This document shows, one piece after another, positions 1 through 64,000 of a DNA stretch of 64,000 bases. The translations under genes were made by a program, and so were the position numbers. Under the pieces are notes generated by a model. That model was not told where the DNA came from and searched no databases. It saw only the letters and a list, made by a program, of their open reading frames with translations. The DNA comes from an uncultured Nitrospina sp. (GTDB lineage: Bacteria; Nitrospinota; Nitrospinia; Nitrospinales; VA-1): NCBI GenBank assembly GCA_964344595.1, contig CAYFNV010000017.1:3660-67659 (forward strand). The letters run 5' to 3'. The stretch's first letter is position 1. Every line of letters starts with the position of its first letter.

Positions 1-1
1 A

Positions 2-817
2 AAGGAATGCCTGATCACGCAAATGACCCTGGCGGCATTGAAAAAAAATGATCCGGCTCTCTGCGATAAAATTCCTGCTTCTTATGAGATATCTTTGAAT
101 AAGTGTAGGGATTATTTTATTCCTAAATTGGGTCATCTCGATTTTCAAAATGAAATTGAGCAGCAAGACTATTACAATATTCTGTTGCAAGGAACTGAAG
201 AAGGAAAGTTCCTGGATGTCTCAGAAAAAGCCGGAATTAAATTTGGTGAATGGGCCTGGAATGCCAAATTTGCGGACTTGGACAATGACGAGTGGCAGGA
301 TGTGTTTCTTGTTAATGGATCTTTTTTAACGCAGGAGTTTACAACAAATAAATTCTTCCGCAATTTGAAAGGGAAAACCTTTGCAACTTCACAAAAAGAA
401 TTTGGGTTGGAAGATTATGATCAGGCTTCAGCTTTCAACTTGATTGATTTCGATAATGACGGCGATCTGGATATAATTACCAATACTAACTATGGTCCTT
501 TCATTTTTTATATAAATAATGAAGCTGAAAACAACAGCCTGACTCTGAAACTCAGGGATGGCAAGGGAAACCGCTTTTGCATAGGCTGTAAGGTTGTTAT
601 TCGGTACGGTGAAGGCAAGAAAAACCATCAGATGAGGGAAATGAAAGCGAGCGGAGGTTATCGCTCGTTCGATGCACCCATCATTCACTTTGGGCTGGGA
701 ACCAATGAGCAGATCAATGAAATTGAGATCCGCTGGTCCGATGGTGTCAAATCGACAATTCCGGGTCCTTTTCCAACCAATCGCGAATATACGATTCGTA
801 GAGATTTGCCCTCATAA
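2..817 (+). CDS. CRTAC1/ASPIC-UnbV family protein with FG-GAP-like repeats, C-terminal part (5' end lies outside the window)
   Basis: The frame is open from base 2, upstream of the first listed Met at 23. FG-GAP/Ca-binding-like motifs are present (ADLDNDEWQDVFLVNG, DFDNDGDLDIITN). The C-terminus has an UnbV/ASPIC-like signature (ASGGYRSFDAPIIHFGLG...IEIRWSDG). Confidence 0.7.
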   Translation, partial: KECLITQMTLAALKKNDPALCDKIPASYEISLNKCRDYFIPKLGHLDFQNEIEQQDYYNILLQGTEEGKFLDVSEKAGIKFGEWAWNAKFADLDNDEWQDVFLVNGSFLTQEFTTNKFFRNLKGKTFATSQKEFGLEDYDQASAFNLIDFDNDGDLDIITNTNYGPFIFYINNEAENNSLTLKLRDGKGNRFCIGCKVVIRYGEGKKNHQMREMKASGGYRSFDAPIIHFGLGTNEQINEIEIRWSDGVKSTIPGPFPTNREYTIRRDLPS

Positions 818-857
818 TCAATTGGGCAAACTTAATATCTTTTGTGCTGTTAAAAAC

Positions 858-1553
858 TCAACTCTGCTTGGGAGGAAGTTCTACTCCTATAGACTCCAGA
901 TACCTGAGGTAAGATTGGAATTCTGGGGTTTTCCAAACTGCCGGAGAGATGGGGACTTCTATATCTTCTAAATCCTTGATCATGTTCTCATAGTTGCGCC
1001 TCATATATTCTGGCAGGCTGATGTCCACTGATTTTAGATATTTCAATACACCTGGGTCCATTAAAATATGCGGAGGTAGTGTGGAAATAGTCTTATTCGT
1101 GATCACATCCGGCGGATCGGTTCTCTTGTTATATGACCGCGATGGGGTTCTGTTCTCAGATACAATATTTGGTTTTCGTGCTGAACGTGGTTTTGAGATG
1201 AGTACTGGTGGACTGCCTGAGTTTTCCTGCAATATCCAAATTCGACTATTGACCAAATCATCGCTCCAGACTTCCACACGGGTATAATCTGTGAATAATC
1301 TGGTTATTGCAGTTTTCCAGTCATCTGCTTGAATATCAGCTGTCAGGTTTTTATTTCGGATGCCATAACCAAGGGTAAAAATAATTCCTGTCTTGTCTGT
1401 GATTTCCTGAGCGGCTTGTTGCAATTCTATAGAATCAAACTTTATGTGTATCCCATTCTTGTCCTGGTAGATTCCATCACCAGCTACTGCATAGGAAGTG
1501 GAGAAACCTAGGGTCACCAAGGTTATTAATGAAAAAACTATATAGTGTTTCAT
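858..1553 (-). CDS. Secreted hypothetical protein, STN/secretin-N0-like domain plus conserved C-terminal LPPHIL module (paralogue of 4547..5323)
   Basis: The ORF track gives 858..1598. The internal Met at 1553 starts a typical signal peptide (MKHYIVFSLITLVTLGFSTSYAVAG). Motifs shared with 4547..5323 are IxA(D/N)DWxTAxxxL, VEVWxDxLxxSRxWxL, LPPHILxxPGVL and ISPxxxxxPxF. Confidence 0.6.
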   Translation of the reverse strand: MKHYIVFSLITLVTLGFSTSYAVAGDGIYQDKNGIHIKFDSIELQQAAQEITDKTGIIFTLGYGIRNKNLTADIQADDWKTAITRLFTDYTRVEVWSDDLVNSRIWILQENSGSPPVLISKPRSARKPNIVSENRTPSRSYNKRTDPPDVITNKTISTLPPHILMDPGVLKYLKSVDISLPEYMRRNYENMIKDLEDIEVPISPAVWKTPEFQSYLRYLESIGVELPPKQS

Positions 1554-1761
1554 GACGTTCATACTTTTTATAAAACCAATGTGTTTATCATAAATCAAAT
1601 TTTATTGAAAAACAAAGCGCAGAACTTGAGCCATGGCTTTAAACATTTCCAGTTAATTGAGTTTTATGACAAATTATTCAGGTTTGTAAAAATTTTTCAG
1701 TTTAACTTTAGGTTTTGTTTTAAAATGAAGTTACAAAAAAATTATTGGTAAGGAGGTTTCT

Positions 1762-2145
1762 TTGAGTGCCCAGTCTTTGTTGAATGAGCTTTTAGAATGT
1801 CTTCCCATACGCGCTTATGGACGTGGAGCCGTGCTGACTCTGCTGCGCGAAATGGGGTTCCAGGTTAAAAATAAAACACCGCTTGAGGTGATTGATGTCT
1901 ATCGAGATGACAATTCAGGTGAGCTGGTCTGCAAATTGAGTCCCGATGGAAAAGGAGAATTCACCGCCGCGCTTACAAATTTGAAGCTTGATATTACCCA
2001 CCCGCTTTACCGAAAAGTCAAAAACTACCAGATTGAAGTTTCTGAAGCTTTAGGGAAACTTGATGTCGAAGACACGCGCCAGTCGAGTATTGATCAGGAA
2101 GACCGTGGAGGCTTCCGTGTTGGAAGTTTATATAAGAATAAGTAG
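1762..2145 (+). CDS. Hypothetical protein (127 aa)
   Basis: The ORF has a TTG start 6 nt downstream of an AAGGAGG Shine-Dalgarno at about 1750-1756. I recognised no family. Confidence 0.45.
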   Translation: MSAQSLLNELLECLPIRAYGRGAVLTLLREMGFQVKNKTPLEVIDVYRDDNSGELVCKLSPDGKGEFTAALTNLKLDITHPLYRKVKNYQIEVSEALGKLDVEDTRQSSIDQEDRGGFRVGSLYKNK

Positions 2146-2197
2146 CCCGCTTTGATTGCCATTGCAGTCGCTCGCGATGACGTTCTGAGGTGTTTAA

Positions 2198-3538
2198 CTA
2201 TGATTTTTCCGAGTTGATGAATTTTTTCAGGAAGGGGAACATGGCGCCACGTTTTTCGATCATCTCTTCGCGTGATTTTTTTACTACAGTTTCATCAATG
2301 ATACGGATGTCACGTTCGGCGGCATACTTCTCAATGCCTTTCACCACCATACCTCGCGCGAAAGATGGAATGCGTTCGAGCCGACTCTTGGCTTCCGGTG
2401 TCCATTGTGTTTGAAACTCGACTTCGAGTCCGAGTGTATCCTCGACTTTTAAGGTAATGGCCTTGCCGCCATATTTTCCCGGTTCGTAATCGCAGGAGGG
2501 ATCCGGATCCATATAATTTCCTGTTTCGGCAAAGGCGCGAGCCCTGCAGCCGGAACACAATGCGGAAAACTCACAGGTACCGCATTTACCATCCAGCCCT
2601 TTGCGGTCTCTCAACTCAATCATCAGCGGTGCATTTTCCCACAGGTCCTTAAAGCTTCTGGACTTTAAATTTCCCACAGACTCTTCGATGAAGGGGCAGG
2701 GTGTCAGATTGCCCTCTGGTGAAATGCGGCTGTAATGTGTGGCCGCCGGGCAGCCACCGGAGTAGGTGCGTGTGTAAACCGATTCGGGATCATTCTCATA
2801 AACAACGCGTTTGTATTGCGGTGCACATTTGGAGTTGATCATCAACTTGCCTTTATATTTCATCTGTTGCTCATAAAGCAGTTTCAAGGCTTCTTCATAA
2901 GCGGCGTTGGATATGTCAGTATTGCCTTGTCCACGCCCTGTGCAGACCAGGAAATATAAATTGAATGCAATGGCACCAATCTTTTCTGTGAACTCAACCA
3001 CTTCAGGAATTTCCTTATAGTTCATATCCGAGACGGACATCTGCACGAGAAAGTCAACACCGACTTCGTTCAGAATGTCAAAGGCTTCCATGGAAAGTTC
3101 CCAGGCTTTTTCTACTCCTCGAAACTTGTTGTGCTTGTCCGGATTCATAGAGTCAATGCTGATTCCCACGCCATGTGCTCCAGCGGCTTTTATTTTTTCT
3201 GCGTTGACACGGTTGATCATGGTGCCGTTGGTGCCTAGCACGACCATGAACTTTTTGTCGGCGGCATAACGAATGATTTCATAAATGTCAGGCCGTAGAA
3301 GAGGTTCGCCGCCTGTGAGAATGAGAAACGCGTTAGGGTTGACTTCCGCAATCTGGTCGATGACGCGAAAACATTCTTCGGTATTGAGTTCGTCCGTCTT
3401 GAGTCCGCCCCGAAACTCTGCATCAAGGTAGCAGTGGTCGCAATTGAGGTTGCACCGCTTGGTGAGGTTCCAGGATATTGAGTAGGCACGGAAATCCATT
3501 TTTTCCGGGCTAAACTCCAGTGTTGGGTTTGTTTCCAT
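2198..3538 (-). CDS. Radical SAM / SPASM-domain enzyme with C-terminal PCP_red-like domain (NirJ/AhbC/AhbD-like family)
   Basis: CNLNCDHC (CX3CX2C) cluster motif and TGGEPLLRPD near the N-terminus. SPASM-type Cys motifs GGCPAA...TPCPF and CGTCEFSALCSGCRARA. The C-terminal ~80 aa (QWTPEAKSRLERIPSFARGMVVKGIEKYAAERD) resembles the PF08369 domain. Confidence 0.85.
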   Translation of the reverse strand: METNPTLEFSPEKMDFRAYSISWNLTKRCNLNCDHCYLDAEFRGGLKTDELNTEECFRVIDQIAEVNPNAFLILTGGEPLLRPDIYEIIRYAADKKFMVVLGTNGTMINRVNAEKIKAAGAHGVGISIDSMNPDKHNKFRGVEKAWELSMEAFDILNEVGVDFLVQMSVSDMNYKEIPEVVEFTEKIGAIAFNLYFLVCTGRGQGNTDISNAAYEEALKLLYEQQMKYKGKLMINSKCAPQYKRVVYENDPESVYTRTYSGGCPAATHYSRISPEGNLTPCPFIEESVGNLKSRSFKDLWENAPLMIELRDRKGLDGKCGTCEFSALCSGCRARAFAETGNYMDPDPSCDYEPGKYGGKAITLKVEDTLGLEVEFQTQWTPEAKSRLERIPSFARGMVVKGIEKYAAERDIRIIDETVVKKSREEMIEKRGAMFPFLKKFINSEKS

Positions 3539-3728
3539 GTTAAATTAGTGGCCTGAGGGCCTGTTCCTGATTGTAAATAGTCTATAGTTGCAAGCTTTTA
3601 CCTATCATAGAAGGTTTCTCCCAATGAAACAAATATTTTACGAAAATCAGGTATTACAGTCCAACCTTGGGAATTCAATATTGAAGCGGATATTTTATGA
3701 AATACGGGCAGTGTGGGCGAATCACTCA

Positions 3729-4544
3729 GTGTCGAAATATAAAAATCGCGGGTTTCTGGTCCTGCTGACCCTTTTATGTATTTCTGCCTGCTCATCGGTA
3801 CCTGAAAATCCACAGGTAGGAGAAGAACGGGTTTTCAGAATCACTCATGCTGATTCTGCGGGTCGTATCGTCTCGGAAATTTGGACCCGGCGAAAGCTGG
3901 AATCTCAAGGAGTACGGGAAATCTCCAGTGAATATTTTGACCGGGCCATGCACACAAGGGATTCACGGTTTTCAACTATCTCCTTTGCCAGCTTGTTAAA
4001 GAAGTTTGCCATGAAACGCGGAGAGGACTCGGTGCTTTTAAATTGCTTTGATGACTATCAGGGCATTTTATCTCTTAATGATATTTACCGGTATGATTTG
4101 CGATTGGCCACAAGAATTCAATTCTCGGGTTCAAAGCCTGATTGGTTAAACCCTCTACTCATCCTGGTGCCTGATGGGAAACGCCCGCCTTTTCAGGAAC
4201 GGTTCATGACGGCCAACATTCGCGAGTTGAAGTTTGTCCGGCTCAAGAGTTATTACGCTCCTTTAGACAAAGCAGCAGGGTTTTCCAAAAGAGCCCGGGA
4301 GGGATTAAAAGTTTTTAAAGACAACTGTTTGTTCTGTCACTCTTTGAAAGGCAGGGGAGGCAATAAGGGTGTACGTCTGCTAGAGACCTACAGGCTTACA
4401 AATATGGCAGACCAAAGAAAGTTTATAACCGATTTTAAAAACTTCCACCATAAAGACAATGCTGATAAACAGGATGTCGAACAGTTTGTCACTCAGCAAA
4501 AACTTGAACGGGTCATCGACTACTTAAAGAACTTTAAGGGATAG
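3729..4544 (+). CDS. Putative c-type cytochrome lipoprotein (single CXXCH)
   Basis: Heme-binding motif CLFCH at the C-terminal third. The ORF track starts at 3588, but an in-frame GTG at 3729 gives a canonical lipoprotein signal (SKYKNRGFLVLLTLLCISAC, lipobox ISAC). The start remains uncertain (3588/3624/3729). Confidence 0.6.
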   Translation: MSKYKNRGFLVLLTLLCISACSSVPENPQVGEERVFRITHADSAGRIVSEIWTRRKLESQGVREISSEYFDRAMHTRDSRFSTISFASLLKKFAMKRGEDSVLLNCFDDYQGILSLNDIYRYDLRLATRIQFSGSKPDWLNPLLILVPDGKRPPFQERFMTANIRELKFVRLKSYYAPLDKAAGFSKRAREGLKVFKDNCLFCHSLKGRGGNKGVRLLETYRLTNMADQRKFITDFKNFHHKDNADKQDVEQFVTQQKLERVIDYLKNFKG

Positions 4545-4546
4545 GG

Positions 4547-5323
4547 TCAGGCTTTTGGGGCCAGGATTCCATTTGAATTAAGGAACTGCTTGAAAGTCGG
4601 GTCGTTGAGGATGTGTGGTGAGATCGGCATATTGGCTGGCAATCCTTCAAGGTTGGGACCGAACATTCTCTTCACGTTTTCAGGGAGCGCGATACCTTTT
4701 GATTTGAAGAAGGTCAATACCCCCGGCTCAAAAAGAATATGCGGGGGAAGATTCTCAATTTTAATTTGAGTATTGGCAACCGGTGCAGGAACTGCCGCGG
4801 CTGGGACCGGTGCAGGAGCCGGAGCTGAACGGAAACGAGGTTGACGTTGAACTGCTGCCCTGGTTTGCCGTGGCGCCCGGGCAGTTTCTGCCACTTCAAC
4901 ATTCCTTCCACCTGATAAAAGCCAGACCCTGCTGGTTGCCAGGTTGTCTGTCCAGACTTCTACACGGCTGAATCCTTTTAAAAGTTTGCGAACCGCTGTT
5001 TCCCAGTCATTAGCCTGAATACGGGCACTAAACGGAACGGTTTCAAGGGAAGGATCAACGGAAAATAAAATGCCGGTTTCGTCCTGAATATTTTTTAATA
5101 CATCCAGCAGAGTCAGGTCCTCAAACTGGAGACTGATCCCTTCAGGTTCTGTTTTGGATTTGTATACGGGATTGGGCGGAATACTTGGAGCGGGAGTGGG
5201 AACAACTTCAGGAGCCGGGAGTTGTTTCTGTTCTTTCAAATCAAGAAACCGCGCATCGGCAGACACCTGCCACAACACGAAACCGGTGCCAAGAACGATC
5301 CCTGTCTGGATAAAACGCTTCAT
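4547..5323 (-). CDS. Secreted hypothetical protein, STN/secretin-N0-like domain, Pro/Ala-rich linker, C-terminal LPPHIL module (paralogue of 858..1553)
   Basis: GGAGGA RBS upstream of ATG 5323 and an N-terminal signal peptide (MKRFIQTGIVLGTGFVLWQVSA). Contains ISLQFEDLTLLDVLKNIQDETGILF...IQANDWETAVRKLL...VEVWTDNLATSRVWLL, a PAPAPVPAAAVPAPV linker, and LPPHILFEPGVL. Confidence 0.65.
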   Translation of the reverse strand: MKRFIQTGIVLGTGFVLWQVSADARFLDLKEQKQLPAPEVVPTPAPSIPPNPVYKSKTEPEGISLQFEDLTLLDVLKNIQDETGILFSVDPSLETVPFSARIQANDWETAVRKLLKGFSRVEVWTDNLATSRVWLLSGGRNVEVAETARAPRQTRAAVQRQPRFRSAPAPAPVPAAAVPAPVANTQIKIENLPPHILFEPGVLTFFKSKGIALPENVKRMFGPNLEGLPANMPISPHILNDPTFKQFLNSNGILAPKA

Positions 5324-5475
5324 CCCGATCCTCCACTACCGAGAAAATTTTCTAATCCGAATTATAGACAAAAACCACTAAAAAAGATAGCTATATCAGG
5401 TCATTGATAATGGATCATTAGCAAAACAACAGATAAATCGCCATTTAAGCCTGCGCTTTTTAGTATCCCAAAAGG

Positions 5476-5508
5476 TGAAAAAAGTATTGAAAGCCGGGGC
5501 CAATACTT
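5476..5508 (-). terminator. Rho-independent terminator downstream of the first collagen-like gene
   Basis: An 8-bp perfect stem (AAGTATTG 5482-5489 / CAATACTT 5501-5508) is followed on the minus strand by a T-run (plus-strand A-run 5478-5481). Confidence 0.6.
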
Positions 5509-5538
5509 CTTCAAGTATTGACTCTGGCTTTTCAATAT

Positions 5539-7566
5539 TCAGTTGGTCTTATACCAGACTCCCAGATCGACAATTTGTGGATTGTAAATCCCACAGAAGT
5601 CGTCTCTGCATTGGCTGGTACCATAAGTCCCGACCCGGCATTGATAGCTATAGCCGATGTTGCAATAGGTATTATTGCCTATTGTTCCACCATACCCGGA
5701 GAGGAAGTCATGGCCTCCTCCAAAGGTGGGGCCGTAGCTACTGTTGTCGTACTGTTGGTGGATGCTTGAATGTTGCCCCGGTGAACTGTGTTTAAAGTTG
5801 TTGGTCAGTGAAAACAGGAAACCGTTTGAGTTCCCGGTATAGTTACCTGCACTCGTCCAAGGCACAGCCGCGTAGCCACCAATTTTCCTGCCAGTGCTCA
5901 AAGTTGCAACCATGAAAGTCTCCCCCTTATTGTCGCACTGGTTGTGGAAGGTTGAAGTGTTGGATCCATCGGTACTGAGACGGTAACACTCTGTCCACTG
6001 TTGACCTGGTGTCCCAAGCCAGGTGTTGATCTGATCGACATCTGACTGGGTGAGTAATGGCGGTGGAGGCGGCGGTGTCGCCGTGTCAAAGTCATCCACA
6101 TATTCAAGCCCAGAAGGTAATACTAATGTGTCATCCGTGATTCCCAGCATGACTGCACGGTATTGTAAGCTGCTAATGTTTTGCGGTCGTGCTGAACCGG
6201 AAACGAAGATGACGGTGCTGGTTTCTTCAGCAGGTATAACAAGGTTAACGATATGTTTATGGGTCGCCTGACTATTAGTGTGTTGCCAAACATCCGCACC
6301 GTTAACCGCAATGCTGGCTTTTTCACCCCACCCTGAATATGCAGTCTGGTGAGTATGCACTGTCCAGGTTATATCGGACGATGTAGTATTCTTGACCCTG
6401 AAAAGAGCGGCAGCATGCTTTCCGGTAGTGGATGAATACATAGTATACTGCTCAGCCCAAACCAGGGCATTTTTGTCCGCATATCCCTTTTTGGTGAAAA
6501 GGTTGCGTATCTTATCAAAATTTTGACCCATCATACCTGCAGTGCCATTTGAATCACCCCATACATTAGGAGCTACACCGCCAAAAAGATTGCTGTCGTT
6601 ATTAGCATACCAGCCACCTGTTTGATCATAATCCATCCAGACTGCCCAGCGATAGATAGCACCTGTGTGGGAATCTCCTGGGTCACCTTTAGGACCTTGG
6701 GGGCCTGTATCACCTTTTGGTCCTTGAGGACCTGTCGCACCCGTCGCACCGGTTGCTCCTGCTAATCCGGTTGCGCCGGTTGCACCCGTGTCACCTTTTG
6801 GACCCTGTGGTCCCGTTGCGCCCGTTGCACCCGTGTCACCTTTTGGACCCTGTGGTCCCGTCGCGCCGGTTGCACCGGTATTACCTTTAGGTCCTTGTGG
6901 TCCCGTTGCGCCCGTTGCACCCGTGTCACCTTTAGGTCCCTGTGGTCCCGTTGCACCAACTGCACCGGTATCACCTTTTGGACCCTGTGGTCCCGTTGCG
7001 CCGGTTGCACCCGTGTCACCTTGCGGTCCCTGTGGCCCGGTTGCGCCAACTGCACCGGTATCACCTTTCGGTCCCTGTGGTCCGGTAGCGCCCGTTGCGC
7101 CGGTGTCACCCTTTGGTCCCTGTGGCCCGGTTGCACCGACTGCACCGGTGTCACCCTGCGGACCCTGTGGTCCGGTTGCACCGACTGCACCCGTGTCACC
7201 CTGCGGTCCCTGTGGTCCGGTAGCGCCTGTTGCACCTGTGTCACCCTGCGGTCCCTGAGGACCCGTTGCGCCAACTGCACCGGTTGGACCTTGTGGACCG
7301 GTATCGCCTTTTGGTCCGGGGGTCAGTTCAATATTGGCGAGTTCCTGTTCCAAGGCATCAATCTCTACCTGGAGAGCGTTGACCTTTTGTCGAAGTCCTC
7401 TTTTGCGCCGGTCATCGTCATCATCCTTATCTTTGTCTTTATCTTTCTTTTTTTGCGCAAAGGCTTGGCTGGAAAATACAGGGTCAGCAATCAACACATT
7501 ACTGACCAGATTAAAGATAAAAAACGAGACTGTGAATAGCGATACTGCTACAGGTAGGCGGCGCAT
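5539..7566 (-). CDS. Secreted collagen-like triple-helix repeat protein with beta-rich middle domain and C-terminal TLDc-like domain (675 aa)
   Basis: GGGGAG RBS. MRR plus a long hydrophobic leader ending AFA-QKK, then a K/D-rich stretch and a heptad segment [25 protein letters not shown]. Uninterrupted Gly-X-Y runs from aa 84 to 298. A PPPPPP linker follows. The C-terminus carries [14 protein letters not shown]...IGGYAAVPW...NGFLFSL...[11 protein letters not shown]...VDLGVWY. Confidence 0.9.
6673..7317 (-). repeat. Collagen Gly-X-Y coding tract built from about 11 tandem near-identical 45-bp (15-aa) units
   Basis: The unit GDTGA(T/V)GATGPQGP(Q/K) repeats back to back. The 45-nt periodicity is visible directly, e.g. 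6788-6832 vs 6833-6877. Confidence 0.9.
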
Positions 7567-7872
7567 AATATTTCTCCCCGATAAGAATTTAAAAGGCGCT
7601 TTATATAGTGGAAAGAGTTTGAATTTTTACTCTTCCTATCATGCGTTATGTGCTTATTTTCAGAAATCGTATTGTTAAGAAAAAATAGGGAGTACTAAAT
7701 CCTACTAAATATAAAGAAAAGCAATTTCAACAAGCGTAAATATATACTGTAAATATGCAGAAAACAACCCTGGACAACTCTAAATTTAGTAGATGTTGCT
7801 GAATTGTAACAATCTACAGAAAGTATATTGGAAAAAGGATATTTGTTTGGAAATTAATACATCAAGACTCTT

Positions 7873-8811
7873 TCAGGTTTTATTTTTTCCCATGGCCGCA
7901 TGGATATTTTTAAAGATTGATAGCCCTGATTTTGATCCGGGTTCAAGGTCCAGATAAGTGCGGGCAGCTGTTTCCGCCTGTTCAAACTTTTTCAGATAAT
8001 AAAAGACATAGGCTTTATTGAGGTAAAGCCTTGCAGGAATTTTATTCTGGGAAGGATGGTTCTTATATAACTGTTCGGCTTTATCATAAACTTCTTTGGC
8101 TTTCAAAAAATTTCCCATTCTCATATAGACTCCACCGAGGTTGAGATGGTTGACAGGGAAAGAAGGGTCAAGACGAATCGCTTCTTTGTAGGCGGAGACA
8201 GCTGCTGGCATATTTCCTCGTCGACTGTAAATGATCCCCATCTTGCTTTGAGCTTGAGACATAAATTTGGGAGAGGGGTTGGACTGCATCAATCCCTGAA
8301 TACTTTCAAACGCCTTATCAAAGTTTAACTCCATTAAATAATGGTGGCTGAGGTTTTGCCATGCACGGGTCTTTCCCGGTGCCTTATTAACCGTGTCCTG
8401 CCATAGAGCGATGTTTGACCGGTGCGTTGCGTTCCGGTCGATCAGCAAAACGGTATGAAGTGCCAGAATCGTGAGAAGCCCAACGGTTACTGTATGGCGA
8501 ATGGTTTTAGATTGAGAGACGAATAAAGAAGTCGCACCTGAAGCCATGAGCAAAAAAACTCCAAAAGACGGGATGTATAAGTTTCGTTCGCTCAGCAGGT
8601 TCAGGTCAATCGATTTCCCAAGACGGGGTATAAAACTGTTGCTAGGTGCTATGGTTAACAAAAACCATAAACTGCAAAAGACAATCCATTTTGCATGCCT
8701 TGGAAAACACCTGGCGGCACCCACCGTTAGAATAATTATTACCAGAAGTGGCCATGCCATCAATGCAGGTTGGGGGAAGAAGCCTTCAGGGAAGTTATAG
8801 TCAAACGTCAA
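7873..8811 (-). CDS. TMTC-like membrane/TPR protein, C-terminal half (4 TM segments + TPR repeats); probably the distal part of a split gene
   Basis: Hydrophobic N-terminal segments with SERNLYIPSFGVFLL (the family motif aeRxlYlPsiG), followed by TPR-like repeats (AWQNLSHHYLMELNFDKAFESIQ, GIIYSRRGNMPAAVSAYKEAIRLDP, LGGVYMRMGNFLKAKEVYDKA). The TTG start is only the first start codon after a stop in this frame. Confidence 0.65.
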   Translation of the reverse strand: MTFDYNFPEGFFPQPALMAWPLLVIIILTVGAARCFPRHAKWIVFCSLWFLLTIAPSNSFIPRLGKSIDLNLLSERNLYIPSFGVFLLMASGATSLFVSQSKTIRHTVTVGLLTILALHTVLLIDRNATHRSNIALWQDTVNKAPGKTRAWQNLSHHYLMELNFDKAFESIQGLMQSNPSPKFMSQAQSKMGIIYSRRGNMPAAVSAYKEAIRLDPSFPVNHLNLGGVYMRMGNFLKAKEVYDKAEQLYKNHPSQNKIPARLYLNKAYVFYYLKKFEQAETAARTYLDLEPGSKSGLSIFKNIHAAMGKNKT

Positions 8812-8846
8812 CCCTATGGGAAATAGTAGTAAGTGCAGTCCATGCC

Positions 8847-9623
8847 CTATGATTGGCTTTGTTGCAGGGCATGATAAAAATCAATTTTTCCCCACCATTT
8901 AATAACCATCGTTGTTATAACCGGAACATTTAAAATGGCAATCGTTCCACAGGCAAGCAGGGGAAGATAAAAGTAATGGAAACGGGTTTTACGGTCACAC
9001 CATTGATCCCCATTCATGAAACAGAAATCGTATAACAGGTAAATGGCAGGGAGGGAGAGGCTGACCTCTTTACTGAAAAACGCCGCTATGAATAGAAGAA
9101 TACAAATTAAATAGCAAATCAGGCGTGATGCTTTAGTCCTTTCCCGAAGCCCCGCGATTATAAAAAACAAAAACGATGAGAAATAGAACAACCCCGCCAG
9201 CCCTGAAGTCCGCCCTGATATATAAGACACGGTTTCGGTGTGGACCGGGCTCAATGCAAAGAACAAGGTGGTGGTCACGGAAATGGGAGTGGCCACCTTC
9301 CTCTCCCACTCAGTTCCCCTTTGAAGGGTTATATGAACAATGAAAAAGATGATGAGGCTTGTTAAAAAATGCAGGGAGATATTGAACACGTGGTAGCCGA
9401 ACGGGTCCAGTTGTCCCAGTTTCTTGTTGATGGCAAAGCTCAGGAAAAACAGGTGCCGGTATTTGGGGGGGAAGGGATCGAAAAACTTCTCATCGCTTTG
9501 GGAAATGACCGTGCTGTCATCAAGGGTAAAGGGAGATTTTAGCGTGTTGCCATAAGCCAGCGCGACAACCAGCAGCAATAGGGCACCAAATGCAACAACC
9601 TGCCTGCGGGATAAGTCCTCCAT
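8847..9623 (-). CDS. TMTC-like / DUF1736-type (GT-C, PMT-related) membrane protein, N-terminal half
   Basis: YGNTLKSPFTLDDSTVI, GYHVFNISLHFLTSL, LSPVHTETVSYISGRTSGLAGLFYF and FSKEVSLSLPAIYLL match the N-terminal membrane domain of bacterial TMTC-like TPR proteins. The ORF ends 35 nt before the next ORF, which is in another frame. Confidence 0.65.
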   Translation of the reverse strand: MEDLSRRQVVAFGALLLLVVALAYGNTLKSPFTLDDSTVISQSDEKFFDPFPPKYRHLFFLSFAINKKLGQLDPFGYHVFNISLHFLTSLIIFFIVHITLQRGTEWERKVATPISVTTTLFFALSPVHTETVSYISGRTSGLAGLFYFSSFLFFIIAGLRERTKASRLICYLICILLFIAAFFSKEVSLSLPAIYLLYDFCFMNGDQWCDRKTRFHYFYLPLLACGTIAILNVPVITTMVIKWWGKIDFYHALQQSQS

Positions 9624-9680
9624 AGATATGATTCTACCAGCCAGTGTGGCGTTGGGCTTAATTTAAAAAGTCTTTTGCGC

Positions 9681-9717
9681 AAATAAAAATGGCCCACGGA
9701 GATGTACCGTGGGCCAT
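9681..9717 (-). terminator. Rho-independent terminator downstream of the second collagen-like gene
   Basis: An 11-bp perfect stem (ATGGCCCACGG 9689-9699 / CCGTGGGCCAT 9707-9717) with a 7-nt loop, followed on the minus strand by TTTTATTT. Confidence 0.7.
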
Positions 9718-9747
9718 CACTATAAAAAAGATTTAGTCGGTAAGCCT

Positions 9748-11097
9748 TTAAAAGTTATTTATACAAATCGCAAAGACTCTATAAAACTTTACCAAACCTG
9801 ATTTAGGTGTAAAACGAACTGTCCACGATTGGGGATCGCTGGGGCTTGAAATAATACCCGAGGGGCCGCTAAAATGAACGGTTATATTTGCATCCCCACC
9901 GTGATTAATACCCCCGCCTGTTACTACTTTACCAGCAGGACAATCAGCTCTTACCTCATGAGTGGATCCATCTGACAATGTAGTAGATTGTACAAATACT
10001 TGTTCCCATCCCAGGGATGGAATTATAGGAACCTCTGGAACAGCCGTGAAGTCAAATGATGAAACGCCATTGCTGTTCAATAGGTGGAAGCGGTGAGCAC
10101 CTTGACCGCTGGCAATAATACTAATTGGGACACGCACAGTAATGGTGTTAATGCTGGCTACCAATACATTCCCGCCGCCCGAAGCCTGTTCCGAATGGGT
10201 GTTCAACAGGGTATTGAAATGCGTCACATTGGGTGCTGTGACTCCATCAACAGAAAGTCCAGAGCCATCAATCAGGAACGAAATGTGAGAAGCAGGTAAT
10301 GGAACACAGGTCTCGTTGCCAACCGAGTCGGTGGTACAACTGAGTTCAGGAGGCAGTTGGATGATACGCCTGATCTCAACACCATCTATTTCATCGTTCC
10401 CACCATCAGAACCTGCCGGCCCTTGAGGTCCTTGTGGACCTGTTGCACCCGTGTCACCTTGAATTCCCTGCAGGCCTTGCGGACCCGTTGCACCGGTTGG
10501 ACCTTGCGGACCTTGTGGTCCTGCCGGGCCTGCCAGTCCGGTATCGCCTGGATCGCCCTTGTCACCTTTATCACCTTGGGCACCGTCGGCACCTGCTGGA
10601 CCTGTTTTACCTTGAGGTCCTGCCGGGCCTGCCGGTCCGGTATCGCCTGGATCGCCCTTATCACCTTTATCACCTTGGGCACCGTCGGCACCTGCTGGAC
10701 CTGTTTTACCCTGAGGTCCTGCCGGGCCTGCCGGTCCGGTATCACCTGGGTCGCCCTTGTCACCTTTGGCTCCGTCAGCACCCGGTAAACCTTGCGGACC
10801 GGGGGTCAGTTCAATATCTGCGATTTCCTGTCCCAGGGCATCAACCTCTTCCTCAAGAGCATTGACTTTTTGCCGAAGTCCGTTGCTGCGCCGGCTATCA
10901 TCTTTATCCTTATCGTCATCACGTTTTCTTTTTTTCTTTTTCTTCGCTTTCTTTTTTAGTTTGATTTTTGCGTCCTGTTTTTTCTGTGCAAAGGCCATAC
11001 TAGAAAAAGTGGGATCAGCAGTCAGCATATTGCTGACCAGACTTAAAAGGAAGAATAAAACCGTGAACAGTGCGATTGATAATTGTTGGCGGCGCAT
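9748..11097 (-). CDS. Secreted collagen-like triple-helix repeat protein with IPT/TIG-like and Cys-bracketed beta C-terminal domains (449 aa)
   Basis: GGAGAAAGG RBS. The leader is [40 protein letters not shown], followed by a poly-K/D stretch and [25 protein letters not shown]. Gly-X-Y runs from aa 100 to 233. The C-terminal ~215 aa is unrelated to that of 5539..7566. Confidence 0.9.
10510..10795 (-). repeat. About 2.7 tandem copies of a 99-bp (33-aa) unit inside the collagen tract
   Basis: TCCTGCCGGGCC recurs at 10519, 10618 and 10717 with near-identical intervening sequence. The protein unit is [33 protein letters not shown]. Confidence 0.85.
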
Positions 11098-11450
11098 AAC
11101 CTTTCTCCGTTTTAAATAATTGTAGATCGACTCAGAAAATTTAGTTTATGTCGGTTGATTTAGTTATGGTGAAAGTATTTGTTAGCAATTAATTTCAAAT
11201 TTGGCAATACCTTAAACAAGGTAAACTGCTATAAAAAAAGGAGAAATTTTATTTTTTCCCGTGAAAACTTTTGATAAAGCGATAGTTTTTGTTTGAGTAG
11301 GGGGATAAATATTTTTTTGGTTTTCCTTTGGTAAGGTGGGGTTTCCCCGATATTTATTGATTATTGGTTTTTGCTTTCCGACCGGGCAGGTGCCGTGCTA
11401 TGGTGAACGCTTCTGAATAACATGTTTAATTTGATAACCAGGAACTTTTA

Positions 11451-11846
11451 ATGTCTTTACCGGTTGTAGCTGTATTTGCCCTGGGCACAGGGGTAGAACT
11501 TTATGGTTTGAAGTATGTGAGTGATGTGATCAGCATTCTCAACACGGTATCCTTAATCATGTTCACTTTTCTGGTGGGTATTGTTGTCAGCCGCAGTTAC
11601 GGTGCTGAGGTCTTTGAAAAAATGCAGAGGCAGTTGAAGTCACGGGAAGTCCCCGGCAACGAGGCCCTGAACGGTGCGGTGATGGGGGTTGCCAGTATGT
11701 TACTCATAACTCCGGGAGTTGTGACGGACATAATTGGTCTCCTGATCATGACTCCGCTCACTCGCGGGCTGTTCATAAAAATTGCTGCGGATATCACACG
11801 AGATAGAATTCAATCCGGTCAACCCTACTTCTTCTTCAAGGACTAA
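11451..11846 (+). CDS. fxsA: FxsA family membrane protein (UPF0716)
   Basis: 131 aa, with N-terminal TM helices and the family hallmark LLITPGVVTDIIGLLIMTPLTRG. Confidence 0.7.
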   Translation: MSLPVVAVFALGTGVELYGLKYVSDVISILNTVSLIMFTFLVGIVVSRSYGAEVFEKMQRQLKSREVPGNEALNGAVMGVASMLLITPGVVTDIIGLLIMTPLTRGLFIKIAADITRDRIQSGQPYFFFKD

Positions 11847-12000
11847 GCACCGGGCGTGAAGCCAATGAGCAACAGGCGAGCCGCATATTGCATGAGATGC
11901 ATGAGAGATGGTAAATCACCCCAGCCCCTCTTTGAAATAGAGGGGTCCATTAACGCTTCTCCTTTCTGGAAGAGAGCAACCTGATAGCTCTCAATGATAA

Positions 12001-12717
12001 ATGCGATCTTTATTTTTTCCTCCACGAAATCTCCGTGACGAACTGCTGGATCTGGACGAAGCTCCTTATGAGGAGGTCCGTGACAGCTTGAGGGATGTTG
12101 CCACCGTCAACCGCTATTTGAGTGGTTACCGGGTTCTTCTACACCATGTAGAGCCATTTTTAAAATCCCATAAACCGGATCGTCCGTTCAGGGTTTTGGA
12201 TGCGGCCACAGGTTCCGCTGACCAGCCCGTGGCACTGGTCAGGCTGGCGCGCCGTCTGGGTGTGCCTGTTCATATAACTGCTATTGATATCAATGCCAAA
12301 ATGCTGAAACTGGCGAGGGAGGAAGTAGTCCTTTATCCTGAAATCAAACTGGTGCAGGGCGACATTCTTTCATTGCCGTTTCGGGATGAGAGTTTTGACC
12401 TTGCGGTGAATTCTTTATCTCTCCATCATTTTAGTTGGGAGAAGGCGGTGAAGGTTTTAAGGTCGATATATAAGGCCGGGAAATTGGGAATGGTGGTGAA
12501 CGATCTGCACAGGAGCCGAATAGCGCATGCGGCGATATTTTTATTGACGAGAATTTTTACGCGCAACAGGCTGACTCGCTACGATGCGCCGGTTTCTGTG
12601 ATGAATGCATTTACCTCGAAAGAGTTCCGTGAACTGGCTCAACAGGCGGAAATAGAACCTTATGAAGTCCACCGCCATTTTCCCTACCGCATCGCTTTGC
12701 TTGGGCGCAAAAGATGA
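12001..12717 (+). CDS. Class I SAM-dependent methyltransferase
   Basis: Motif I-like VLDAATGSADQP, a DIN acidic loop and VNSLSLHHF (post-II/III). The stop overlaps the next start (ATGA at 12714-12717). Confidence 0.8.
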   Translation: MRSLFFPPRNLRDELLDLDEAPYEEVRDSLRDVATVNRYLSGYRVLLHHVEPFLKSHKPDRPFRVLDAATGSADQPVALVRLARRLGVPVHITAIDINAKMLKLAREEVVLYPEIKLVQGDILSLPFRDESFDLAVNSLSLHHFSWEKAVKVLRSIYKAGKLGMVVNDLHRSRIAHAAIFLLTRIFTRNRLTRYDAPVSVMNAFTSKEFRELAQQAEIEPYEVHRHFPYRIALLGRKR

Positions 12718-13985
12718 ACTCCTTTGATGTTGTCGTTATAGGGGGTGGTCCGGCGGGATGCGCCATGGCACTGGACCTCAACCGTCGTGGTTATCGCGTT
12801 GCTCTTTGTGATCAGGCAAAATTCCCACGTGACAAGGTGTGCGGAGAGTTTGTCAGTCCTGGTGCCGACCCCATTCTTGCTCAGCTGGGTGTCCTTGATG
12901 CCATTGAGGCCTTGACTCCAAAGCGCCTTAAAGGTGTGGCGATCTCTTCTTATGAAAGCGAGGAATTGGGGATCGAATATCCTTTTTCTTCGGAAACCGG
13001 CTTGAGGCCTACCAGTTTATCAGTGCCTAGATATCAGTTGGATGAATTGTTTTTAAGACAAGTTCAAAATTCGGGTGTGAAAGTATTTGAACAACATAAG
13101 GTGACAGGTTTTTTGTTTTCTGAGGGTTGTGTTGCAGGGGTTGAAGGGTGGGATGGAAATAAAACATCGTTTTCACTGAACAGCAAAATGGTGGTGGATG
13201 CAGGAGGACGCAATGCAGTTTCTCTTCGCAAGTTCGGTTTGAAGCGTGAACCCAGGGGAAATTCTAAACTTGCTTTTTCTGCGCACTGGCAGGGTGTGTG
13301 TGTCCCGGAAGATTATTGTTATATGCATGTCAGTCAACCGGGTTATACGGGTATATCTTCTGTGGGAAACGGTCGGACCAATGTGGTTCTTGTGGTGGAC
13401 AGGTCTTCAGTTGGAGGCGAAAAGCCGGAAACTTTTTATCATCGTGTTTTAATGAAAAATTCCCGGCGAATTGGAATGCTATCGGACGGAGAACAGATTG
13501 AACCTGTACGTTCTGTTGAGTCTTTGGCGTTTGCGGTCAAGCCTGTTCCTTGTGGCGGGCTGGTTCTGGTTGGCGATGCAACCGGTTTTATCGATCCATT
13601 TACAGGTGAAGGTATTTATCTGTCGTTACGAAGTGCCCAGCTTGCGGGAGAGGTGATTCAAAATGGGTTTAAGTGTTCAGACTTTTCCAGAAAATTTCTT
13701 TCGGCTTATGACAAGCAACGGCAAAAGGAGTTTGGGGATAAGTTTTTATTGAGCCGTATTCTCCAGGTGCTGATATATAACCGTTTTTTTTGTGATCAGG
13801 TTTTTAGAATACTTACTACTGACCGTGCCCTTGCTGAATCTCTGGTTGGGGTTATTGGAGACATCATGCCAGCCAGAAAAGTGGTTTGCATGAAATTTTT
13901 GTCCCAGCTTCTGGCTGGTGCCTTGAAAAGAAAATCAAAGTCAGAGCCATTAGTTGCTTCTAAGGATAGTCTGGGCGGCTTCTAG
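12714..13985 (+). CDS. FAD-dependent oxidoreductase, geranylgeranyl reductase family
   Basis: N-terminal dinucleotide fold DVVVIGGGPAGCAMA, CGEFVSP, and the C-terminal GDATGFIDPFTGEGI motif typical of GGR/FixC-like flavoproteins. Confidence 0.85.
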   Translation: MNSFDVVVIGGGPAGCAMALDLNRRGYRVALCDQAKFPRDKVCGEFVSPGADPILAQLGVLDAIEALTPKRLKGVAISSYESEELGIEYPFSSETGLRPTSLSVPRYQLDELFLRQVQNSGVKVFEQHKVTGFLFSEGCVAGVEGWDGNKTSFSLNSKMVVDAGGRNAVSLRKFGLKREPRGNSKLAFSAHWQGVCVPEDYCYMHVSQPGYTGISSVGNGRTNVVLVVDRSSVGGEKPETFYHRVLMKNSRRIGMLSDGEQIEPVRSVESLAFAVKPVPCGGLVLVGDATGFIDPFTGEGIYLSLRSAQLAGEVIQNGFKCSDFSRKFLSAYDKQRQKEFGDKFLLSRILQVLIYNRFFCDQVFRILTTDRALAESLVGVIGDIMPARKVVCMKFLSQLLAGALKRKSKSEPLVASKDSLGGF

Positions 13986-14810
13986 TCCTTCTTTCGTATT
14001 TTCGATGAGGATTTCCAGTTCATCGGAGTCCAACTCCAGTTTGTCGAGAACACCGTATTCAAGCGGAGCTGTGTCTTCCGGGACAATTCCATTGGAGAAT
14101 CCATTCTGGTTGGCAAGCAGGTTGGCAGTGGTGAGGAGGTGGGCAATATTTTTCACATCAGCATTGTGGTCGGGTGTATCGTGATGAATGCGAATGCTTT
14201 CAACCAAGCCGGGTGAAACCGGCCACCATTTTTCGATGAACCGCGTTCCCAGTTCAGCATGGGTGATCCCGAAAGTTCCCTCTTCATTTTCTGCCAGGGT
14301 CAATTCGGATGATTTTATTTGCTCAAGAAACTCGTTGTATCTTTCCGGAATCAGGTGATCAAAAACTACAATTCCAACATCGTGCATCAATCCGCATAGG
14401 TAAGCGAATTCGATTTCTTCATGAGGTACTTTTACCATGTGTGCCAATGAACGTGTGAGGTAGGCGACTCCCAGCGAATGTGTCCAGAAGTCGAACTGGT
14501 TGAAGCTTTTCGACTTGTTAAACAGTCCCGGGAGTTTTACGGTATAAGCCATATCCAGAACCATTTTCACACCCAGTCTCATAACCGCATCATTCATGTC
14601 TTCGACATCTTCACGCCCTCCTCCAAACAGGACGCTGTTTGCGAGTTTGATCAGTCGACCTGACAACACGGGTTCTGATTCAATAATGCCAGAGACTTCC
14701 AGAATATCGCACTCTGGATCGTTGATTTTTCTTTCCAGGTTCATCAGGATTTCGGGAAGGGGCGGAAGATCTCCCTTCCCTTCAATCAGGTCGATCAGCT
14801 TTTCTCTCAT
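13950..14810 (-). CDS. HDOD domain signalling protein
   Basis: LPPLPEILMNLERKINDP...GIIESEPVLSGRLIKLANS...AVMRLG and CGLMHDVGIVVF...HAELG are HDOD hallmarks. Confidence 0.85.
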   Translation of the reverse strand: MREKLIDLIEGKGDLPPLPEILMNLERKINDPECDILEVSGIIESEPVLSGRLIKLANSVLFGGGREDVEDMNDAVMRLGVKMVLDMAYTVKLPGLFNKSKSFNQFDFWTHSLGVAYLTRSLAHMVKVPHEEIEFAYLCGLMHDVGIVVFDHLIPERYNEFLEQIKSSELTLAENEEGTFGITHAELGTRFIEKWWPVSPGLVESIRIHHDTPDHNADVKNIAHLLTTANLLANQNGFSNGIVPEDTAPLEYGVLDKLELDSDELEILIENTKEGLEAAQTILRSN

Positions 14811-14843
14811 GAGGTCATCGTAGATGTGTAGAGTGACTATTGA

Positions 14844-15071
14844 TTAGCCCTTTGACTCCTCATAGAGGCTTAAAATTTGCTCCATACGATCCTTGAGGCT
14901 CAACTTTTGTTTCTGGTGTTTTTTCTTTTCAACCTCTTGTTCGGGAGTGATGATCTTCGCTTTATTAAGAGCATCAACTTTTATTTTAAGAAGGGTGTGT
15001 TCTTCATAAAGCTCACGAAATTCTGGGTTTTCCTGTTTGAGTTTTTCAAGCAAAGCGGGATTAATGTCCAT
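14844..15071 (-). CDS. DUF465 (YdcH-like) small coiled-coil protein
   Basis: 75 aa. FRELYEEHTLLKIKVDALN....TPEQEVEKKKHQKQKLSLKDRM matches the DUF465 pattern. Confidence 0.65.
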   Translation of the reverse strand: MDINPALLEKLKQENPEFRELYEEHTLLKIKVDALNKAKIITPEQEVEKKKHQKQKLSLKDRMEQILSLYEESKG

Positions 15072-15768
15072 GCTTCACAACCTCCTTGTTAAGAATATTA
15101 CGGTTTAATTCTGCTTCTGATTTCCTGACATAATGAATGGTCAAGGCATCCAGATCAAAACAGGGTTTATTACTGGATTGATTGAATGCTATTTGAGCCG
15201 CGCTTGCGGCAATAGACTGGTTCTTGACTCGAATTTTATTTATAAACTTGTCTCCCAATTGACAAGAAAAGATATCTTTATAAGTTTCCAGTCCTCCGCC
15301 TAAAAAAATAGTTGGCTCATTAATTGTAGAACATAATTCCTGCGCGGAGACAGCCCGGTCTGGGGTTTCTCTGGACAAATGTTCCCCTGTATATTTAAAA
15401 CTTGCTGTATAAACCTCTTTTTTTCTGGCATCCAGAACCGGGCAGATTGGCTGGGGAACGGGTTTGACCAGATTTGCATAAGCTTCCAGTGTATTGATTC
15501 CCCAAAATGGCTTTTCTGTAGCCAAGACCAGGCCTTTTACCAAGCTAACGCCAACCCGGAGTCCTGTAAATGAACCGGGACCTGTTGTGACGCAGAATGC
15601 ATCCACTTTTTCCAATCCACCTTCTAATTTTTCCAAAACCTCATCCACCATAACAAGAAACTGATCTGAGTACATTGAAGAACTCAATGACTCGGCAATT
15701 ATGCGCTCACCATCAAGAAGAGCTACACTTCCTTTTGGTGTCGAGGCATCAATACCCAATATAATCAT
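15061..15768 (-). CDS. tsaB: tRNA N6-threonylcarbamoyladenosine biosynthesis protein TsaB
   Basis: MIILGIDASTPKGSVALL...VTTGPGSFTGLRVGVS is the YeaZ/TsaB signature. Length is 235 aa. Confidence 0.85.
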   Translation of the reverse strand: MIILGIDASTPKGSVALLDGERIIAESLSSSMYSDQFLVMVDEVLEKLEGGLEKVDAFCVTTGPGSFTGLRVGVSLVKGLVLATEKPFWGINTLEAYANLVKPVPQPICPVLDARKKEVYTASFKYTGEHLSRETPDRAVSAQELCSTINEPTIFLGGGLETYKDIFSCQLGDKFINKIRVKNQSIAASAAQIAFNQSSNKPCFDLDALTIHYVRKSEAELNRNILNKEVVKHGH

Positions 15769-16313
15769 TGTTTCATATTTGGGAAAGGATATTGGAATTC
15801 TAAGGAAAGGAGCATTGGACTACTCCAGAAAGTTTAGTGTAAAGATAGGGGATAGGTAGGGGAAAGTCAATGGGAAAGGGGCTTTTTTAAGCTTCAATAA
15901 GGGACCGATTTAGCATGGTATTTTCCCTTAAGATTCATAGGGTTAAAAATATAACAAGACTGAGGATCAGATCATGAAATGTTTTCAAGTATTTGAAAAA
16001 TTTACATTAATTGACGCCTCTCATACTTTGGGTGATAATTCATGAGGCTTGAATGGCTAAGGAAGGTTTTTTTGAAAAGACTGCTATAGCAGGTGGTTGG
16101 TAAGAGTTTTTCATTGCAAAAACAGTGACTTGAAAGTAAGGTTTGATAAATTTGAATAGTGTTGAATTTGATTGTTGGCAATGGAAGGTTATTATTCAAC
16201 CTATTGAATTTAACTATTCCTGACTTTTAAATAATTCCAACCGGATAGCAGTTATTATTTCTGAACTTTTTAAGAACCCGTCTGATCATGCGTTCAATGC
16301 ACCCAGGGCATGG

Positions 16314-16949
16314 TTGCCATTGATACGGCATTTTTCCTATTACCTTACCCGGCTTTTAATAAAAACACCGATAGTGCCAAATCAGGTTACCACGTTGTCT
16401 TTATTATTTGGGTTGGCCTCTGGAGCAGCATGTTTGAAAGGGACTTATAGCTATACACTTCTAGGCGCGTTTTTTTTGCTCATATGCTATGTGCTCGATA
16501 ATTGTGATGGAGAAATTGCCCGCTTAAAAAATATGTGTAGCCATTTTGGCATGAGGTACGACACGTTTGTAGATTGGGTTGTCCACACTGTTTTCTTTGT
16601 TTGTCTGGGCTGGGGTGCGACTGCGGCCATGGGACAGGAATGGTGGCTGTGGGTGGGTATCGTAACAGGGCTGGGGGGCACCATTAATTATGGTATAGAA
16701 CTATATCAAAACAAAACCCAGCTTCATGCCAGCCAATTGCCTGAAAAAGAAACGATGAAAAAAGATGACGATACGGATATAGATCGGTTTGTATTGAACG
16801 CCCGTATGGTACGTAGTGACTTTTGTTTCATCGTGTTGTTTTTAAGCTTGGGAGGGGTGCTTTGGTATCTTCTTCTTCCCGCTGCTATTGGTGCTCAGGC
16901 TTATTGGTGTCTGCAATTTACCCGAAGCGCACGTCGCTGGCACGTATAA
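16314..16949 (+). CDS. CDP-alcohol phosphatidyltransferase family protein (small, 211 aa)
   Basis: Exact family motif DG-x2-AR-x8-G-x3-D-x3-D in DGEIARLKNMCSHFGMRYDTFVD, with multiple TM segments. The TTG start is uncertain. Confidence 0.8.
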   Translation: MPLIRHFSYYLTRLLIKTPIVPNQVTTLSLLFGLASGAACLKGTYSYTLLGAFFLLICYVLDNCDGEIARLKNMCSHFGMRYDTFVDWVVHTVFFVCLGWGATAAMGQEWWLWVGIVTGLGGTINYGIELYQNKTQLHASQLPEKETMKKDDDTDIDRFVLNARMVRSDFCFIVLFLSLGGVLWYLLLPAAIGAQAYWCLQFTRSARRWHV

Positions 16950-16954
16950 CAATC

Positions 16955-17962
16955 ATGAAACCACTAAAGTTATTGTATCTGCTGATAGGAGTAGGTCTGT
17001 TTGGATTTGTGTTGAACCATACAGACCTTCCTTTGGTTTGGTCTCAGTTAAATAAAATAGGATGGGGCATTTTGGTGGTGTTGGCTGTTTATAAAATTGC
17101 TTTTATTGTGGATACTTTTGCATGGCAGATTACTTTACCCAGTACACAGCTCACTAAAAAATGGTTGTATAATCTTTGGAAGGTTCGCATGGTTGGAGCT
17201 GCTTTCGGTAAAATGTTGCCTTTAAGTGCTTTTGGAGGAGCACCCATAAAAGGCTTTGTTCTTAAACGCTATTATGGAATTCAATACAGAGAAGGAACAG
17301 CATCATTGATTCTGGCAGAATCCACTCATTTGATTTCCATGGTTTTGTTTATGGCTACGGGTGTTTTTCTTATTCTGCTTGATTCCAACCTTCCAGGAAG
17401 TTTCCATTTTTTCGCGGTCATTAGTTTAAGTGCTATCGCTATCGGGATTTTTTTGTTCTATCTTGTCCAACGCTACAAGATTACTTCGTTAACTGGTACG
17501 TGGCTTAGCCAGCGAAAGTTTGGGCAATGGTTGGAAAAATTCATCCATCATATCCACGATATGGATGAGAGGTTGGTTCAGTTTTATACTCGTGACAGAA
17601 GTCGTTTTCTTTCAGCGTCATTTTTGAATCTTATTAACTGGTTTTTAGGTGCACTGGAAATATTTGTCATTTTTTATTTTTTAGGCAACCCTATTACAAT
17701 TGTTGAGGCCATAACTCTGGAAACACTTGTTGAGTTGGTCAGGGCAGGAACATTTTTCATCCCTGCTACTTTGGGTAGTCAGGAGGCAGCCTTTATGGTT
17801 GCAACGGGAGCGATAGCCGGGCAGACAACGTTGGGTGTTGCCGCCTCTTTAATGAGGCGTGTTCGGGAAGTTGTTTGGTTGGCATGGGGTTTCATTATAG
17901 GTCTGGAATATTCACAAAAGCCTTTCGACCTTGCAGAAGCTGCACAGAAAGATTCAGATTAA
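16955..17962 (+). CDS. Flippase-like / LPG_synthase_TM (UPF0104, TIGR00374-like) integral membrane protein
   Basis: The ORF track starts at 16823 and overlaps the previous gene. The ATG at 16955 gives MKPLKLLYLLIGVGLFGFVL and sits directly after the upstream stop. The protein is polytopic, with FGGAPIKGFVLKRYYGI and a pattern typical of the family. Confidence 0.65.
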   Translation: MKPLKLLYLLIGVGLFGFVLNHTDLPLVWSQLNKIGWGILVVLAVYKIAFIVDTFAWQITLPSTQLTKKWLYNLWKVRMVGAAFGKMLPLSAFGGAPIKGFVLKRYYGIQYREGTASLILAESTHLISMVLFMATGVFLILLDSNLPGSFHFFAVISLSAIAIGIFLFYLVQRYKITSLTGTWLSQRKFGQWLEKFIHHIHDMDERLVQFYTRDRSRFLSASFLNLINWFLGALEIFVIFYFLGNPITIVEAITLETLVELVRAGTFFIPATLGSQEAAFMVATGAIAGQTTLGVAASLMRRVREVVWLAWGFIIGLEYSQKPFDLAEAAQKDSD

Positions 17963-18025
17963 GGTTTATGTATTTCAGGTTTTGCAAAGTAACGGATAGT
18001 TTGCCTAAACTAGGTAGTTGATGAT

Positions 18026-18742
18026 ATGAAATGCTTGATCATTATAGCTGGAAAGGGTAGCCGCTTAAAGTCTATGTCTGACAGTAAGCCCCTGACTTCT
18101 TTGTTAGAGGTTCCTCTTGTTGAACGAGTTATTCGTTCTGCATTAGAAGCCGGGGTGGATGGATTTTATGCGGTAGTTGGATATCGAGGTGAGCTGGTCC
18201 GATCTTTCCTTGAAGATTTAGCTGGCAAAATTAGTGTTCCCATAACTGTGATAGATAATACTGACTGGGAAAAGGCTAATGGGCTGTCAGTGCTCAAGGC
18301 GAAAGATTTTTTAAGTGAGCCTTTTTTACTATTAATGGGAGATCATCTTTTTGATCCTGGTATTGTCCGAAAAATGATTGATTATCCCTTGGATGGTGAT
18401 GAGCTTGTCCTTGCTGTCGATCACAATTTAAAAAACCCAATGGTTGATTTGGATGATGTGACTCGAGTTATGGAGAATAAAGGCCTGATTCAGAGTATAG
18501 GCAAAGGAATAGGTGAATACAACTGTTTTGATACTGGAATTTTCCTATGTACTCCAGCGTTATTTTCGGCGCTGGAGAAATCTGCGCGGGACTCTGGTGA
18601 TGACTCACTATCGGGGGGTGTCCAGGTTTTGGCTAAGGAAGAAAAAGTTTGCGTTATGCCGATAGACGGTCTGTTCTGGATTGATATAGATGACCCTGAA
18701 CGGTACAGGCAGGCTGAAAACTATTTGATTAATAATTCCTGA
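18026..18742 (+). CDS. Nucleotidyltransferase (NTP_transferase family), candidate inositol-1-phosphate cytidylyltransferase
   Basis: Intact N-terminal signature IIIAGKGSRLK (GxG[ST]R[LM]), LLMGDHLF, and C-terminal FWIDIDDPERY. It lies in a cluster with MIPS and CDP-alcohol transferases. The substrate assignment is inference. Confidence 0.75.
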   Translation: MKCLIIIAGKGSRLKSMSDSKPLTSLLEVPLVERVIRSALEAGVDGFYAVVGYRGELVRSFLEDLAGKISVPITVIDNTDWEKANGLSVLKAKDFLSEPFLLLMGDHLFDPGIVRKMIDYPLDGDELVLAVDHNLKNPMVDLDDVTRVMENKGLIQSIGKGIGEYNCFDTGIFLCTPALFSALEKSARDSGDDSLSGGVQVLAKEEKVCVMPIDGLFWIDIDDPERYRQAENYLINNS

Positions 18743-18749
18743 AAACATT

Positions 18750-20000
18750 TCAGGAACGTTCGGGGCATTTAACCGAATAAAGCTCCATAGAGCGTAAATA
18801 AATAAGATAGGTAGCGAAGATCGTTGCGCCAATTGCTGCGATAGAGATAAACATATGTACCAAATCGAAAACTGTTGTGAACATAAGAAAATGGATAAAA
18901 TCCCTATTGGCGAGTTTATCAACCAATGAGGGTTGTAACTTCGGAGAAGGTTGGTGATTGTTAGAGCTCTTTTTGACAATAGATGCTCCCAGAAGAAAAA
19001 ATGAGGTAAGGCTGGCAAATGCAGCCAATATTCCAATGTATATATACATTTGCTCGCCTGTCGCTTTGCTCATTCCCCACCCAATAGCACTAAACACTAA
19101 GAAGTGAACAATATTGTCGCAAAGAATATCGAGCTTGCCACCTAATTCGGACTCCATGAACTTCAGTCTGGCTATCTCTCCATCTACTCCGTCCACCCAG
19201 GTCGAAAAAACTAGCAAGATGCCACCGTATACATTTGCTTGGTAAGTTCCTTGAAAAAAGAAAAATGCCGAAGATAATCCCATCACAAAACTTAGTAGCG
19301 TAATTTGGTTCGGGCTGATAGGTGTATTTAAAAAAAAGCGGCTGAGTTTTCTGGAAACCGGGCGGGATAAAAGTCTGGTTATTGTGCTGTCATGGTTTTG
19401 GCCAGAGCCTTTAAGCAATTGCTCATGTAAAATATCGAAATCCTTATAGTCTGTTATACGGTGTTTTGTAGGCCCGGATATGTATAGAAAAGCATGTTGA
19501 TCTTCTATGGACTCCTCATATTTTTCTTTGTCATTCGTTTGAATTTTGTGAACCAATGATTCAAGGTGCTTTTCGTTGAGGTGTGAATTTTCAGGAATTT
19601 TTGTGTTGTCCGTATCAGTTTTATCTAATATGGAACTAACTTCTTTTTTATCATGAAGTGCTGAGCCATTAAAAATAAGAACCCGGTTTTTCAGGTTTCT
19701 TAAAGCTTCTTTTAGTTTTTCTGGATCAGAAATCCAATGAATATTTGAGGTGATGCGAAAATCTTCCTCGATAAGATTTGCTAATGGTTTAATATCATGG
19801 GTGTCCATGTATATGATGATGTCATGGAGCCCGCATCTCTGAAGAGTCAGAATGTTTCTTAAAAGGAATGGTACCCCTGCGATGGCCGATCCGTACCACT
19901 CTGTAGCTTTCCATGAATTTGGTGGGGAAGGTAAATAGAGGACTCCACATTTGTTTTGAGGGGAATCTTTGGGTAATAAACTGTTTGTGGTTTCGTTCAT
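18750..20000 (-). CDS. Fusion protein: degenerate nucleotidyltransferase-like N-domain + CDP-alcohol phosphotransferase C-domain (IPCT/DIPPS-like architecture)
   Basis: The C-terminal half has the exact motif DGEIARLKFMESELGGKLDILCD plus about 6 TM segments. The N-terminal ~190 aa has an NTP-transferase-like fold pattern (AIAGVPFLLRNILTLQRCGLHDIIIY) but lacks the GxGtRl loop (VLYLPSPPNSW instead). Confidence 0.75.
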   Translation of the reverse strand: MNETTNSLLPKDSPQNKCGVLYLPSPPNSWKATEWYGSAIAGVPFLLRNILTLQRCGLHDIIIYMDTHDIKPLANLIEEDFRITSNIHWISDPEKLKEALRNLKNRVLIFNGSALHDKKEVSSILDKTDTDNTKIPENSHLNEKHLESLVHKIQTNDKEKYEESIEDQHAFLYISGPTKHRITDYKDFDILHEQLLKGSGQNHDSTITRLLSRPVSRKLSRFFLNTPISPNQITLLSFVMGLSSAFFFFQGTYQANVYGGILLVFSTWVDGVDGEIARLKFMESELGGKLDILCDNIVHFLVFSAIGWGMSKATGEQMYIYIGILAAFASLTSFFLLGASIVKKSSNNHQPSPKLQPSLVDKLANRDFIHFLMFTTVFDLVHMFISIAAIGATIFATYLIYLRSMELYSVKCPERS

Positions 20001-20283
20001 CCGTCAGTGAGTGGATAGAGCCTTTTTAAAATTAGTATATTATAGTGTTCCTCTGATTTTAAGCTGTTTATTTTTATAGATTGTTTTAACAAGGTAGTCA
20101 GGCTTTTGTAAATACTCTAAATTGGAAAATAAAACTGTCCAATACGCTTGCAGGATGTTATTCTCACACAGAATTAAAAAATTTTCCACGATTGTACCTT
20201 ACTTCTTGCTATAACGGCTTTCCGACAGAACCTGTTTGCAACCACTAGAGTGCGATCTTAACAGATTAGGAGATAGACTTTAA

Positions 20284-21636
20284 ATGAATGAAGCTAGTGA
20301 TAACTATAGTGGTTTGGTGAAACAAATTGCACCGCCAAAAGGAAAGTTGGGTGTTTTATTGCCAGGGATGGGGGCGGTTAGTTCGACTCTTATAGCGGGA
20401 GTCTTTCTGGTTAATTCGGGGCATGCCAAACCCATCGGGTCAGTTACGCAAATGTCACGAATACGCCTGGGTAAAAGAGATAACCCGCGGTATCCTTTGA
20501 TTAAAGACTTTGTTCCCCTTGCAGACTTGGATGATATTGAATTTGGTGGATGGGATATTTATGACGATAACTGCTATCAGGCAGCACTGGCTTGTGGGGT
20601 GATTGAAAAGCAGGAGCTTGATCTGGTAAAGGAACAGCTTGAAGGGATAAAACCATGGGCAGCTGTGTTCGATCCCAATTTTGTGAGAAATCTTACCGGA
20701 ACAAATATAAAGAGTGCTCCCAATAAAATGGAGCTAGCCAAACTTTTGATGCAGGATGTTGAAACCTTCAAAAAGGAAAAAGGTTTGGATCGGTTGGTGA
20801 TGTGCTGGTGTGGTTCCACGGAAGCTTATCAGGATTGTATGGACCATGAAGCATTTCAAACATTGGAAGCGTTCGAATCGGCTTTGGAAAATGATCTTGA
20901 TCTGATTCCTCCTTCAATGATTTATGCTTATGCTGCTCTAAAAATGGGAATTCCCTTTGCCAACGGTTCTCCAAACCTTACTGTAGATGTTCCGGCACTG
21001 GTTGAGTTGTCCATCAAAAACAAAACACCTATAGGCGGCAAAGACTTTAAAACAGGTCAAACCCTGATGAAGACGATTGTTGCACCGGGTCTCAAGTCAA
21101 GAATGCTGGGGCTTGATGGGTGGTTTTCCAGTAACATACTGGGTAACCGCGATGGGGAAGTACTGGATGACCCTGATTCATTTCGATCTAAAGAAGTAAG
21201 CAAAGGATCGGTTTTGGAAAGTATCTTGCAGGATGATCTATATCCCGATCTTTATGGTGATTATTACCATAAAATCCGTATCGAATATTATCCACCAAGA
21301 GGGGATGCCAAGGAAGGATGGGATAATATAGATATCCAGGGGTGGTTGGGTCAAAAAATGCAATTGAAAATAAATTTCCTCTGCCGCGATTCAATTTTAG
21401 CTGCCCCTGTAGTTCTGGATCTAGTCTTATTTCTGGATTTGGCTCAGAGGGCTGGGATGAGAGGTGTCCAGGAATGGCTTTCGTTTTATTTTAAATCTCC
21501 TCAATGCAGACCGGATCTCAAGCCAGTGAACTCCTTGTTCGATCAGGATGAGAAGCTGCGTAATACGTTGCGAATCATTATGGGTGAGAAGGTGATTGAC
21601 CACTCAGGCTTGGATTATTACGAAAACAAAGGCTGA
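20284..21636 (+). CDS. ino1: myo-Inositol-1-phosphate (inositol-3-phosphate) synthase
   Basis: 450 aa. N-terminal Rossmann LGVLLPGMGAVSSTLIAG. FANGSPNLTVDVPAL corresponds to NGSPQNTFVPG, and SSNILGNRDG corresponds to SYNHLGNNDG. Also GGKDFKTGQTLMKT. Confidence 0.9.
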   Translation: MNEASDNYSGLVKQIAPPKGKLGVLLPGMGAVSSTLIAGVFLVNSGHAKPIGSVTQMSRIRLGKRDNPRYPLIKDFVPLADLDDIEFGGWDIYDDNCYQAALACGVIEKQELDLVKEQLEGIKPWAAVFDPNFVRNLTGTNIKSAPNKMELAKLLMQDVETFKKEKGLDRLVMCWCGSTEAYQDCMDHEAFQTLEAFESALENDLDLIPPSMIYAYAALKMGIPFANGSPNLTVDVPALVELSIKNKTPIGGKDFKTGQTLMKTIVAPGLKSRMLGLDGWFSSNILGNRDGEVLDDPDSFRSKEVSKGSVLESILQDDLYPDLYGDYYHKIRIEYYPPRGDAKEGWDNIDIQGWLGQKMQLKINFLCRDSILAAPVVLDLVLFLDLAQRAGMRGVQEWLSFYFKSPQCRPDLKPVNSLFDQDEKLRNTLRIIMGEKVIDHSGLDYYENKG

Positions 21637-21748
21637 GTTATTTTTATTATGGAAATGAACAGCGGCTTTCCTGGATTCAAAATCAACAGTTTTTCATCTT
21701 GGTTAGAGAACTAACCTTCCTTCAACAAGTTAGTGCTCTTTTTCAATA

Positions 21749-21779
21749 TAACTGCTATTTAGCAGTTATTGTTTTTTTT
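21749..21779 (+). terminator. Rho-independent terminator after the MIPS gene
   Basis: Stem TAACTGCT 21749-21756 / AGCAGTTA 21761-21768 with a 4-nt loop, followed by TTGTTTTTTTT. Confidence 0.6.
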
Positions 21780-21935
21780 GTACTTGCCTTTTTAATATTT
21801 CTCGCAGGAAATTTTTATCAAACTTGCTTTTAATTAAAGGTCCTTTTCTGTTTATTTTCACCAAATAGGTAGAGTAAATCTGAAGACCATTAGGGGGAAC
21901 CTTAATTAGCCATTGAAAAAGTTAGCTTTATTTGC

Positions 21936-21964
21936 TTGACATCAATTGCTGTTAGCATTATGGT
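21936..21964 (+). promoter_or_regulatory. Candidate sigma70-type promoter
   Basis: TTGACA (21936-21941), a 17-nt spacer, then TATGGT (21959-21964), about 100 nt upstream of the small ORF at 22069. Confidence 0.3.
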
Positions 21965-22068
21965 GAATGTTAGTTGCAGGGTAAATCTTATTTTTTGGTT
22001 TATCACATAGGAGAAAAGCTGCCAGAAAATAAGGCATCAAGGACTTTTTTTTGGAGGCAGGGCGCGTT

Positions 22069-22260
22069 ATGTTCTACGAGGTCAGGATTTTCGACGCCAA
22101 AGGAGAGCTGAAAAAAGTTTTATCCCCTAAAAAGTTAAGCAACCGATTTTGGAAGAATGGTGACCAGAATTTGATCGACTTTGGTGAAAAGGACACTTCA
22201 TCCTCAGATTGGGAGAACAAAAAAATTATCAAGGATGAGTATCAACTTGAAGACCGTTGA
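22069..22260 (+). CDS. Small hypothetical protein (63 aa)
   Basis: ATG at 22069, 8 nt after GGAGG (22053-22057). No family recognised. Confidence 0.4.
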   Translation: MFYEVRIFDAKGELKKVLSPKKLSNRFWKNGDQNLIDFGEKDTSSSDWENKKIIKDEYQLEDR

Positions 22261-22424
22261 TTAAAAATGTTTTAACGGATTATTTAAATTATTAATGGCA
22301 TGGGGCTAATGCTCTATGCCATTTTTTATGCCTTGAAAGAGAGCTTTCCTGTATTATTTTTATACTGTTTATCTCCTGTATTACTTCTGATATAGGTTTA
22401 ATCTGATTACTAAGAGTTGATTTT

Positions 22425-23585
22425 ATGTATATAACGTCCGCCGACCAGTTAAAGGATTTTTGTGAAAATATTAGATCTGCTGAAGTCCTGGCAGTAGATA
22501 CTGAATTTGTCAGGGAAAGGACTTATTTCCACCGTGTGGGGCTGATTCAGGTTGGTACCGGAAAACATTTTGCGGCCATTGACCCTATAATGCTTTCCGA
22601 TTTGACGCCATTATTGGAGTTGTTAAAAGATCCTGAAAAATTAAAAGTCTTTCATGCCGCAAGGCAGGACCTTGAAATTCTGGTGCGTCTATGTGGTCAG
22701 GTGATTCCCCCTATCTTCGATACTCAGATCGCCGCTTCTTTGGTGGGGTGGGGAGCCCAGATATCTTTTTCGAAAATAGTCCACAAAGCTTTGGGAAAAA
22801 AAATTCATAAATCAGAAACTTATACTGATTGGTGCCGTCGCCCTTTGAGCGATAATCAGATTGAATACGCTATAGATGATGTTCGATATTTAATGCCAGT
22901 TTATGACAAACTGGTGGGACGACTTAAGAAAATGGGTCGTTTGGACTGGGTAAGGGGAGAAGTTGAGAACTGGGAAGACCCCAGTACATTTGCTTTGCCG
23001 GATCCACAAAAAAGATTTATGAAAATTAAAAACCTGCGTAGCTTGAGACCCAGAAACTTGACTGTGCTTCAGGAACTTGCCGCATGGAGAGAAGTTGAAG
23101 CAGTCAAAAGAGATTGCTTGGCCAAGTCAATTATCAGGGATGAAACATTGCTGGAAATTGCCCGCAAAATCCCCAGGGATGAAAAAACACTATCCAGAAT
23201 TCGGGGCTTTTATCCTAAGGAACTTAATAAAAGTGGAGCATCCTTATTGTCTGCGATTGAAAAGGCTATGGCGGTACCAGAAGATGCCCTCGTTGCGCTT
23301 CCGGAAAAAAACGGGCACGCCACTACACGAGGGGTGGAAGAATTGCTTTCCGCGTATGTACAAATAAGGTCTGAAGAGTTGAAGATCGAACCAAGTGTTC
23401 TGGCAGATCGCAAACAGATTCACAGCTTTGTTGCCCACTATGAGCAAAATGAAGATTTGGAAAAACATTTCCTGTTTCAGGGATGGCGCAAAGAATTGAT
23501 CGGTGCCCCAATGTTTTCTTTGTTGAGCGGCAAGGTTGGGCTTAAGATTAATCCTTCTGGTCAGATCTGTTTGATAAATTCGTAA
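22425..23585 (+). CDS. rnd: Ribonuclease D
   Basis: DEDD 3'-5' exonuclease motifs (LAVDTEFVRERTY, HAARQDLE, YAIDDVRYL) followed by an HRDC-type region. Length is 386 aa. Confidence 0.9.
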   Translation: MYITSADQLKDFCENIRSAEVLAVDTEFVRERTYFHRVGLIQVGTGKHFAAIDPIMLSDLTPLLELLKDPEKLKVFHAARQDLEILVRLCGQVIPPIFDTQIAASLVGWGAQISFSKIVHKALGKKIHKSETYTDWCRRPLSDNQIEYAIDDVRYLMPVYDKLVGRLKKMGRLDWVRGEVENWEDPSTFALPDPQKRFMKIKNLRSLRPRNLTVLQELAAWREVEAVKRDCLAKSIIRDETLLEIARKIPRDEKTLSRIRGFYPKELNKSGASLLSAIEKAMAVPEDALVALPEKNGHATTRGVEELLSAYVQIRSEELKIEPSVLADRKQIHSFVAHYEQNEDLEKHFLFQGWRKELIGAPMFSLLSGKVGLKINPSGQICLINS

Positions 23586-23588
23586 TTC

Positions 23589-24197
23589 TCAGGGTGCTGT
23601 TAGCGCATTCTTCTTCCATATTTTATACCCATTTGATTGTCTCAAATTGCTGAGATCGGAGTCGCTATCAATTTGGCTGAATTGTTTGAAGCCTTTATCC
23701 ACCGCTTTTTTGAGAGCAGATAGACCCGGCACCAGTTCTTTTCTTAATGAATAATAGCAGGCTAAGTTGTAGTCGAACAAAGGTTCCTGAGGGAATTGGT
23801 GTTGTCCTGTATTTAGCGTTTCAAATGCTTTATCGAGCAGTTGAATTTTCATATATGCAGTGCTCAGGTTTATGAAAGCTTCCTTGAATTTGTTGTTATG
23901 GTGCAGGGCTTTTTCGTAACGAATGATAGCCTCTTTAAAATTCCCTTCCTTTGAAAATTTGTTTCCTTCGTTGTAATGGAAAATAGCCATACGTCGTAGC
24001 CTCTCTTCCTGTGAAAGGTTTTCACCTTTACTGCCTTCTTTGTGGCTACCTTCTTTGTGACTACCTTCATCCATGGTTTTTACCGAATCGGGTGAGGAGA
24101 TAAGCTTGCTTTGAGCTGGAACAAAATAATCTGTAGCGAGAAAAATGATGAATGCGGTGACTCCTAGATGAGGCAGATATTTAGTCATGGTTTTCAC
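23589..24197 (-). CDS. Secreted TPR-repeat protein
   Basis: N-terminal signal/anchor, a SHKEGSHKEGS repeat, and TPR units (AIFHYNEGNKFSKEGNFKEAIIRYEKALHHN...). The start overlaps the upstream gene's stop (ATGA-type junction at 24194-24197). Confidence 0.7.
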   Translation of the reverse strand: MKTMTKYLPHLGVTAFIIFLATDYFVPAQSKLISSPDSVKTMDEGSHKEGSHKEGSKGENLSQEERLRRMAIFHYNEGNKFSKEGNFKEAIIRYEKALHHNNKFKEAFINLSTAYMKIQLLDKAFETLNTGQHQFPQEPLFDYNLACYYSLRKELVPGLSALKKAVDKGFKQFSQIDSDSDLSNLRQSNGYKIWKKNALTAP

Positions 24198-25603
24198 AAC
24201 ACAGAAGAAAAGGCCTTTAATTCGTTCATCGACCCTAAAGAAGAAGCCTGTTCAATTTCAGTACCGTGTGAATAAAGGTTAAAGACACGTGTTTGGGGAT
24301 TCGCTTTTATGATTTGTTCTAAAGTGCGCAAATAACTGTACATGACCTGATCAGTGAGTAGAAAATTACTCTGGATACATTTTACAGGCAGCAGTTTTTT
24401 TTCTTGCGCTTTTTCCTGGTGCAGTTTTTTAAGTGGGGCAATTCTTGAAATTTTACTTTGTAGCTTCAGGTTGAACAGGGAGTGGTTGGAGTAATAACGA
24501 TTTCCAGAAAACGCACAATCCTGACCGACCAGGAAAACCGGATCACATCCAAAGTGAATTAACATATCGAGCCCAAGACAGGCTACTGAACCTCCTGCTT
24601 GGGTTGTGCCCTTTTCTTTCAAGGCAGGTTCGTTTTTTTGGGTAAGTCTATGTCCTTCTTTATAAACTATGTATTGTTCACCGTGAAAATTTTTCATCAC
24701 ATTATGGTTGGAAGTTGGAGTAAATACCAACTTGGTCTTTCCTGCGGGGTAATCTATAAAATGTGCTGTGCTGTCCAGTTGAGGGTCTAGTGAAAAAGTG
24801 TAATCAGGTTGAATATTATTTTTTACAAGAATTGGAAATGCGGTATCAACACAGGCAATCGTAAATTCTTTTTTTATACGGTGTAAGTGAGGGAGGGTAA
24901 GGTCAAGAGATGGACCAGCACTGACCAAAATGCCCGGTTTGCCAGTATGTATACCTTTTAAAACATTGATTCCGGGAGAATCCGATATGACTTTTTGGTT
25001 TAATGAATAATTTTCTTCTTCGAGGTTTCCGAACACAGCGGGAAACCTGCGCTCAAGCAGTAAGACTTCCAACGCATTGGTGAGAGCGGGAAAGTTTGAA
25101 GGGATGCATTTGAAAGAAGGTGTGTGAAACAAAACCTCCAAAGAGTCTGCATGGCCTTCTGTAATCCGAGCCATTTCAAAGGAAATTTCAAGAGAAACTT
25201 TTTTTTCATCAGTTCCATATATTAAATGAAAACGTTTATCTTTAAATATTCCTGTTTGATCTTTCCATTGCAAAGCTGCTTTAAGGATATCGAGATTCAG
25301 CTCGATAACTAATAGATAGCCATCAGGACCTATTTTATCCAGAATGGTACTCAGGTGGTATCCCATCCCAAAGCCATACAGGCAAACGCGGGATCCAGGT
25401 TTTAGCTTTTCGGCAAAACGATAGGCCTCTTTTTCAGGATCATAACCACTATGTAGCAGAATGTTTTCATATCGAAGAGTAGGCTGACCGGAAGATGTTG
25501 AAATGACTGAAACTTTATCAGACAGGGTTTCAGGAAGGCTTCCCGTTTGGGATGAGCAGAATTTCAAAAACTGGATATTTTTTTCGAAGAAATGGTTGTC
25601 CAA
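24194..25603 (-). CDS. Motility-associated-factor (Maf)-like glycosyltransferase family protein, DUF115/MptE-like
   Basis: N-terminus FEKNIQFLK...SGQPTLRYENILLHSGYDPEKEAYRFAEKL. Central VSAGPSLD and ACVDTAFPILVKNNIQPDY are typical of Maf/DUF115 proteins. Confidence 0.7.
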   Translation of the reverse strand: MDNHFFEKNIQFLKFCSSQTGSLPETLSDKVSVISTSSGQPTLRYENILLHSGYDPEKEAYRFAEKLKPGSRVCLYGFGMGYHLSTILDKIGPDGYLLVIELNLDILKAALQWKDQTGIFKDKRFHLIYGTDEKKVSLEISFEMARITEGHADSLEVLFHTPSFKCIPSNFPALTNALEVLLLERRFPAVFGNLEEENYSLNQKVISDSPGINVLKGIHTGKPGILVSAGPSLDLTLPHLHRIKKEFTIACVDTAFPILVKNNIQPDYTFSLDPQLDSTAHFIDYPAGKTKLVFTPTSNHNVMKNFHGEQYIVYKEGHRLTQKNEPALKEKGTTQAGGSVACLGLDMLIHFGCDPVFLVGQDCAFSGNRYYSNHSLFNLKLQSKISRIAPLKKLHQEKAQEKKLLPVKCIQSNFLLTDQVMYSYLRTLEQIIKANPQTRVFNLYSHGTEIEQASSLGSMNELKAFSSVL

Positions 25604-25802
25604 CAGTGCGTCTCCGTATTACATCCTACTCATCATATCACCAATTGACTTGCAATCGTTTCTGAATTGCTTTAAAAAATGGTCAGGTCTTCCGTATTGA
25701 ACTCCGCCTCAAGTAAATGGAGCATGCTTAAACAGGTTTGTTCAAAGCAACCTGAGTCATCATTGTGAGCCAAGCGCATTTTTAGGCGGCTGAAGGATTT
25801 TC

Positions 25803-27620
25803 ATGTCTGTTCCCTCTCAAAAAATATTTCCGCAAATTCGAGTCCTTTCTGAAGAACTGGCTAACCAGATTGCAGCCGGGGAGGTGGTGGAGCGTCCTGC
25901 CTCAGTAGTCAAGGAGCTTGTCGAAAACTCTATTGATGCCGGAGCAACCCTGATTCGTCTCGATATTGAGGGAGGTGGAAAAAAGAAAATCCGCATTATG
26001 GACAATGGAATGGGTATGTCTCCTGAAGAATGCCGGTTGGCTTTCTCCAGGCATGCGACAAGTAAAATCTCCCGGTTTGAAGACCTTGAAGCCATCCAGT
26101 CATTAGGGTTTCGCGGCGAAGCTCTTCCCAGCATTGCGTCAGTTGCCAAAGTGCGCTGTACTAGTGCCAGAAGCGAAAGTGAAGGTGGCAAGTTGATAGT
26201 TGTAGAAGGTGGCGAAATTATGGAAGAAAAAGAAGTGGCTTGTCCACAAGGAACCACATTGGAAGTGGCACAACTGTTTTATGTAACTCCCGCGCGAAGT
26301 AAATTCTTGAAAGGAGATTCCACCGAATTTTCGCACATCACTCAGGTGGTCACTCAACAGGCGCTGGCAAATCCTCAAATTCAGTTTCTGTTGACTCATA
26401 ATGACCGTGAGGTGGTCAACACATTATCTACTGATCAATTACATTATCGAATTGCGGAGTTGTTTGGGCCCGATCTCGCTAAATCTTTGCTTGAAGTTGA
26501 AGCGCAATCAGGTGACTACCATTTAACGGGGTACGTGTCGAGTCCGGTTTACACCCGTTCCAATCGTAATGCCCAGTATTGTTTTATCAATGGACGTTTT
26601 GTTCGTGACAAAGTAATACTGCACGCGACCCAGCAAGGCTATAGCCATCTATTGCCCAAGGGGCAACATCCTGCTTTGTTCCTCTACCTGACTATGGACC
26701 CCAAATTACTGGATGTGAATGTCCATCCCTCGAAGGCGGAAGTCCGTTTCGCTTTTCAACAGGATGTTCACCAGTTTGTTGCGAATAGTGTTCGTGAGGC
26801 GCTGGAGAAAAACCAGCAGATAGATTTGGCCAAGCGTAATGAAGACGATATTCCACTAGGGGAACCTGAATATTCCCATACACCACGTCAAAGCTATCAG
26901 CCTCCAAAGTGGGTAACGGCTCATTCTGCGGAGGGAGATCTTTCGCAAGCTCTGCGAACAATGCTAAAGCCGGAAGACTCAGATTCTTCACCTCAAGTGA
27001 CCTGGTTTGATAAAGCGCCAACACCAGTAGCTAACCTGATCTATTCAGAGTTTGAGCCGTTAGGCCAGTTAGATAGATCGTTTATAATCATGCAGGGGAA
27101 GCAGGGAATACTGGTTGTTGACCAGCACGTAGCGCATGAAAGAATTCTCTATGAACGGTTTCGCGAAGCTGCTAAAAACCGAAAAGTGGAAGTCCAGAAA
27201 TTGTTGTTTCCTCTTCCCCTGGAACTTTCTCCGGAAGAGACCGAAACGCTCATGCCACACCTTGCTCGATTGCTTGACCTCGGTTTGGAACTGGAGCCGT
27301 TTGGCAAGAATGAGTTCCTCCTCAGGTCTGTTCCGGCGATTCTAAAAAACGGTGACCATGAAAGACTAGTAAGGGAAGCGATAGAAGCCCTGCCACGAGA
27401 GGCGTTTGATGATGTGCTTAATGAAAAATATGTAGATGTGTTGATCATGATGTCATGCAGAAACGCAATCAAAGTCAATCACGCTCTAAACCTGGACCAG
27501 ATCAGGAAATTGATTTCTGATTTGGAACAAACTTCCATGCCCTATACCTGTCCACACGGAAGACCCATATCCCTGCTATTCGATATGGACGACATCCTGA
27601 AAAAATTCCTCAGAAAATAA
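25803..27620 (+). CDS. mutL: DNA mismatch repair protein MutL
   Basis: GHKL ATPase motifs (NQIAAGEVVERPASVVKELVENSIDAG, DNGMGM, GFRGEAL), the central transducer domain, and C-terminal dimerisation (LGQLDRSFII...DQHVAHERILYE). Confidence 0.95.
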   Translation: MSVPSQKIFPQIRVLSEELANQIAAGEVVERPASVVKELVENSIDAGATLIRLDIEGGGKKKIRIMDNGMGMSPEECRLAFSRHATSKISRFEDLEAIQSLGFRGEALPSIASVAKVRCTSARSESEGGKLIVVEGGEIMEEKEVACPQGTTLEVAQLFYVTPARSKFLKGDSTEFSHITQVVTQQALANPQIQFLLTHNDREVVNTLSTDQLHYRIAELFGPDLAKSLLEVEAQSGDYHLTGYVSSPVYTRSNRNAQYCFINGRFVRDKVILHATQQGYSHLLPKGQHPALFLYLTMDPKLLDVNVHPSKAEVRFAFQQDVHQFVANSVREALEKNQQIDLAKRNEDDIPLGEPEYSHTPRQSYQPPKWVTAHSAEGDLSQALRTMLKPEDSDSSPQVTWFDKAPTPVANLIYSEFEPLGQLDRSFIIMQGKQGILVVDQHVAHERILYERFREAAKNRKVEVQKLLFPLPLELSPEETETLMPHLARLLDLGLELEPFGKNEFLLRSVPAILKNGDHERLVREAIEALPREAFDDVLNEKYVDVLIMMSCRNAIKVNHALNLDQIRKLISDLEQTSMPYTCPHGRPISLLFDMDDILKKFLRK

Positions 27621-27803
27621 TCCTCTGGTATAGTCTGCGGATCAATAATGTATCCTGTCAGGAAAAAGGTCATATCATCTTGATATGGTTTTGTTCCCTT
27701 TTATAAAAATACCCATCTTTTGAAGCTGTTAATTTATATTGATTTCGGGTAAATTAGGTGCGTTAACTGAAGAAAAATAAATCATCTGCTAAAGCGAACT
27801 TAA

Positions 27804-28541
27804 ATGCTAAAAAATAAAACCGTCTTAGTTGCCGAAGATGATTCGACTATGCAAATGTTTGTCGCTGGAATATTGAGGCAGGAACTACACTGCAACAATG
27901 TGATTACATGCACTAATGGTATACAGGCTTTGACAGTATTGAAGAACCCGGAACAAAGATCTACCATTGATCTGATTCTTTGCGATTGGGAAATGCCTGG
28001 CACTAATGGAGATGAAATTCTTAGTTTTATCAGGAAGGATAAAGAAATCCGCCACCTTCCCTTTATTATGACAACCTCCCGTTCTTCCAAGGATGACTTG
28101 GTTAAGGTCGCAAAGCTTGGGATCAATAATTACCTTGTTAAACCGTTTTCCGCTGCAGATTTAGTGGAAAGAATCAAAAAGGTAATGGAAACAAAAGATA
28201 GCGCAAAGGTAAAAAAGCGATTTAGCAAGAATACAGCACTTGTTGTTAAGCTTGACTTTAAGGGAGGTGACGAGAAAAGCCAATTTGGGACCTTATATGA
28301 AATTTCCTTCGAAAAGGGTGTGGTTCGTGTGTCAAGAGAAGGTAAAGGTGCCCTTAGCTTATATGATCAGTTCAAACTTCAAATTAAATATGTAGATGAG
28401 ACGATAAACTTGGAAGGTGAAATCCGGTCTTTAAAGCCAGATATTGAAGATGAGTTTTCCCGGGATTTTATGATGGTTGGGTTTAAGATCACGCAGATTG
28501 ATGATTTAAATAAAGACACTTTAAAACTTCTTCTTGGGTGA
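27804..28541 (+). CDS. Response-regulator receiver protein with C-terminal PilZ-like beta domain (degenerate motifs)
   Basis: REC domain (VLVAEDDSTM...LILCDWEMPGTNG...LVKPF). The C-terminal ~110 aa has PilZ-like topology, but RxxxR and DxSxxG are not intact (KKRFSKN, EISFEKG). Confidence 0.65.
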   Translation: MLKNKTVLVAEDDSTMQMFVAGILRQELHCNNVITCTNGIQALTVLKNPEQRSTIDLILCDWEMPGTNGDEILSFIRKDKEIRHLPFIMTTSRSSKDDLVKVAKLGINNYLVKPFSAADLVERIKKVMETKDSAKVKKRFSKNTALVVKLDFKGGDEKSQFGTLYEISFEKGVVRVSREGKGALSLYDQFKLQIKYVDETINLEGEIRSLKPDIEDEFSRDFMMVGFKITQIDDLNKDTLKLLLG

Positions 28542-28581
28542 GCTTTTTGGGAGAAATCTTGCACTGATAATGGAGTCCTTT

Positions 28582-29694
28582 TCAGGAGTCAGCAAATTCC
28601 AGGGCAATGTTTCTAAATTCATCTTCAATATTTAACAGAGCGTCAACCATATCAGGGTCAAAGTGTGATCCTTTTCCATGGGTAATAATTCCGATGGCTT
28701 TATTATGGGGAATAGGAGGTTTGTAAACGCGCTTGCTAATAAGCGCGTCATAAACATCAGCCACTGCCATCAGCCTTCCTGAAAAAGGTATATCTTCCCT
28801 TTTAAGCCCGTCTGGGTAGCCCGAGCCGTCCCATTTTTCCTGATGACTGTGGGCGATTTCCCGTGCATACCTTAGAAACGTGGATTCTCCTCCCAGCATT
28901 TTTTCAGCTGCAATGATTGCATCCCGTCCATAAATGGTATGTTTTTTCATTTCCTCAAATTCATCATTGGTCAACTTACCGGGCTTCATGAGAATGCTGT
29001 CAGGAACTCCCACTTTTCCAATATCGTGCAAAGGTGCGGATTTGTATATTAGCTCTATATTGCCATTGGTTAATTCGGAGCTGAACTTGTCATCTTTTTG
29101 CATCTCTATAGCAAGTGCTCTGATATAGTTTTGAGTTCGCTTGATATGCCCGCCAGTTTCCGGGTCGCGAAATTCAGCAACAACAGCCATGCTGAAGATA
29201 GTGACATCTTGAGTGAGAACCAGTTCCTTGGTGCGTTCTTTTACTTTTTCTTCAAGAATGACATTTTGATTTTCCAAACTTTTCTGCGCCATTTTCAGCA
29301 ATAAATGATTTTTTACTCTCTCTTGCACAATGGGCGGGCTGATAGGTTTAGTTATATAGTCAATCGCTCCCAATTCCAGGCCTTTGGTCTCATTTTCTTC
29401 GCTGGTCATGGCCGTGAGAAAGATGACTGGAATTTCTTTTGTTGCTTCTTCGGATTTAAGCCTTTTGCACACTTCGTAACCGTCCATTTCAGGCATCATT
29501 ATATCCAGTAAAATAAGATCGGGCGGGTTATCTGAATTTGCTATTTGTAGAGCCTTTTTCCCGTTAATGGCCACGCTCCGTTTATAATCGGATAAAACTT
29601 CGATAAGGACATCTATGTTTTCAGGAGTATCATCGACTATCAGAATTCTTTGACTACTCAATAGTTTATCCATTTTGTTTTCCTTGATGCTCAA
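28582..29694 (-). CDS. Response regulator with HD-GYP domain (RpfG-type c-di-GMP phosphodiesterase)
   Basis: REC domain (ILIVDDTPENI...LILLDIMMPEMDG...ITKP), then HD-GYP (LHDIGKVGVPDSIL...HHQEKWDGSGYPDGL). An alternative start is at MDKLL. Confidence 0.9.
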   Translation of the reverse strand: MSIKENKMDKLLSSQRILIVDDTPENIDVLIEVLSDYKRSVAINGKKALQIANSDNPPDLILLDIMMPEMDGYEVCKRLKSEEATKEIPVIFLTAMTSEENETKGLELGAIDYITKPISPPIVQERVKNHLLLKMAQKSLENQNVILEEKVKERTKELVLTQDVTIFSMAVVAEFRDPETGGHIKRTQNYIRALAIEMQKDDKFSSELTNGNIELIYKSAPLHDIGKVGVPDSILMKPGKLTNDEFEEMKKHTIYGRDAIIAAEKMLGGESTFLRYAREIAHSHQEKWDGSGYPDGLKREDIPFSGRLMAVADVYDALISKRVYKPPIPHNKAIGIITHGKGSHFDPDMVDALLNIEDEFRNIALEFADS

Positions 29695-29728
29695 ATCTGC
29701 TATGCTAAAGCTATCAAATGATAGACAG

Positions 29729-32700
29729 CTAAGAATCTTTGTTTAATTTGTCCAGTATTTTTGAAATTCCCTCGTCATCAAACTGACCTGCTAATTTTTT
29801 TAATTCAGCGACAAGTCCTCTGCCACCAGGATCAACGTGCTCTATTTTCTCATAAAACCTGTCAAGCTCCAGCAGCATTCCTCTTTGGAGGTATTCCTTC
29901 ATTTCAATAATGAGAGAAGAGGGAAGTTGTATTTTTAAGTAATCGTTGACTCCCGATTCTGCGTGATCTTTTTCAATCAAAACCTGAAGAGAATCTAGGA
30001 CCAGCTCCAGCTCTTTGTGAAATTCTTTAAATAACTTTGTGGGAATTTTCTTTTTCCCATTGCGCAGTGCTTCTTCCAAGGGTTCAGAAGCTTTTGCTAA
30101 ATCTTTTGCTCCAATCGTAGCGGCAACTCCTTTAATGGTATGTACTAATCTTTGCGCAAGCTTTTTATTGCCTTTTTCTATTGCACTTTGAATATCTGAT
30201 TTTGCGTTTAAATTATTCTGGCAGAATTTAATCAGCATTTTCCGATAGAGATCCTCATTGCCATTGACTCGGGCTAGACCATCTTGAATATCAATTTCAG
30301 GGAGTTCGGGGAATTCGGTTTGAGGTTCATTAACATGTGGCGAATTGGAATTTTTTGTGGGTGGGATCCACTTTATAAGGCTTTTATACAATTCTTTGGG
30401 GTCAATGGGTTTTCCCACATAATCGTTCATTCCTGAGTCCAGACATTTTTCCCGATCACCCTGCATGGCATTGGCAGTCATGGCTATTATTGGAAGATCT
30501 TTGAACCTAACATCTTTTCTGATAGCCTTGGTGGCTTGAAATCCGTCCATTTCCGGCATTTGAATATCCATGAGAACACCATCGAATTGTAATGTGTTGA
30601 CACGATCTACTGCTTTTTTTCCATTGCTTGCCACGGTGACAACCATGCCTACTTCTTCAAGCAGTTCAATGGCAATTTCTTGGTTGATTTCGTTGTCCTC
30701 AACAAGTAAAACTCGTGCGCCTTTGATATTTTTCAAGGCTTTGCTTTCTTGTGAATCCAGTTCTAACTGAAAAGATTTTCTCGGTACCTTTCGCTCAATT
30801 TTTTTCCCAAAGACTTCCATGATGGTTTCAAGCATGACGGAAGTATTCATGGGTTTAACCAGAAATGCATCCAAACCTGCTTTTATTGCCTGGTTTGCTA
30901 CCTCTTCACGACCATAAGCCGTGAGCATGATGATCTTGGGGATATGTTTTAGTTTAGGATGATTCTTGATAATCTCGGATGCCCGGATACCGTTCATCTC
31001 TGGCATTTGCCAGTCCATGATTACAAGGTCAAACGGTTTTTTAGAGTCGGCGGACTCAATCATGGAAATGCATTCGGCCCCGGAAGTTGCCATGGAAACA
31101 TCAAAGGAAAGAGATGACAAAGCGTGGTCCAATACTTCTCGTGCGGATTCATTATCATCCACTATAAGCACATTTTTTCCTCTAAGATCCTCGGAAATAA
31201 TTAATGCGCTTTCTTTTTCACCTTCTTCTTTCTTAAAGTTTGCAGTAAAAAAGAAACTGCTTCCTTTGCCGGGTTCGCTTTCAACCCAGATTTCCCCTTC
31301 CATCATTTCAACAAGTTTTTTACAGATTGTGAGCCCCAGCCCTGTCCCTCCATACTTTCGAGTCGTGGAAGAATCTGCTTGGCTGAAAGATTGAAATAAC
31401 CTACTAATTTGTTCCTCATTGAGTCCAATACCTGTATCCCTTACTTCAAACTTAAGTTGAATCTCATCCCTTTCTTCCTTTAATGATATGATTCGAACAA
31501 TAATCTCACCATGCTCCGTAAACTTCACCGCGTTATTAGTTAAATTTGTCAATATTTGACCTAAGCGTAGCGGATCTCCTATAAGATGGCGTGGAACAGT
31601 TCTACCTACAGAGAATAAAACCTCCAAACCCTTTTCCTGGGCCTTCATGGTAACCAATGTGGCAAGGTGGTCCAGCACTTCATCGAGATGAAAACTGGTT
31701 TTCTCAATGGTCATTTTTCCGGCTTCTATTTTGGAAAAATCAAGGATGTCGTTGATAATGCCGAGCAGGGCCTGGCTCGAAACCTGAATTTTGTCTATGT
31801 AGTTTAGTTGCTTGGATGTCAATTCGGTCTTTTTTACTAAGTGACTCATCCCTATAATTGCATTCATAGGAGTCCTGATTTCATGGCTCATGTTGGCAAG
31901 AAAATCACCTTTAGATTGGTTTGCAAACTCAGCCTCTCTCTGTGCCTGTTCAAGTTCTTTGGTTCTTTCTTCAACTTTCAGTTCAAGGTTTTGTCTTTCT
32001 TCAGCCAATGCCGCTTCAACTTTCTTTTCTTCGGTGATATCACGGCTTGTAGTGGCAATTGCCACAATTTTTTCATCCTCATCTTTCAATAATGAAAAGG
32101 TAAGTAGTACCGGGCTGAGCTTTTGTTTGCGATCCCAGCGTACTCCTTCAATATTGTTGAGAGATTCTCCACGTTTGCATCTTTCCAACAATTCATCTGC
32201 TTGTTTGTGTTTTTCAGGAGGGACCAGGCTTTTAATAGGTTTGGAAAGTAGTTCTTCTCGAGAGTAACCATAGGCCTTTTCAGCAGCTCTGTTTAAATCA
32301 ATAATGATACCATTAGAATCCTCAATAATTATTGGATCCGAAGCATCCTCAAAGACTTTTGCAATCCGGCTTTTTTCCTGGGTAACTTTTAGCATTTCCT
32401 GTAGCCTTAACTGGTTTGCTGCTGTATTCAGGGAAATAGCTACCCCTTCTGCTGTGATCCTGATTAGTTCAAGTTGACGATCTAAAAACTTCTCTATCGA
32501 TCCCAGAACTAGAACTCCCAAAGCTTCATTTTCGTAGATAAGAGGGTATATAAATATGTTTCTTGGTTTTATGACACCAACCCCTGCATTAATTTCCATG
32601 TCGTTGTTTTCAGCATCTATATCCTGCAACAAAATTTCCTTCTGGGACTTTGCAGCTTGCCCCACAAGACCTTCTCCGAAGTTAAAAGATTTGTTGTTTA

Positions 32701-34513
32701 GAATTTTTTCAGTAGAAGCATGGCTACCTGCTAATTGGTAGGAGTTGTCTTTCTTATTCCTCATGTAAAGAGCACAAGTTTGAGCATTCAAGTATTCTGC
32801 TATAAACTCCAGAACACTATTGACCATAGGTTCCAGTTCTTTTTCACTCCTTAATCGGTTTGCCAGTTCTGTTTGTCTGGTTTTGGTCCAATCCCTTTCT
32901 TCGTTTTCCGAAGCAGCTGTGCGGAGCTGTGTGACCATTTTATTAACCGCTAAACTTAACTGGTCTTTTTCGCCCCTCATTTCTGTTTGTTGGTTCAAAT
33001 CTCCATCGGCAACGGCCTCACACACATCTGCAACTTCTTTCGCCGAAACCACCATTTTCTTCATGGACTGGAGCAATTGCCCGGTTTCATCATTGGATTC
33101 GATATCAATTTGAATGGAGGTGTCTCCTTTTGCGAGACTGTCAGAAACCTTAAGAGCCTGGCTCATGGGCTTTGATATGTCACGGGAAATTAAGAATGCC
33201 AGCCACAGTCCCAATGCAATTGCAGATAAGCTGACGGAAAGGACACTAAAATTTGCTTCATCTATGTCCTTCTTCATCCTTTCCTTCTGAATTGTTCTGG
33301 CAGCTACGTTTTCTTCATGAGATTGGCGTGCAACCTCAAGCATGGCTGCTTTGGAACCTTTTTGCGCCTCAATCAGGCTTGCATAGTCATCCAGTTCTTT
33401 TTTGTATTTGGAGATAGAATCTACAACTATGTTGATTTGGGCCAGGTCGAAGGTCAGTTTGAATCGGCTTTTTAAGTTATCGGAAAGATCCAGGATTTCT
33501 TTCAAATTTTTCTGGGCAGACTCATAATCCTTTTGATGATTGCCGATGACAAAGTTCTTCTCATCCTTTCGGGCGTTTAAGAAAAGTTTGATGATCCTGT
33601 TTGCGTCGTCCGCCTTGGTGAGCTTGTCAATAACCTTTTCCTTAGAGCTGGCCATTGCTTGAGCTAGTTGTTTTTTCAAGTCAGTTCTCAATGACTCGAT
33701 TCTATTTTCCGTGCCCTCCAGTAATTGCTGAAACCTTCTTTTATCAATATCTTTCCTGGTTTGCAGGTATCGGGTAAAAGTTTTTTCATAATCTCCATAT
33801 CTTTCTATAATTTCATCCGCAAGCTTAATGTGGTAATCCTGCTGAAACTTCTCTTTCAAACTTTTGGAAAGTGCCATCAGCTCGGCATTCGAATCCTTCC
33901 ATTTTTTGAATATTTTTGGGTCATTTTTTTTGAGTAACTGTTCCTGGTAAACGCTGCCCTTGAAGATTATTTTAAACATCCGGTTTGAGTCGTCTGCCTT
34001 GGCTAATCGGTCATTCAGAAACTCATCCCGGTCAGTCTGAATTTTTTCCAATTGGGTTTTTTGGTCAGAGCGAATGGATTCAGCCTGATTTAAAGCATTT
34101 TGACCAGCTGCTCTCATTTCCTGCAACGCGGTCTTTTTTTGGTTTTCAAGACTCACATAAGATTGAAAGGCATCGTCATATTGGTTGACAATATTTTGGA
34201 CTTTCTCGATTTGCTCAACATTTTCCTTCAGCTGGAAGCGTGGTCGGATGGATTCGATCTGTGCACGGATTTCCTGGATTTTATCGGTGATTTTTTTGGC
34301 ATAAATCGGGTCACCACGAAGAATATAGTTTTTCTCTTCTATTCGGGCTTCAAGGATACCCTTTACAAGGCGGTTAACGTCGTCAGCCATGACAATACGA
34401 GTGTCTAGTTTGTTTACCCCCCGGTATCCAAAAAAACCGACAAGACTAGCAAAGATCAGAATTATTGAAAATGACCCGATCAATTTTGAACGTATCGTCC
34501 AGTCTTTCAACAT
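29729..34513 (-). CDS. Hybrid sensor histidine kinase: TM, ~390-aa helical sensor, TM, HAMP, GAF, PAS, HisKA, HATPase_c, REC, REC, HPt
   Basis: The ATG at 34513 is preceded by GGAGG (the track start at 34534 is less likely). H-box [15 protein letters not shown] boxes ([25 protein letters not shown]), two receivers ([10 protein letters not shown]...DWQMPEMNG; [11 protein letters not shown]...[10 protein letters not shown]) and HPt ([12 protein letters not shown]). Confidence 0.9.
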
Positions 34514-34914
34514 GACCTGCCTCCAACAAAGCAAAACTATATATTCTTTTTTGATGAGGACTTTATTGTGTCACTTTATGTTTACATGGTCAACGAATTA
34601 GATTAACAGTTGCGATTATATCGGAAAGAGGATGGTGGGGTTTTCTTTCCAATGAAAACTGTCTGTTGATTTGCGGGATAGCTATAGAGTAATGAATACT
34701 TTAGGTTCACTTCAAGTGAATGATTCAACAAGCCTTTGCTATACCCAAAAACTGGTCAATCTCTCATCCAGTAAACTCGTTTTATGCAATGCACGCGGGC
34801 TAGTTACTACAGAAAGCATTCAGAGTTTTTGGCCCGCATTATTATATGTTTCAAGCAGGGTAAGTAGATTGTTTAAGAAATGGGATAATGCTGGTGATCA
34901 ATAGCGGAATCAAA

Positions 34915-35466
34915 CTAACCGCGGACAGTGATTTTTTTGATGTTTTTGGCGAGTTTTTTCAACTTTACTGCTGTCTGGGCTTTTTCTAGTTTGCGAGGGA
35001 TTTTTTTTGTGTCTTTCAATCGTGATCTGCGGGAGTTATTGAGCATCCATTCCAGGTCCAGTAGGAACTTTTCCCGGCTGGAAGGATTGGCTTTTCGAAA
35101 CAAGGTAAGCAGTTTTTGCTCATCTTTACTGTTGGTAACCAAGTTGTCTTTCAGAAACCCTTTGAGCATCAAGCGTCCCTCATCAATACCACCACCGATC
35201 ACTTCCGGGGACTTAATAATGGATTGAGGTTTTTCCTGATCGGGAGTGTCTAGATCTTCAGGGTAAATTTTAGTCGTTAACAACCTGTCCAACGAAATGT
35301 TTCCCAGTTTGGCAAGTTTTATCATGACCGAAACCGGAGCGTCTCTTTCCCCAGCTTCATAGCGGACATAGGTTCTAAATCCTATTTCCAAAACCTCTGA
35401 AAGGGCCATCTGGGTACAGTTGAGTTTTTTTCTGAGAGTTTTTAAATTTTCAGCAAGAATTGTCAT
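34915..35466 (-). CDS. XRE-family helix-turn-helix transcriptional regulator
   Basis: N-terminal HTH_3 pattern LKTLRKKLNCTQMALSEVLEIGFRTYVRYEAGERDAPVSVMIKLAKLGNISLDRLL. The C-terminal half is uncharacterised. Confidence 0.75.
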   Translation of the reverse strand: MTILAENLKTLRKKLNCTQMALSEVLEIGFRTYVRYEAGERDAPVSVMIKLAKLGNISLDRLLTTKIYPEDLDTPDQEKPQSIIKSPEVIGGGIDEGRLMLKGFLKDNLVTNSKDEQKLLTLFRKANPSSREKFLLDLEWMLNNSRRSRLKDTKKIPRKLEKAQTAVKLKKLAKNIKKITVRG

Positions 35467-35500
35467 GATTGTTGAACCGGGTAGAAAATCCGGTTAAGAG

Positions 35501-36253
35501 TCAAGCCAGCTCAATACCGTTTTTCCTTAAAAACTTATAAGCCTCATCAATCCAAAAGCGCTCTTTTTCAAGTTTATACTCTGGCAGATCTTTGGAGGAC
35601 CCTACAATACTTTTCATGTAGTCAATGGCTTCTTGTTTCTTGCCTTTTTTATCGAGCAAATTGGCGTAGTGATAATATGCTTTAAAAAAGTGGAAGGAGT
35701 TTATAACTTCACCATAAGTTTCCAGAGCCTTTTCTTCGTTGCCGGATAAGCGGTAGCTTTCTGCCAACCCGAAGATTGCATTGCCATAGTCGTATTTCTT
35801 GTCAATGGCGGTAAGTTTTTCAAGGGCTATGGCGGCTTCCTCATATCTGCCTGAACCATGTAGGCATTTAGCAAGACCATAACGGGCTTCCAACATATCC
35901 GGATCACGTTGAATGGCTTCTTCAAACTGTGGAATGGCTTGGTCGAACTTTCTTTGTTCAACATAAGCCTGCCCAAGTTTTTCATAATGGTAGGCTTTAT
36001 GGTGCTTTCCTATTAATTCTTTGAGTTGGAGTGTTTCCTCTGTCTCCACTTCTTTACGAATCGGAGTAACAGGGGAAGGGAAACCAGCCTTGCCTCCGGC
36101 ACGGTTTTTCACGACAAAGAAATAAGCAAATGCCCCAACAGGAAAAAGAATGATCATAATGATGATCCAGACAAAATGTTCACGGCGTTGGATACAGTCC
36201 AGACACATCCAGACCATGAAACCTGCGGCGGCATATATAAATAAATCGGTCAA
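35501..36253 (-). CDS. Membrane-anchored TPR protein with PLDc_N-like N-terminal TM hairpin
   Basis: Two N-terminal TM helices (WMCLDCIQRREHFVWIIIMIILFPVGAFAYFFV), then TPR repeats (YHYEKLGQAYVEQRKFDQAIPQFEEAIQRDP etc.). Confidence 0.7.
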   Translation of the reverse strand: MTDLFIYAAAGFMVWMCLDCIQRREHFVWIIIMIILFPVGAFAYFFVVKNRAGGKAGFPSPVTPIRKEVETEETLQLKELIGKHHKAYHYEKLGQAYVEQRKFDQAIPQFEEAIQRDPDMLEARYGLAKCLHGSGRYEEAAIALEKLTAIDKKYDYGNAIFGLAESYRLSGNEEKALETYGEVINSFHFFKAYYHYANLLDKKGKKQEAIDYMKSIVGSSKDLPEYKLEKERFWIDEAYKFLRKNGIELA

Positions 36254-36311
36254 GGCAACCTCTTCTAAAAGTACGAGTGGTTCGAGTCTGCAAAGGAAAT
36301 CTTAACACCCG

Positions 36312-36662
36312 CTAGTTTTCGACGATTTTATTATTCTCGTCAAGGAGTACGACTTGGGCATTATGGCTTTCCTGATCAATATCTATCATACCATAAGCCG
36401 CAACGATGATGCGATCATTTATCTGTGCCAGGCGGGCTGCTGCACCGTTAATGGAGAATGTTCCAGACCCGCGTTCAGCAGATATGACATAGGTGACGAA
36501 CCGTCCACCAGTGTTAATGTTGTAAATGTGGACTTGTTCTAGAGGCAATATTCCGACTCTGTCCAACAGGTCTTCGTCAATGGCGATACTACCTTCATAA
36601 TCAATTTCCGTACCTGTTACTTTAGCACGGTGAAGCTTGGATTTAAGCATAATTCTTTGCAT
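36312..36662 (-). CDS. panD: Aspartate 1-decarboxylase
   Basis: MQRIMLKSKLHRAKVTGTEIDYEGSIAIDEDLL contains the G-S self-cleavage site and the canonical N-terminus. The ATG at 36662 overlaps the panC stop (TGATG). Confidence 0.92.
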   Translation of the reverse strand: MQRIMLKSKLHRAKVTGTEIDYEGSIAIDEDLLDRVGILPLEQVHIYNINTGGRFVTYVISAERGSGTFSINGAAARLAQINDRIIVAAYGMIDIDQESHNAQVVLLDENNKIVEN

Positions 36663-37531
36663 CAGTATTCCTCGATAATGCAATTATCAATAAGACGTGA
36701 CGAACCGATCTTTACTGCCAAGGCGATCAATGTTGTGTCACAGATTTGTTCTTTTTTTACGAAATTTTTGGGGTCACATATGGAAATATAGTCGATTTCT
36801 ATTTCTCTCTCTTCCGAAAGGCATTGATGAATTAAATTTTTAATTTCATTTGCTGACTTGGTTCCCTGTCGGATAACATCCCTTGCTTTTTTAAGGGAAC
36901 GGGATATAGACAATGCAGTTTGCCTTTCCTGGGGTGATAGATAGCGGTTTCTTGAGCTCATTGCCAACCCATCAGGTTCTCTTACAATGGGAACACGGTT
37001 GATTACAACATCAAGGTTTAAATCTTTCACTAGATTTTCGATGACGGCCAGTTGTTGCCAGTCTTTTTCCCCAAAGAAAGCGTTATGAGGTTGAACGATG
37101 TTAAATAGTTTTAGTACAACTGTGCTTACGCCTCTAAAAAGGTCAGGACGACTTTTGCCACATAAGTGTTCGGTGATACCTTCCACTTCTACATATGTGT
37201 TGTAGTTTTCAGGATACATCTCTGCATTCGTCGGGTGAAACAGAACATCCACACCGATTTCTTCTAGTATCTCGCTATCAGTCTGTAACTGGCGCGGATA
37301 AGTATCCAGGTCTTCATTGGGCCCAAATTGAGTGGGGTTCACAAAAATGCTGACTATGGTTCGATCACAGCTTTCTATAGATTGTTTGACCAGGCTCAAA
37401 TGACCTTCATGGAGGCATCCCATGGTTGGCACCAGTCCTATGATCAGATTTTTTTTCCGAAATGATTTTGCAATTTTTTTCATTTCAGAAACAGAGGTTA
37501 CTTCCTTCAACGTTTTAGCTTCAGCTTCCAT
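36662..37531 (-). CDS. panC: Pantoate--beta-alanine ligase
   Basis: VPTMGCLHEGHLSLV (HxGH), FVNPTQFGPNEDL, FGEKDWQQL, AMSSRN. Confidence 0.92.
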   Translation of the reverse strand: MEAEAKTLKEVTSVSEMKKIAKSFRKKNLIIGLVPTMGCLHEGHLSLVKQSIESCDRTIVSIFVNPTQFGPNEDLDTYPRQLQTDSEILEEIGVDVLFHPTNAEMYPENYNTYVEVEGITEHLCGKSRPDLFRGVSTVVLKLFNIVQPHNAFFGEKDWQQLAVIENLVKDLNLDVVINRVPIVREPDGLAMSSRNRYLSPQERQTALSISRSLKKARDVIRQGTKSANEIKNLIHQCLSEEREIEIDYISICDPKNFVKKEQICDTTLIALAVKIGSSRLIDNCIIEEY

Positions 37532-38366
37532 TATTTACCTGCTTAAGATTGCCTTGTTTTGAAAGATAGGTATGTTCCTGTCCCGGAAAAGTTTTGGACC
37601 TGACATCATGTATGTATTCCGCTACCGCATTTTTCATATGGTCTGCCAAATTGGCATATTGTTTGACAAATTTGGGGATAAAGTCCTGGTTTAGTCCAAG
37701 AAGGTCGTGAAGAACGAGAATTTGTCCATCACAATTCACACCTGCTCCAATGCCTATGGTAGGTATTTTCAGTTCGGCCGTAATTTCTTCTGCAAGTTCA
37801 CCGGGTATGCCTTCAAGTACCAAAGTAAATACTCCGGCACTTTGAAGGTCGCGTGCATCCTGTTTAATTTGTCGGGAGTCGAGATAGTTTTTGCCTTGTA
37901 CTTTGTAGCCGCCGAACTGATGGACAGATTGGGGAGTCAATCCAATGTGTCCCATGACAGGAATTCCTGCTTTAATGATCGCCTGAACTCTGTCTGCCAT
38001 GCGTGCCCCTCCTTCGAGCTTTATGGCAGAGGCTCCACCCTCCTGAATCAGTCGACCAGCGTTGGTTACAGCTTGTTCGACAGAAACCTGGTAGGACATG
38101 AAAGGCATATCGCTTACCACCAAAGCGCGTTTGGCTCCTTGCTTAACGGCGCGGGTATGGTCGATCATATTCTGCATTGTAACTGCAAGAGTATTTTCAT
38201 GGCCCAGAGAAATCATTCCCAAGGAATCTCCCACAAGAATGATGTCTAAATCCGTTGAATCAAGAAGTTTAGCAAAACTGTAGTCGTAGGCAGTCAGGGC
38301 ACTGATTTTTTCCCCTGAATTTTTTCTCCCTGATATATCAGTGGCAGTGACAGGTTTTTTATCCAT
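37521..38366 (-). CDS. panB: 3-Methyl-2-oxobutanoate hydroxymethyltransferase
   Basis: LTAYDYSFAKLLD...ILVGDSLGM...VSDMPFMSY...AIKLEGG...GHIGLTPQS are KPHMT signatures. Confidence 0.93.
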   Translation of the reverse strand: MDKKPVTATDISGRKNSGEKISALTAYDYSFAKLLDSTDLDIILVGDSLGMISLGHENTLAVTMQNMIDHTRAVKQGAKRALVVSDMPFMSYQVSVEQAVTNAGRLIQEGGASAIKLEGGARMADRVQAIIKAGIPVMGHIGLTPQSVHQFGGYKVQGKNYLDSRQIKQDARDLQSAGVFTLVLEGIPGELAEEITAELKIPTIGIGAGVNCDGQILVLHDLLGLNQDFIPKFVKQYANLADHMKNAVAEYIHDVRSKTFPGQEHTYLSKQGNLKQVNNGS

Positions 38367-38545
38367 GTTTGTTTTAAAGATAAGGCTTGGGTCAAACGGA
38401 GGAGGGGATCAAAGGGAAACCATCGGCCAATGCCGTGGGAGAAGCGCAATATTGTAGGAAAAACGTGTGAAATTATTTTAAGGCCTCAGAGAGGTCCCGG
38501 AATAACGTTTGTCCTGTTTTATGAAGCTTGCTCCGTCCCGGTCCG

Positions 38546-39196
38546 TTAGGATCCAAGCGGGTTATAATATTCTCTACCTATTTTATGGTTGTTGACCTTG
38601 TTAATCAACTCTTCAAGGTCGCATTTTTTTTCAACAAAGTCGATCTCATTGGTATTTATGACCAAAAGCGGTGTTTCAGAGTAATAAAAAAAGAAATTAT
38701 TGAATGCTTTGTTTACCGAATCAAGATAATCGGGGTCCATAAAAGCTTCATAATCGCGTCCTCGTTTGGCAACTCTTTCCATCAAAACATCGGTACTTGC
38801 CTGCAAAAAAATGACTAAATCTGGTTTCGGGGCTTTTGGTCCTATGAGATTGAAGATTTGCTCATATAAGCGGTATTCGTGATCTTCCAGGTTAAGCTGG
38901 GCGAATATTTTGTCCCTTTGAAACAGATAGTCGATAACAACCACCGAGTTGAACAGGTCTCTTTGTGCCAGTTCCATATATTGGTTGTATCGGCTCAATA
39001 AAAAAAAAATCTGGGTCTGAAAAGAGTAGGTATCCTGATCCTCATAAAACTTCGAGATAAAAGGATTGGAATCATTCTCCTCCAGAATTACTCGAGCACC
39101 ATATTGTTTTTCAAGTAGACTGACCAGAGATGTTTTACCCGCGCCTATGGCACCTTCAACAGCAATGAATCTAGGCTCGATTGTTTGATGGGTCAT
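38546..39196 (-). CDS. Deoxynucleoside kinase family protein
   Basis: P-loop IAVEGAIGAGKTSL, EENDSNPFISKFYED, ERS-like DYLFQRD, and the LID/RxxxR region ERVAKRGRDYE. Confidence 0.85.
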   Translation of the reverse strand: MTHQTIEPRFIAVEGAIGAGKTSLVSLLEKQYGARVILEENDSNPFISKFYEDQDTYSFQTQIFFLLSRYNQYMELAQRDLFNSVVVIDYLFQRDKIFAQLNLEDHEYRLYEQIFNLIGPKAPKPDLVIFLQASTDVLMERVAKRGRDYEAFMDPDYLDSVNKAFNNFFFYYSETPLLVINTNEIDFVEKKCDLEELINKVNNHKIGREYYNPLGS

Positions 39197-39206
39197 TTTA
39201 TTCTGA

Positions 39207-39572
39207 TCAACCCGCTTTTAGCTGATTGAAAATCTCCTTGATAGTGAGTTTTAGTTCCCTGAGGTCTGCCGATTTGACTACATAGGCATCGGAGGCCCAT
39301 ACTCTGAAATCCTGCTTATACTGACCATAAGCTGAGCAAAGAATTATTGGGATATCACCCTTTTCATCTTTGATTTTTCGCATAACCTCAATTCCATCCA
39401 TTCCAGGCATTTTAATGTCCAGAATGATGAGGTCAGGAAGTTCCTTATCAAGTTTTTTCAAGGCTTCCTCGCCGGTGGCGGCTACCGAAACCTGATAACC
39501 GTCGTCTTCAAGTTCCTCTTTATAAAGAAACCGGATATTTTGTTCGTCATCAACAACAAGGATAGTTTTCAT
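39207..39572 (-). CDS. Single-domain response regulator (CheY-like)
   Basis: ILVVDDEQNI...LIILDIKMPGMDG...VVKS, 121 aa. Confidence 0.9.
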   Translation of the reverse strand: MKTILVVDDEQNIRFLYKEELEDDGYQVSVAATGEEALKKLDKELPDLIILDIKMPGMDGIEVMRKIKDEKGDIPIILCSAYGQYKQDFRVWASDAYVVKSADLRELKLTIKEIFNQLKAG

Positions 39573-39626
39573 GATTGAATGTTATGAGTTCCGGAAAACA
39601 AAACAGACTCACCACGACAGGGGACA

Positions 39627-41534
39627 TTAGTTTTTATAATAATCAGGACTGTTTTGCAACGGTAAATGGAGGTAGACGGTAACCCCTTTACCTAATTGGT
39701 TTTCCACCCTGATTGTTCCGCCATGATTCTCTATGATTTTTCGGCAGATGGAAAGTCCTAGTCCTGTGCCAGTATGTTTGGTGGTGAAAAATGGATTGAA
39801 TATATTCTCAAATACTTCCTGGGGTATACCTCCGCCGGTATCTTCAACTCTTACTGTAATCATTTTCTGTTTCTGGGCATATTCTTCCTGAAAGGTTTCA
39901 ACTTTCAATAGTCCGCCCAGAGATAGGGACTCCAAAGCGTTATAGAACAGGTTTATCAGAACTTGTTTGATTTTCTGTTGGTCAAGGTCTAATAGTGGAA
40001 GATTTGCTTCTAAATGGGTTACGAGATTGATGTTTTTTTCATAGAGACCCGCTTTAAACAGGTAAAGGGCTTCTTCCACCAGTTTGTTAAGTTGGCTTTT
40101 TTCTGTTTCAAGTGCTCCCGATTTAGAATAGATTAAAGTGTTTTTAAGTAATCTTTCGAGACGGTCCACCTCGGTGGAAATAATTTCAGAATAATTGGAG
40201 GCTGATTTTAAATCTTTATTATCCTCCCACTTTTGTGTGAGATCTGTCATTTTATCTTTTAGTCTTCGTGCGAATCCTCCAATTGAAACCAGAGGATTTT
40301 TAATTTCATGGGCTACTTCTGCGGCCATTTCCCCAAGAGCTGAAAGCCTTTCTGCCTGGACCAGTTGTTCTTTCATAGATAAGAGTTCGCGGTTGGTGTC
40401 TAAAAGTTTGGAGAAAAGCCTGGAGTTTTCGATAACCCAACTGGCATAAACGGTAAAGCGTGTAAGGAACCGAAGATTTTCTTCAGTGATGGGTTTTTGG
40501 TCATAGCGGTTATCAACTAGAATGACTCCAAGCACTTCTTCATGAGCTATAAGTGGAACGGTGGCGAACGAATCTACACCTAACGCGTCAAAGAATCCCT
40601 GACTGACTAGTGGGTGCTCTTTGGCATTAGTAATATTAAACGGTTTTTTCTGCAATACTGTTTCGGAAAGAATATTATCATTGGGAGTAACCTTGTAACT
40701 TAATCCACAAACAAAATTGTGAAAATTGGAATCTCTGTGCAGGTCATGCTGGGCTTCCTGTATAGCCCACTGTAACAAATCGCCCTTTTTTTTATCCAGT
40801 TCAGTCCAAATTCTCACCGCGTCTTCATGAGAGTCAGGTCCCAGCCCCATGATTCCTTGAAGCAGGTTGTTTTTTTCATCAAGAGTGAATAACATGGCCC
40901 GGTTGAATCCACCCGCTTCTCCCATTGTTATAGCGCTTAGTATGATCCACAATCCATGCTCCAGTTTCAGGGTTGATTGAACCGCCAGGCTGATATCGTA
41001 TAGAATCCGTGTTTCTCTTAAAGTCATTTGGTTTCGGTGGAATTGTATAGCATTTTTCAGACAACCTGTGACTTGGCTTGCAATAGTTTCCAGAACAGAA
41101 GTTTCTTCCAGATTAAATATTCTTGTTTCAATGCTATGAACATTGATGACACCCAGAGCCGGGCAGTCAGCAAGAATTGGTACTGAAAGCATGGATTTAA
41201 ACTTTTCTTCCTCGATCTCCGGAAAATAGACAAACCGCGGATCCTGCATGGCTTCGCTCAAGGCCAATGAAGTTCCATTTTTCGCGACCCAGCCTGTAAC
41301 TCCCTGTCCCATTTCTAGGTTAATGTGCTTGGCTTTTTCAGGGAGCCCCATGGATGCCTTCAAATAAAGGAGCCCATCTGATTCATTGATCAGGTAAATG
41401 GCGCATGCGTCCATATGCATTTTATTTTTAATTACCTGGATGATTTTCTCCAGAGTTTCATCCAGGTCGAGCGTGGAGTTAGCTATGCGGGTAACTTCTT
41501 GAAGAATTTCCAGACCGAGACTGCTTTCCGTCAT
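39627..41534 (-). CDS. Cytoplasmic sensor histidine kinase with tandem GAF domains
   Basis: No TM segments seen. GAF-like regions lie in the N-terminal ~380 aa. H-box AHEIKNPLVSIGG, N box LFYNALES, and G boxes DTGGGI, GTGLGL. Confidence 0.9.
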   Translation of the reverse strand: MTESSLGLEILQEVTRIANSTLDLDETLEKIIQVIKNKMHMDACAIYLINESDGLLYLKASMGLPEKAKHINLEMGQGVTGWVAKNGTSLALSEAMQDPRFVYFPEIEEEKFKSMLSVPILADCPALGVINVHSIETRIFNLEETSVLETIASQVTGCLKNAIQFHRNQMTLRETRILYDISLAVQSTLKLEHGLWIILSAITMGEAGGFNRAMLFTLDEKNNLLQGIMGLGPDSHEDAVRIWTELDKKKGDLLQWAIQEAQHDLHRDSNFHNFVCGLSYKVTPNDNILSETVLQKKPFNITNAKEHPLVSQGFFDALGVDSFATVPLIAHEEVLGVILVDNRYDQKPITEENLRFLTRFTVYASWVIENSRLFSKLLDTNRELLSMKEQLVQAERLSALGEMAAEVAHEIKNPLVSIGGFARRLKDKMTDLTQKWEDNKDLKSASNYSEIISTEVDRLERLLKNTLIYSKSGALETEKSQLNKLVEEALYLFKAGLYEKNINLVTHLEANLPLLDLDQQKIKQVLINLFYNALESLSLGGLLKVETFQEEYAQKQKMITVRVEDTGGGIPQEVFENIFNPFFTTKHTGTGLGLSICRKIIENHGGTIRVENQLGKGVTVYLHLPLQNSPDYYKN

Positions 41535-41552
41535 TGAATGAGACTCCGTATG

Positions 41553-43001
41553 TCAGCTGCGAAGGGATTTGTGGTAAAGAAGTGAATACTTCTTTGCAGC
41601 TACCTCCCAGCTATTGTCTTTAGTCATCCCGTTTAACATCAACTTCTTCCAAGTTTTCGATTGGTGAAAACAGGATAATGCTTTTTTCAAAGAATTCAGG
41701 AAAAATTTAGCTTCTGGATTTTTAAATTTGAATCCGGTTCCTTTTCCCGTTTTTATGCTGAAACCCTGAACAGAATTTTTTAAACCTCCTATAGCTCGAA
41801 CAATGGGTACGGTTCCATATTTCAAGGCATACATTTGAGTTAGACCGCATGGTTCATAAAGAGATGGCATAAGAAGCATATCGCTACCTGCTAAAATAAG
41901 ATGACCAAGACGTTCATCAAACTTCAATGTTGTTGCAATGCGATCCGGCCTGTCCCGGTGCCATTTTTGGAAAAAGGATTCGTATTTGGATGAGCCTGTT
42001 CCCAGTATCAATAGGGATATGTCTTGTTTGTCAAGTTCATCTTTGGCCTCGACAATCAAATCGATTCCTTTTTGCTCAGAAAGTCTAGTGATCATGCAGA
42101 GAATGGGAGTTTTCTTATTGAGTTGGAGAGAAAACATTTTTATCAGGGACTCACGACAGTGTTTTTTGAGAGATAGGGTTGTTGGTCCATAATTGACAGG
42201 TATCAGAGGATCGGTTTCTGGATTCCAGATCGTTTCATCGATTCCGTTCAAGATCCCATACAGGCAATCTGAGCGTTTTTGAAAGATCCCTTCCATACCA
42301 AAACCCATTTTCGGAGATTGGATTTCTTCACTGTATGCAGGACTCACTGTACTGAGGGTGTCGGCAAACATCAGTCCGCCTTTTAGAAAACTGATCTGCC
42401 CATAAAACTCAATTCCCTCTGGTTGAAAAAAAGAATCATCCAGTCCTGTTGCTTTCAAGTGAGAATGTGCGAAATTACCCTGGTAACCCAGGTTATGTAT
42501 TGAGAAAAGAGTTTTGGTTTGAGCAAACCATGGATCTTTACTGTAAAGTGACTTCAAATATACCGGAATAAGCCCAGTATGCCAGTCATTGCAATGGATG
42601 ATATCGGGTTTAAAATCGAGATGTTTGGCGGCTTCAAGAACAGCTCTGGAAAAAAATGAAAACCGCTCCACGCTGTCAGGGTAATCCGATCCGGGTTCAC
42701 CGTATATGTGCTTTCGATTAAAATAGCCGTTATGTTGAATCAGGTAAATAGGGACTTTGCCTGCCAATTCAGATTCAAATAAAGCACCTTTCTGACTGTG
42801 CCCAGGGATTTTCAGATCGATCTTGAGAGATTGTATTTTTCGTCCAGCGTTGGCAGTGCAGGGATATTGAGGCATTATAACTCGAATATCGTGCCCGAGT
42901 TTTTTGAGGGCAGGTGGCAAAGCACCACTTACATCAGCCAGGCCGCCTGTTTTTGCAAAAGGGTACACTTCGGCAGAGACCAAAAGGATTTTTAGTTTCA
43001 T
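41553..43001 (-). CDS. glgA: Glycogen synthase (ADP-glucose type, GT5)
   Basis: MKLKILLVSAEVYPFAKTGGLADV (KTGGL motif), HCNDWHTGL, and the C-terminal PSLYEPCGLTQMYALKYGTVPIV. Confidence 0.93.
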   Translation of the reverse strand: MKLKILLVSAEVYPFAKTGGLADVSGALPPALKKLGHDIRVIMPQYPCTANAGRKIQSLKIDLKIPGHSQKGALFESELAGKVPIYLIQHNGYFNRKHIYGEPGSDYPDSVERFSFFSRAVLEAAKHLDFKPDIIHCNDWHTGLIPVYLKSLYSKDPWFAQTKTLFSIHNLGYQGNFAHSHLKATGLDDSFFQPEGIEFYGQISFLKGGLMFADTLSTVSPAYSEEIQSPKMGFGMEGIFQKRSDCLYGILNGIDETIWNPETDPLIPVNYGPTTLSLKKHCRESLIKMFSLQLNKKTPILCMITRLSEQKGIDLIVEAKDELDKQDISLLILGTGSSKYESFFQKWHRDRPDRIATTLKFDERLGHLILAGSDMLLMPSLYEPCGLTQMYALKYGTVPIVRAIGGLKNSVQGFSIKTGKGTGFKFKNPEAKFFLNSLKKALSCFHQSKTWKKLMLNGMTKDNSWEVAAKKYSLLYHKSLRS

Positions 43002-43092
43002 ATTTATTCCCTGATTCCCCGAAGTATTTTGGAGGCTTCTTTAAATATTGTTGATATCATATTATTCTGTTTTAAACCAACATGAGAATACC

Positions 43093-43287
43093 ATGCCACC
43101 TAAACATTATAGTTTTAAAGTAAAAGGTGTTTTAATAAGTGATACGGATAAATCCGAAGATGATTTTAGCATTTTCATAACTGCGATGGATGACAATCAT
43201 GCGGTGATGCTTGTACGTGAACATCTTAGAAATCATGCGCCAAAAGGACGCTCTATCATAAAAGGAATAGAAAAAAAAGCGGAATAA
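43093..43287 (+). CDS. Small hypothetical protein (64 aa)
   Basis: ATG at 43093 (MPPKHYSFKV...). No family recognised. It is followed by a terminator hairpin. Confidence 0.35.
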   Translation: MPPKHYSFKVKGVLISDTDKSEDDFSIFITAMDDNHAVMLVREHLRNHAPKGRSIIKGIEKKAE

Positions 43288-43346
43288 AGTATGGGGCAGG
43301 GGGGAGGATCGTACAGATAGCCTTTTTTAGGGTGATTGCCTCTTCA

Positions 43347-43379
43347 AAACCCACTCAGCTCCCCTGGGTGGGTTTTTTA
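43347..43379. terminator. Hairpin terminator between convergent genes
   Basis: Stem AACCCAC 43348-43354 / GTGGGTT 43368-43374, flanked by an A-run upstream and T-run downstream, so it is usable in both directions. Confidence 0.5.
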
Positions 43380-43397
43380 CACCCATTACTTTGTACT

Positions 43398-44393
43398 TCA
43401 TTTGTTATTGGCCTGTGTTTCCCGAAGTATTTTGGCGGCTTCTTCAGGTATTGTGGGATTAATATGAAATCCTGTTCCCTGTTCGAATCCAGCCGTCTTG
43501 GTTAGCTTTGGCATGATCTCGACATGCCAGTGATAGTAATTCAAGTGATCACCATATATTGGTGCTGTGTGGAATACAAAGTTATAAGGAGGAATGTTTA
43601 GAGCATTTCGCATTCTTAATAGACTTTCTTTTAGTATGGGGGCTAGTTCATCAAGATGTTTGCATTCTTCAAACCTGGCTTCATGGAACCGGGGTAACAG
43701 CCACATCTCAAATGGAAACCTGGGAGCATAGGGAACAAGAGTGATGAAATATTTATTCTGGTAGACTATTCTTCTTCCATCTTTCAATTCTTGAGAAATA
43801 ATATCGCAATAGATGCAACTCCCGTTTTTTTTGTAATGTTCTTTGCAACCCATAATTTCTTCATTCACAACTTCAGGGACTATTGGGAGAGCGATCAATT
43901 GCGTGTGAGTGTGCTCCAGGCTGGCACCAGCAGATGCACCCTGGTTTTTAAAGATCAGGATGTATTGGAGCCGTTCATTTTTCTTTAACGCAAATACTCT
44001 CTCACGAAATGCTTCCAAACTGCTAAGAATTTGGTCTTCTGATAAGAGTTCAAGTTCTGTTTCATGGTCCGGGCTTTCAATCACTACTTCATGTGCTCCA
44101 ATGCCATTCAATTTTTCGTAAAGGCCCTCAGCAACTGGTTTCAAATGGCCTTCATCAGCCAAAGCCGGGTATTTATTAGGAACCACACGCAAGGACCATC
44201 CGGGTAAATTTGGTGAGTTGCTCCGGTGTGCCAGAACCTCCGGTGGAGTACAACCTTCATTTCCCTCGCAGAAAGGGCAAGATGCGTGATTATTTTTTTT
44301 CCTGAAAGTGGAAAAATCTTGCGGACGTTTGCCACGCTCACTGGAAATGATGACCCAACGGTTTACAATCGGATCTTTTCTCAATTCAGGCAT
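43398..44393 (-). CDS. galT: Galactose-1-phosphate uridylyltransferase family (HIT superfamily) nucleotidyl transferase
   Basis: MPELRKDPIVNRWVIIS (typical N-terminus; the track start at 44438 is less likely), Zn site CPFCEGNE, and active-site HTHTQLIA (HxHxQ). Confidence 0.8.
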   Translation of the reverse strand: MPELRKDPIVNRWVIISSERGKRPQDFSTFRKKNNHASCPFCEGNEGCTPPEVLAHRSNSPNLPGWSLRVVPNKYPALADEGHLKPVAEGLYEKLNGIGAHEVVIESPDHETELELLSEDQILSSLEAFRERVFALKKNERLQYILIFKNQGASAGASLEHTHTQLIALPIVPEVVNEEIMGCKEHYKKNGSCIYCDIISQELKDGRRIVYQNKYFITLVPYAPRFPFEMWLLPRFHEARFEECKHLDELAPILKESLLRMRNALNIPPYNFVFHTAPIYGDHLNYYHWHVEIMPKLTKTAGFEQGTGFHINPTIPEEAAKILRETQANNK

Positions 44394-44525
44394 ATAAAGC
44401 CAGGGTGGATGTTTGATAGAGCCAGAAATAATTTGCAATACTCTATGGAATAGCAGCTAAAAAGTCAATCTCCACTGTGTCCTAAAAACATTGATTGAAT
44501 GGGATTTAATTCTTATAATCTAATC

Positions 44526-45728
44526 ATGAAAAAAAATAAGGTTGTTTTAGGAGTTTCGGCCAGCATAGCCGCTTACAAATCTGTGGAATTAGTCCGCCTG
44601 TTGGTTAAAGAAGGGGCGGAGGTGCGTGTTGTGATGAGTGCCAATGCGCAGAAATTTGTGGCCTCTCTCACATTCGAGGCACTTTCCGGAAACCCTGTTT
44701 ACCATACGCAGTTTGACTCCCAAAATTCTGCCGAAATGGAGCACATCCGCGTTGCCGAGAATGCGGACCTTCTTCTTGTTGCACCTGCGACAGCTTCTGT
44801 GCTTGGGAAAATGGCACAGGGTCTTGCTGATGATGCTTTATCAAGTTTATACCTTGCGTTCAAAGGCCCGGTGATGGTTGCTCCTGCTATGAATGAAGGG
44901 ATGTGGGGACACCCGGCGGTACAAGACAATATTGCTATTCTCAAATCAAGAGGTGTGCAGTTTATTGAACCTGAATCAGGTGAACTGGCTTGTGGGGTGA
45001 TTGGACCGGGTCGCTTGGCTGATCTTCCGGATATTATAGAAAAGGTCAAAAGTTGCTTTAGTCAGTGTGATGACTTAAAGGGCATTCGGTTTTTGATTAC
45101 AGCCGGTCCCACTCATGAAGCTATTGACCCGGTGAGATATCTGACCAATCCCTCTTCAGGGAAAATGGGTTACGCAATCGCTGAAAAAGCCAGGGAAAGG
45201 GGAGGAGAAGTGACTCTCATCAGCGGGCCAACTTATTTAAAGCCTCCTCATGGTGTGGATTTTAAACCCTGCAAAAAAGCGGATGAGATGAATAATCTGG
45301 TTCAGGAGCATCTTGAGAGTTGTGATGTGCTGGTCATGTCTGCCGCGGTAGGTGACTTTGCCCCTGAAAGGCTGGAAAAGGAAAAGATAAAAAAACACGG
45401 TGAAGACGGCCTGGTTCTCAAGCTTGTCCCTACCAGGGATATTTTAATCGAAGTTGCTAAACGGAACTCAAGTAAACTGGTGGTGGGTTTCGCGGCAGAA
45501 AGTCAAAATCTGGTGGAGAGTGCTCTTGAAAAATTGAAGAATAAAAACCTGGATCTCATTGTTGCCAACGATATTAGTGCGCCGGGTATAGGGTTTCAGT
45601 CCGACTCGAATCAGGTTACGATCATTGATCGTGAAGAAAATATTGAAAGCTTGCCTCTACAGTCAAAAATGGAAATTGCAGATCTCCTGCTTGACAGAAT
45701 CTTAGCCAGACTAAAACAAACTGAATAA
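44526..45728 (+). CDS. coaBC: Bifunctional phosphopantothenoylcysteine decarboxylase / phosphopantothenate--cysteine ligase
   Basis: Flavoprotein domain (VVLGVSASIAAYKSVELVRLL, PAMNEGMW) and CoaB domain (ITAGPTHEAIDPVRYLTNPSSGKMG, AAVGDF). ATG at 44526. Confidence 0.93.
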   Translation: MKKNKVVLGVSASIAAYKSVELVRLLVKEGAEVRVVMSANAQKFVASLTFEALSGNPVYHTQFDSQNSAEMEHIRVAENADLLLVAPATASVLGKMAQGLADDALSSLYLAFKGPVMVAPAMNEGMWGHPAVQDNIAILKSRGVQFIEPESGELACGVIGPGRLADLPDIIEKVKSCFSQCDDLKGIRFLITAGPTHEAIDPVRYLTNPSSGKMGYAIAEKARERGGEVTLISGPTYLKPPHGVDFKPCKKADEMNNLVQEHLESCDVLVMSAAVGDFAPERLEKEKIKKHGEDGLVLKLVPTRDILIEVAKRNSSKLVVGFAAESQNLVESALEKLKNKNLDLIVANDISAPGIGFQSDSNQVTIIDREENIESLPLQSKMEIADLLLDRILARLKQTE

Positions 45729-45731
45729 CTA

Positions 45732-46520
45732 TTACTCTGTTACACTTTTAGCGCAACGAAACCCAACTCCTGTATTCCTTATGCGTGGTGTGGTTGCGTT
45801 GCGATAAGTCAGGTCAACATACTCAGCAGTATTTCGCCAGTTTCCTCCACGAATGACTTTGTATTGCCCCTTTTCGGGACCTGGAGGGTTTTCTTTAGGT
45901 GAAAACAGGTAATACTCTGGGAAATGCCAGTCATGGACCCATTCCGCAGCATTTCCAGAAAGGTCATAGACCCCATAGTCAGACTTTCCATTTTCATAAG
46001 ATCCGACCGGAGTAGTATGCATTTTTTCTTCGTTGTAGTTAAGCTTTTCTGAGTCAGGGGGTGAATCCCCCCAGGGGTATTTGACCGGACGTTTACCCCG
46101 TCCAGCTTTTTCCCATTCCGCTTCTGTGGGAAGTCTTTTTCCACTCCACTTGCAATAGTCTACGGCTTCCTTCCAGGAAACTCCGACTACAGGTTGTTGG
46201 TCACCATTGAAATTTTCCCTGCTCCAACCAAGTGGTTTCCTGGCTCCGGTATCGTTCACATATTTTTTGTATTTAACATTGGTTACTTCGTAAATATCTA
46301 TGTAGAACGCATCGAGATAGACTTCATGAGCCGGGTTCTCTGGCCCCAGGGTATGGCGGTCGGTATTAAATAAATCGTGTGGTTTGAGTTCCAAGAGGGA
46401 TTTTCTGCTCCCCATTTGAGATTTCCCCGCCGGAATTAATACCATATCCTCAACAGAAGAAACTGCAAAACTGGGTGAAACCATGAAAAACGATAAAATA
46501 AAGCTAATAATCAGTTTCAT
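45732..46520 (-). CDS. Formylglycine-generating enzyme (SUMF1/FGE-sulfatase) family protein, secreted
   Basis: Signal peptide, then MVLIPAG...FYIDIYEVTN..Y..Y, PVVGVSWKEAVDYCKWSGKRLPTEAEWEKA, GNAAEWVHDW and RGGNW....., GFRC. Confidence 0.85.
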   Translation of the reverse strand: MKLIISFILSFFMVSPSFAVSSVEDMVLIPAGKSQMGSRKSLLELKPHDLFNTDRHTLGPENPAHEVYLDAFYIDIYEVTNVKYKKYVNDTGARKPLGWSRENFNGDQQPVVGVSWKEAVDYCKWSGKRLPTEAEWEKAGRGKRPVKYPWGDSPPDSEKLNYNEEKMHTTPVGSYENGKSDYGVYDLSGNAAEWVHDWHFPEYYLFSPKENPPGPEKGQYKVIRGGNWRNTAEYVDLTYRNATTPRIRNTGVGFRCAKSVTE

Positions 46521-46638
46521 TTAAATGGAGTTTTCATTTTTAAAAAGTAGGAGTTGGATTATAGGCAATTGAGAGTCTTTGTTCAATCATGAATAATGAA
46601 TATGTAAAGATCGCGAAAAAATCTAAAAGCTTTGAAGA

Positions 46639-46667
46639 TTGACAGTGATATCTATAAGTAATAAAAT
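46639..46667 (+). promoter_or_regulatory. Candidate sigma70-type promoter
   Basis: TTGACA (46639-46644), a 17-nt spacer, then TAAAAT (46662-46667), upstream of the 46792 ORF. Confidence 0.3.
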
Positions 46668-46791
46668 TCAATTACACCTGTAATGAATGGTTTTTTAGGG
46701 CATTTCTTTATTTTTTTCTTACCAAGTGTTACCCGTTAGCCGTAGAGATAGGCAGTAAGGATTTTTTAATGGCCTTCCATCAGGAGCTTTT

Positions 46792-47187
46792 ATGGATAAA
46801 CCTAAAAAAGAACCTGTTACTTTAAACCAGAGTCAGGACAATAGATTGTGCCTGAACTGCGGGTTTCCCAATCGGAATACTGATACCCAATGTATGTATT
46901 GCCGAACCAGTCTGGTTGAAGATGGTGGATTGTTCAACTGGGTTCGCCAGACCTACTACGTCCTTCGCTGGCGGTGGCAACTCAAGCAAAAGCGCAATTC
47001 CCTGGAAAGCAAGCCACCCATCTACCGCTCATTCGGTTATTTTGTTCTTGGCGTGATTTTAAGCGCCGTGGGTATTTTTGTATTCACTACCGCCATGAGT
47101 CAGAACTCATTTTCCAGTGGTCTGATCGCTCTCTTGCTCATTGGTTATGGAATTGTCACCCTGAAAACCTTGTTCAGCAAAAAATGA
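46792..47187 (+). CDS. Zinc-ribbon membrane protein, hypothetical
   Basis: CLNCGFPN...CMYCRTS (CxxC...CxxC) followed by two predicted TM helices. Confidence 0.5.
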   Translation: MDKPKKEPVTLNQSQDNRLCLNCGFPNRNTDTQCMYCRTSLVEDGGLFNWVRQTYYVLRWRWQLKQKRNSLESKPPIYRSFGYFVLGVILSAVGIFVFTTAMSQNSFSSGLIALLLIGYGIVTLKTLFSKK

Positions 47188-47323
47188 AAGGCCTCTTTCT
47201 TTACAACTCCCTTTTCCCCAGGCAATCTTCTTGCCATTGCAATGACAGTTATTAGAATCATTGCCTGAAAATGTGTATCCTTATACAGTAGTAAAGGTTC
47301 TTATTCTATAAACTGAGTTCATC

Positions 47324-49804
47324 ATGCCGGATATAAAACCTGAAAATAAAGACAGCATAACCTTATCCGTCAAGGGTATGAGTTGTGCCAGTTGTTCAGC
47401 CAGGATAGAAAAAAAAGTCGGTGAGCTGGAAGGGGTGATTTCAGCTCATGTCAACTTTGCCGCTGAAGTAGCATCCATCGACTTTGATCCACAAAAAATA
47501 TCTCCAGACCAATTTCCCAATGCCATCGAAAAACTGGGGTTTGAAGTTCCCCGGCAGAGCAAGACTTATCCGGTTGAGGGAATGACATGTGCCTCCTGCG
47601 TTTCTCGTGTTGAGAAAAAAATATTGTCTTTACAAGGAGTCTATTCTGTTGATGTGAACCTTGCCTCAGAACAGGTGCTGATTGATTACATCCCAGCTTT
47701 GGTTGATTTTGATACTTTAAGGTTGGCTCTGGAAGAAGCCGGATACCGCTTGTTACCGGAAAAGTTTCAGGGGACCCTGACTGAGGTTGATGAAGGGCGT
47801 TACCATAAACAATTGGCTGATCTAAAGCTAAAACTGGTATTGAGTGGATTGACCAGTGTTTTAGTTATGTTTCTTTCGATGAAAGGTGGATCGTTTTTCA
47901 ATATTCATTTGCAAAATTTAAATATTATATTATTGATTCTGGCTACTCCGGTGCAGTTTTATGGAGGGGGACAATTTTATCGAGGCGCATTTAACGGCTT
48001 TCGTCATGGTTATGCGGATATGAATACACTTATTGCTGTGGGAACTTCAGCGGCTTATTTCTACAGTGCGTGGGTTGCTATTTTCCCGGACTGGGTAAAG
48101 TTTTCAGGGCTTGAGGTTTATTTTGACACATCGGTCATGATCATCACACTCGTATTGTTAGGACGTTGGATGGAGGCTCGAGCAAAACATAGTGCCTCAT
48201 CTGCAATCAAGAAATTAATGGGACTTCAGCCTAAAACTGCTCATGTTGAAAGAGAGGGCAGGGAAATCGAAATCAGTGTGGAAGAACTCTTGGTGGGAGA
48301 TGTGGTTCGGGTTCATCCCGGAGAAAAAGTTCCTGTTGATGGTATTTTGGTTGAAGGCCAGTCCTCCATTGATGAATCGATGCTGACCGGAGAAAGCGTT
48401 CCAGTAGAAAAGAATCCCGGAGATGAGGTGATCGGCGCGAGCCTCAATAAAACCGGGTTTTTTAAGTTTCGCGTGACCCGTATGGGTAAAGATACCGTGC
48501 TAGCACAAATCATTCAACTTGTGGAACAGGCGCAGGGATCAAAGGCACCTGTTCAAAGGCTAGCAGATAAGATTGCTGGAATTTTTGTGCCAACGGTTAT
48601 TGTTCTGGCTCTCCTGGCTATGGCATTCTGGTGGGGAGTGGGAGATTCTATTACTGCTTTGCCTGTGACACCCTTTCTTTTTGCTTTGATGATCTTTATT
48701 TCAGTCATGATTATTGCCTGCCCATGTGCTTTAGGGCTCGCTACACCTACAGCAATCATGGTTGGAACCGGTAAAGGAGCTGAGATGGGCATACTGATCA
48801 AAAGCGGTGAAGCTTTGGAGCAGGCTGAAAAACTGGATACGATTATATTTGACAAAACAGGAACTCTTACTTTTGGAAAACCGGAAGTCACTGATGTGTT
48901 GTTATCTCCCGCGTCTTCAGTGGATGCGGACCGCCTATTGGAACTTGCCGGTTCAATGGAAAAACAATCGGAACACCCTTTGGCGCAGGCTGTTGTTTTA
49001 GAGACAAAGAAACGCGGCCTGAAATTTGAAGCTGTTTCGGACTTTGAGGCGCTTCCAGGTTTTGGAGTAAAAGGAAAAGTAGGAACTAACGATGTTCTAT
49101 TGGGAAATATCAAATTAATGCAGGACCAACGAATCGACATTTCTTCCTTAAGTGGAGACTTGGAAAAACTGGCTGAGCAGGGTAAGACACCCATGATATT
49201 GAGTGTTGACGGTGTGGTCGCCGGCCTCATCACTACTTCTGACAAACTAAAACCTTATGCTAAAGAATGTGTACACCATCTCAGAAAAATGGGTATGAAG
49301 GTAATGATGGTTACTGGTGACAATCAGAAAACCGCACAAGCAGTTGCACAGCAGCTTGGTATAGATGAAGTGATCGCAGATGTTCTACCTTCGGGAAAGA
49401 GAGACGAAATCAAAAAACAGATGGCTGATGGTAGTAAGGTCGCTATGGTGGGTGATGGAATTAATGATGCCCCTGCGCTGGCTGAATCTACCGTAGGCAT
49501 TGCTTTAGGAAGTGGTACTGATGTTGCAATGGAGGCATCCGATATCACTTTGGTCACTTCAGACCTTCGCATTGTCCCTCAGGCAATAGAATTGAGTCGA
49601 CACACATTGACAAAAATCCGGCAAAATCTTTTCTGGGCATTTTTTTATAATGTGATGGGAATTCCTATTGCGGCGGGGGTCTTGTATCCTTTTTATGGAG
49701 TTCTCTTAAAACCTATATTTGCCGCTGTAGCCATGTCATTGAGCTCTGTTTCGGTAGTTGGAAATTCTCTTTTGTTAAAACGCTTTTCTCCTTCCAAACT
49801 TTAG
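47324..49804 (+). CDS. copA: Copper-translocating P1B-type ATPase with two N-terminal HMA domains
   Basis: Two GM(S/T)CASC metal-binding domains, TGES, CPC in TM6 ([12 protein letters not shown]), DKTGTLT, and GDGINDAP. Confidence 0.95.
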
Positions 49805-49813
49805 GGACAGGTT

Positions 49814-50998
49814 GTGGCCCCTGCTGAAAGTTCAAAAACGATACAGTCGCTTTGTTTTTCTATAGTGGTAGTTTTTTTCTTTTTTGGATTTGTTGAGTTG
49901 CTTCTCAGGTTATCGGGATTTGAACCTGTATTACGCTATAAATCTTATACCATTCCATCCTGGATGGAAGAGATGGACCCAGTCGTATTGGAAAAGTACC
50001 AGCAATTTGTGGATGGACAGGGTTTCGTGAATGAGGATGTTTATGCCTATAAGCCAGATTTTCGGTACGGCTATCTTCTAAAACCAGGCTTTACTACCAC
50101 GGTTCAGAATTATTCCTCTGCTTTTATGGTGGACAAGCTTCCTTCATGGACAATTATTGCTGACTCAGAAGGGTTTCGTGCTTCCCCCCGAAACAAGGCC
50201 ATAACTGAAGCTAATGGAAAAACATTGTATGTATTGGGTGACTCCAGCAGCTTCGGCTGGGGAGTGGATTACGAAAAGTCATATACATATTTATTAACAG
50301 AAAAATTAAATACCATTTCTGCTTTTAGTTTAAGTAACTTTTCACTTCCCGGCTTCTCTTCCTTTCAGGGAAAATTGCTTTGGCAGGAAATTGAAGGTGT
50401 GGAAAAGGATGATTGGGTCATCCTGTCCTATGGTTGGAACGATTCCTATCCCTCATTTCAAACTGATCAACGTCAATTTGAACTGCGAAACTCTCTGGCA
50501 GGAAAAGTTGTTTGGAAATTGAAGCAACTTTTACTTTATCGATGGATGACAACATGGGGATTGCCAAATTTTGCTCACAAAGAGAAGGAAGGCACGCGTG
50601 TTCCATTAGAGCAATACCGTGAAAACCTTGAATCATTAATCGAGGGTGTCCAACTGATGGGTGCAAAGCCCTTACTTGTCAATGTTTGTAACCCAGACTC
50701 ATATCAGAATGTGGTTGAGCAGATTGCAAAGAATAAAAAAATATCCTTTATAAACTTTCCTTCAGCATTTAAGCCCTACTTATCAACGGTTCACGACCGG
50801 TTTCCCGACTTGTTTGTTACCTATTTTGAGGCCTACGGGGAGGATATGGAAGACGACTCTATGTTGGCTTTCTTGTTTCCTGACCGTTGTCATCCTAATG
50901 AAATTGGTCATGGGCTGATGGCTGAGATAATTTTTGAAGCTCTAAAGAAGGAAATCCGCAATGCAAACGAAAATAAAATTATAAATAGCGAAAGTTAA
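49814..50998 (+). CDS. Membrane-anchored SGNH/GDSL-family hydrolase
   Basis: N-terminal TM segment, block I YVLGDSSSFGWG, block III GWND, block V DRCHPNEIGH. GTG start. Confidence 0.7.
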   Translation: MAPAESSKTIQSLCFSIVVVFFFFGFVELLLRLSGFEPVLRYKSYTIPSWMEEMDPVVLEKYQQFVDGQGFVNEDVYAYKPDFRYGYLLKPGFTTTVQNYSSAFMVDKLPSWTIIADSEGFRASPRNKAITEANGKTLYVLGDSSSFGWGVDYEKSYTYLLTEKLNTISAFSLSNFSLPGFSSFQGKLLWQEIEGVEKDDWVILSYGWNDSYPSFQTDQRQFELRNSLAGKVVWKLKQLLLYRWMTTWGLPNFAHKEKEGTRVPLEQYRENLESLIEGVQLMGAKPLLVNVCNPDSYQNVVEQIAKNKKISFINFPSAFKPYLSTVHDRFPDLFVTYFEAYGEDMEDDSMLAFLFPDRCHPNEIGHGLMAEIIFEALKKEIRNANENKIINSES

Positions 50999-51023
50999 AA
51001 AATAACAGGGCAAGTTCGAAGAA

Positions 51024-52778
51024 CTACTTATCGAATCCGGATACGAGAACTTCACGGTTGTAAGCGGCGACAACTTCACCGCGATTGACCATGCCTATCA
51101 CTCGTTTTGGATCGTCCGGGCGGACTACAGGGAGCTGTTCCACATCAAGTTTAGCAAACATCTCCATCGCCTGATTGAGGTTGTTTTCCGGAGTGAGAGT
51201 CATGACGGATGTCACCTTTAAATCATTGGCAACGATCAGGTCACCCAGGTCATCTTCAAATATCATTTCCCGTATCATATGAAAAGATAACAGGCCAGAC
51301 ATCTCTCCTTCGGTATTCACCACAGGAAAATAAAAGTTCTTGGAATAGGAAACGGTTTCCAGAATTTTTCGAAATGGCATGCCTTCTGGAATCGTAGTGA
51401 TATCTTTGCTTAAAACATCACTGACCTTAATTGCGTTCAGGATAGATACTTCGCGTCCGTGTTTGATATTGATTCCTTCCTTTAAGAGCTTTTGTATATA
51501 GATAGAATTAATGTCAAATGCGCGAAACGTGTAAGCTGAAACGATGCAGGTGATCATGATTGGTAAGATAATGGTGTAATCGTTGGTCAGCTCAAACAAC
51601 ATCAAAATATTTGTCAATGGTGCCTGCATTACGGCACCCGCTACGGCACCCATTCCTACAAGCGCATAGGTCTCGGGTGAAGCGGTGAGACTTGGGTTGA
51701 TCCCATGCACCAAGGCTCCAAATGTAGAGCCCAGCATAGCTCCGATAAATAGTGAAGGTGCGAAGACCCCACCCAAACCTCCTGAACCTAAAGTTGTGGC
51801 CGTGCTGATGATTTTCAAAAAAATCAAACCGAAGGCAAGTCCCCAGAAAAGTTCCCCGTTCAGAGCTTTTTCCATAAATTCGTAACCATTACCCAGGATC
51901 GCTGGAAAAGCAATGGAGATTAACCCAACGATCAATCCTCCAAGGGCTGGTTTCAAGGGTTTGGGGAGATGGACCTTCGTGTCAAAAACTTCAAAAGCTT
52001 TGAAATATGAAAAAGTGAACAACCTTGAAACCACACCACACAAAAAACCCAGAAACAAATAAAAAACTATTTCGGAATAGCTGACCAGTTCATGAACCGG
52101 CACATGGAAAGTGATTTCGTTGCCTTCCATTGCCCTGCCGGTAGCCGTACCAATTACTGAAGCAACTACAATGGGACTGAACGTATGGATGGTAAAGTCA
52201 GTAAGAATAATCTCAAGAGCGAACAAAACACCAGCCAAAGGAGCATTGAAGGAGGCAGCGATTCCCGCTGCTGCGCCACAACCGACCAAAACCTGGACTC
52301 TTTCATGGGAAAGGTGAAACAGGTTGCCAAGAGCCGAACCCACTGCTGATCCTATCTGTACGGTAGGTCCTTCGCGTCCTGCTGAACCTCCAGACCCAAT
52401 AGTGAGTGCCGAGGTGGTAGAGCAGGTCAGCAAAGTTCGTTTGCGGATTTTGCCTGCCTTCATTGCAACTGCGTGCATGACTCGGTGTACCCCGTTTTCT
52501 TTAACTGCATCAGGAAAAAAGTGGCAAATGGCGCCTGTAATGATCCCACCTATCATTGGCATGAGCGGTAACAGAAGTGGAACTACAGAGCCCGTTATAC
52601 CAATGACTGCCAGTCCGTCAGCCGAAAAAATATCTCCAAAAAGTTCTATCAGCCTGCGAAATAGGGTAGATGCCAGACCTGCAAGAAAGCCGATCACAGC
52701 CGCCAGTAATAGCAAATTATGATCCTGCATTAAGAGGTTCTTGATCCTCTCACGGAGATTTTCAAGTATGGTCTGCAT
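51024..52778 (-). CDS. ClC-family chloride channel / H+-Cl- antiporter with C-terminal CBS pair
   Basis: GSGGSAGREGP, GIAASFNAPLAGVLFALE and GGVFAPSLFIGA selectivity motifs, plus two CBS-like repeats in the last ~140 aa. The ATG at 52778 is preferred over 52829. Confidence 0.9.
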   Translation of the reverse strand: MQTILENLRERIKNLLMQDHNLLLLAAVIGFLAGLASTLFRRLIELFGDIFSADGLAVIGITGSVVPLLLPLMPMIGGIITGAICHFFPDAVKENGVHRVMHAVAMKAGKIRKRTLLTCSTTSALTIGSGGSAGREGPTVQIGSAVGSALGNLFHLSHERVQVLVGCGAAAGIAASFNAPLAGVLFALEIILTDFTIHTFSPIVVASVIGTATGRAMEGNEITFHVPVHELVSYSEIVFYLFLGFLCGVVSRLFTFSYFKAFEVFDTKVHLPKPLKPALGGLIVGLISIAFPAILGNGYEFMEKALNGELFWGLAFGLIFLKIISTATTLGSGGLGGVFAPSLFIGAMLGSTFGALVHGINPSLTASPETYALVGMGAVAGAVMQAPLTNILMLFELTNDYTIILPIMITCIVSAYTFRAFDINSIYIQKLLKEGINIKHGREVSILNAIKVSDVLSKDITTIPEGMPFRKILETVSYSKNFYFPVVNTEGEMSGLLSFHMIREMIFEDDLGDLIVANDLKVTSVMTLTPENNLNQAMEMFAKLDVEQLPVVRPDDPKRVIGMVNRGEVVAAYNREVLVSGFDK

Positions 52779-52933
52779 GGGCATTAAAATAGTGGGGTAA
52801 AAGTCCACCATTATAATGAAATAAGTCATTCAGTTCCAGAGGCTTTGTCTTGATGGATTATAAAAATGGAACGATTTATCTGCTTATGCTATGCTTCGTC
52901 CGGTTTATTTTTCTTTGATAGAGGTAGCTAATA

Positions 52934-53599
52934 ATGGCCGAGAAAAAAGGTGGGGTGATCGTTGCTCCTTCAATCCTCGCCGCAGACTTTTCCCGGCTGG
53001 GAGATGAAGTCAAGGCGGTAGAACAAGCTGGGGCTGATTGGATCCATGTTGATGTTATGGATGGGCATTTTGTGCCTAATATTACTATTGGTCCCGCTGT
53101 TGTCGAATCTATACGAAAAGTGACAGAACTGCCGCTGGATGTTCATTTGATGATTGAAAATGCTGACAATTATATTGGTGAGTTTATTTCAGCAGGGGCT
53201 GACATAATTACTGTCCATGTTGAAGCTTGTCCTCATTTGAACCGTACCATTCAGTTGATCAAGGATCAGGATAAAATGTCGGGAGTAGTGTTGAACCCTG
53301 CAACTCCGCTTTCTTCACTAGAAGAAATTTTGCACGAGATTGACATGGTTTTACTCATGTCAGTCAACCCGGGCTTTGGTGGCCAAAAGTTTATTCCATC
53401 TATTTTGGACAAAATCCAGAACCTGAGTGAAATCACCACACATTATGAAAACCCTATCGCACTGGAAGTAGATGGTGGTATCAACTCTGATAATGCCGCT
53501 GATATTGCAGAGGCAGGGGCAAGCGTATTGGTTGCCGGATCGGCGATTTTCAACTCAAAAGACTATAAAAAGGCGATAGAATCCCTTCGTCAGGGCTGA
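52934..53599 (+). CDS. rpe: Ribulose-phosphate 3-epimerase
   Basis: APSILAADFSRLGDEV, HVDVMDGHFVPN, DVHLM, SVNPGFGGQKF, VDGGI. Confidence 0.94.
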   Translation: MAEKKGGVIVAPSILAADFSRLGDEVKAVEQAGADWIHVDVMDGHFVPNITIGPAVVESIRKVTELPLDVHLMIENADNYIGEFISAGADIITVHVEACPHLNRTIQLIKDQDKMSGVVLNPATPLSSLEEILHEIDMVLLMSVNPGFGGQKFIPSILDKIQNLSEITTHYENPIALEVDGGINSDNAADIAEAGASVLVAGSAIFNSKDYKKAIESLRQG

Positions 53600-53751
53600 A
53601 AGGGGCTCTGCTGACTTGATTGAGGCCATTTCCCCTTGTAATCACTTATAAAAAAAAGCTAAACTGCAGTAATATCACTTAAGAGTTTCTGTAGGTAGAT
53701 GCCCTGCAAGAGGCCGGAAGCCTGTTATCAAATACTGGGAGGATAAGAATT

Positions 53752-54123
53752 ATGATGGGAATTGGTTTTCCTGAGTTGATGGTCATTTTGATCATCATTA
53801 TGATTATTTTCGGGGCAGGAAAGCTTCCCGAAATCGGAAGTGCTTTTGGCCGCAGTATTAAAAACTTTAAAAGTTCCATGAAAGAAGCGCAAGAAGATGA
53901 CGAGGCGGTAGCAGTGGAAGAGGGCGAACAAGTTGCCCAGGTCGAAGAAGGTAAGGCCGAGGAAGATATGACTGACGAAGAAAAAGAAGCCGCGATTCGA
54001 AAAAAAGCTGAGGAAGAAGGGGAAGCTAAAGATAAAGCTATGAAAGATGCCGCCGATAGCTTTACGGCATCTCTTCCCAGAAAAGGATCTTACGACTTCA
54101 GTAAAGACCAGGAAAAAAGTTAA
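53752..54123 (+). CDS. tatA: Twin-arginine translocase TatA/E family protein with extended acidic C-terminal tail
   Basis: [40 protein letters not shown] (TM helix, FG hinge, amphipathic helix), followed by ~75 aa rich in E/D/K/A. Confidence 0.85.
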
Positions 54124-54144
54124 AAGAGAAAAGTACTGTTTTAT

Positions 54145-54181
54145 AAAAAACCCCGTGCCAACAGGCACGGGGTTTTTTTTT
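54145..54181. terminator. Strong bidirectional rho-independent terminator
   Basis: A-run, then a 9-bp GC-rich stem CCCCGTGCC 54151-54159 / GGCACGGGG 54164-54172 with a 4-nt loop, then T9. It sits between convergent genes. Confidence 0.8.
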
Positions 54182-54268
54182 GCGCTCCGGTATAGATTCG
54201 AAATGGGAATTCAGGACTGTTTTGAACTGAACCTAACGAACAAATAACAATTGCTAATATCCCCATTG

Positions 54269-54589
54269 CTAGTTTTCATCATACTCCCAGGGTTCTTTAA
54301 GGTTGTCCATGGTCCAGATAGTCAATCCATCCATATCTTTATAGATACCACGTGTAAAAAAATTGAACGGATCAAAAAACCGCACACCTTTTTCCGGGTC
54401 AATTTCAAAGTTTACCTTTTCCTTCTGAATAGGGTGGGCCTTGCATTCCAGAAACTTTTCACCATCCACTTCTGAAAGTTTAAAGATTTCTTCAATTATA
54501 TCAGGAGGGTACTGCCCCGAATCGACCACTTCCTTCACCTTTTGCATGACCGCTTCTACTTTTTCCTTATCCAGATGATGCATCTTCAT
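54269..54589 (-). CDS. Hypothetical protein (106 aa)
   Basis: Clean ORF between a terminator and an AT-rich upstream region. No family recognised. Confidence 0.45.
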   Translation of the reverse strand: MKMHHLDKEKVEAVMQKVKEVVDSGQYPPDIIEEIFKLSEVDGEKFLECKAHPIQKEKVNFEIDPEKGVRFFDPFNFFTRGIYKDMDGLTIWTMDNLKEPWEYDEN

Positions 54590-54796
54590 ATAATTTGCCA
54601 GCCTCGCTTGAACATTGTTTGTGTTTTGGTAAGGGAATAATTATATCGTAAAAATTTTTTTTATTTGAAAGTTTATGAAAAATAACCTGTTATTGAAAAA
54701 TTCCATCAGCTATTCGCTCTTTGGTTAAGTTATTGGAACTCCGAACCGATCGGTAATAGACTTCATTAATTGCTAATACCGAGGAGAAAACGAACT

Positions 54797-55723
54797 ATGA
54801 AAAAGTCATTTACATTAGTGTTGATATTCACCGTTTCTTTAGTCTGGGGCTCAATGGTCAATGCAGAAAACACAGCCGATGAAACGGTACGTATCTCTGC
54901 AACTGACACCACTTCGGGTAAGCTAGCGGATAAACTTGCCGAAGGGTCGGGTATAAACATCGATAATCTGGTTACCGGCATCAATGAAAAGTTGACGATT
55001 TCTGCTCAGGATAAACTGTCCACCAAAGGTGACCTGTTGACCAACTCCGGGTCCGGAGATACGACATTGGCAGTTGGTACCGATGGTCAGGTGCTGGTGG
55101 TCGACTCCGCTGCCTCCAATGGAATCAAATGGGCGGACTCGCTTGACCTTTCTGCACCCGGTCCCATAGGTGGAACTACTCCTGGCACCGGCGATTTTAC
55201 AGATTTAAGTGCTCAAAATCTTATTATTAAAAATGGCTCTGAAAGAGCTAAACGAATCGCTTTTGCCATCACAGTAAGCAACAATGGGTCTTCTATTCAG
55301 CATAAGGCTAAAAGCTTGGTTGACCCTGTAAATAGTTCAGCTACTTCCTTTCCTTTTCCAAATGAAGTAACTGGTTTATCCGGGACGATTGCCAACACCC
55401 CACTAATAAATTCGTCAACCGATTTTGCTTCAGGAGTGGGTGTATTATCTTCAAACAAGAAGGAATTATATTTTGACTGGATTACTGAACAGGGAAGCTC
55501 CCAATTGAATCATATAACTGGAAAAATTCTCTATAACACTACTGGGACAACTTATTTTTTACGGCCTACATTTCGTAGTATTAACGTAAATGGTTCTGCG
55601 AAGCATAGAATTGGTCTGGTATTACAGAATCCCAGTTCTAGCACCACTTACAACTGGGATTCAGGAACAATTGGTACGAATAAAGAAATTACCTTTATAG
55701 TAGAAGGTTGGGTTAAGTTTTAA
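54797..55723 (+). CDS. Secreted phage-tail-fibre-like protein
   Basis: GAGGAG RBS at 54781 with ATG at 54797 and signal peptide MKKSFTLVLIFTVSLVWGSMVNA. Tail-fibre-type N-terminal motifs are VRISATDTTSGKLADKL, STKGDLLT...LAVGTDGQVLVVDSAASNGIKW and GPIGGTTPGTGDFTDLSA. Confidence 0.6.
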   Translation: MKKSFTLVLIFTVSLVWGSMVNAENTADETVRISATDTTSGKLADKLAEGSGINIDNLVTGINEKLTISAQDKLSTKGDLLTNSGSGDTTLAVGTDGQVLVVDSAASNGIKWADSLDLSAPGPIGGTTPGTGDFTDLSAQNLIIKNGSERAKRIAFAITVSNNGSSIQHKAKSLVDPVNSSATSFPFPNEVTGLSGTIANTPLINSSTDFASGVGVLSSNKKELYFDWITEQGSSQLNHITGKILYNTTGTTYFLRPTFRSINVNGSAKHRIGLVLQNPSSSTTYNWDSGTIGTNKEITFIVEGWVKF

Positions 55724-55742
55724 TTGGTGACTTTGAAATGGA

Positions 55743-55777
55743 AGCCGGGAGTCTATCAGGGCTCCCGGTTTTTTTTT
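55743..55777 (+). terminator. Rho-independent terminator
   Basis: Stem CCGGGAG 55745-55751 / CTCCCGG 55762-55768 followed by T9. Confidence 0.7.
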
Positions 55778-55848
55778 CTGGAGAAAGGTAAATTAAGCCG
55801 AGAAAAATTCTTTATTGCCGGGAAAGCAATTGCTCGTTAGTTCCATGC

Positions 55849-57285
55849 CTAATGGGAGGCGAGGGCGATGATTGCGTCGGGGAAGATACCTAGGTTGATG
55901 GTGCCGATCACACCGATAAAGATTACAAAAAGGGTCATGGGTGTCAGGGAAACTTTAAACTCTGCTTCCTGGTCTTTCATATACATAAAGACAATGACTT
56001 TCAGATAGTAATACAGGGAGATGGCGCTGTTGAGTACGGCGATGATAACCAGTGTGAGCAATCCTTCCTGAATTGCCGCGCTGAAGATATAAAACTTGGC
56101 AACGAATCCCGCAAATGGTGGAAGACCACCCAGCGACAGGAGAAAAATAGTCATACACAAGGATATAACGGGATGCTTGTAGGCCAGGCCTGAATAGTTT
56201 TTGATTTCCAGATTCTCTTCACCTTTTCGACCCAGAATAATGATGATACCGAAAATTCCAAAGGTCATGAAAGCATAAGCCAGCATGTAAAACAGGAGGC
56301 TTGAACTGCCGAGAGAATTTTTGGCAATGACCGCTATCAATATGTAACCTGCATGGGAAATACTGGAAAATGCCAGCATTCTTTTGATGTTGGTTTGCAT
56401 GATAGCACCCAGATTACCCACGAACATACTGAGAACGGCGATAATGCTGAGAAGCAGTTCCCAGGACGGTGACATTTCTGGAAAGGTCTCGGCAAAGACC
56501 CGGAAAAAAGCGGCAAATGCGGCGGCTTTTGGTCCTACTGCCATGAAAGCAGTGACGGGGGTTGGAGCGCCATGATAAACATCCGGAGCCCACATATGAA
56601 AGGGCACAGAGGCTACTTTGAATCCAAATCCAATCACAAGAAGTACCAGTCCCATCAAGAGTAAGGGGTTGGCCTGTGCCGATGGATGCTGTACAAAATC
56701 TGCTATTTTAAACAGGTTTGTGGAACCGGTTGAGCCATAAACCAGAGTCATTCCATACAACAGGAAACCGGTTGCAAATGCACCAAGCAGAAAATACTTA
56801 AGAGCCGCCTCGTTGGACTTATGATCTCCCCGCCTGATTCCAGCCAGTACGTAAAGGCAAATTGAGACGATTTCGATGCCCAGAAAGATCATAATCATAT
56901 CTGTCGACGATGCGAGAAGAATCATCCCCACTGTACAGAACAGGATGAGAGCATAATACTCTCCCGCACCTATGCCTTCTCGCTCGTTGTATTCTGCAGA
57001 TAAAAGAATCGCCAGTGCGGAACTAATGGTGAATATACAAATGAAGAATAACGAAAGATGATCAACAACATAGCTGTCGTTAAAGGAATAAGCTGGAATC
57101 GGATGTTTGGCAAACGCACTGATGGCTGTCATTAAAAGACCAACCAAGCTGGCGAACATCAGGAGAGATTTATTTCGTCCTCCCCAAAGGTCTACCACCA
57201 GTACCATCATTGCGAAAACACTCAGCACAAGTACAGGTGCCAGGGCAATCAGGTCAATAGATTCAGGTGCTAGAATGGGTTCCAC
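55849..57285 (-). CDS. nuoN: NADH-quinone oxidoreductase subunit N
   Basis: 478-aa polytopic antiporter-like subunit, last gene of the nuo run. Conserved FKVASVPFHMWAPDVYHGAPTPVTAF. GTG start. Confidence 0.9.
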   Translation of the reverse strand: MEPILAPESIDLIALAPVLVLSVFAMMVLVVDLWGGRNKSLLMFASLVGLLMTAISAFAKHPIPAYSFNDSYVVDHLSLFFICIFTISSALAILLSAEYNEREGIGAGEYYALILFCTVGMILLASSTDMIMIFLGIEIVSICLYVLAGIRRGDHKSNEAALKYFLLGAFATGFLLYGMTLVYGSTGSTNLFKIADFVQHPSAQANPLLLMGLVLLVIGFGFKVASVPFHMWAPDVYHGAPTPVTAFMAVGPKAAAFAAFFRVFAETFPEMSPSWELLLSIIAVLSMFVGNLGAIMQTNIKRMLAFSSISHAGYILIAVIAKNSLGSSSLLFYMLAYAFMTFGIFGIIIILGRKGEENLEIKNYSGLAYKHPVISLCMTIFLLSLGGLPPFAGFVAKFYIFSAAIQEGLLTLVIIAVLNSAISLYYYLKVIVFMYMKDQEAEFKVSLTPMTLFVIFIGVIGTINLGIFPDAIIALASH

Positions 57286-57288
57286 GGT

Positions 57289-58890
57289 TTATTCCTTAAT
57301 AAAAGCTTTTTGGGGCATTTGAAGCTTATGGTTCAAACTTGCCATTTCAGTTTGTGTAATGAGTTGAGCGTGCTCTCCATGACCACCATCATGATGTTCC
57401 TGACTGGGACGAAAATTGTCAGGGTTCACTTTTGATACCAGATGGTTTACCGAAGCATCAAATGTTTTCATGAAAGGTTTGGGATATAAACCTATCCAGA
57501 AAATCAAAACGACCAGGGGAGCGATCGTAAACATTTCCCTGGTATTCATATCTTTCAGGACTTTGTTCTCAGGATTATTCAATTCAAGAAACATGACACG
57601 CTGGAACATCCAAAGGATGTAACAGGCTGCGAGTATGACCCCCGAAGTGGCACAAGCCGCCCAAACCCCGTTGACTTGAAATATTCCAAGTAACACCAGA
57701 AACTCTCCAACAAACCCATTCATACCTGGTAACCCAATCGAAGACAGGGCCACAATCATAAAACAAATTGTGTATTTAGGCATAATTTTGGCGAGCCCGC
57801 CAAATTCTGAAATCAACCTTGTATGACGTCTGTCATAGATGATGCCTACCAAAAGGAAAAGTGCGCTGGTACTGATGCCATGGTTGATATTTTGGATCAG
57901 CGCTCCTTGGATTCCGTAGGGATTTAACGCAAATATTCCAAGCATGACGAATCCCAAATGACTAACGCTGGAATAAGCAACCAGTTTCTTTAAATCTTCC
58001 TGCACCATTGCTACCAGTGCCCCGTAAATGATGCCGATGATCGATAACCAGGCTACCATGGGAACAAACTCATAGGACGCCTGAGGGAAGAATGGCAGGT
58101 TGAAACGCAGGAAACCATAAGTTCCCATCTTCAACAAAACACCAGCCAGAATAACAGAACCAGCAGTAGGTGCTTCAACGTGTGCGTCTGGCAGCCAGGT
58201 ATGAAATGGAAACATGGGTACCTTGATAGCAAAAGCCAGAAAAAAGGCCATCCACAGCCATTTCTGAGTATCAAGTGAGACGTTAAGGTGTTCGGTTATA
58301 TAAAGAATGTCTGCGGTTCCCACACCGGTGGTCTGCTGGATATGAAAATAGATCCAGATGATGGCGACCAACATGAGTAGAGAGCCCACAGCGGTGTATA
58401 AGAAGAATTTGACGGATGCATAAATGCGACGGGGACCTCCCCAAACACCGACAATTATGTACATGGGTACCAGCTGGAATTCCCAGAACACATAAAACAT
58501 GAATAGGTCGAGGGCGATAAAAACTCCCAGCATGCCAGTTGAAAGAGCCAGCATGGCCATCATGTATTCACGGATATGTTTCTTTATATCCCAGGATGCT
58601 ATGACGCAGATCATAGTCAGGAAAGTGGTCATCACGTAAAGCAAGAGCGAAATACCATCCATACCAATGTGGTAGTTGATGCCCCAGGATTCGATCCACG
58701 GGATGTTCACCCCAAACTGCATTTTGTGTGAAGTGTTGTCGAAGTTTGTCCATAGAAATAATGACAACAGAAAATCTGCTGCCGCGATGGCAAGCGCAGT
58801 CTGTTTGATTGCGTTTTCATTTTCCTTTGGCATGAAAGCCAGGAAAATTGCCCCGAAGAAAGGCAGAAATGTGACAAAAGTTAAAAACAT
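57289..58890 (-). CDS. nuoM: NADH-quinone oxidoreductase subunit M
   Basis: 533 aa. AFAIKVPMFPFHTWLPDAHVEAPTAGSVILAGVLLKMG is the NuoM signature. Confidence 0.92.
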   Translation of the reverse strand: MFLTFVTFLPFFGAIFLAFMPKENENAIKQTALAIAAADFLLSLFLWTNFDNTSHKMQFGVNIPWIESWGINYHIGMDGISLLLYVMTTFLTMICVIASWDIKKHIREYMMAMLALSTGMLGVFIALDLFMFYVFWEFQLVPMYIIVGVWGGPRRIYASVKFFLYTAVGSLLMLVAIIWIYFHIQQTTGVGTADILYITEHLNVSLDTQKWLWMAFFLAFAIKVPMFPFHTWLPDAHVEAPTAGSVILAGVLLKMGTYGFLRFNLPFFPQASYEFVPMVAWLSIIGIIYGALVAMVQEDLKKLVAYSSVSHLGFVMLGIFALNPYGIQGALIQNINHGISTSALFLLVGIIYDRRHTRLISEFGGLAKIMPKYTICFMIVALSSIGLPGMNGFVGEFLVLLGIFQVNGVWAACATSGVILAACYILWMFQRVMFLELNNPENKVLKDMNTREMFTIAPLVVLIFWIGLYPKPFMKTFDASVNHLVSKVNPDNFRPSQEHHDGGHGEHAQLITQTEMASLNHKLQMPQKAFIKE

Positions 58891-60864
58891 TTAAAACATG
58901 ACCAGCAAAAGACTAATAAACCCGACAACAATAAATAATGCGTAATTGCGGACAAACCCTGACTGGAACACTTGTGCCTGGCGACTAAACCAGCCAATGG
59001 TATTGGCAGTGCCATTTACGGTGCCATCAATAGCTTTGGCATCGCATTCCTTCCATAAAAGCTTGGATCCTTCTACTGTGGGCTGCACGATTGATTCGTC
59101 ATAAAGTTCATCCACATAATATTTGTTTGTAACCAGATCCACTCCCCATTGACCTTCGGTAAACTTATCTGGCAAGTCGGGGCGTTTTATGTAAAACATA
59201 TAGGCGCCAAATATTCCTGTGATCGCAATTGCCAGGGAGAAGAACATTAGCATCAGTTCGATCCACCACTCGTGTTCAGCAGGCTCCAACAAATGCGTCC
59301 AGGAAGGAGCATGGCGTCCTACTTCATGAAGCAAGTGTTCAGAGTGTTCCAATGCATGAGCGAGATCAAAATGAAGGACTGGTTCCAACCAGCTGTGTAA
59401 AATATGGATATGCCACCAATGGTGGAATGGTATTCCCAATAAACCTCCAACAGTTGCAAGCCCGGCCAAAATAACAAGAGGCATGGTCATTACTTTTGGG
59501 GACTCATGGGGGTGGACAGAAGGATCGACACGGGATTCTCCATGGAATGTCATGAAGACCAGTCTGAACATATAAAAAGCGGTCAACAACGCTGCAGAAA
59601 TTCCCATCCCCCAAAATATAATATTGCCATCCAATAAAGAGTGGTAGAGCACCTCATCCTTACTAAAGAAACCTGATAAGGGAAAAATTCCGGCTATCGC
59701 TAGAGTTGATACCAGGAATGTCCAGTAAGTGACAGGCATGTGGCTTTTAAGTCCACCCATTTTACGCATGTCCTGTTCGCCATGGATTCCATGAATGACG
59801 CTGCCGGAACCCAGAAAGAGACATGCTTTAAAGAAAGCGTGGGTCACAAGATGGAAAATGGCAGCAGTGTATGCACCAACACCGCAAGCGAGGAACATAT
59901 AACCTATCTGACTGACAGTAGAGTATGCCAGAACACGTTTGATATCGAATTGGGTCATTCCTATAGTTGCCGCCATCACCGCGGTGCCACCTCCTATAAA
60001 CGCTACAACGGTCATGGTTAGAGGTGATAAATTAAATAGCGCGTTGCAGCGGACGACCATATAGACACCAGCCGTTACCATTGTGGCTGCGTGGATCAAT
60101 GCACTAACAGGTGTCGGACCTTCCATAGCGTCTGGAAGCCAAGTGTAGAGTGGAATCTGCGCTGATTTACCTGTTGCACCGACAAAAAGCAACAATGTGA
60201 TAATGGTCACTATTTCTCCGCCATAGATAAGTTTTTCCGGAGCCATATGCATGACATCGGAGAAATCAATAGTGCCGAAAATATTAAAGATGTACATGAC
60301 CGCCAATAGAAAGGCAAAGTCACCCACTCGGTTTACAATGAAGGCTTTTGTGCCTGCGTCACATGCTGATTTTTTCTCGAAGTAATACCCAATGAGAAAA
60401 TAGGAACAACAACCAACCCCCTCCCAGCCAATGAACATGAGCAAGAAGTTATTGCCCATAACAAGAAGGAGCATGGCAGAAGCAAACAGGTTGAAGTAAG
60501 CAAAGAACCGGTAGTAGCTGAACTCCTCATGCATGTAACCAATGGCATAGACATGGATGATGAAGCCAACACCAGTAACAACAAACATCATAACCAGTGT
60601 TAGAGGGTCGATCTGGAAACCAAAATCAACATTGAAATTACCAGCTCCGAACCAGGTCCATACAACCTGCTCGTAAATATGTTGCCCCTCTGGTAACAGC
60701 AGGTAGCCGATATAAATAAGGATGGAGGTAAGAAAGGAAAGGGCCATACTGCCACAAGCCACAAGCCCTACAGCATTCTTGCCAATTTTCAGTCCAAAAA
60801 ATCCATTGATGATGGATCCGATCAACGGAAAAAGAGGAACCAGACAGGTTAATTTTAGCAACAT
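58891..60864 (-). CDS. nuoL: NADH-quinone oxidoreductase subunit L
   Basis: 657 aa. GWEGVGCCSYFLIGYY, GKSAQIPLYTWLPDAMEGPTPVSALIHAATMV, and a long C-terminal extension consistent with the lateral helix. Confidence 0.92.
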   Translation of the reverse strand: MLLKLTCLVPLFPLIGSIINGFFGLKIGKNAVGLVACGSMALSFLTSILIYIGYLLLPEGQHIYEQVVWTWFGAGNFNVDFGFQIDPLTLVMMFVVTGVGFIIHVYAIGYMHEEFSYYRFFAYFNLFASAMLLLVMGNNFLLMFIGWEGVGCCSYFLIGYYFEKKSACDAGTKAFIVNRVGDFAFLLAVMYIFNIFGTIDFSDVMHMAPEKLIYGGEIVTIITLLLFVGATGKSAQIPLYTWLPDAMEGPTPVSALIHAATMVTAGVYMVVRCNALFNLSPLTMTVVAFIGGGTAVMAATIGMTQFDIKRVLAYSTVSQIGYMFLACGVGAYTAAIFHLVTHAFFKACLFLGSGSVIHGIHGEQDMRKMGGLKSHMPVTYWTFLVSTLAIAGIFPLSGFFSKDEVLYHSLLDGNIIFWGMGISAALLTAFYMFRLVFMTFHGESRVDPSVHPHESPKVMTMPLVILAGLATVGGLLGIPFHHWWHIHILHSWLEPVLHFDLAHALEHSEHLLHEVGRHAPSWTHLLEPAEHEWWIELMLMFFSLAIAITGIFGAYMFYIKRPDLPDKFTEGQWGVDLVTNKYYVDELYDESIVQPTVEGSKLLWKECDAKAIDGTVNGTANTIGWFSRQAQVFQSGFVRNYALFIVVGFISLLLVMF

Positions 60865-60871
60865 ACTTTTT

Positions 60872-61186
60872 CTACCACTTTAACAGGTTAAACTCATCCA
60901 GGTTGACAGTCGGTTTATTCCGATGCAAGGCAATGATAATAGCCAGCCCAACCGAAACTTCGGCAGCGGCCACACACATCACCATAAAACTAAAGATTTG
61001 TCCGCTTGAAAGATTCATAAAATGATCAAACGCGATCAGCGAAATATTCACTGCGTTCAGCATAATCTCAATGGACATGAACACAACGATGACGTTCCTT
61101 CGAATGAGGACGCCAACGATTCCGATCACGAACAAGGTCGCGCTCAACATCAAGTAATGAGATAAGGGAACAGTATCTTCAAGCAT
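60872..61186 (-). CDS. nuoK: NADH-quinone oxidoreductase subunit K
   Basis: 104 aa, three TM helices. [11 protein letters not shown] and [13 protein letters not shown] signatures. Confidence 0.9.
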
Positions 61187-61189
61187 GAG

Positions 61190-61699
61190 TCAGTCCAATT
61201 TGGTTTTAGCCAGAACAACCGCCCCGACCATTGCTGCAAGTAAAAGTATTGATGCCACCTCAAAAGGCAACACGAAATCCGTAAACAAGGTTTCACCAAC
61301 TTCTGCTACCGTGCCAAAACTATCTGGAAGGATAGCTGGTGTACCCATTTTTGTGCCTAGAATAATATCCGAAATTTTATATATAATCCCTACAGCAAGC
61401 AGTCCGGTTAAAACCGAGAGCAGTAAATTTTGTTCTCTTGCTATCCAGCCTTTGTCATCACCCTTTTTCAAGTTCAAGAGCATGATCACAAACATAAAAA
61501 GAACCATAATGGCTCCGGCATAAATGATAATTTGCAAAATGGCGATGAAGTGTGCCTGTTGCAAAACAAATATTCCTGCAAGGCCCAGCATCATTCCAAT
61601 TAATGATATGGCTGAACCTACCGGACTGTTGTTAAAAACAACGCCCAAGGCAAGTATCACGCAGAGTCCAGCCAGTGGATAAAAAATCAGTAGTTCCAT
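61190..61699 (-). CDS. nuoJ: NADH-quinone oxidoreductase subunit J
   Basis: 169 aa. FIAILQIIIYAGAIMVLFMFVIMLL, with position between nuoI and nuoK. Confidence 0.88.
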   Translation of the reverse strand: MELLIFYPLAGLCVILALGVVFNNSPVGSAISLIGMMLGLAGIFVLQQAHFIAILQIIIYAGAIMVLFMFVIMLLNLKKGDDKGWIAREQNLLLSVLTGLLAVGIIYKISDIILGTKMGTPAILPDSFGTVAEVGETLFTDFVLPFEVASILLLAAMVGAVVLAKTKLD

Positions 61700-62256
61700 T
61701 TTGCGTACATATTTCGGGTGAATTCAATCCGCTTTTGTAAATCAGCGACTGGTGTCAAAAGCTGCTCCTTGGTATAAAGCATCTTCTTTCTGTCCAGCAT
61801 GGATATTTCGCAATCATCACTCATAAAAATGGCTTCTTCAGGACAAGCCTCTTCGCAATTTCCACAAAAAATGCAGATTGCGTAATCAATGTTGAACACA
61901 TCCGGCCATCTTTCATACTGGTTTTGCTTGCCGGTGTTTTGTCCGGGTTCAATGTGTATGCAATAAGCAGGGCAGGCGATTTCGCACAGCCCGCACGCAA
62001 CACAAGCAGGATGCCCGTCTTCATTCTGGGCCAGAACCGGCCTTCCTCTGTAAGCAACCGGATACTCAACCTGTTCTTCCGGGTAGTAAACTGTCATGAT
62101 CCTTCTATCTTTTTCCGTGCCAAGGAAAAAAGGAATGAACCCAAACAGGTTATGAAAAAAACGTCGGGAAGTGAGCCACATCCCCTTTAATATTTCCGGG
62201 ATATAAGACTTCTCCCACCATGTCATTTCTGGTCTTCTATTTACATAATAAGCCAT
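61687..62256 (-). CDS. nuoI: NADH-quinone oxidoreductase subunit I (2x[4Fe-4S] ferredoxin)
   Basis: CVACGLCEIACP and CIFCGNCEEACP cluster motifs. 189 aa. Confidence 0.92.
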   Translation of the reverse strand: MAYYVNRRPEMTWWEKSYIPEILKGMWLTSRRFFHNLFGFIPFFLGTEKDRRIMTVYYPEEQVEYPVAYRGRPVLAQNEDGHPACVACGLCEIACPAYCIHIEPGQNTGKQNQYERWPDVFNIDYAICIFCGNCEEACPEEAIFMSDDCEISMLDRKKMLYTKEQLLTPVADLQKRIEFTRNMYAKWNY

Positions 62257-62269
62257 GAGCGTACTCCTT

Positions 62270-63346
62270 TTAATTCAGCGCCAGGATAACAAGCCCGGTA
62301 ACAAGAATATTCGCCAAGGATAAGGGAAGAAGAATCTTCCAGCCCAGCTTCATGATTTGATCATAACGGAATCGGGGAAGTGTCCACCGAATTATCATTT
62401 GCAAATAAATGAAAAATACCACCTTGGCAAAAAACACGCCTACATGAATTAACATTACGACAAGGTTTGACCCTGTAGTGCCAAGAAAGTCAAACCAGGA
62501 AAGCAATGTGGCAGTTGTTAAAAAGGGGATATGCCACGCTCCTAAAAATAAAATGGTCATGATCGCACCGATCGTGACCATCTCAACAAATTCGGCCATG
62601 AAAAACATTCCGAATTTGAGTCCACTATATTCTGTGAAATATCCTGCAACCAACTCCGATTCTGCCTCCGGGGCATCGAAGGGGATACGTTTGTTCTCAG
62701 CAATGGATGCTGTCAAGAACATGAAAAAACCAACAGGCTGGAGAAAAATTCCCCACCTCCAGAAATCTTCCTGAATTGCACCAATTTCAGTCAACTTCAT
62801 CGAACCATAAACCATCAGAACTCCAATGATGGTTAAACCCATAGTGACTTCATAGGAAATCATCTGAGATGCTGTTCGCATGGAACCTAAAAGAGACCAG
62901 TTATTGTTAGAGCTCCAGCCGGCGATTACATATCCGTAAGTTGCTAATGATGCAATTGCAAATACGAATAAAAGTCCGACATCAAGATCAGAAATTACCA
63001 AATTTATTTTTGTATCAAACAGTGTGTATTGTCCGCCGAAAGGTACAACCGCAAATGTCAGGAGGGCAGGGACCAGAGCTATAATTGGGCTGATAGTATG
63101 AAGAACCTTGTTGGCACCCTCAGGAATAAAATCTTCCTTGGTAAACATCTTCAACGCATCTGCAATGATGTGAAACAGACCCAGTACCGTAAAGCCCATT
63201 ATGTCTGCACGGTTTGCTCCAATACGATCCTGCATGAGCGCACTCTGCTTTCGTTCCACCCAAGTCAATACCGGAGCAAAAAAGCCAACGGTGACCGCGA
63301 AGACAAATAAGATTTTAATCAGCGTTATGATTAAGTCGACCCACAT
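62270..63346 (-). CDS. nuoH: NADH-quinone oxidoreductase subunit H
   Basis: 358 aa. VERKQSALMQDRIG.NR, ADALKMFTKEDF, and the EAESELVAGYFTEYSG signature. Confidence 0.92.
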   Translation of the reverse strand: MWVDLIITLIKILFVFAVTVGFFAPVLTWVERKQSALMQDRIGANRADIMGFTVLGLFHIIADALKMFTKEDFIPEGANKVLHTISPIIALVPALLTFAVVPFGGQYTLFDTKINLVISDLDVGLLFVFAIASLATYGYVIAGWSSNNNWSLLGSMRTASQMISYEVTMGLTIIGVLMVYGSMKLTEIGAIQEDFWRWGIFLQPVGFFMFLTASIAENKRIPFDAPEAESELVAGYFTEYSGLKFGMFFMAEFVEMVTIGAIMTILFLGAWHIPFLTTATLLSWFDFLGTTGSNLVVMLIHVGVFFAKVVFFIYLQMIIRWTLPRFRYDQIMKLGWKILLPLSLANILVTGLVILALN

Positions 63347-63355
63347 GGTCTTTCC

Positions 63356-63841
63356 TTAATTCAGCGGCCCTATCAGAGGCTGCCTTTTGTTGACAGGATA
63401 ATCTTTGCGTAAAGGATGTCCTTTAAACTCTTCGTAAAGCAGAATCCGCCTTAAATTTGGATGATTGCGAAATTTGATGCCATACATGTCCCAGATTTCA
63501 CGCTCATACCAATTTGCTGTTTTCCAGAGAGGAGTTACCGAGTCAGTAATACAATCCTCCGCAGATACAGGAATTTTTACTCTTAAACGATGGTTATATT
63601 TTAAGGAGTAGAAATGATAAACCACCTCAAATCGCTCATCCTTTTTAGAGAGATAGTCTACCGCAGTAATGTCCATCAAAAAATTGAACGCTAATTCCGG
63701 ATCATCACGCAGGAACTTGAAGAACTCATTACCACAATCTTTTTTTACAGTGACTGTCTGGTCATCACGGAAGCTGTGGCTGTCGATCACGGAAGAACCG
63801 TAATGCTCTTTAATGCGTTCAATAATTTTTTCTTCAGGCAT
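63356..63841 (-). CDS. nuoC: NADH-quinone oxidoreductase subunit C (30-kDa subunit)
   Basis: 161 aa. FLMDITAVDY, FEVVYHFYS, WYEREIWDMYGIKFRNHPNLRRIL. It is not fused to a NuoD domain. Confidence 0.9.
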   Translation of the reverse strand: MPEEKIIERIKEHYGSSVIDSHSFRDDQTVTVKKDCGNEFFKFLRDDPELAFNFLMDITAVDYLSKKDERFEVVYHFYSLKYNHRLRVKIPVSAEDCITDSVTPLWKTANWYEREIWDMYGIKFRNHPNLRRILLYEEFKGHPLRKDYPVNKRQPLIGPLN

Positions 63842-63889
63842 CGTTTTTAATAATTAATAGTGTGACCAAAAAAGCTGGTCTTTTAATTC

Positions 63890-64000
63890 TTATTCCCAGT
63901 CGAGTCCGCCACGTTTCCAGACATATAAAAGTCCAATGCCGAGAATTAAAATAAACAGCAGCATTTCTATGAAGCCAAACATACCTAATCGTTTAAACAG
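63890..64000 (-). CDS. nuoA: NADH-quinone oxidoreductase subunit A, C-terminal end (rest lies outside the window)
   Basis: Manual minus-strand translation gives ...LFKRLGMFGFIEMLLFILILGIGLLYVWKRGGLDWE*, matching the NuoA/Nqo7 C-terminus (YxWkkGaLeW). The stop is at 63890-63892. Confidence 0.75.
   Translation of the reverse strand: MFKRLGMFGFIEMLLFILILGIGLLYVWKRGGLDWE

Follow-up and report, generated by a model that had tools for sequence, protein, structure and literature searches.

A five-gene block in a marine Nitrospinota bacterium suggests a CDP-inositol pathway to an inositol-phosphate membrane lipid

Here, we describe a block of five genes in a marine nitrite-oxidising bacterium of the phylum Nitrospinota and propose, with moderate confidence, that it encodes a CDP-inositol pathway for the synthesis and flipping of a membrane lipid with an inositol-phosphate group. 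Genes of this kind are known for the synthesis of a heat-protective solute. Our comparison with other genomes suggests that the product is not only such a solute but a membrane lipid of this kind, with a possible link to hopanoids. New here is the finding that two of the five genes, those for a small transferase (S) and a flippase-like protein (L), form a conserved pair, which elsewhere is located inside hopanoid gene clusters. A search of one literature collection found no paper on inositol compounds in Nitrospinota.

All five open reading frames of the first-pass annotation are present, at the coordinates given there, in the window (the whole analysed stretch of DNA, 64 kb long), with Pfam matches above the gathering scores:

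16314-16949, plus strand: S, small CDP-alcohol phosphotransferase (Pfam CDP-OH_P_transf, PF01066, 51.1 bits)
16955-17962, plus strand: L, MprF-flippase-like membrane protein, 335 aa (Pfam LPG_synthase_TM, PF03706, 87 bits, cut-off 33.4)
18026-18742, plus strand: N, CTP:inositol-1-phosphate cytidylyltransferase-like protein, 238 aa (Pfam NTP_transf_3, 45 bits)
18750-20000, minus strand: F, two-domain protein, 416 aa (Pfam CDP-OH_P_transf, 46.4 bits, residues 229-342)
18750-19400, minus strand: C-terminal half of F, CDP-alcohol phosphotransferase domain, about residues 201-416 (PF01066)
19401-20000, minus strand: N-terminal half of F, degenerate cytidylyltransferase-like domain, about residues 1-200 (no Pfam match)
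20001-20283, no strand: intergenic region between F and MIPS, 283 bp (from the gene coordinates)
20284-21636, plus strand: M, myo-inositol-1-phosphate (inositol-3-phosphate) synthase (MIPS) of the long 450-aa type (Pfam PF07994, 308 bits; PF01658, 109 bits)

The successive genes are spaced by 5, 63, 7 and 283 bp. F is convergent with the N gene and divergent from the MIPS gene, and the 283-bp region between F and MIPS is presumed to be a shared control region; no Rfam family matched it, and promoter-like and terminator-like matches across 15500-22500 were found at the chance level only. The longest L frame begins at 16823, and the ATG at 16955 agrees with the 335-aa homologues. The TTG start of S, from which 211 aa are counted, is uncertain, its homologues being called at 171-255 aa; the conserved N-terminal PL(V/I)RH in the alignment favours the long form.

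Two of the genes would supply CDP-inositol. The assignment of M as a myo-inositol-1-phosphate synthase was borne out both by the two Pfam MIPS domains and by its best solved-structure match (7nwr, 507 bits), which is the MIPS BT_1526 of Bacteroides thetaiotaomicron (PMC9246714). N, earlier described as an intact NTP-transferase, does keep the AGxGxRL signature in the form AGKGSRL...K (MKCLIIIAGKGSRL). Its three best solved-structure matches are AfIPCT 2xme (75 bits), 4mnd (75 bits) and 4jd0 (65 bits), with sugar-1-phosphate enzymes at 47 bits or less, and its best NCBIfam match is the N-terminal half of the IPCT/DIPPS model NF041135 (122 bits). With its GxGxRL...K signature, N is thus closest to the characterised inositol-1-phosphate cytidylyltransferases (IPCTs) and does not group with the sugar-1-phosphate enzymes, a grouping that the first-pass annotation had named as evidence against its own reading. 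N adjoins MIPS in 27 loci, and in two Rhodospirillales loci (L055/L057) it is fused to MIPS (Inos-1-P_synth, 120 bits, and NTP_transf_3, 52 bits), the fused MIPS being of the short type, unlike M. Judged by its sequence, N is the real cytidylyltransferase of the block, with inositol-1-phosphate as the predicted substrate.

F had been annotated as an IPCT/DIPPS-like fusion. The fusion architecture was confirmed; its location on the minus strand and the degeneracy of its N-terminal domain had been missed. The N-terminal 200 residues matched no Pfam family and have lost the AGxGxRL signature, and therefore F is a fusion in its architecture, with a degenerate cytidylyltransferase half. The family alignment shows no GxGxRL in this domain; conserved there are W35, Y36, IAGxP, LRN, QR and NG. 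The domain was modelled at pLDDT 83-90 with a Rossmann-like beta-alpha pattern and gave weak structural matches to GlmU/RmlA-type nucleotidyltransferases, and in profile comparison residues 169-200 correspond to the final part of the AfIPCT domain. The C-terminal half comprises six TM helices in the model and carries the motifs DGVDGEIARLKFMES and ANRDFIHFL. Foldseek gave Af2299 as the best match (E 1e-10), with 4o6n/4o6m/4q7c aligned over about 410 columns (TMt 0.66), and the structural similarity to Af2299 and IPCT-DIPPS runs over the full length, N-domain included. As in Af2299, the six-TM transferase domain of F is packed against an N-domain that resembles a cytidylyltransferase but is non-catalytic. 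In sequence comparisons F scored 85 bits with Af2299, 57 with AfDIPPS and 30 with PIPS (107, 65 and 30 bits with the family profile); in the tree, F, Af2299 and DIPPS were placed relative to one another with 47% support.

The NF041135 equivalog requires 580 bits over the whole protein, with both active domains on one polypeptide; N matches just its N-terminal half (122 bits) and F just its C-terminal half (86 bits), so that neither belongs to it. One could, however, regard N and F as the two halves of this bifunctional model and the degenerate domain of F as a relic of an IPCT/DIPPS-type fusion. M, N and F would then make a soluble inositol phosphodiester (di-myo-inositol phosphate, DIP, via DIPP, or a glycero-phospho-inositol-like compound) that would act as osmolyte or piezolyte, the host being a cold marine bacterium. 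S-L would be a hopanoid or lipid head-group module that merely lies at the same place, perhaps with shared regulation under envelope or osmotic stress. We consider this rather unlikely, although several observations agree with it and speak against a lipid product. The nearest characterised relatives of F use soluble substrates: Af2299 and AfDIPPS, nearest to F and S, are described as non-lipid-processing, and the six-TM layout, which S and F both have, is linked to soluble acceptors, lipid-acceptor enzymes having 3-4 extra helices (PMC4634129). Conserved basic residues in what is presumed to be the acceptor site (RxxR in S, K...NRDF in F) would suit a phosphorylated soluble acceptor. Moreover, an osmolyte role has earlier been proposed for the ipct/dipps genes of deep-sea Thaumarchaeota that are not thermophilic (PMC8397731). 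On the other side, F scores higher with Af2299 than with true DIPPS and stays far under the cut-off of 580, and Nitrospinales have been reported as likely ectoine users (PMC10579370). Nor did a motif-level six-frame regex scan of the 64-kb window reveal a DIPP phosphatase, inositol-monophosphatase (IMPase) or PAP2 motif, which agrees with the earlier remark that no phosphatase gene is visible.

Both S and F belong to the CDP-alcohol phosphotransferases (PF01066), exceeding the cut-off of 22 bits and bearing on TM2-TM3 the motif D-x2-DG-x2-AR-x8-G-x3-D-x3-D (DNCDGEIARLKNMCSHFGMRYDTFVD and DGVDGEIARLKFMESELGGKLDILCD), the exactness of which had been pointed out before. S is of the six-TM type and shares 29% identity with the TM half of F (E 9e-29); its hallmarks in the family alignment are LDNCDGEIAR, RxxRxDFCF and the C-terminal AIGAQxYW...RRxHV. 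Among solved structures, S matches Af2299 best (50 bits). The first-pass annotation had counted a grouping of the two transferases with PgsA/PssA against its reading; the scores with PgsA TIGR00560 and PssA TIGR00473 (cut-offs 109 and 107) are 19.5 and 29.2 bits for S and 17.9 and 25.7 bits for F, and the best matches are Af2299 and DIPPS.

S lies below all NCBIfam cut-offs, and its best match there is AIP synthase (53 bits vs 180). This match and its size, which is that of the PIP/AIP synthases, bring in the classical route: S would be a phosphatidylinositol-phosphate synthase using CDP-diacylglycerol and inositol-1-phosphate, an unlinked phosphatase would yield phosphatidylinositol (PI), L would flip it, and N and F would separately make DIP or be accessory. 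The RxxR of S is located at the position of the phosphate-binding arginine of RsPIPS, and in Bacteroides the PIP-route cluster comes with BT_1521-like genes (PMC9246714). Yet both transferases fall outside the PIP/AIP synthase families: on the equivalogs NF045883, NF052561 and NF040950 (cut-offs 170, 350 and 180) S scores 32, 37 and 53 bits and F 41, 26 and 57 bits. S had no match to solved PIPS structures at E<=0.01, and in the tree it joins, with 100% bootstrap, the small CDP-alcohol phosphotransferases encoded in hopanoid/phosphonate loci, the PIPS references forming an outgroup apart from S and F. Besides, in most cases no MIPS was found within 10 kb of an S-L pair, and the classical route leaves CDP-inositol without a lipid role. 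Altogether, we regard it as highly improbable.

L scored above the cut-off for the flippase-like domain TIGR00374 (51.7 bits vs 43.2). Its best NCBIfam match is HpnL (TIGR03476), at 158.5 bits under the cut-off of 195.65; its S-coupled relatives reach 141-175 bits on this model, and the canonical HpnL beside HpnI/J/K 255 bits. Since L and its S-coupled relatives all stay under the HpnL cut-off, L is, as far as these profile scores indicate, a member of an HpnL-related sister subfamily coupled to S. The locus here does not fit HpnL either: the 64-kb window yielded no hpn or shc gene, and the squalene-hopene-cyclase signature motif was absent in a six-frame regex scan of it at the motif level. 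The AlphaFold model of L (pLDDT 76, pTM 0.74) had only one real Foldseek match, MprF of P. aeruginosa (9j8s, TMq 0.62), the remaining matches having TM <0.25. The model thus suggests that L folds like the transmembrane region of MprF, and flipping is its predicted activity.

The S-L pair is conserved for 57/76 S genes, an L-type gene lying directly downstream of S in 52 of them and a canonical HpnL divergently adjacent in 5. The homologue lists of S and of L show the same taxonomic distribution. In 32 of the 51 proteobacterial loci, S-L either has HpnN (1051 bits) on one side and HpnM (185 bits) on the other or adjoins HpnI/J/K, and in one Nitrospinaceae locus (L019) it is flanked by HpnH (493 bits) and an HpnN-like gene. 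This hopanoid connection, seen in Proteobacteria and one Nitrospinaceae genome, had escaped the first-pass annotation. At some loci, a phosphonate module occupies the place of the inositol module. Three fusions were also found: P0428 joins an S-like transferase to LPG_synthase_TM, P0404 joins S to an LpxO/OlsC-type hydroxylase domain, and P0497 joins LPG_synthase_TM, a degenerate middle domain and an F-like transferase (25% identity with F over 354 aa, E 2e-25), with an NTase gene overlapping its start. The fusion of both transferase types to an MprF-like flippase domain points to a lipid product, as judged from domain composition. Pairing, fusions and position in hopanoid clusters all support the earlier argument for a membrane product, which was based on the flippase-like protein and the additional transferase. 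In addition, the Bacteroidetes LPG-synthase-like gene (BT_1521 homologue) accompanies both types of inositol-lipid cluster (PMC9246714).

A membrane product need not be a lipid. CDP-inositol might decorate an envelope polymer (a capsule, a teichoic-acid-like chain or a polyprenyl-carrier glycoconjugate), with L translocating a carrier-linked intermediate: MIPS-dependent inositol was detected in the capsule of B. thetaiotaomicron (PMC9246714), and LPG_synthase_TM domains are often annotated, by the names of homologues, together with glycosyltransferases. However, no glycosyltransferase, polymerase or polyprenyl-phosphate transferase gene occurs in or beside the block in either of its Nitrospinota flank contexts, and the conserved neighbours of S-L elsewhere (HpnN, HpnM, MlaA) are lipid transporters and not polysaccharide export genes. 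A polymer is therefore, in our opinion, the least probable of the readings considered.

The relatives of the block all come from uncultured MAGs. The five genes occur together in 19 Nitrospinota loci in two unrelated flank contexts, L being absent from two further loci of this phylum (L024, L030), which counts against the lipid reading. In marine Alphaproteobacteria the block is rearranged as N>F>M>S>L (L040/L041/L044) or S>L>F<M~N (L055/L057). The modules are separable: MAG GCA_029261555.1 has M-F-N (L085) without S-L on one contig and S-L with HpnH and HpnN on another, just as two independent functions, a solute and a lipid head group, would predict. Against such independence stand the repeated co-location of S-L and M-N-F in three gene orders and two phyla, and P0497, which joins an F-type transferase to a flippase-like domain next to an NTase gene. 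The retention of the five genes in several orders, the S-L unit and its place inside hopanoid loci, the fusions, including that of N to MIPS, and the MprF fold of L all argue for the lipid.

Taken together, the data allow us to propose a membrane-bound CDP-inositol pathway of two modules, M + N + F and S + L. MIPS would convert glucose-6-phosphate into inositol-1-phosphate, and N would combine it with CTP to form CDP-inositol. F, its own cytidylyltransferase domain probably having decayed into a structural one, would transfer a phospho-alcohol group on the cytoplasmic side of the inner membrane. S, whose clade otherwise appears to reside in hopanoid clusters, would perform a second head-group transfer onto a membrane lipid, and L may carry what is formed across to the outer leaflet. 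The pathway would thus end in an inositol-phosphate-bearing membrane lipid, with diacylglycerol or a hopanoid polyol as candidate anchors.

Several known systems bear resemblance to the block. The PIP/AIP synthases (M. tuberculosis PgsA1, R. salmoninarum PIPS, BT_1523) share with S and F the superfamily, the six-TM size class and the inositol-1-phosphate chemistry, but differ in family scores and position in the tree. The IPCT/DIPPS systems (A. fulgidus AF0263, PDB 4mnd/2xme; Thermotoga; Thermococcales) follow the same logic of MIPS, cytidylyltransferase and membrane CDP-alcohol phosphotransferase; N is closest to the solved IPCTs, and F shares the two-domain layout and the catalytic motif. 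Unlike there, cytidylyltransferase activity seems to have passed to the separate gene N, F scores lower on DIPPS than on Af2299, the block adds a second transferase and a flippase-like protein, and its hosts are cold or mesophilic marine bacteria. Af2299 (A. fulgidus, PDB 4o6m/4o6n/4q7c), the best full-length match of F in both sequence and structure, including the non-catalytic N-domain, shares with F the DGxDGEIARLKFMES motif and the loss of GxGxRL, though the structural alignment gives only about 20-22% identity. To our knowledge, this CDP-alcohol phosphotransferase with a cytidylyltransferase-like N-domain has no established physiological role. It is archaeal and was crystallised with CDP-glycerol, whereas F adjoins MIPS and an IPCT-like enzyme, so that CDP-inositol is the likely donor for F.

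In gene content, a bacterial counterpart is the putative alternative inositol-lipid cluster of Bacteroides vulgatus/Prevotella, the function of which is predicted (Heaver et al. 2022, PMC9246714). It has the same long (BT_1526-like) MIPS and a CDP-alcohol phosphotransferase, besides an NTP transferase for which CDP-inositol synthesis has been proposed; an LPG-synthase-like gene lies nearby. That cluster possesses a HAD hydrolase and one transferase, while the block has two transferases, one with a degenerate N-domain, and no HAD-family gene within it or its flanks. In hpn clusters, S-L pairs are found between hpnN and hpnM/mlaA or beside hpnI/J/K, and in one Nitrospinaceae MAG with hpnH and an hpnN-like gene; L itself differs from HpnL, the function of which is not known (bioRxiv 10.1101/2025.07.29.667474; PMC12583986), in its lower model score and in a window without hpn genes. 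Finally, in MprF, a lysyl-phosphatidylglycerol synthase and flippase, the partner of the flippase is an aminoacyl-tRNA-dependent transferase and not a CDP-alcohol phosphotransferase, and flipping by L or HpnL is a prediction; nevertheless, its layout of a head-group enzyme joined to a flippase is echoed by the S-L pair and by the S~L and L~F fusions.

The interval 16314-21636 is filled by five open reading frames, each with Pfam matches, just as the first-pass annotation had placed them.

Genes of the block in the window
S, 16314-16949, + strand: 211 aa from a TTG start; CDP-alcohol phosphotransferase (PF01066, 51 bits)
L, 16955-17962, + strand: 335 aa; LPG_synthase_TM domain (87 bits)
N, 18026-18742, + strand: 238 aa; nucleotidyltransferase (PF12804, 45 bits)
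F, 18750-20000, - strand: 416 aa; PF01066 at residues 229-342 (46 bits)
M, 20284-21636, + strand: 450 aa; both domains of myo-inositol-1-phosphate synthase, MIPS (308 and 109 bits)

The intergenic gaps within the block are 5, 63, 7 and 283 bp, its G+C content (~0.40) resembles that of the adjacent sequence, and housekeeping genes (TsaB, an HDOD protein, RNase D and MutL) flank it; the database relatives bear the names Nitrospinae, Nitrospinia or Nitrospinota. The exact D-x2-DG-x2-AR-x8-G-x3-D-x3-D motif is common to S and F, which confirms the DG-x2-AR-x8-G-x3-D-x3-D pattern reported for both transferases. Scans for promoters and terminators found no more matches than expected by chance, and an Rfam search yielded nothing meaningful. 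The cluster had been said to contain no visible phosphatase gene, and a motif scan of the whole 64-kb window also gave no candidate.

Several other features of the window were recorded. At 12001-13985 (+), upstream of the block, a PRK06202-type methyltransferase and a geranylgeranyl-reductase-family flavoprotein are encoded by reading frames overlapping by 4 bp. We rejected these genes as block members, since they are present in only one of two flank contexts, the pair being syntenic with FxsA in a single Nitrospinota context; they may tailor lipids or quinones and seem to have no connection with the block. The 788-bp gap between the MIPS and RNase D genes contains a 69-aa reading frame (22051-22260, +), and relatives L006, L008 and L073 carry one of 70-74 aa at the corresponding position. 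Long collagen-like G-x-y repeats occur in two large proteins, 5539-7566 (-) and 9748-11097 (-), the latter with a Pfam Collagen score of 74.5 bits. Paralogous ~250-aa proteins with a common N-terminal domain are encoded at 858-1598 (-) and 4547-5323 (-), the end of the second gene lying ~200 bp from the first collagen-like gene. At 28582-34534 (-), a 370-aa HD-GYP-type response regulator adjoins a 1601-aa hybrid sensor kinase (domains read by eye).

The product of N keeps the AGKGSRL signature; in NCBIfam it aligns best, with 122 bits, to the N-terminal half of the bifunctional IPCT/DIPPS model (IPCT, inositol-1-phosphate cytidylyltransferase; DIPPS, DIPP synthase). Its three top matches among solved structures are all IPCTs (2xme, 75 bits; 4mnd, 75 bits; 4jd0, 65 bits), and sugar-1-phosphate enzymes reach at most 47 bits in this search. 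M matches the Bacteroides thetaiotaomicron MIPS BT_1526 (7nwr) with 507 bits. The assignments of an intact NTP-transferase, grouping with IPCTs rather than sugar-1-phosphate enzymes, and of a MIPS gene are thus both upheld. Furthermore, in two alphaproteobacterial loci (L055:12708-14597, -; L057:12727-14640, -) one protein of 629-637 aa fuses a short-type MIPS (Inos-1-P_synth, 120 bits), unlike M, to an IPCT-like NTP transferase, and its gene adjoins S, an HpnL-like gene and an F-like transferase. We take this fusion as direct evidence, at the genomic level, that the MIPS product is the substrate of the N family. That M and N together would supply CDP-inositol is well supported by these sequence comparisons.

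The description of F as an IPCT/DIPPS-like fusion stands as regards its two-part layout, but the cytidylyltransferase half proved degenerate. The C-terminal half of F scores 86 bits against the DIPPS half of the NCBIfam IPCT/DIPPS model; among the A. fulgidus structure references, F matches Af2299 with 85 bits (107 with the family profile) and AfDIPPS with 57 (65 with the profile), vs. 30 for PIP synthases. Residues 1-200 match no Pfam family, and in 16 F-family members the GxGxRL signature is absent from the N-terminal 200 residues despite their strong conservation. The AlphaFold model (pLDDT 69.7 overall, 83-90 in blocks of the N-domain) has a Rossmann-like beta-alpha domain atop six TM helices. 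In Foldseek, full-length F matched Af2299 (E 1e-10) and IPCT-DIPPS (TMq 0.61), and weak matches to GlmU/RmlA-type enzymes were obtained; with the family profile, residues 169-200 line up with the strand and helix that close the AfIPCT domain. The F-family profile did not detect kinship of the N-domain to nucleotidyltransferases when run against the N sequence (probability 0.1), so we base this kinship on the structure prediction with Foldseek and on the solved-structure profile search. Taken together, the loss of GxGxRL, the full-length structural match and the alignment with the AfIPCT end lead us to regard F as an IPCT-DIPPS-type fusion that has decayed and is laid out like Af2299, and the working cytidylyltransferase would be the separate gene N. 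The alphaproteobacterial F relatives (F') also lack GxGxRL, and their separate N carries it.

S is a paralogue of the membrane half of F (29% identity, E 9e-29), and its top solved-structure match is again Af2299 (50 bits). Both S and F score far under all equivalog cut-offs (PIPS, AIPS, PgsA and PssA), so that grouping with PgsA/PssA, which would have spoken against the proposed inositol chemistry, was not found. The suggested placement of the transferases against DIPPS and PIPS was carried out as a neighbour-joining tree of the motif region (95 columns, 100 bootstraps, PIPS references as the outgroup), and S and F fell outside the PIPS outgroup. A classical PIP route through S appears highly improbable to us, less likely than the soluble-product alternative considered below. 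S and the small transferases of phosphonate modules form one clade (100% bootstrap); Nitrospinota F (100%), F' (100%) and Af2299 with AfDIPPS (91%) are likewise recovered, but the tree gives no well-supported branching order for the F, F' and Af2299/DIPPS lineages. As S-only monophyly has 10% support in this tree, the robust clade being S plus small transferases only, we claim no function for S apart from its small-transferase paralogues. L passes the flippase-like-domain model (51.7 bits, cut-off 43.2), and its top named match is HpnL (158.5 bits, under the cut-off of 195.65); the sole real structural match of its model (pLDDT 76) is the transmembrane region of P. aeruginosa MprF (TMq 0.62).

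F, S and L have hundreds of relatives each, the nearest all from Nitrospinota; for S and L, Rhodospirillales and other Proteobacteria follow at 45-52% identity. An S-family scan of one genome per GTDB species gave 197 relatives, and the best 80 loci were analysed by ORF calling, clustering and labelling of six-frame segments by phmmer with seed proteins. Among these 80, inositol genes adjoin S in 21 of the 31 Nitrospinota loci, 19 of which bear the full set of five, arranged as S>L>N><F M>. This order occurs in two unrelated flank contexts, one on the TsaB side and the other (L013-L031, e.g. L022:604-2439 and L014:7313-7918; L086:12604-15054) beside a divergent 611-aa B12/radical-SAM protein and a PNPOx-like flavoprotein. 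In Alphaproteobacteria, the order is N>F'>M>S>L in L040, L041 and L044 (HpnN adjoins in L040), N>F'>M>S in L036 and L037, and S>L>F'< with the MIPS-NTase fusion in L055 and L057. A link of the block to the flanking B12-radical-SAM gene was rejected: the 611-aa protein is of the RiPP type, scoring 592 bits against the TIGR03975 C-methyltransferase model, and clustered with HpnJ-like proteins only because of common B12/radical-SAM domains. In three Nitrospinota MAGs (L011, L020, L026), an S-family gene without L or inositol genes directly follows peptidase M16 and ABC1/UbiB-type kinase genes.

An L-type gene lies directly downstream of S in 52 of the 76 S genes with enough downstream sequence (best 80 of 197), and canonical HpnL is divergently adjacent in five more. 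Within the same 80, S-L lies among hopanoid genes in 32/51 proteobacterial loci, typically as HpnN>S>L<HpnM<HpnM followed by MlaA; MAGs labelled Legionellales, Rhodospirillales or Proteobacteria show cdp<HpnK<HpnJ-like<HpnI<HpnL>S. These neighbours pass the NCBIfam cut-offs (HpnN, 1051 bits vs. 752; HpnM, 185 vs. 160; HpnI, 381.5 vs. 310; HpnK, 282 vs. 233; canonical HpnL, 255 vs. 196). The L proteins directly after S all score 141-175 bits on the HpnL model and therefore represent a sister subfamily of HpnL. In the Nitrospinaceae MAG GCA_029261555.1, S-L has a true HpnH (493 bits) on one side and an HpnN-like gene (643 bits) on the other, and an M-F-N trio without S-L is on another contig, so that the five genes comprise two separable modules.

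Eight Rhodospirillales and other alphaproteobacterial loci among the best 80 of 197 carry beside S a phosphonate module (PEP mutase-NTase fusion, phosphonopyruvate decarboxylase, PhyH-like dioxygenase). Six of the eight have two further small CDP-alcohol phosphotransferases, and in these the module precedes HpnN-S or S-L and the vicinity is free of inositol genes; L036 and L037 have both phosphonate and inositol modules. In marine Rhodospirillales, the module was seen beside HpnN-S-L-HpnM in L003, L043, L050, L056, L060, L065, L072, L081 and L083 (example coordinates L036:12784-14442, L065:7445-8713, L083:788-1558). Its position beside hopanoid transporters suggests an undescribed phosphonate-bearing lipid. 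Terpenoid genes beside PEP mutase were remarked on in a 2021 Acetobacteraceae paper (PMC8776678).

An exhaustive S-family profile search (103 cluster representatives at E<=1e-30) gave four informative fusions among the best 150 matches. P0428 (520 aa) joins an S-like transferase to LPG_synthase_TM, and P0497 (769 aa) consists of LPG_synthase_TM, a degenerate middle domain and an F-like transferase, in that order (25% identity to F over 354 aa, E 2e-25), with a 251-aa NTase gene overlapping its start; both transferase types thus occur fused to a flippase-like domain. P0404 (519 aa, representative library) combines a true S with an aspartyl/asparaginyl beta-hydroxylase domain of the LpxO/OlsC lipid-hydroxylase type, and P0421 (445 aa) is an intact NTase-transferase fusion.

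We favour a lipid flipped by L as the end product, at about even chances, because the two modules recur side by side, fusion proteins exist, lipid-transport genes are among the neighbours, and Bacteroidetes offer a parallel, in that an LPG-synthase-like gene accompanies their inositol-lipid clusters (PMC9246714); the substrates and acceptors of F and S are putative. The earlier argument from the extra transferase and the flippase-like protein to a membrane product gains from the conserved S-L pair, the fusions and the place of the pair among hopanoid genes, the product class itself being presumptive. Against the lipid, the nearest characterised relatives of F and S act on soluble substrates, a six-TM layout has been linked to soluble acceptors (PMC4634129), the acceptor site has conserved basic residues of a kind that would accommodate a soluble, phosphorylated acceptor, and M-N-F and S-L are separable. 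On these grounds the main rival is a DIP-like solute module placed beside a hopanoid or lipid module, which we hold to be possible though clearly less probable than the lipid. An envelope glycoconjugate is less likely than this solute, and in our view highly improbable.

A tentative extension of the favoured lipid reading, rather doubtful in itself, is that S- and F-type transferases put phospho-head groups directly onto extended hopanoids (bacteriohopanepolyols), which HpnL would then flip. Nitrospinota and some marine Rhodospirillaceae would use inositol phosphate for this purpose, and other Rhodospirillales a head group of the 2-aminoethylphosphonate type; HpnL-type proteins would carry the polar-headed hopanoids to the outer leaflet, and HpnN/HpnM would export them. 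Hopanoid genes have been reported in Nitrospinae (PMC10579370 and references therein). In published work the function of HpnL is not known, and a CDP-alcohol transferase partner is not mentioned there (bioRxiv 10.1101/2025.07.29.667474; PMC12583986).

All parts of the block are known families. As far as the literature searched shows, what is new is the five-gene organisation seen in Nitrospinota and marine Alphaproteobacteria, the recognition of F as a decayed fusion, and the connection that an S-type transferase and an HpnL-like flippase have with hopanoid loci, where inositol and phosphonate modules are interchangeable; literature searches on inositol compounds or polar lipids of Nitrospina found nothing relevant. 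Nitrospinota are the ocean's main nitrite oxidisers, and their membrane chemistry serves as a geochemical tracer. The block puts CDP-inositol chemistry in cold-water bacteria, and gene order and fusions tie it to an MprF-like flippase and a hopanoid-cluster transferase clade. It offers candidates for two questions, the role of HpnL and the enzymes completing the CDP-inositol lipid route, and predicts polar lipids that have yet to be reported, one of them a phosphonate-linked counterpart from marine Alphaproteobacteria. If the hopanoid proposal is true, these nitrite oxidisers would possess a new lipid class (phospho-inositol and phosphono hopanoids), and HpnL would have an assigned function.

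To our knowledge, CDP-inositol chemistry is known biochemically solely from a hyperthermophile solute. The CDP-inositol lipid route is a genomic prediction only, made for gut Bacteroidetes (Bacteroides vulgatus, Prevotella) (PMC9246714), and ipct/dipps genes are on record from deep-sea archaea that are not thermophiles (PMC8397731). The fusions of S- and F-type transferases to a flippase-like domain have the same layout as MprF, and this likeness is the strongest argument that, by analogy, the S- and F-type products would be membrane lipids.

Follow-up and report, generated by a model that had tools for sequence, protein, structure and literature searches.

The nuo cluster on the minus strand at the end of the DNA stretch that we analyzed (64,000 nucleotides, hereafter the window) is very probably the membrane-arm operon of NUO-2, a second complex I that takes its partner subunits from other loci, in an uncultured, nitrite-oxidizing marine bacterium of the Nitrospinaceae (phylum Nitrospinota, class Nitrospinia). 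The cluster encodes the whole proton-pumping membrane arm (NuoA, H, J, K, L, M, and N), together with the peripheral subunits NuoC and NuoI. This split nuo arrangement is already known: it was published in 2013 for Nitrospina gracilis 3/211, where NUO-2 consists of nuoACHIJKLMN, nuoEGD, and the solitary genes nuoB2 and nuoF2 (Lücker et al. 2013, PMC3578206), and a comparison of 2024 extended the second nuo gene set to the class Nitrospinia (PMC10839748).

According to both the list of open reading frames and the sequence, the gene order is nuoA-nuoC-nuoH-I-J-K-L-M-N, all on the minus strand, with nuoA truncated at the window end. Only the C-terminal 36 codons and the stop of nuoA lie in the window (63890–64000); they were identified by translation, by tblastn with Escherichia coli NuoA, and by the PF00507 match of the full gene, which is found on the same contig (L001, 9596–9952) and codes for 118 aa. 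A 48-nt spacer (63842–63889) precedes nuoC (63356–63841, 161 aa, PF00329, E = 1e-48), encoding the 30-kDa subunit unfused to NuoD, and a 9-nt spacer (63347–63355) precedes nuoH (62270–63346, 358 aa, PF00146, E = 5e-109). The next gene, nuoI (61687–62256, 189 aa), encodes the ferredoxin-type subunit with two [4Fe-4S] clusters, recognized by Fer4 families, and its translation contains two CxxCxxCxxxCP motifs and is 46% identical to E. coli NuoI. It is followed by nuoJ (61190–61699, PF00499), which encodes 169 aa if the first ATG is the start, or 156 aa with the later start chosen by one gene caller (L001). The remaining genes are nuoK (60872–61186, 104 aa, PF00420), nuoL (58891–60864, 657 aa including a C-terminal extension domain, PF00662, PF00361, and PF01010), nuoM (57289–58890, 533 aa, PF00361, 40% identity to E. 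coli NuoM), and the cluster's final gene, nuoN (55849–57285, 478 aa, GTG start, PF00361, 34% identity to E. coli NuoN). Pfam matched all seven membrane subunits of the complex I membrane arm, PF00361 being matched by three proteins of the cluster (NuoL, NuoM, and NuoN).

These coordinates and the lengths of the two spacers are exactly those of the original prediction, which had concluded that no nuoB lies between nuoA and nuoC and none of nuoD to nuoG between nuoC and nuoH. As a nuoB gene needs ~470–590 nt, none can fit in the A-C spacer, and the 9 nt between nuoC and nuoH are far too few for nuoD, E, F, or G. A tblastn search with E. coli NuoA to NuoN agreed with the sequence: neither the 64-kb window nor the 10 kb preceding nuoA gave a match to nuoB, D, E, F, or G. 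The further claim that NuoC is a stand-alone protein and not a C-D fusion was borne out by the sequence and by the PF00329 match. Upstream of nuoA, the same contig carries a complete rRNA operon (16S-tRNA-tRNA-23S-5S). The idea that nuoB and nuoD had only been rearranged to just past the window edge is thus refuted, the 10 kb upstream being taken by this operon and containing no nuo genes.

Three plus-strand open reading frames elsewhere in the window had been guessed to be nuo genes and were rejected. The presumed nuoE (46792–47187, 131 aa) gave a weak DUF7139 match below the Pfam cut-off, while the presumed nuoG (47324–49804, 826 aa) and nuoD (49814–50998, 394 aa) are, by Pfam, a copper-type P-type ATPase and a GDSL lipase, respectively.

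To place the cluster among its relatives, we compared it with homologous loci from other genomes. The closest NuoC homologues (70–89% identity) carry the names Nitrospinaceae, Nitrospina, or Nitrospinales. The order A-C-H-I-J-K-L-M-N was present in all 66 Nitrospinota loci retrieved, which come from independent assemblies and include single-cell genomes and chromosome-level MAGs of 2.3–3.4 Mb, and nuoB, D, E, F, and G were absent near every one of them (flanks of up to 10 kb on each side, where the contig extends). Across these loci, the A-C gap ranges from −4 to 387 nt (median 55) and the C-H gap from 5 to 34 nt, and the NuoC orthologues are uniformly 160–164 aa long (61–90% identity). More distant loci (NuoC identity of 59–64%) have nuoD in line, and mostly nuoB and nuoEFG as well.

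Because the window is part of a short-read metagenome contig, an assembly or binning artefact could be imagined, in which nuoB and nuoD to nuoG were deleted or collapsed at both junctions. However, the contig sequence was recovered identically in three assemblies of two runs, the isolate genome of N. gracilis has the identical published order (PMC3578206), and the same A-C-H junctions occur in all 66 loci, which means that they are not an assembly deletion. The probability of an artefact is therefore negligible: the A-C-H arrangement is real and due neither to chance nor to assembly. Nor does the cluster look like the decaying, functionless remnant of a broken operon, for which the loss of nuoB and nuoD could have been the first step. 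The eight ORFs are intact and closely spaced, dN/dS is 0.01–0.08 for all eight genes, and NuoH is 81–97% identical across the class Nitrospinia. Moreover, all 20 pump or channel positions checked in NuoL, M, N, K, H, and J of the window are conserved. In the E. coli numbering of the mutagenesis literature, NuoL retains the pump residues E148, D182, K233, K402, and D403; NuoM retains E137, K223, K254, and E396; NuoN retains E138, K223, K253, and K397; NuoK retains the equivalents of E36 and E72; and the E-channel glutamates of NuoH are conserved. We consider decay extremely improbable.

The first of the possibilities raised by the original prediction, that NuoB and NuoD are supplied from another locus, is supported by the relatives of the window. 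There, NuoB is encoded by a solitary gene (195 aa, 82% identity to the nearest in-line NuoB), and NuoD by nuoE-nuoG-nuoD clusters (184, 877, and 396 aa, respectively) found in 18 places, with ~70% identity to the nearest in-line NuoD. Two assemblies contain a trans locus together with an A-C-H cluster: one single-cell assembly holds both a solitary nuoB (L097, AQTY01000026) and an A-C-H cluster (L042, AQTY01000007), and one MAG holds both a nuoG-D locus (L098, PCWF01000141) and an A-C-H cluster (L051, PCWF01000030). Two further clusters encoding this second NuoD (NuoD2), from samples other than the window's, are again of the nuo(E)-G-D type. An in-line operon of the L071/L072 type was the nearest in-line relative of NUO-2 for subunits A, B, C, D, H, I, J, and K. 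Some records of this operon type carry a Nitrospinota label.

Complex I and membrane-bound hydrogenases share a common ancestry and no B or D gene is present in cis, so the membrane arm might instead be paired with a module foreign to complex I, for example, one in which a group 4 [NiFe] hydrogenase provides a small and a large subunit in place of NuoB and NuoD; a hydrogenase-related module had also been among the possibilities raised by the original prediction. This is very unlikely. The proteins encoded in trans are dedicated paralogues of NuoB and NuoD of the ordinary kind, and their nearest in-line operon is also the one closest to NuoC, H, I, J, and K of the window; the NuoB retains the cysteines of cluster N2, and the NuoD retains the HPxxHG and YTDR motifs, including the quinone-site histidine and tyrosine. 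In the alignment, NuoD2 shows only one cysteine at each of the sites, N-terminal and C-terminal, where a hydrogenase would have a CxxC nickel-iron motif, so that, lacking the two CxxC motifs, it does not class with the group 4 membrane-bound [NiFe] hydrogenases (Ech, Mbh, or Hyf), and no hydrogenase-like genes were found in the examined flanks of the nuo cluster. The system is not an 11-subunit complex I either, since homologues of nuoE and nuoG are linked to nuoD2 in the relatives. According to the literature, these genomes also contain a separate NUO-1 with an in-line B/D pair, and a cluster without its own nuoB and nuoD might borrow these two subunits from the canonical NUO-1 or represent a spare membrane arm. 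Yet the same lineages have, at other sites, a conserved solitary nuoB and conserved nuoE-G-D loci, and the NuoB and NuoD encoded there have the same closest in-line relative as NuoC, H, I, J, and K of the cluster, which fits a single former operon that was later dispersed. Borrowing or a spare arm thus appears improbable, if somewhat less so than a hydrogenase-type module.

Under the favored reading of the region as the membrane-arm operon of NUO-2, NuoB, with cluster N2, and NuoD would form the quinone-reduction site and would be supplied in this genome, as in its relatives, by a solitary nuoB and a nuoE-nuoG-nuoD cluster. The products of these trans genes, and of the separate nuoF2 described in the literature, would assemble on the membrane arm encoded in the window. 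The published NuoF2 is reported to lack an FMN site and to have extra Fe-S clusters, and NuoG2 to have an extra [4Fe-4S] cluster (PMC3578206). In the relatives, the NuoG2 of 877 aa contains an additional Fer4_7 domain and a molybdopterin domain, and it resembles the alpha subunits of formate dehydrogenases more than NuoG, though the catalytic Cys-His has been lost. NuoE2 and NuoG2 share only 30–33% identity with the E and G proteins of the nearest in-line operons. This divergence, set against the common L071/L072-type relative of NuoA to NuoD and NuoH to NuoK, may reflect an exchange of modules. One possible, though rather doubtful, scenario from these comparisons is that the broken operon is the footprint of an exchanged electron-input module, whereby the Nitrospinia, starting from a canonical ancestral operon, would have dropped nuoE-F-G, gained a formate dehydrogenase-derived E-G pair beside nuoD, and scattered nuoB. 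If true, this would be a case of a complex I acquiring a new low-potential partner, by an evolutionary route that is not spelled out in published accounts.

Nitrospinota are the main known nitrite oxidizers of the ocean water column. Their route of CO2 fixation is the reductive TCA cycle, for which reduced ferredoxin is required. As nitrite is a very poor donor of electrons, ferredoxin production in these cells is a bioenergetic question, and NUO-2 is the leading candidate for ferredoxin reduction in the Nitrospinota. In the published hypothesis, the proton-motive force drives reverse electron flow through NUO-2 from quinol to ferredoxin as the low-potential acceptor (PMC3578206), and the reduced ferredoxin would then feed the ferredoxin-dependent steps of the cycle; this role is speculative. 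The scientific value lies in the biochemistry of NUO-2 and not in the gene order, for which the window adds one further member and confirms the arrangement throughout the 66 sampled Nitrospinota genomes.

The NUO-2 of N. gracilis shares with the window the gene order nuoACHIJKLMN, the phylum, and the family, and with the window's relatives the nuoEGD cluster, the solitary nuoB, and a NuoG2 with extra Fe-S domains. The window differs in belonging to another, uncultured marine species (NuoC ~72% identical to that of L055, the only cultured-looking Nitrospina record retrieved) and in having an rRNA operon directly upstream of nuoA. The canonical in-line operon of 14 genes, nuoA to nuoN, found in E. 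coli and Thermus thermophilus and represented most closely by L071, L072, and L081, encodes homologous subunits and shares all catalytic and pump residues, but nuoB, D, E, F, and G have been taken out of the window's operon. The subunits of the window are 34–47% identical to those of E. coli over most of their length, NuoC being 34% identical to the C part of the NuoCD fusion, and identities to the nearest in-line operons reach 71–72% for NuoH, 63% for NuoC, 82% for NuoB2, and 70% for NuoD2.

A NUO-2-like operon is also described for Ca. Kuenenia stuttgartiensis, where NuoG and NuoF are said to carry the same additional Fe-S clusters and the FMN site is likewise said to be missing (as cited in PMC3578206). 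There, a single operon holds all the genes, unlike the dispersed NUO-2 of Nitrospina, and the occurrence of the same NuoG and NuoF traits in a single operon supports the view that these subunits form one enzyme. We also considered the Brocadiia operon L080 as a Kuenenia-like counterpart: its NuoH is only 49% identical, its NuoF is of ordinary length (417 aa), and its NuoG is short (534 aa), so that it is probably a different complex from the one cited by Lücker.

Scattered genes are also known for the NDH-1 of cyanobacteria and chloroplasts, with loci such as ndhC-K-J and ndhA-I-G-E and with ndhH on its own. Homologues of NuoE, F, or G are not known from NDH-1, which contains subunits specific to oxygenic phototrophs, whereas E2, G2, and F2 are retained in Nitrospina. 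The use of ferredoxin instead of NADH by NDH-1 nevertheless parallels the role proposed for NUO-2, with the difference that NUO-2 is proposed to run in reverse.

The minus-strand nuoA-C-H-I-J-K-L-M-N cluster (55849-64000) is very probably NUO-2, the second complex I gene set described for Nitrospina gracilis, with NuoB and NuoD supplied in trans. The window edge cuts nuoA, leaving its last 36 codons (stop at 63890), followed by nuoC (63841 to 63356, 161 aa), nuoH (start at 63346) and the tightly packed nuoI, J, K, L, M and N, down to 55849. The predicted A-C-H coordinates were reproduced exactly by the ORF calls, the nucleotide sequence and the translated window edge, with spacers of 48 nt between nuoA and nuoC and 9 nt between nuoC and nuoH. 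Each product matches its expected complex I family in Pfam; NuoC, predicted to be a stand-alone protein and not a C-D fusion, indeed matches PF00329 alone, with no NuoD domain. With the thirteen Nuo proteins of E. coli K-12 (locus L004) as tblastn queries, A, C, H, I, J, K, L, M and N were matched, and no match for B, D, E, F or G was found in the whole 64-kb window. Three ORFs at 46792-50998, candidates by size for nuoE-G-D, were rejected by Pfam: one has only a weak DUF7139 match below the cut-off, and the others encode a P-type ATPase and a GDSL lipase. The nuoN end is followed after about 125 nt by a 317-aa ORF on the plus strand (54770-55723), opposite to the cluster; its N terminus is hydrophobic and signal-like, and Pfam gives no match.

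The cluster is not a decaying remnant. Its eight complete ORFs are all intact and closely spaced. Charged proton-pump residues are conserved at 20 of 20 canonical positions in NuoL, M, N, K, H and J (E. coli numbering of the mutagenesis studies), and NuoI retains both CxxCxxCxxxCP motifs. Every gene is under purifying selection, with dN/dS of 0.01-0.08 against four orthologous loci at a dS near saturation.

Among the top 120 NuoC matches, which are 70-89% identical, those that carry a name belong to Nitrospinaceae, Nitrospina, Nitrospinae, Ca. Nitrohelix and Ca. Nitromaritima. Across GTDB, sampled at one genome per species, 80 loci were recovered and their genes labelled by tblastn. All 66 with a NuoC identity of at least 61%, which belong to Nitrospinota except for a few MAGs labelled Nitrospirae, keep the A-C-H-I-J-K-L-M-N order as far as the contig extends, and none carries B, D, E, F or G within the fetched flank of up to 10 kb on each side. 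The A-C gap ranges from -4 to 387 nt (median 55) and the C-H gap from 5 to 34 nt (median 12). Since the same A-C-H junctions occur in single-cell genomes and in chromosome-level MAGs (2.3-3.4 Mb) among these 66, the assembly deletion that the original prediction had allowed for is excluded. In the other 14 loci (59-64% NuoC identity), from Brocadiia, Planctomycetes, Omnitrophota and further groups, nuoD is in line, mostly together with nuoB and nuoE-F-G. MAGs labelled Binatia, Deltaproteobacteria and Syntrophobacteraceae show the order nuoA-C-D-E-F-G-H-J-K-L-M (L079 9421-20266, L083 5827-16668, also L078 and L084); here C directly follows A, J directly follows H, and nuoB and nuoI are not in line, so that both quinone-module Fe-S subunits are apparently encoded elsewhere.

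Where NuoB and NuoD come from had been left between another locus, a hydrogenase-like module and a rearrangement just beyond the window edge. The last is refuted by the window's own contig (L001), as the 10 kb upstream of nuoA contain no nuo gene by tblastn and hold instead, just past window position 64000 and on the same strand, a complete 16S-tRNA-tRNA-23S-5S operon (L001 3977-9211); 385 nt separate the end of its 5S gene from the nuoA start codon. This contig, an ENA metagenome contig of 135.8 kb that contains the window, encodes the exact window NuoC, which occurs in two Logan assemblies as well. The rRNA operon-nuoA synteny is kept in six of seven chromosome-level Nitrospinales loci; an rRNA operon precedes nuoA in L001, L010, L011, L018, L020, L038, L039 and ten short contigs. 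This neighbor accounts for the many MAG contigs, roughly half of the 66, that break off 0.3-1.5 kb upstream of nuoC; among 13 such contigs scanned, nine start inside the 23S 3′ end and ten have the 5S gene. A promoter-like site (TTGACA-17-TACTAT) lies at L001 9396-9424, and a small globin-like gene followed by a gene for a 308-aa Protoglobin and PsiE protein precedes the rRNA operon (L001 2087-3504).

Supply from another locus, in turn, was borne out in relatives. When the NuoD of L072, a related in-line operon, was used as query, dozens of 396-aa proteins with ~70% identity ranked below a few close relatives; they are named Nitrospina, Nitrospinaceae or Nitrospinales. Five of these NuoD clusters led to 18 genomic places; in all 18, nuoD lies immediately 3′ of an 877-aa nuoG, preceded by nuoE (184-207 aa) wherever the contig is long enough, with no further nuo genes nearby. 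Most are flanked on the upstream side by P-II and ammonium-transporter genes and on the downstream side by tatA and an LPG_synthase_TM gene. The L072 NuoB retrieved a large set of 195-aa proteins (82% identity), encoded by a solitary nuoB with unrelated genes on either side in the contexts looked up. Solitary NuoB2 (L093-L097) carries an N-terminal extension of ~18-25 residues, absent from in-line homologues of 157-170 aa. Two assemblies hold both parts: Ca. Nitromaritima SCGC AAA288-L16 has a solitary nuoB (L097, AQTY01000026) and the A-C-H-I-J-K-L-M-N cluster (L042, AQTY01000007), and a Nitrospinae MAG has nuoG-D (L098, PCWF01000141) and A-C-H... (L051, PCWF01000030). We infer the same partner loci in the window's own genome, ~74 kb of which was read. 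The trans NuoB keeps all four cluster N2 cysteines (the tandem CC, C127 and the CPP cysteine), and the trans NuoD retains its quinone-binding His and Tyr within intact HPxxHG and YTDR motifs and has only single cysteines at the sites of the CxxC pairs of [NiFe] hydrogenase large subunits; a hydrogenase-like module is therefore not supported.

The in-line operons closest to the window cluster are L071, L072 and L081 (NuoH 71-72%, NuoI 56-57%, NuoJ 51-54%, NuoK 63% and NuoC 61-64% identity). In L071 (18310-19449) and L072 (16476-17966, a 496-aa ORF), the antiporter-like subunit after nuoK is just 28-29% identical to the 657-aa window NuoL, so the distal and proximal parts of the membrane arm differ in history; a divergent nuoE/nuoF-like pair lies upstream on the opposite strand. 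B2, D2 and the window C, H, I, J and K share this nearest operon type, whereas NuoE2 and NuoG2 do not, being only 30-33% identical to its E and G. The best structure matches of an 877-aa NuoG2 from a Nitrospina relative (L085 7274-9907) are YjgC and NAD-dependent formate dehydrogenase alpha subunits (E=1e-108 to 1e-101), against only 1e-64 for complex I NuoG among solved structures. The catalytic Cys-His of Rhodobacter FdsA is replaced by Arg-Ala in the alignment, so NuoG2 would not be an active formate dehydrogenase; it looks like a formate-dehydrogenase-derived, inactive molybdopterin domain. The split in affinities suggests that the operon may have been broken as a formate-dehydrogenase-derived module took the place of its NADH-input module, a plausible, unproven step that leaves the NUO-2 assignment unchanged.

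The dispersed and window-encoded products would assemble as one enzyme, which might act as a quinol:ferredoxin oxidoreductase driven by the proton-motive force; this ferredoxin-reducing role is a published hypothesis, much less certain than the NUO-2 assignment. In N. gracilis, which has a canonical NUO-1 besides NUO-2, the force is proposed to push quinol electrons uphill to ferredoxin, for use in the reductive TCA cycle. Its NUO-2 genes form the clusters nuoACHIJKLMN and nuoEGD, with nuoB2 and nuoF2 each standing alone; NuoF2 has additional Fe-S clusters but no FMN site, and NuoG2 has one additional [4Fe-4S] cluster (Lücker et al. 2013, PMC3578206). The literal string nuoACHIJKLMN was found by literature text search in that paper only, and a 2024 comparison reports NUO-1 plus this second nuo gene set in genomes of class Nitrospinia and no second set in most other Nitrospinota classes (PMC10839748). 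The window locus is thus a further member of an arrangement already described for Nitrospina. A similar complex of Ca. Kuenenia is encoded by one operon (PMC3578206).
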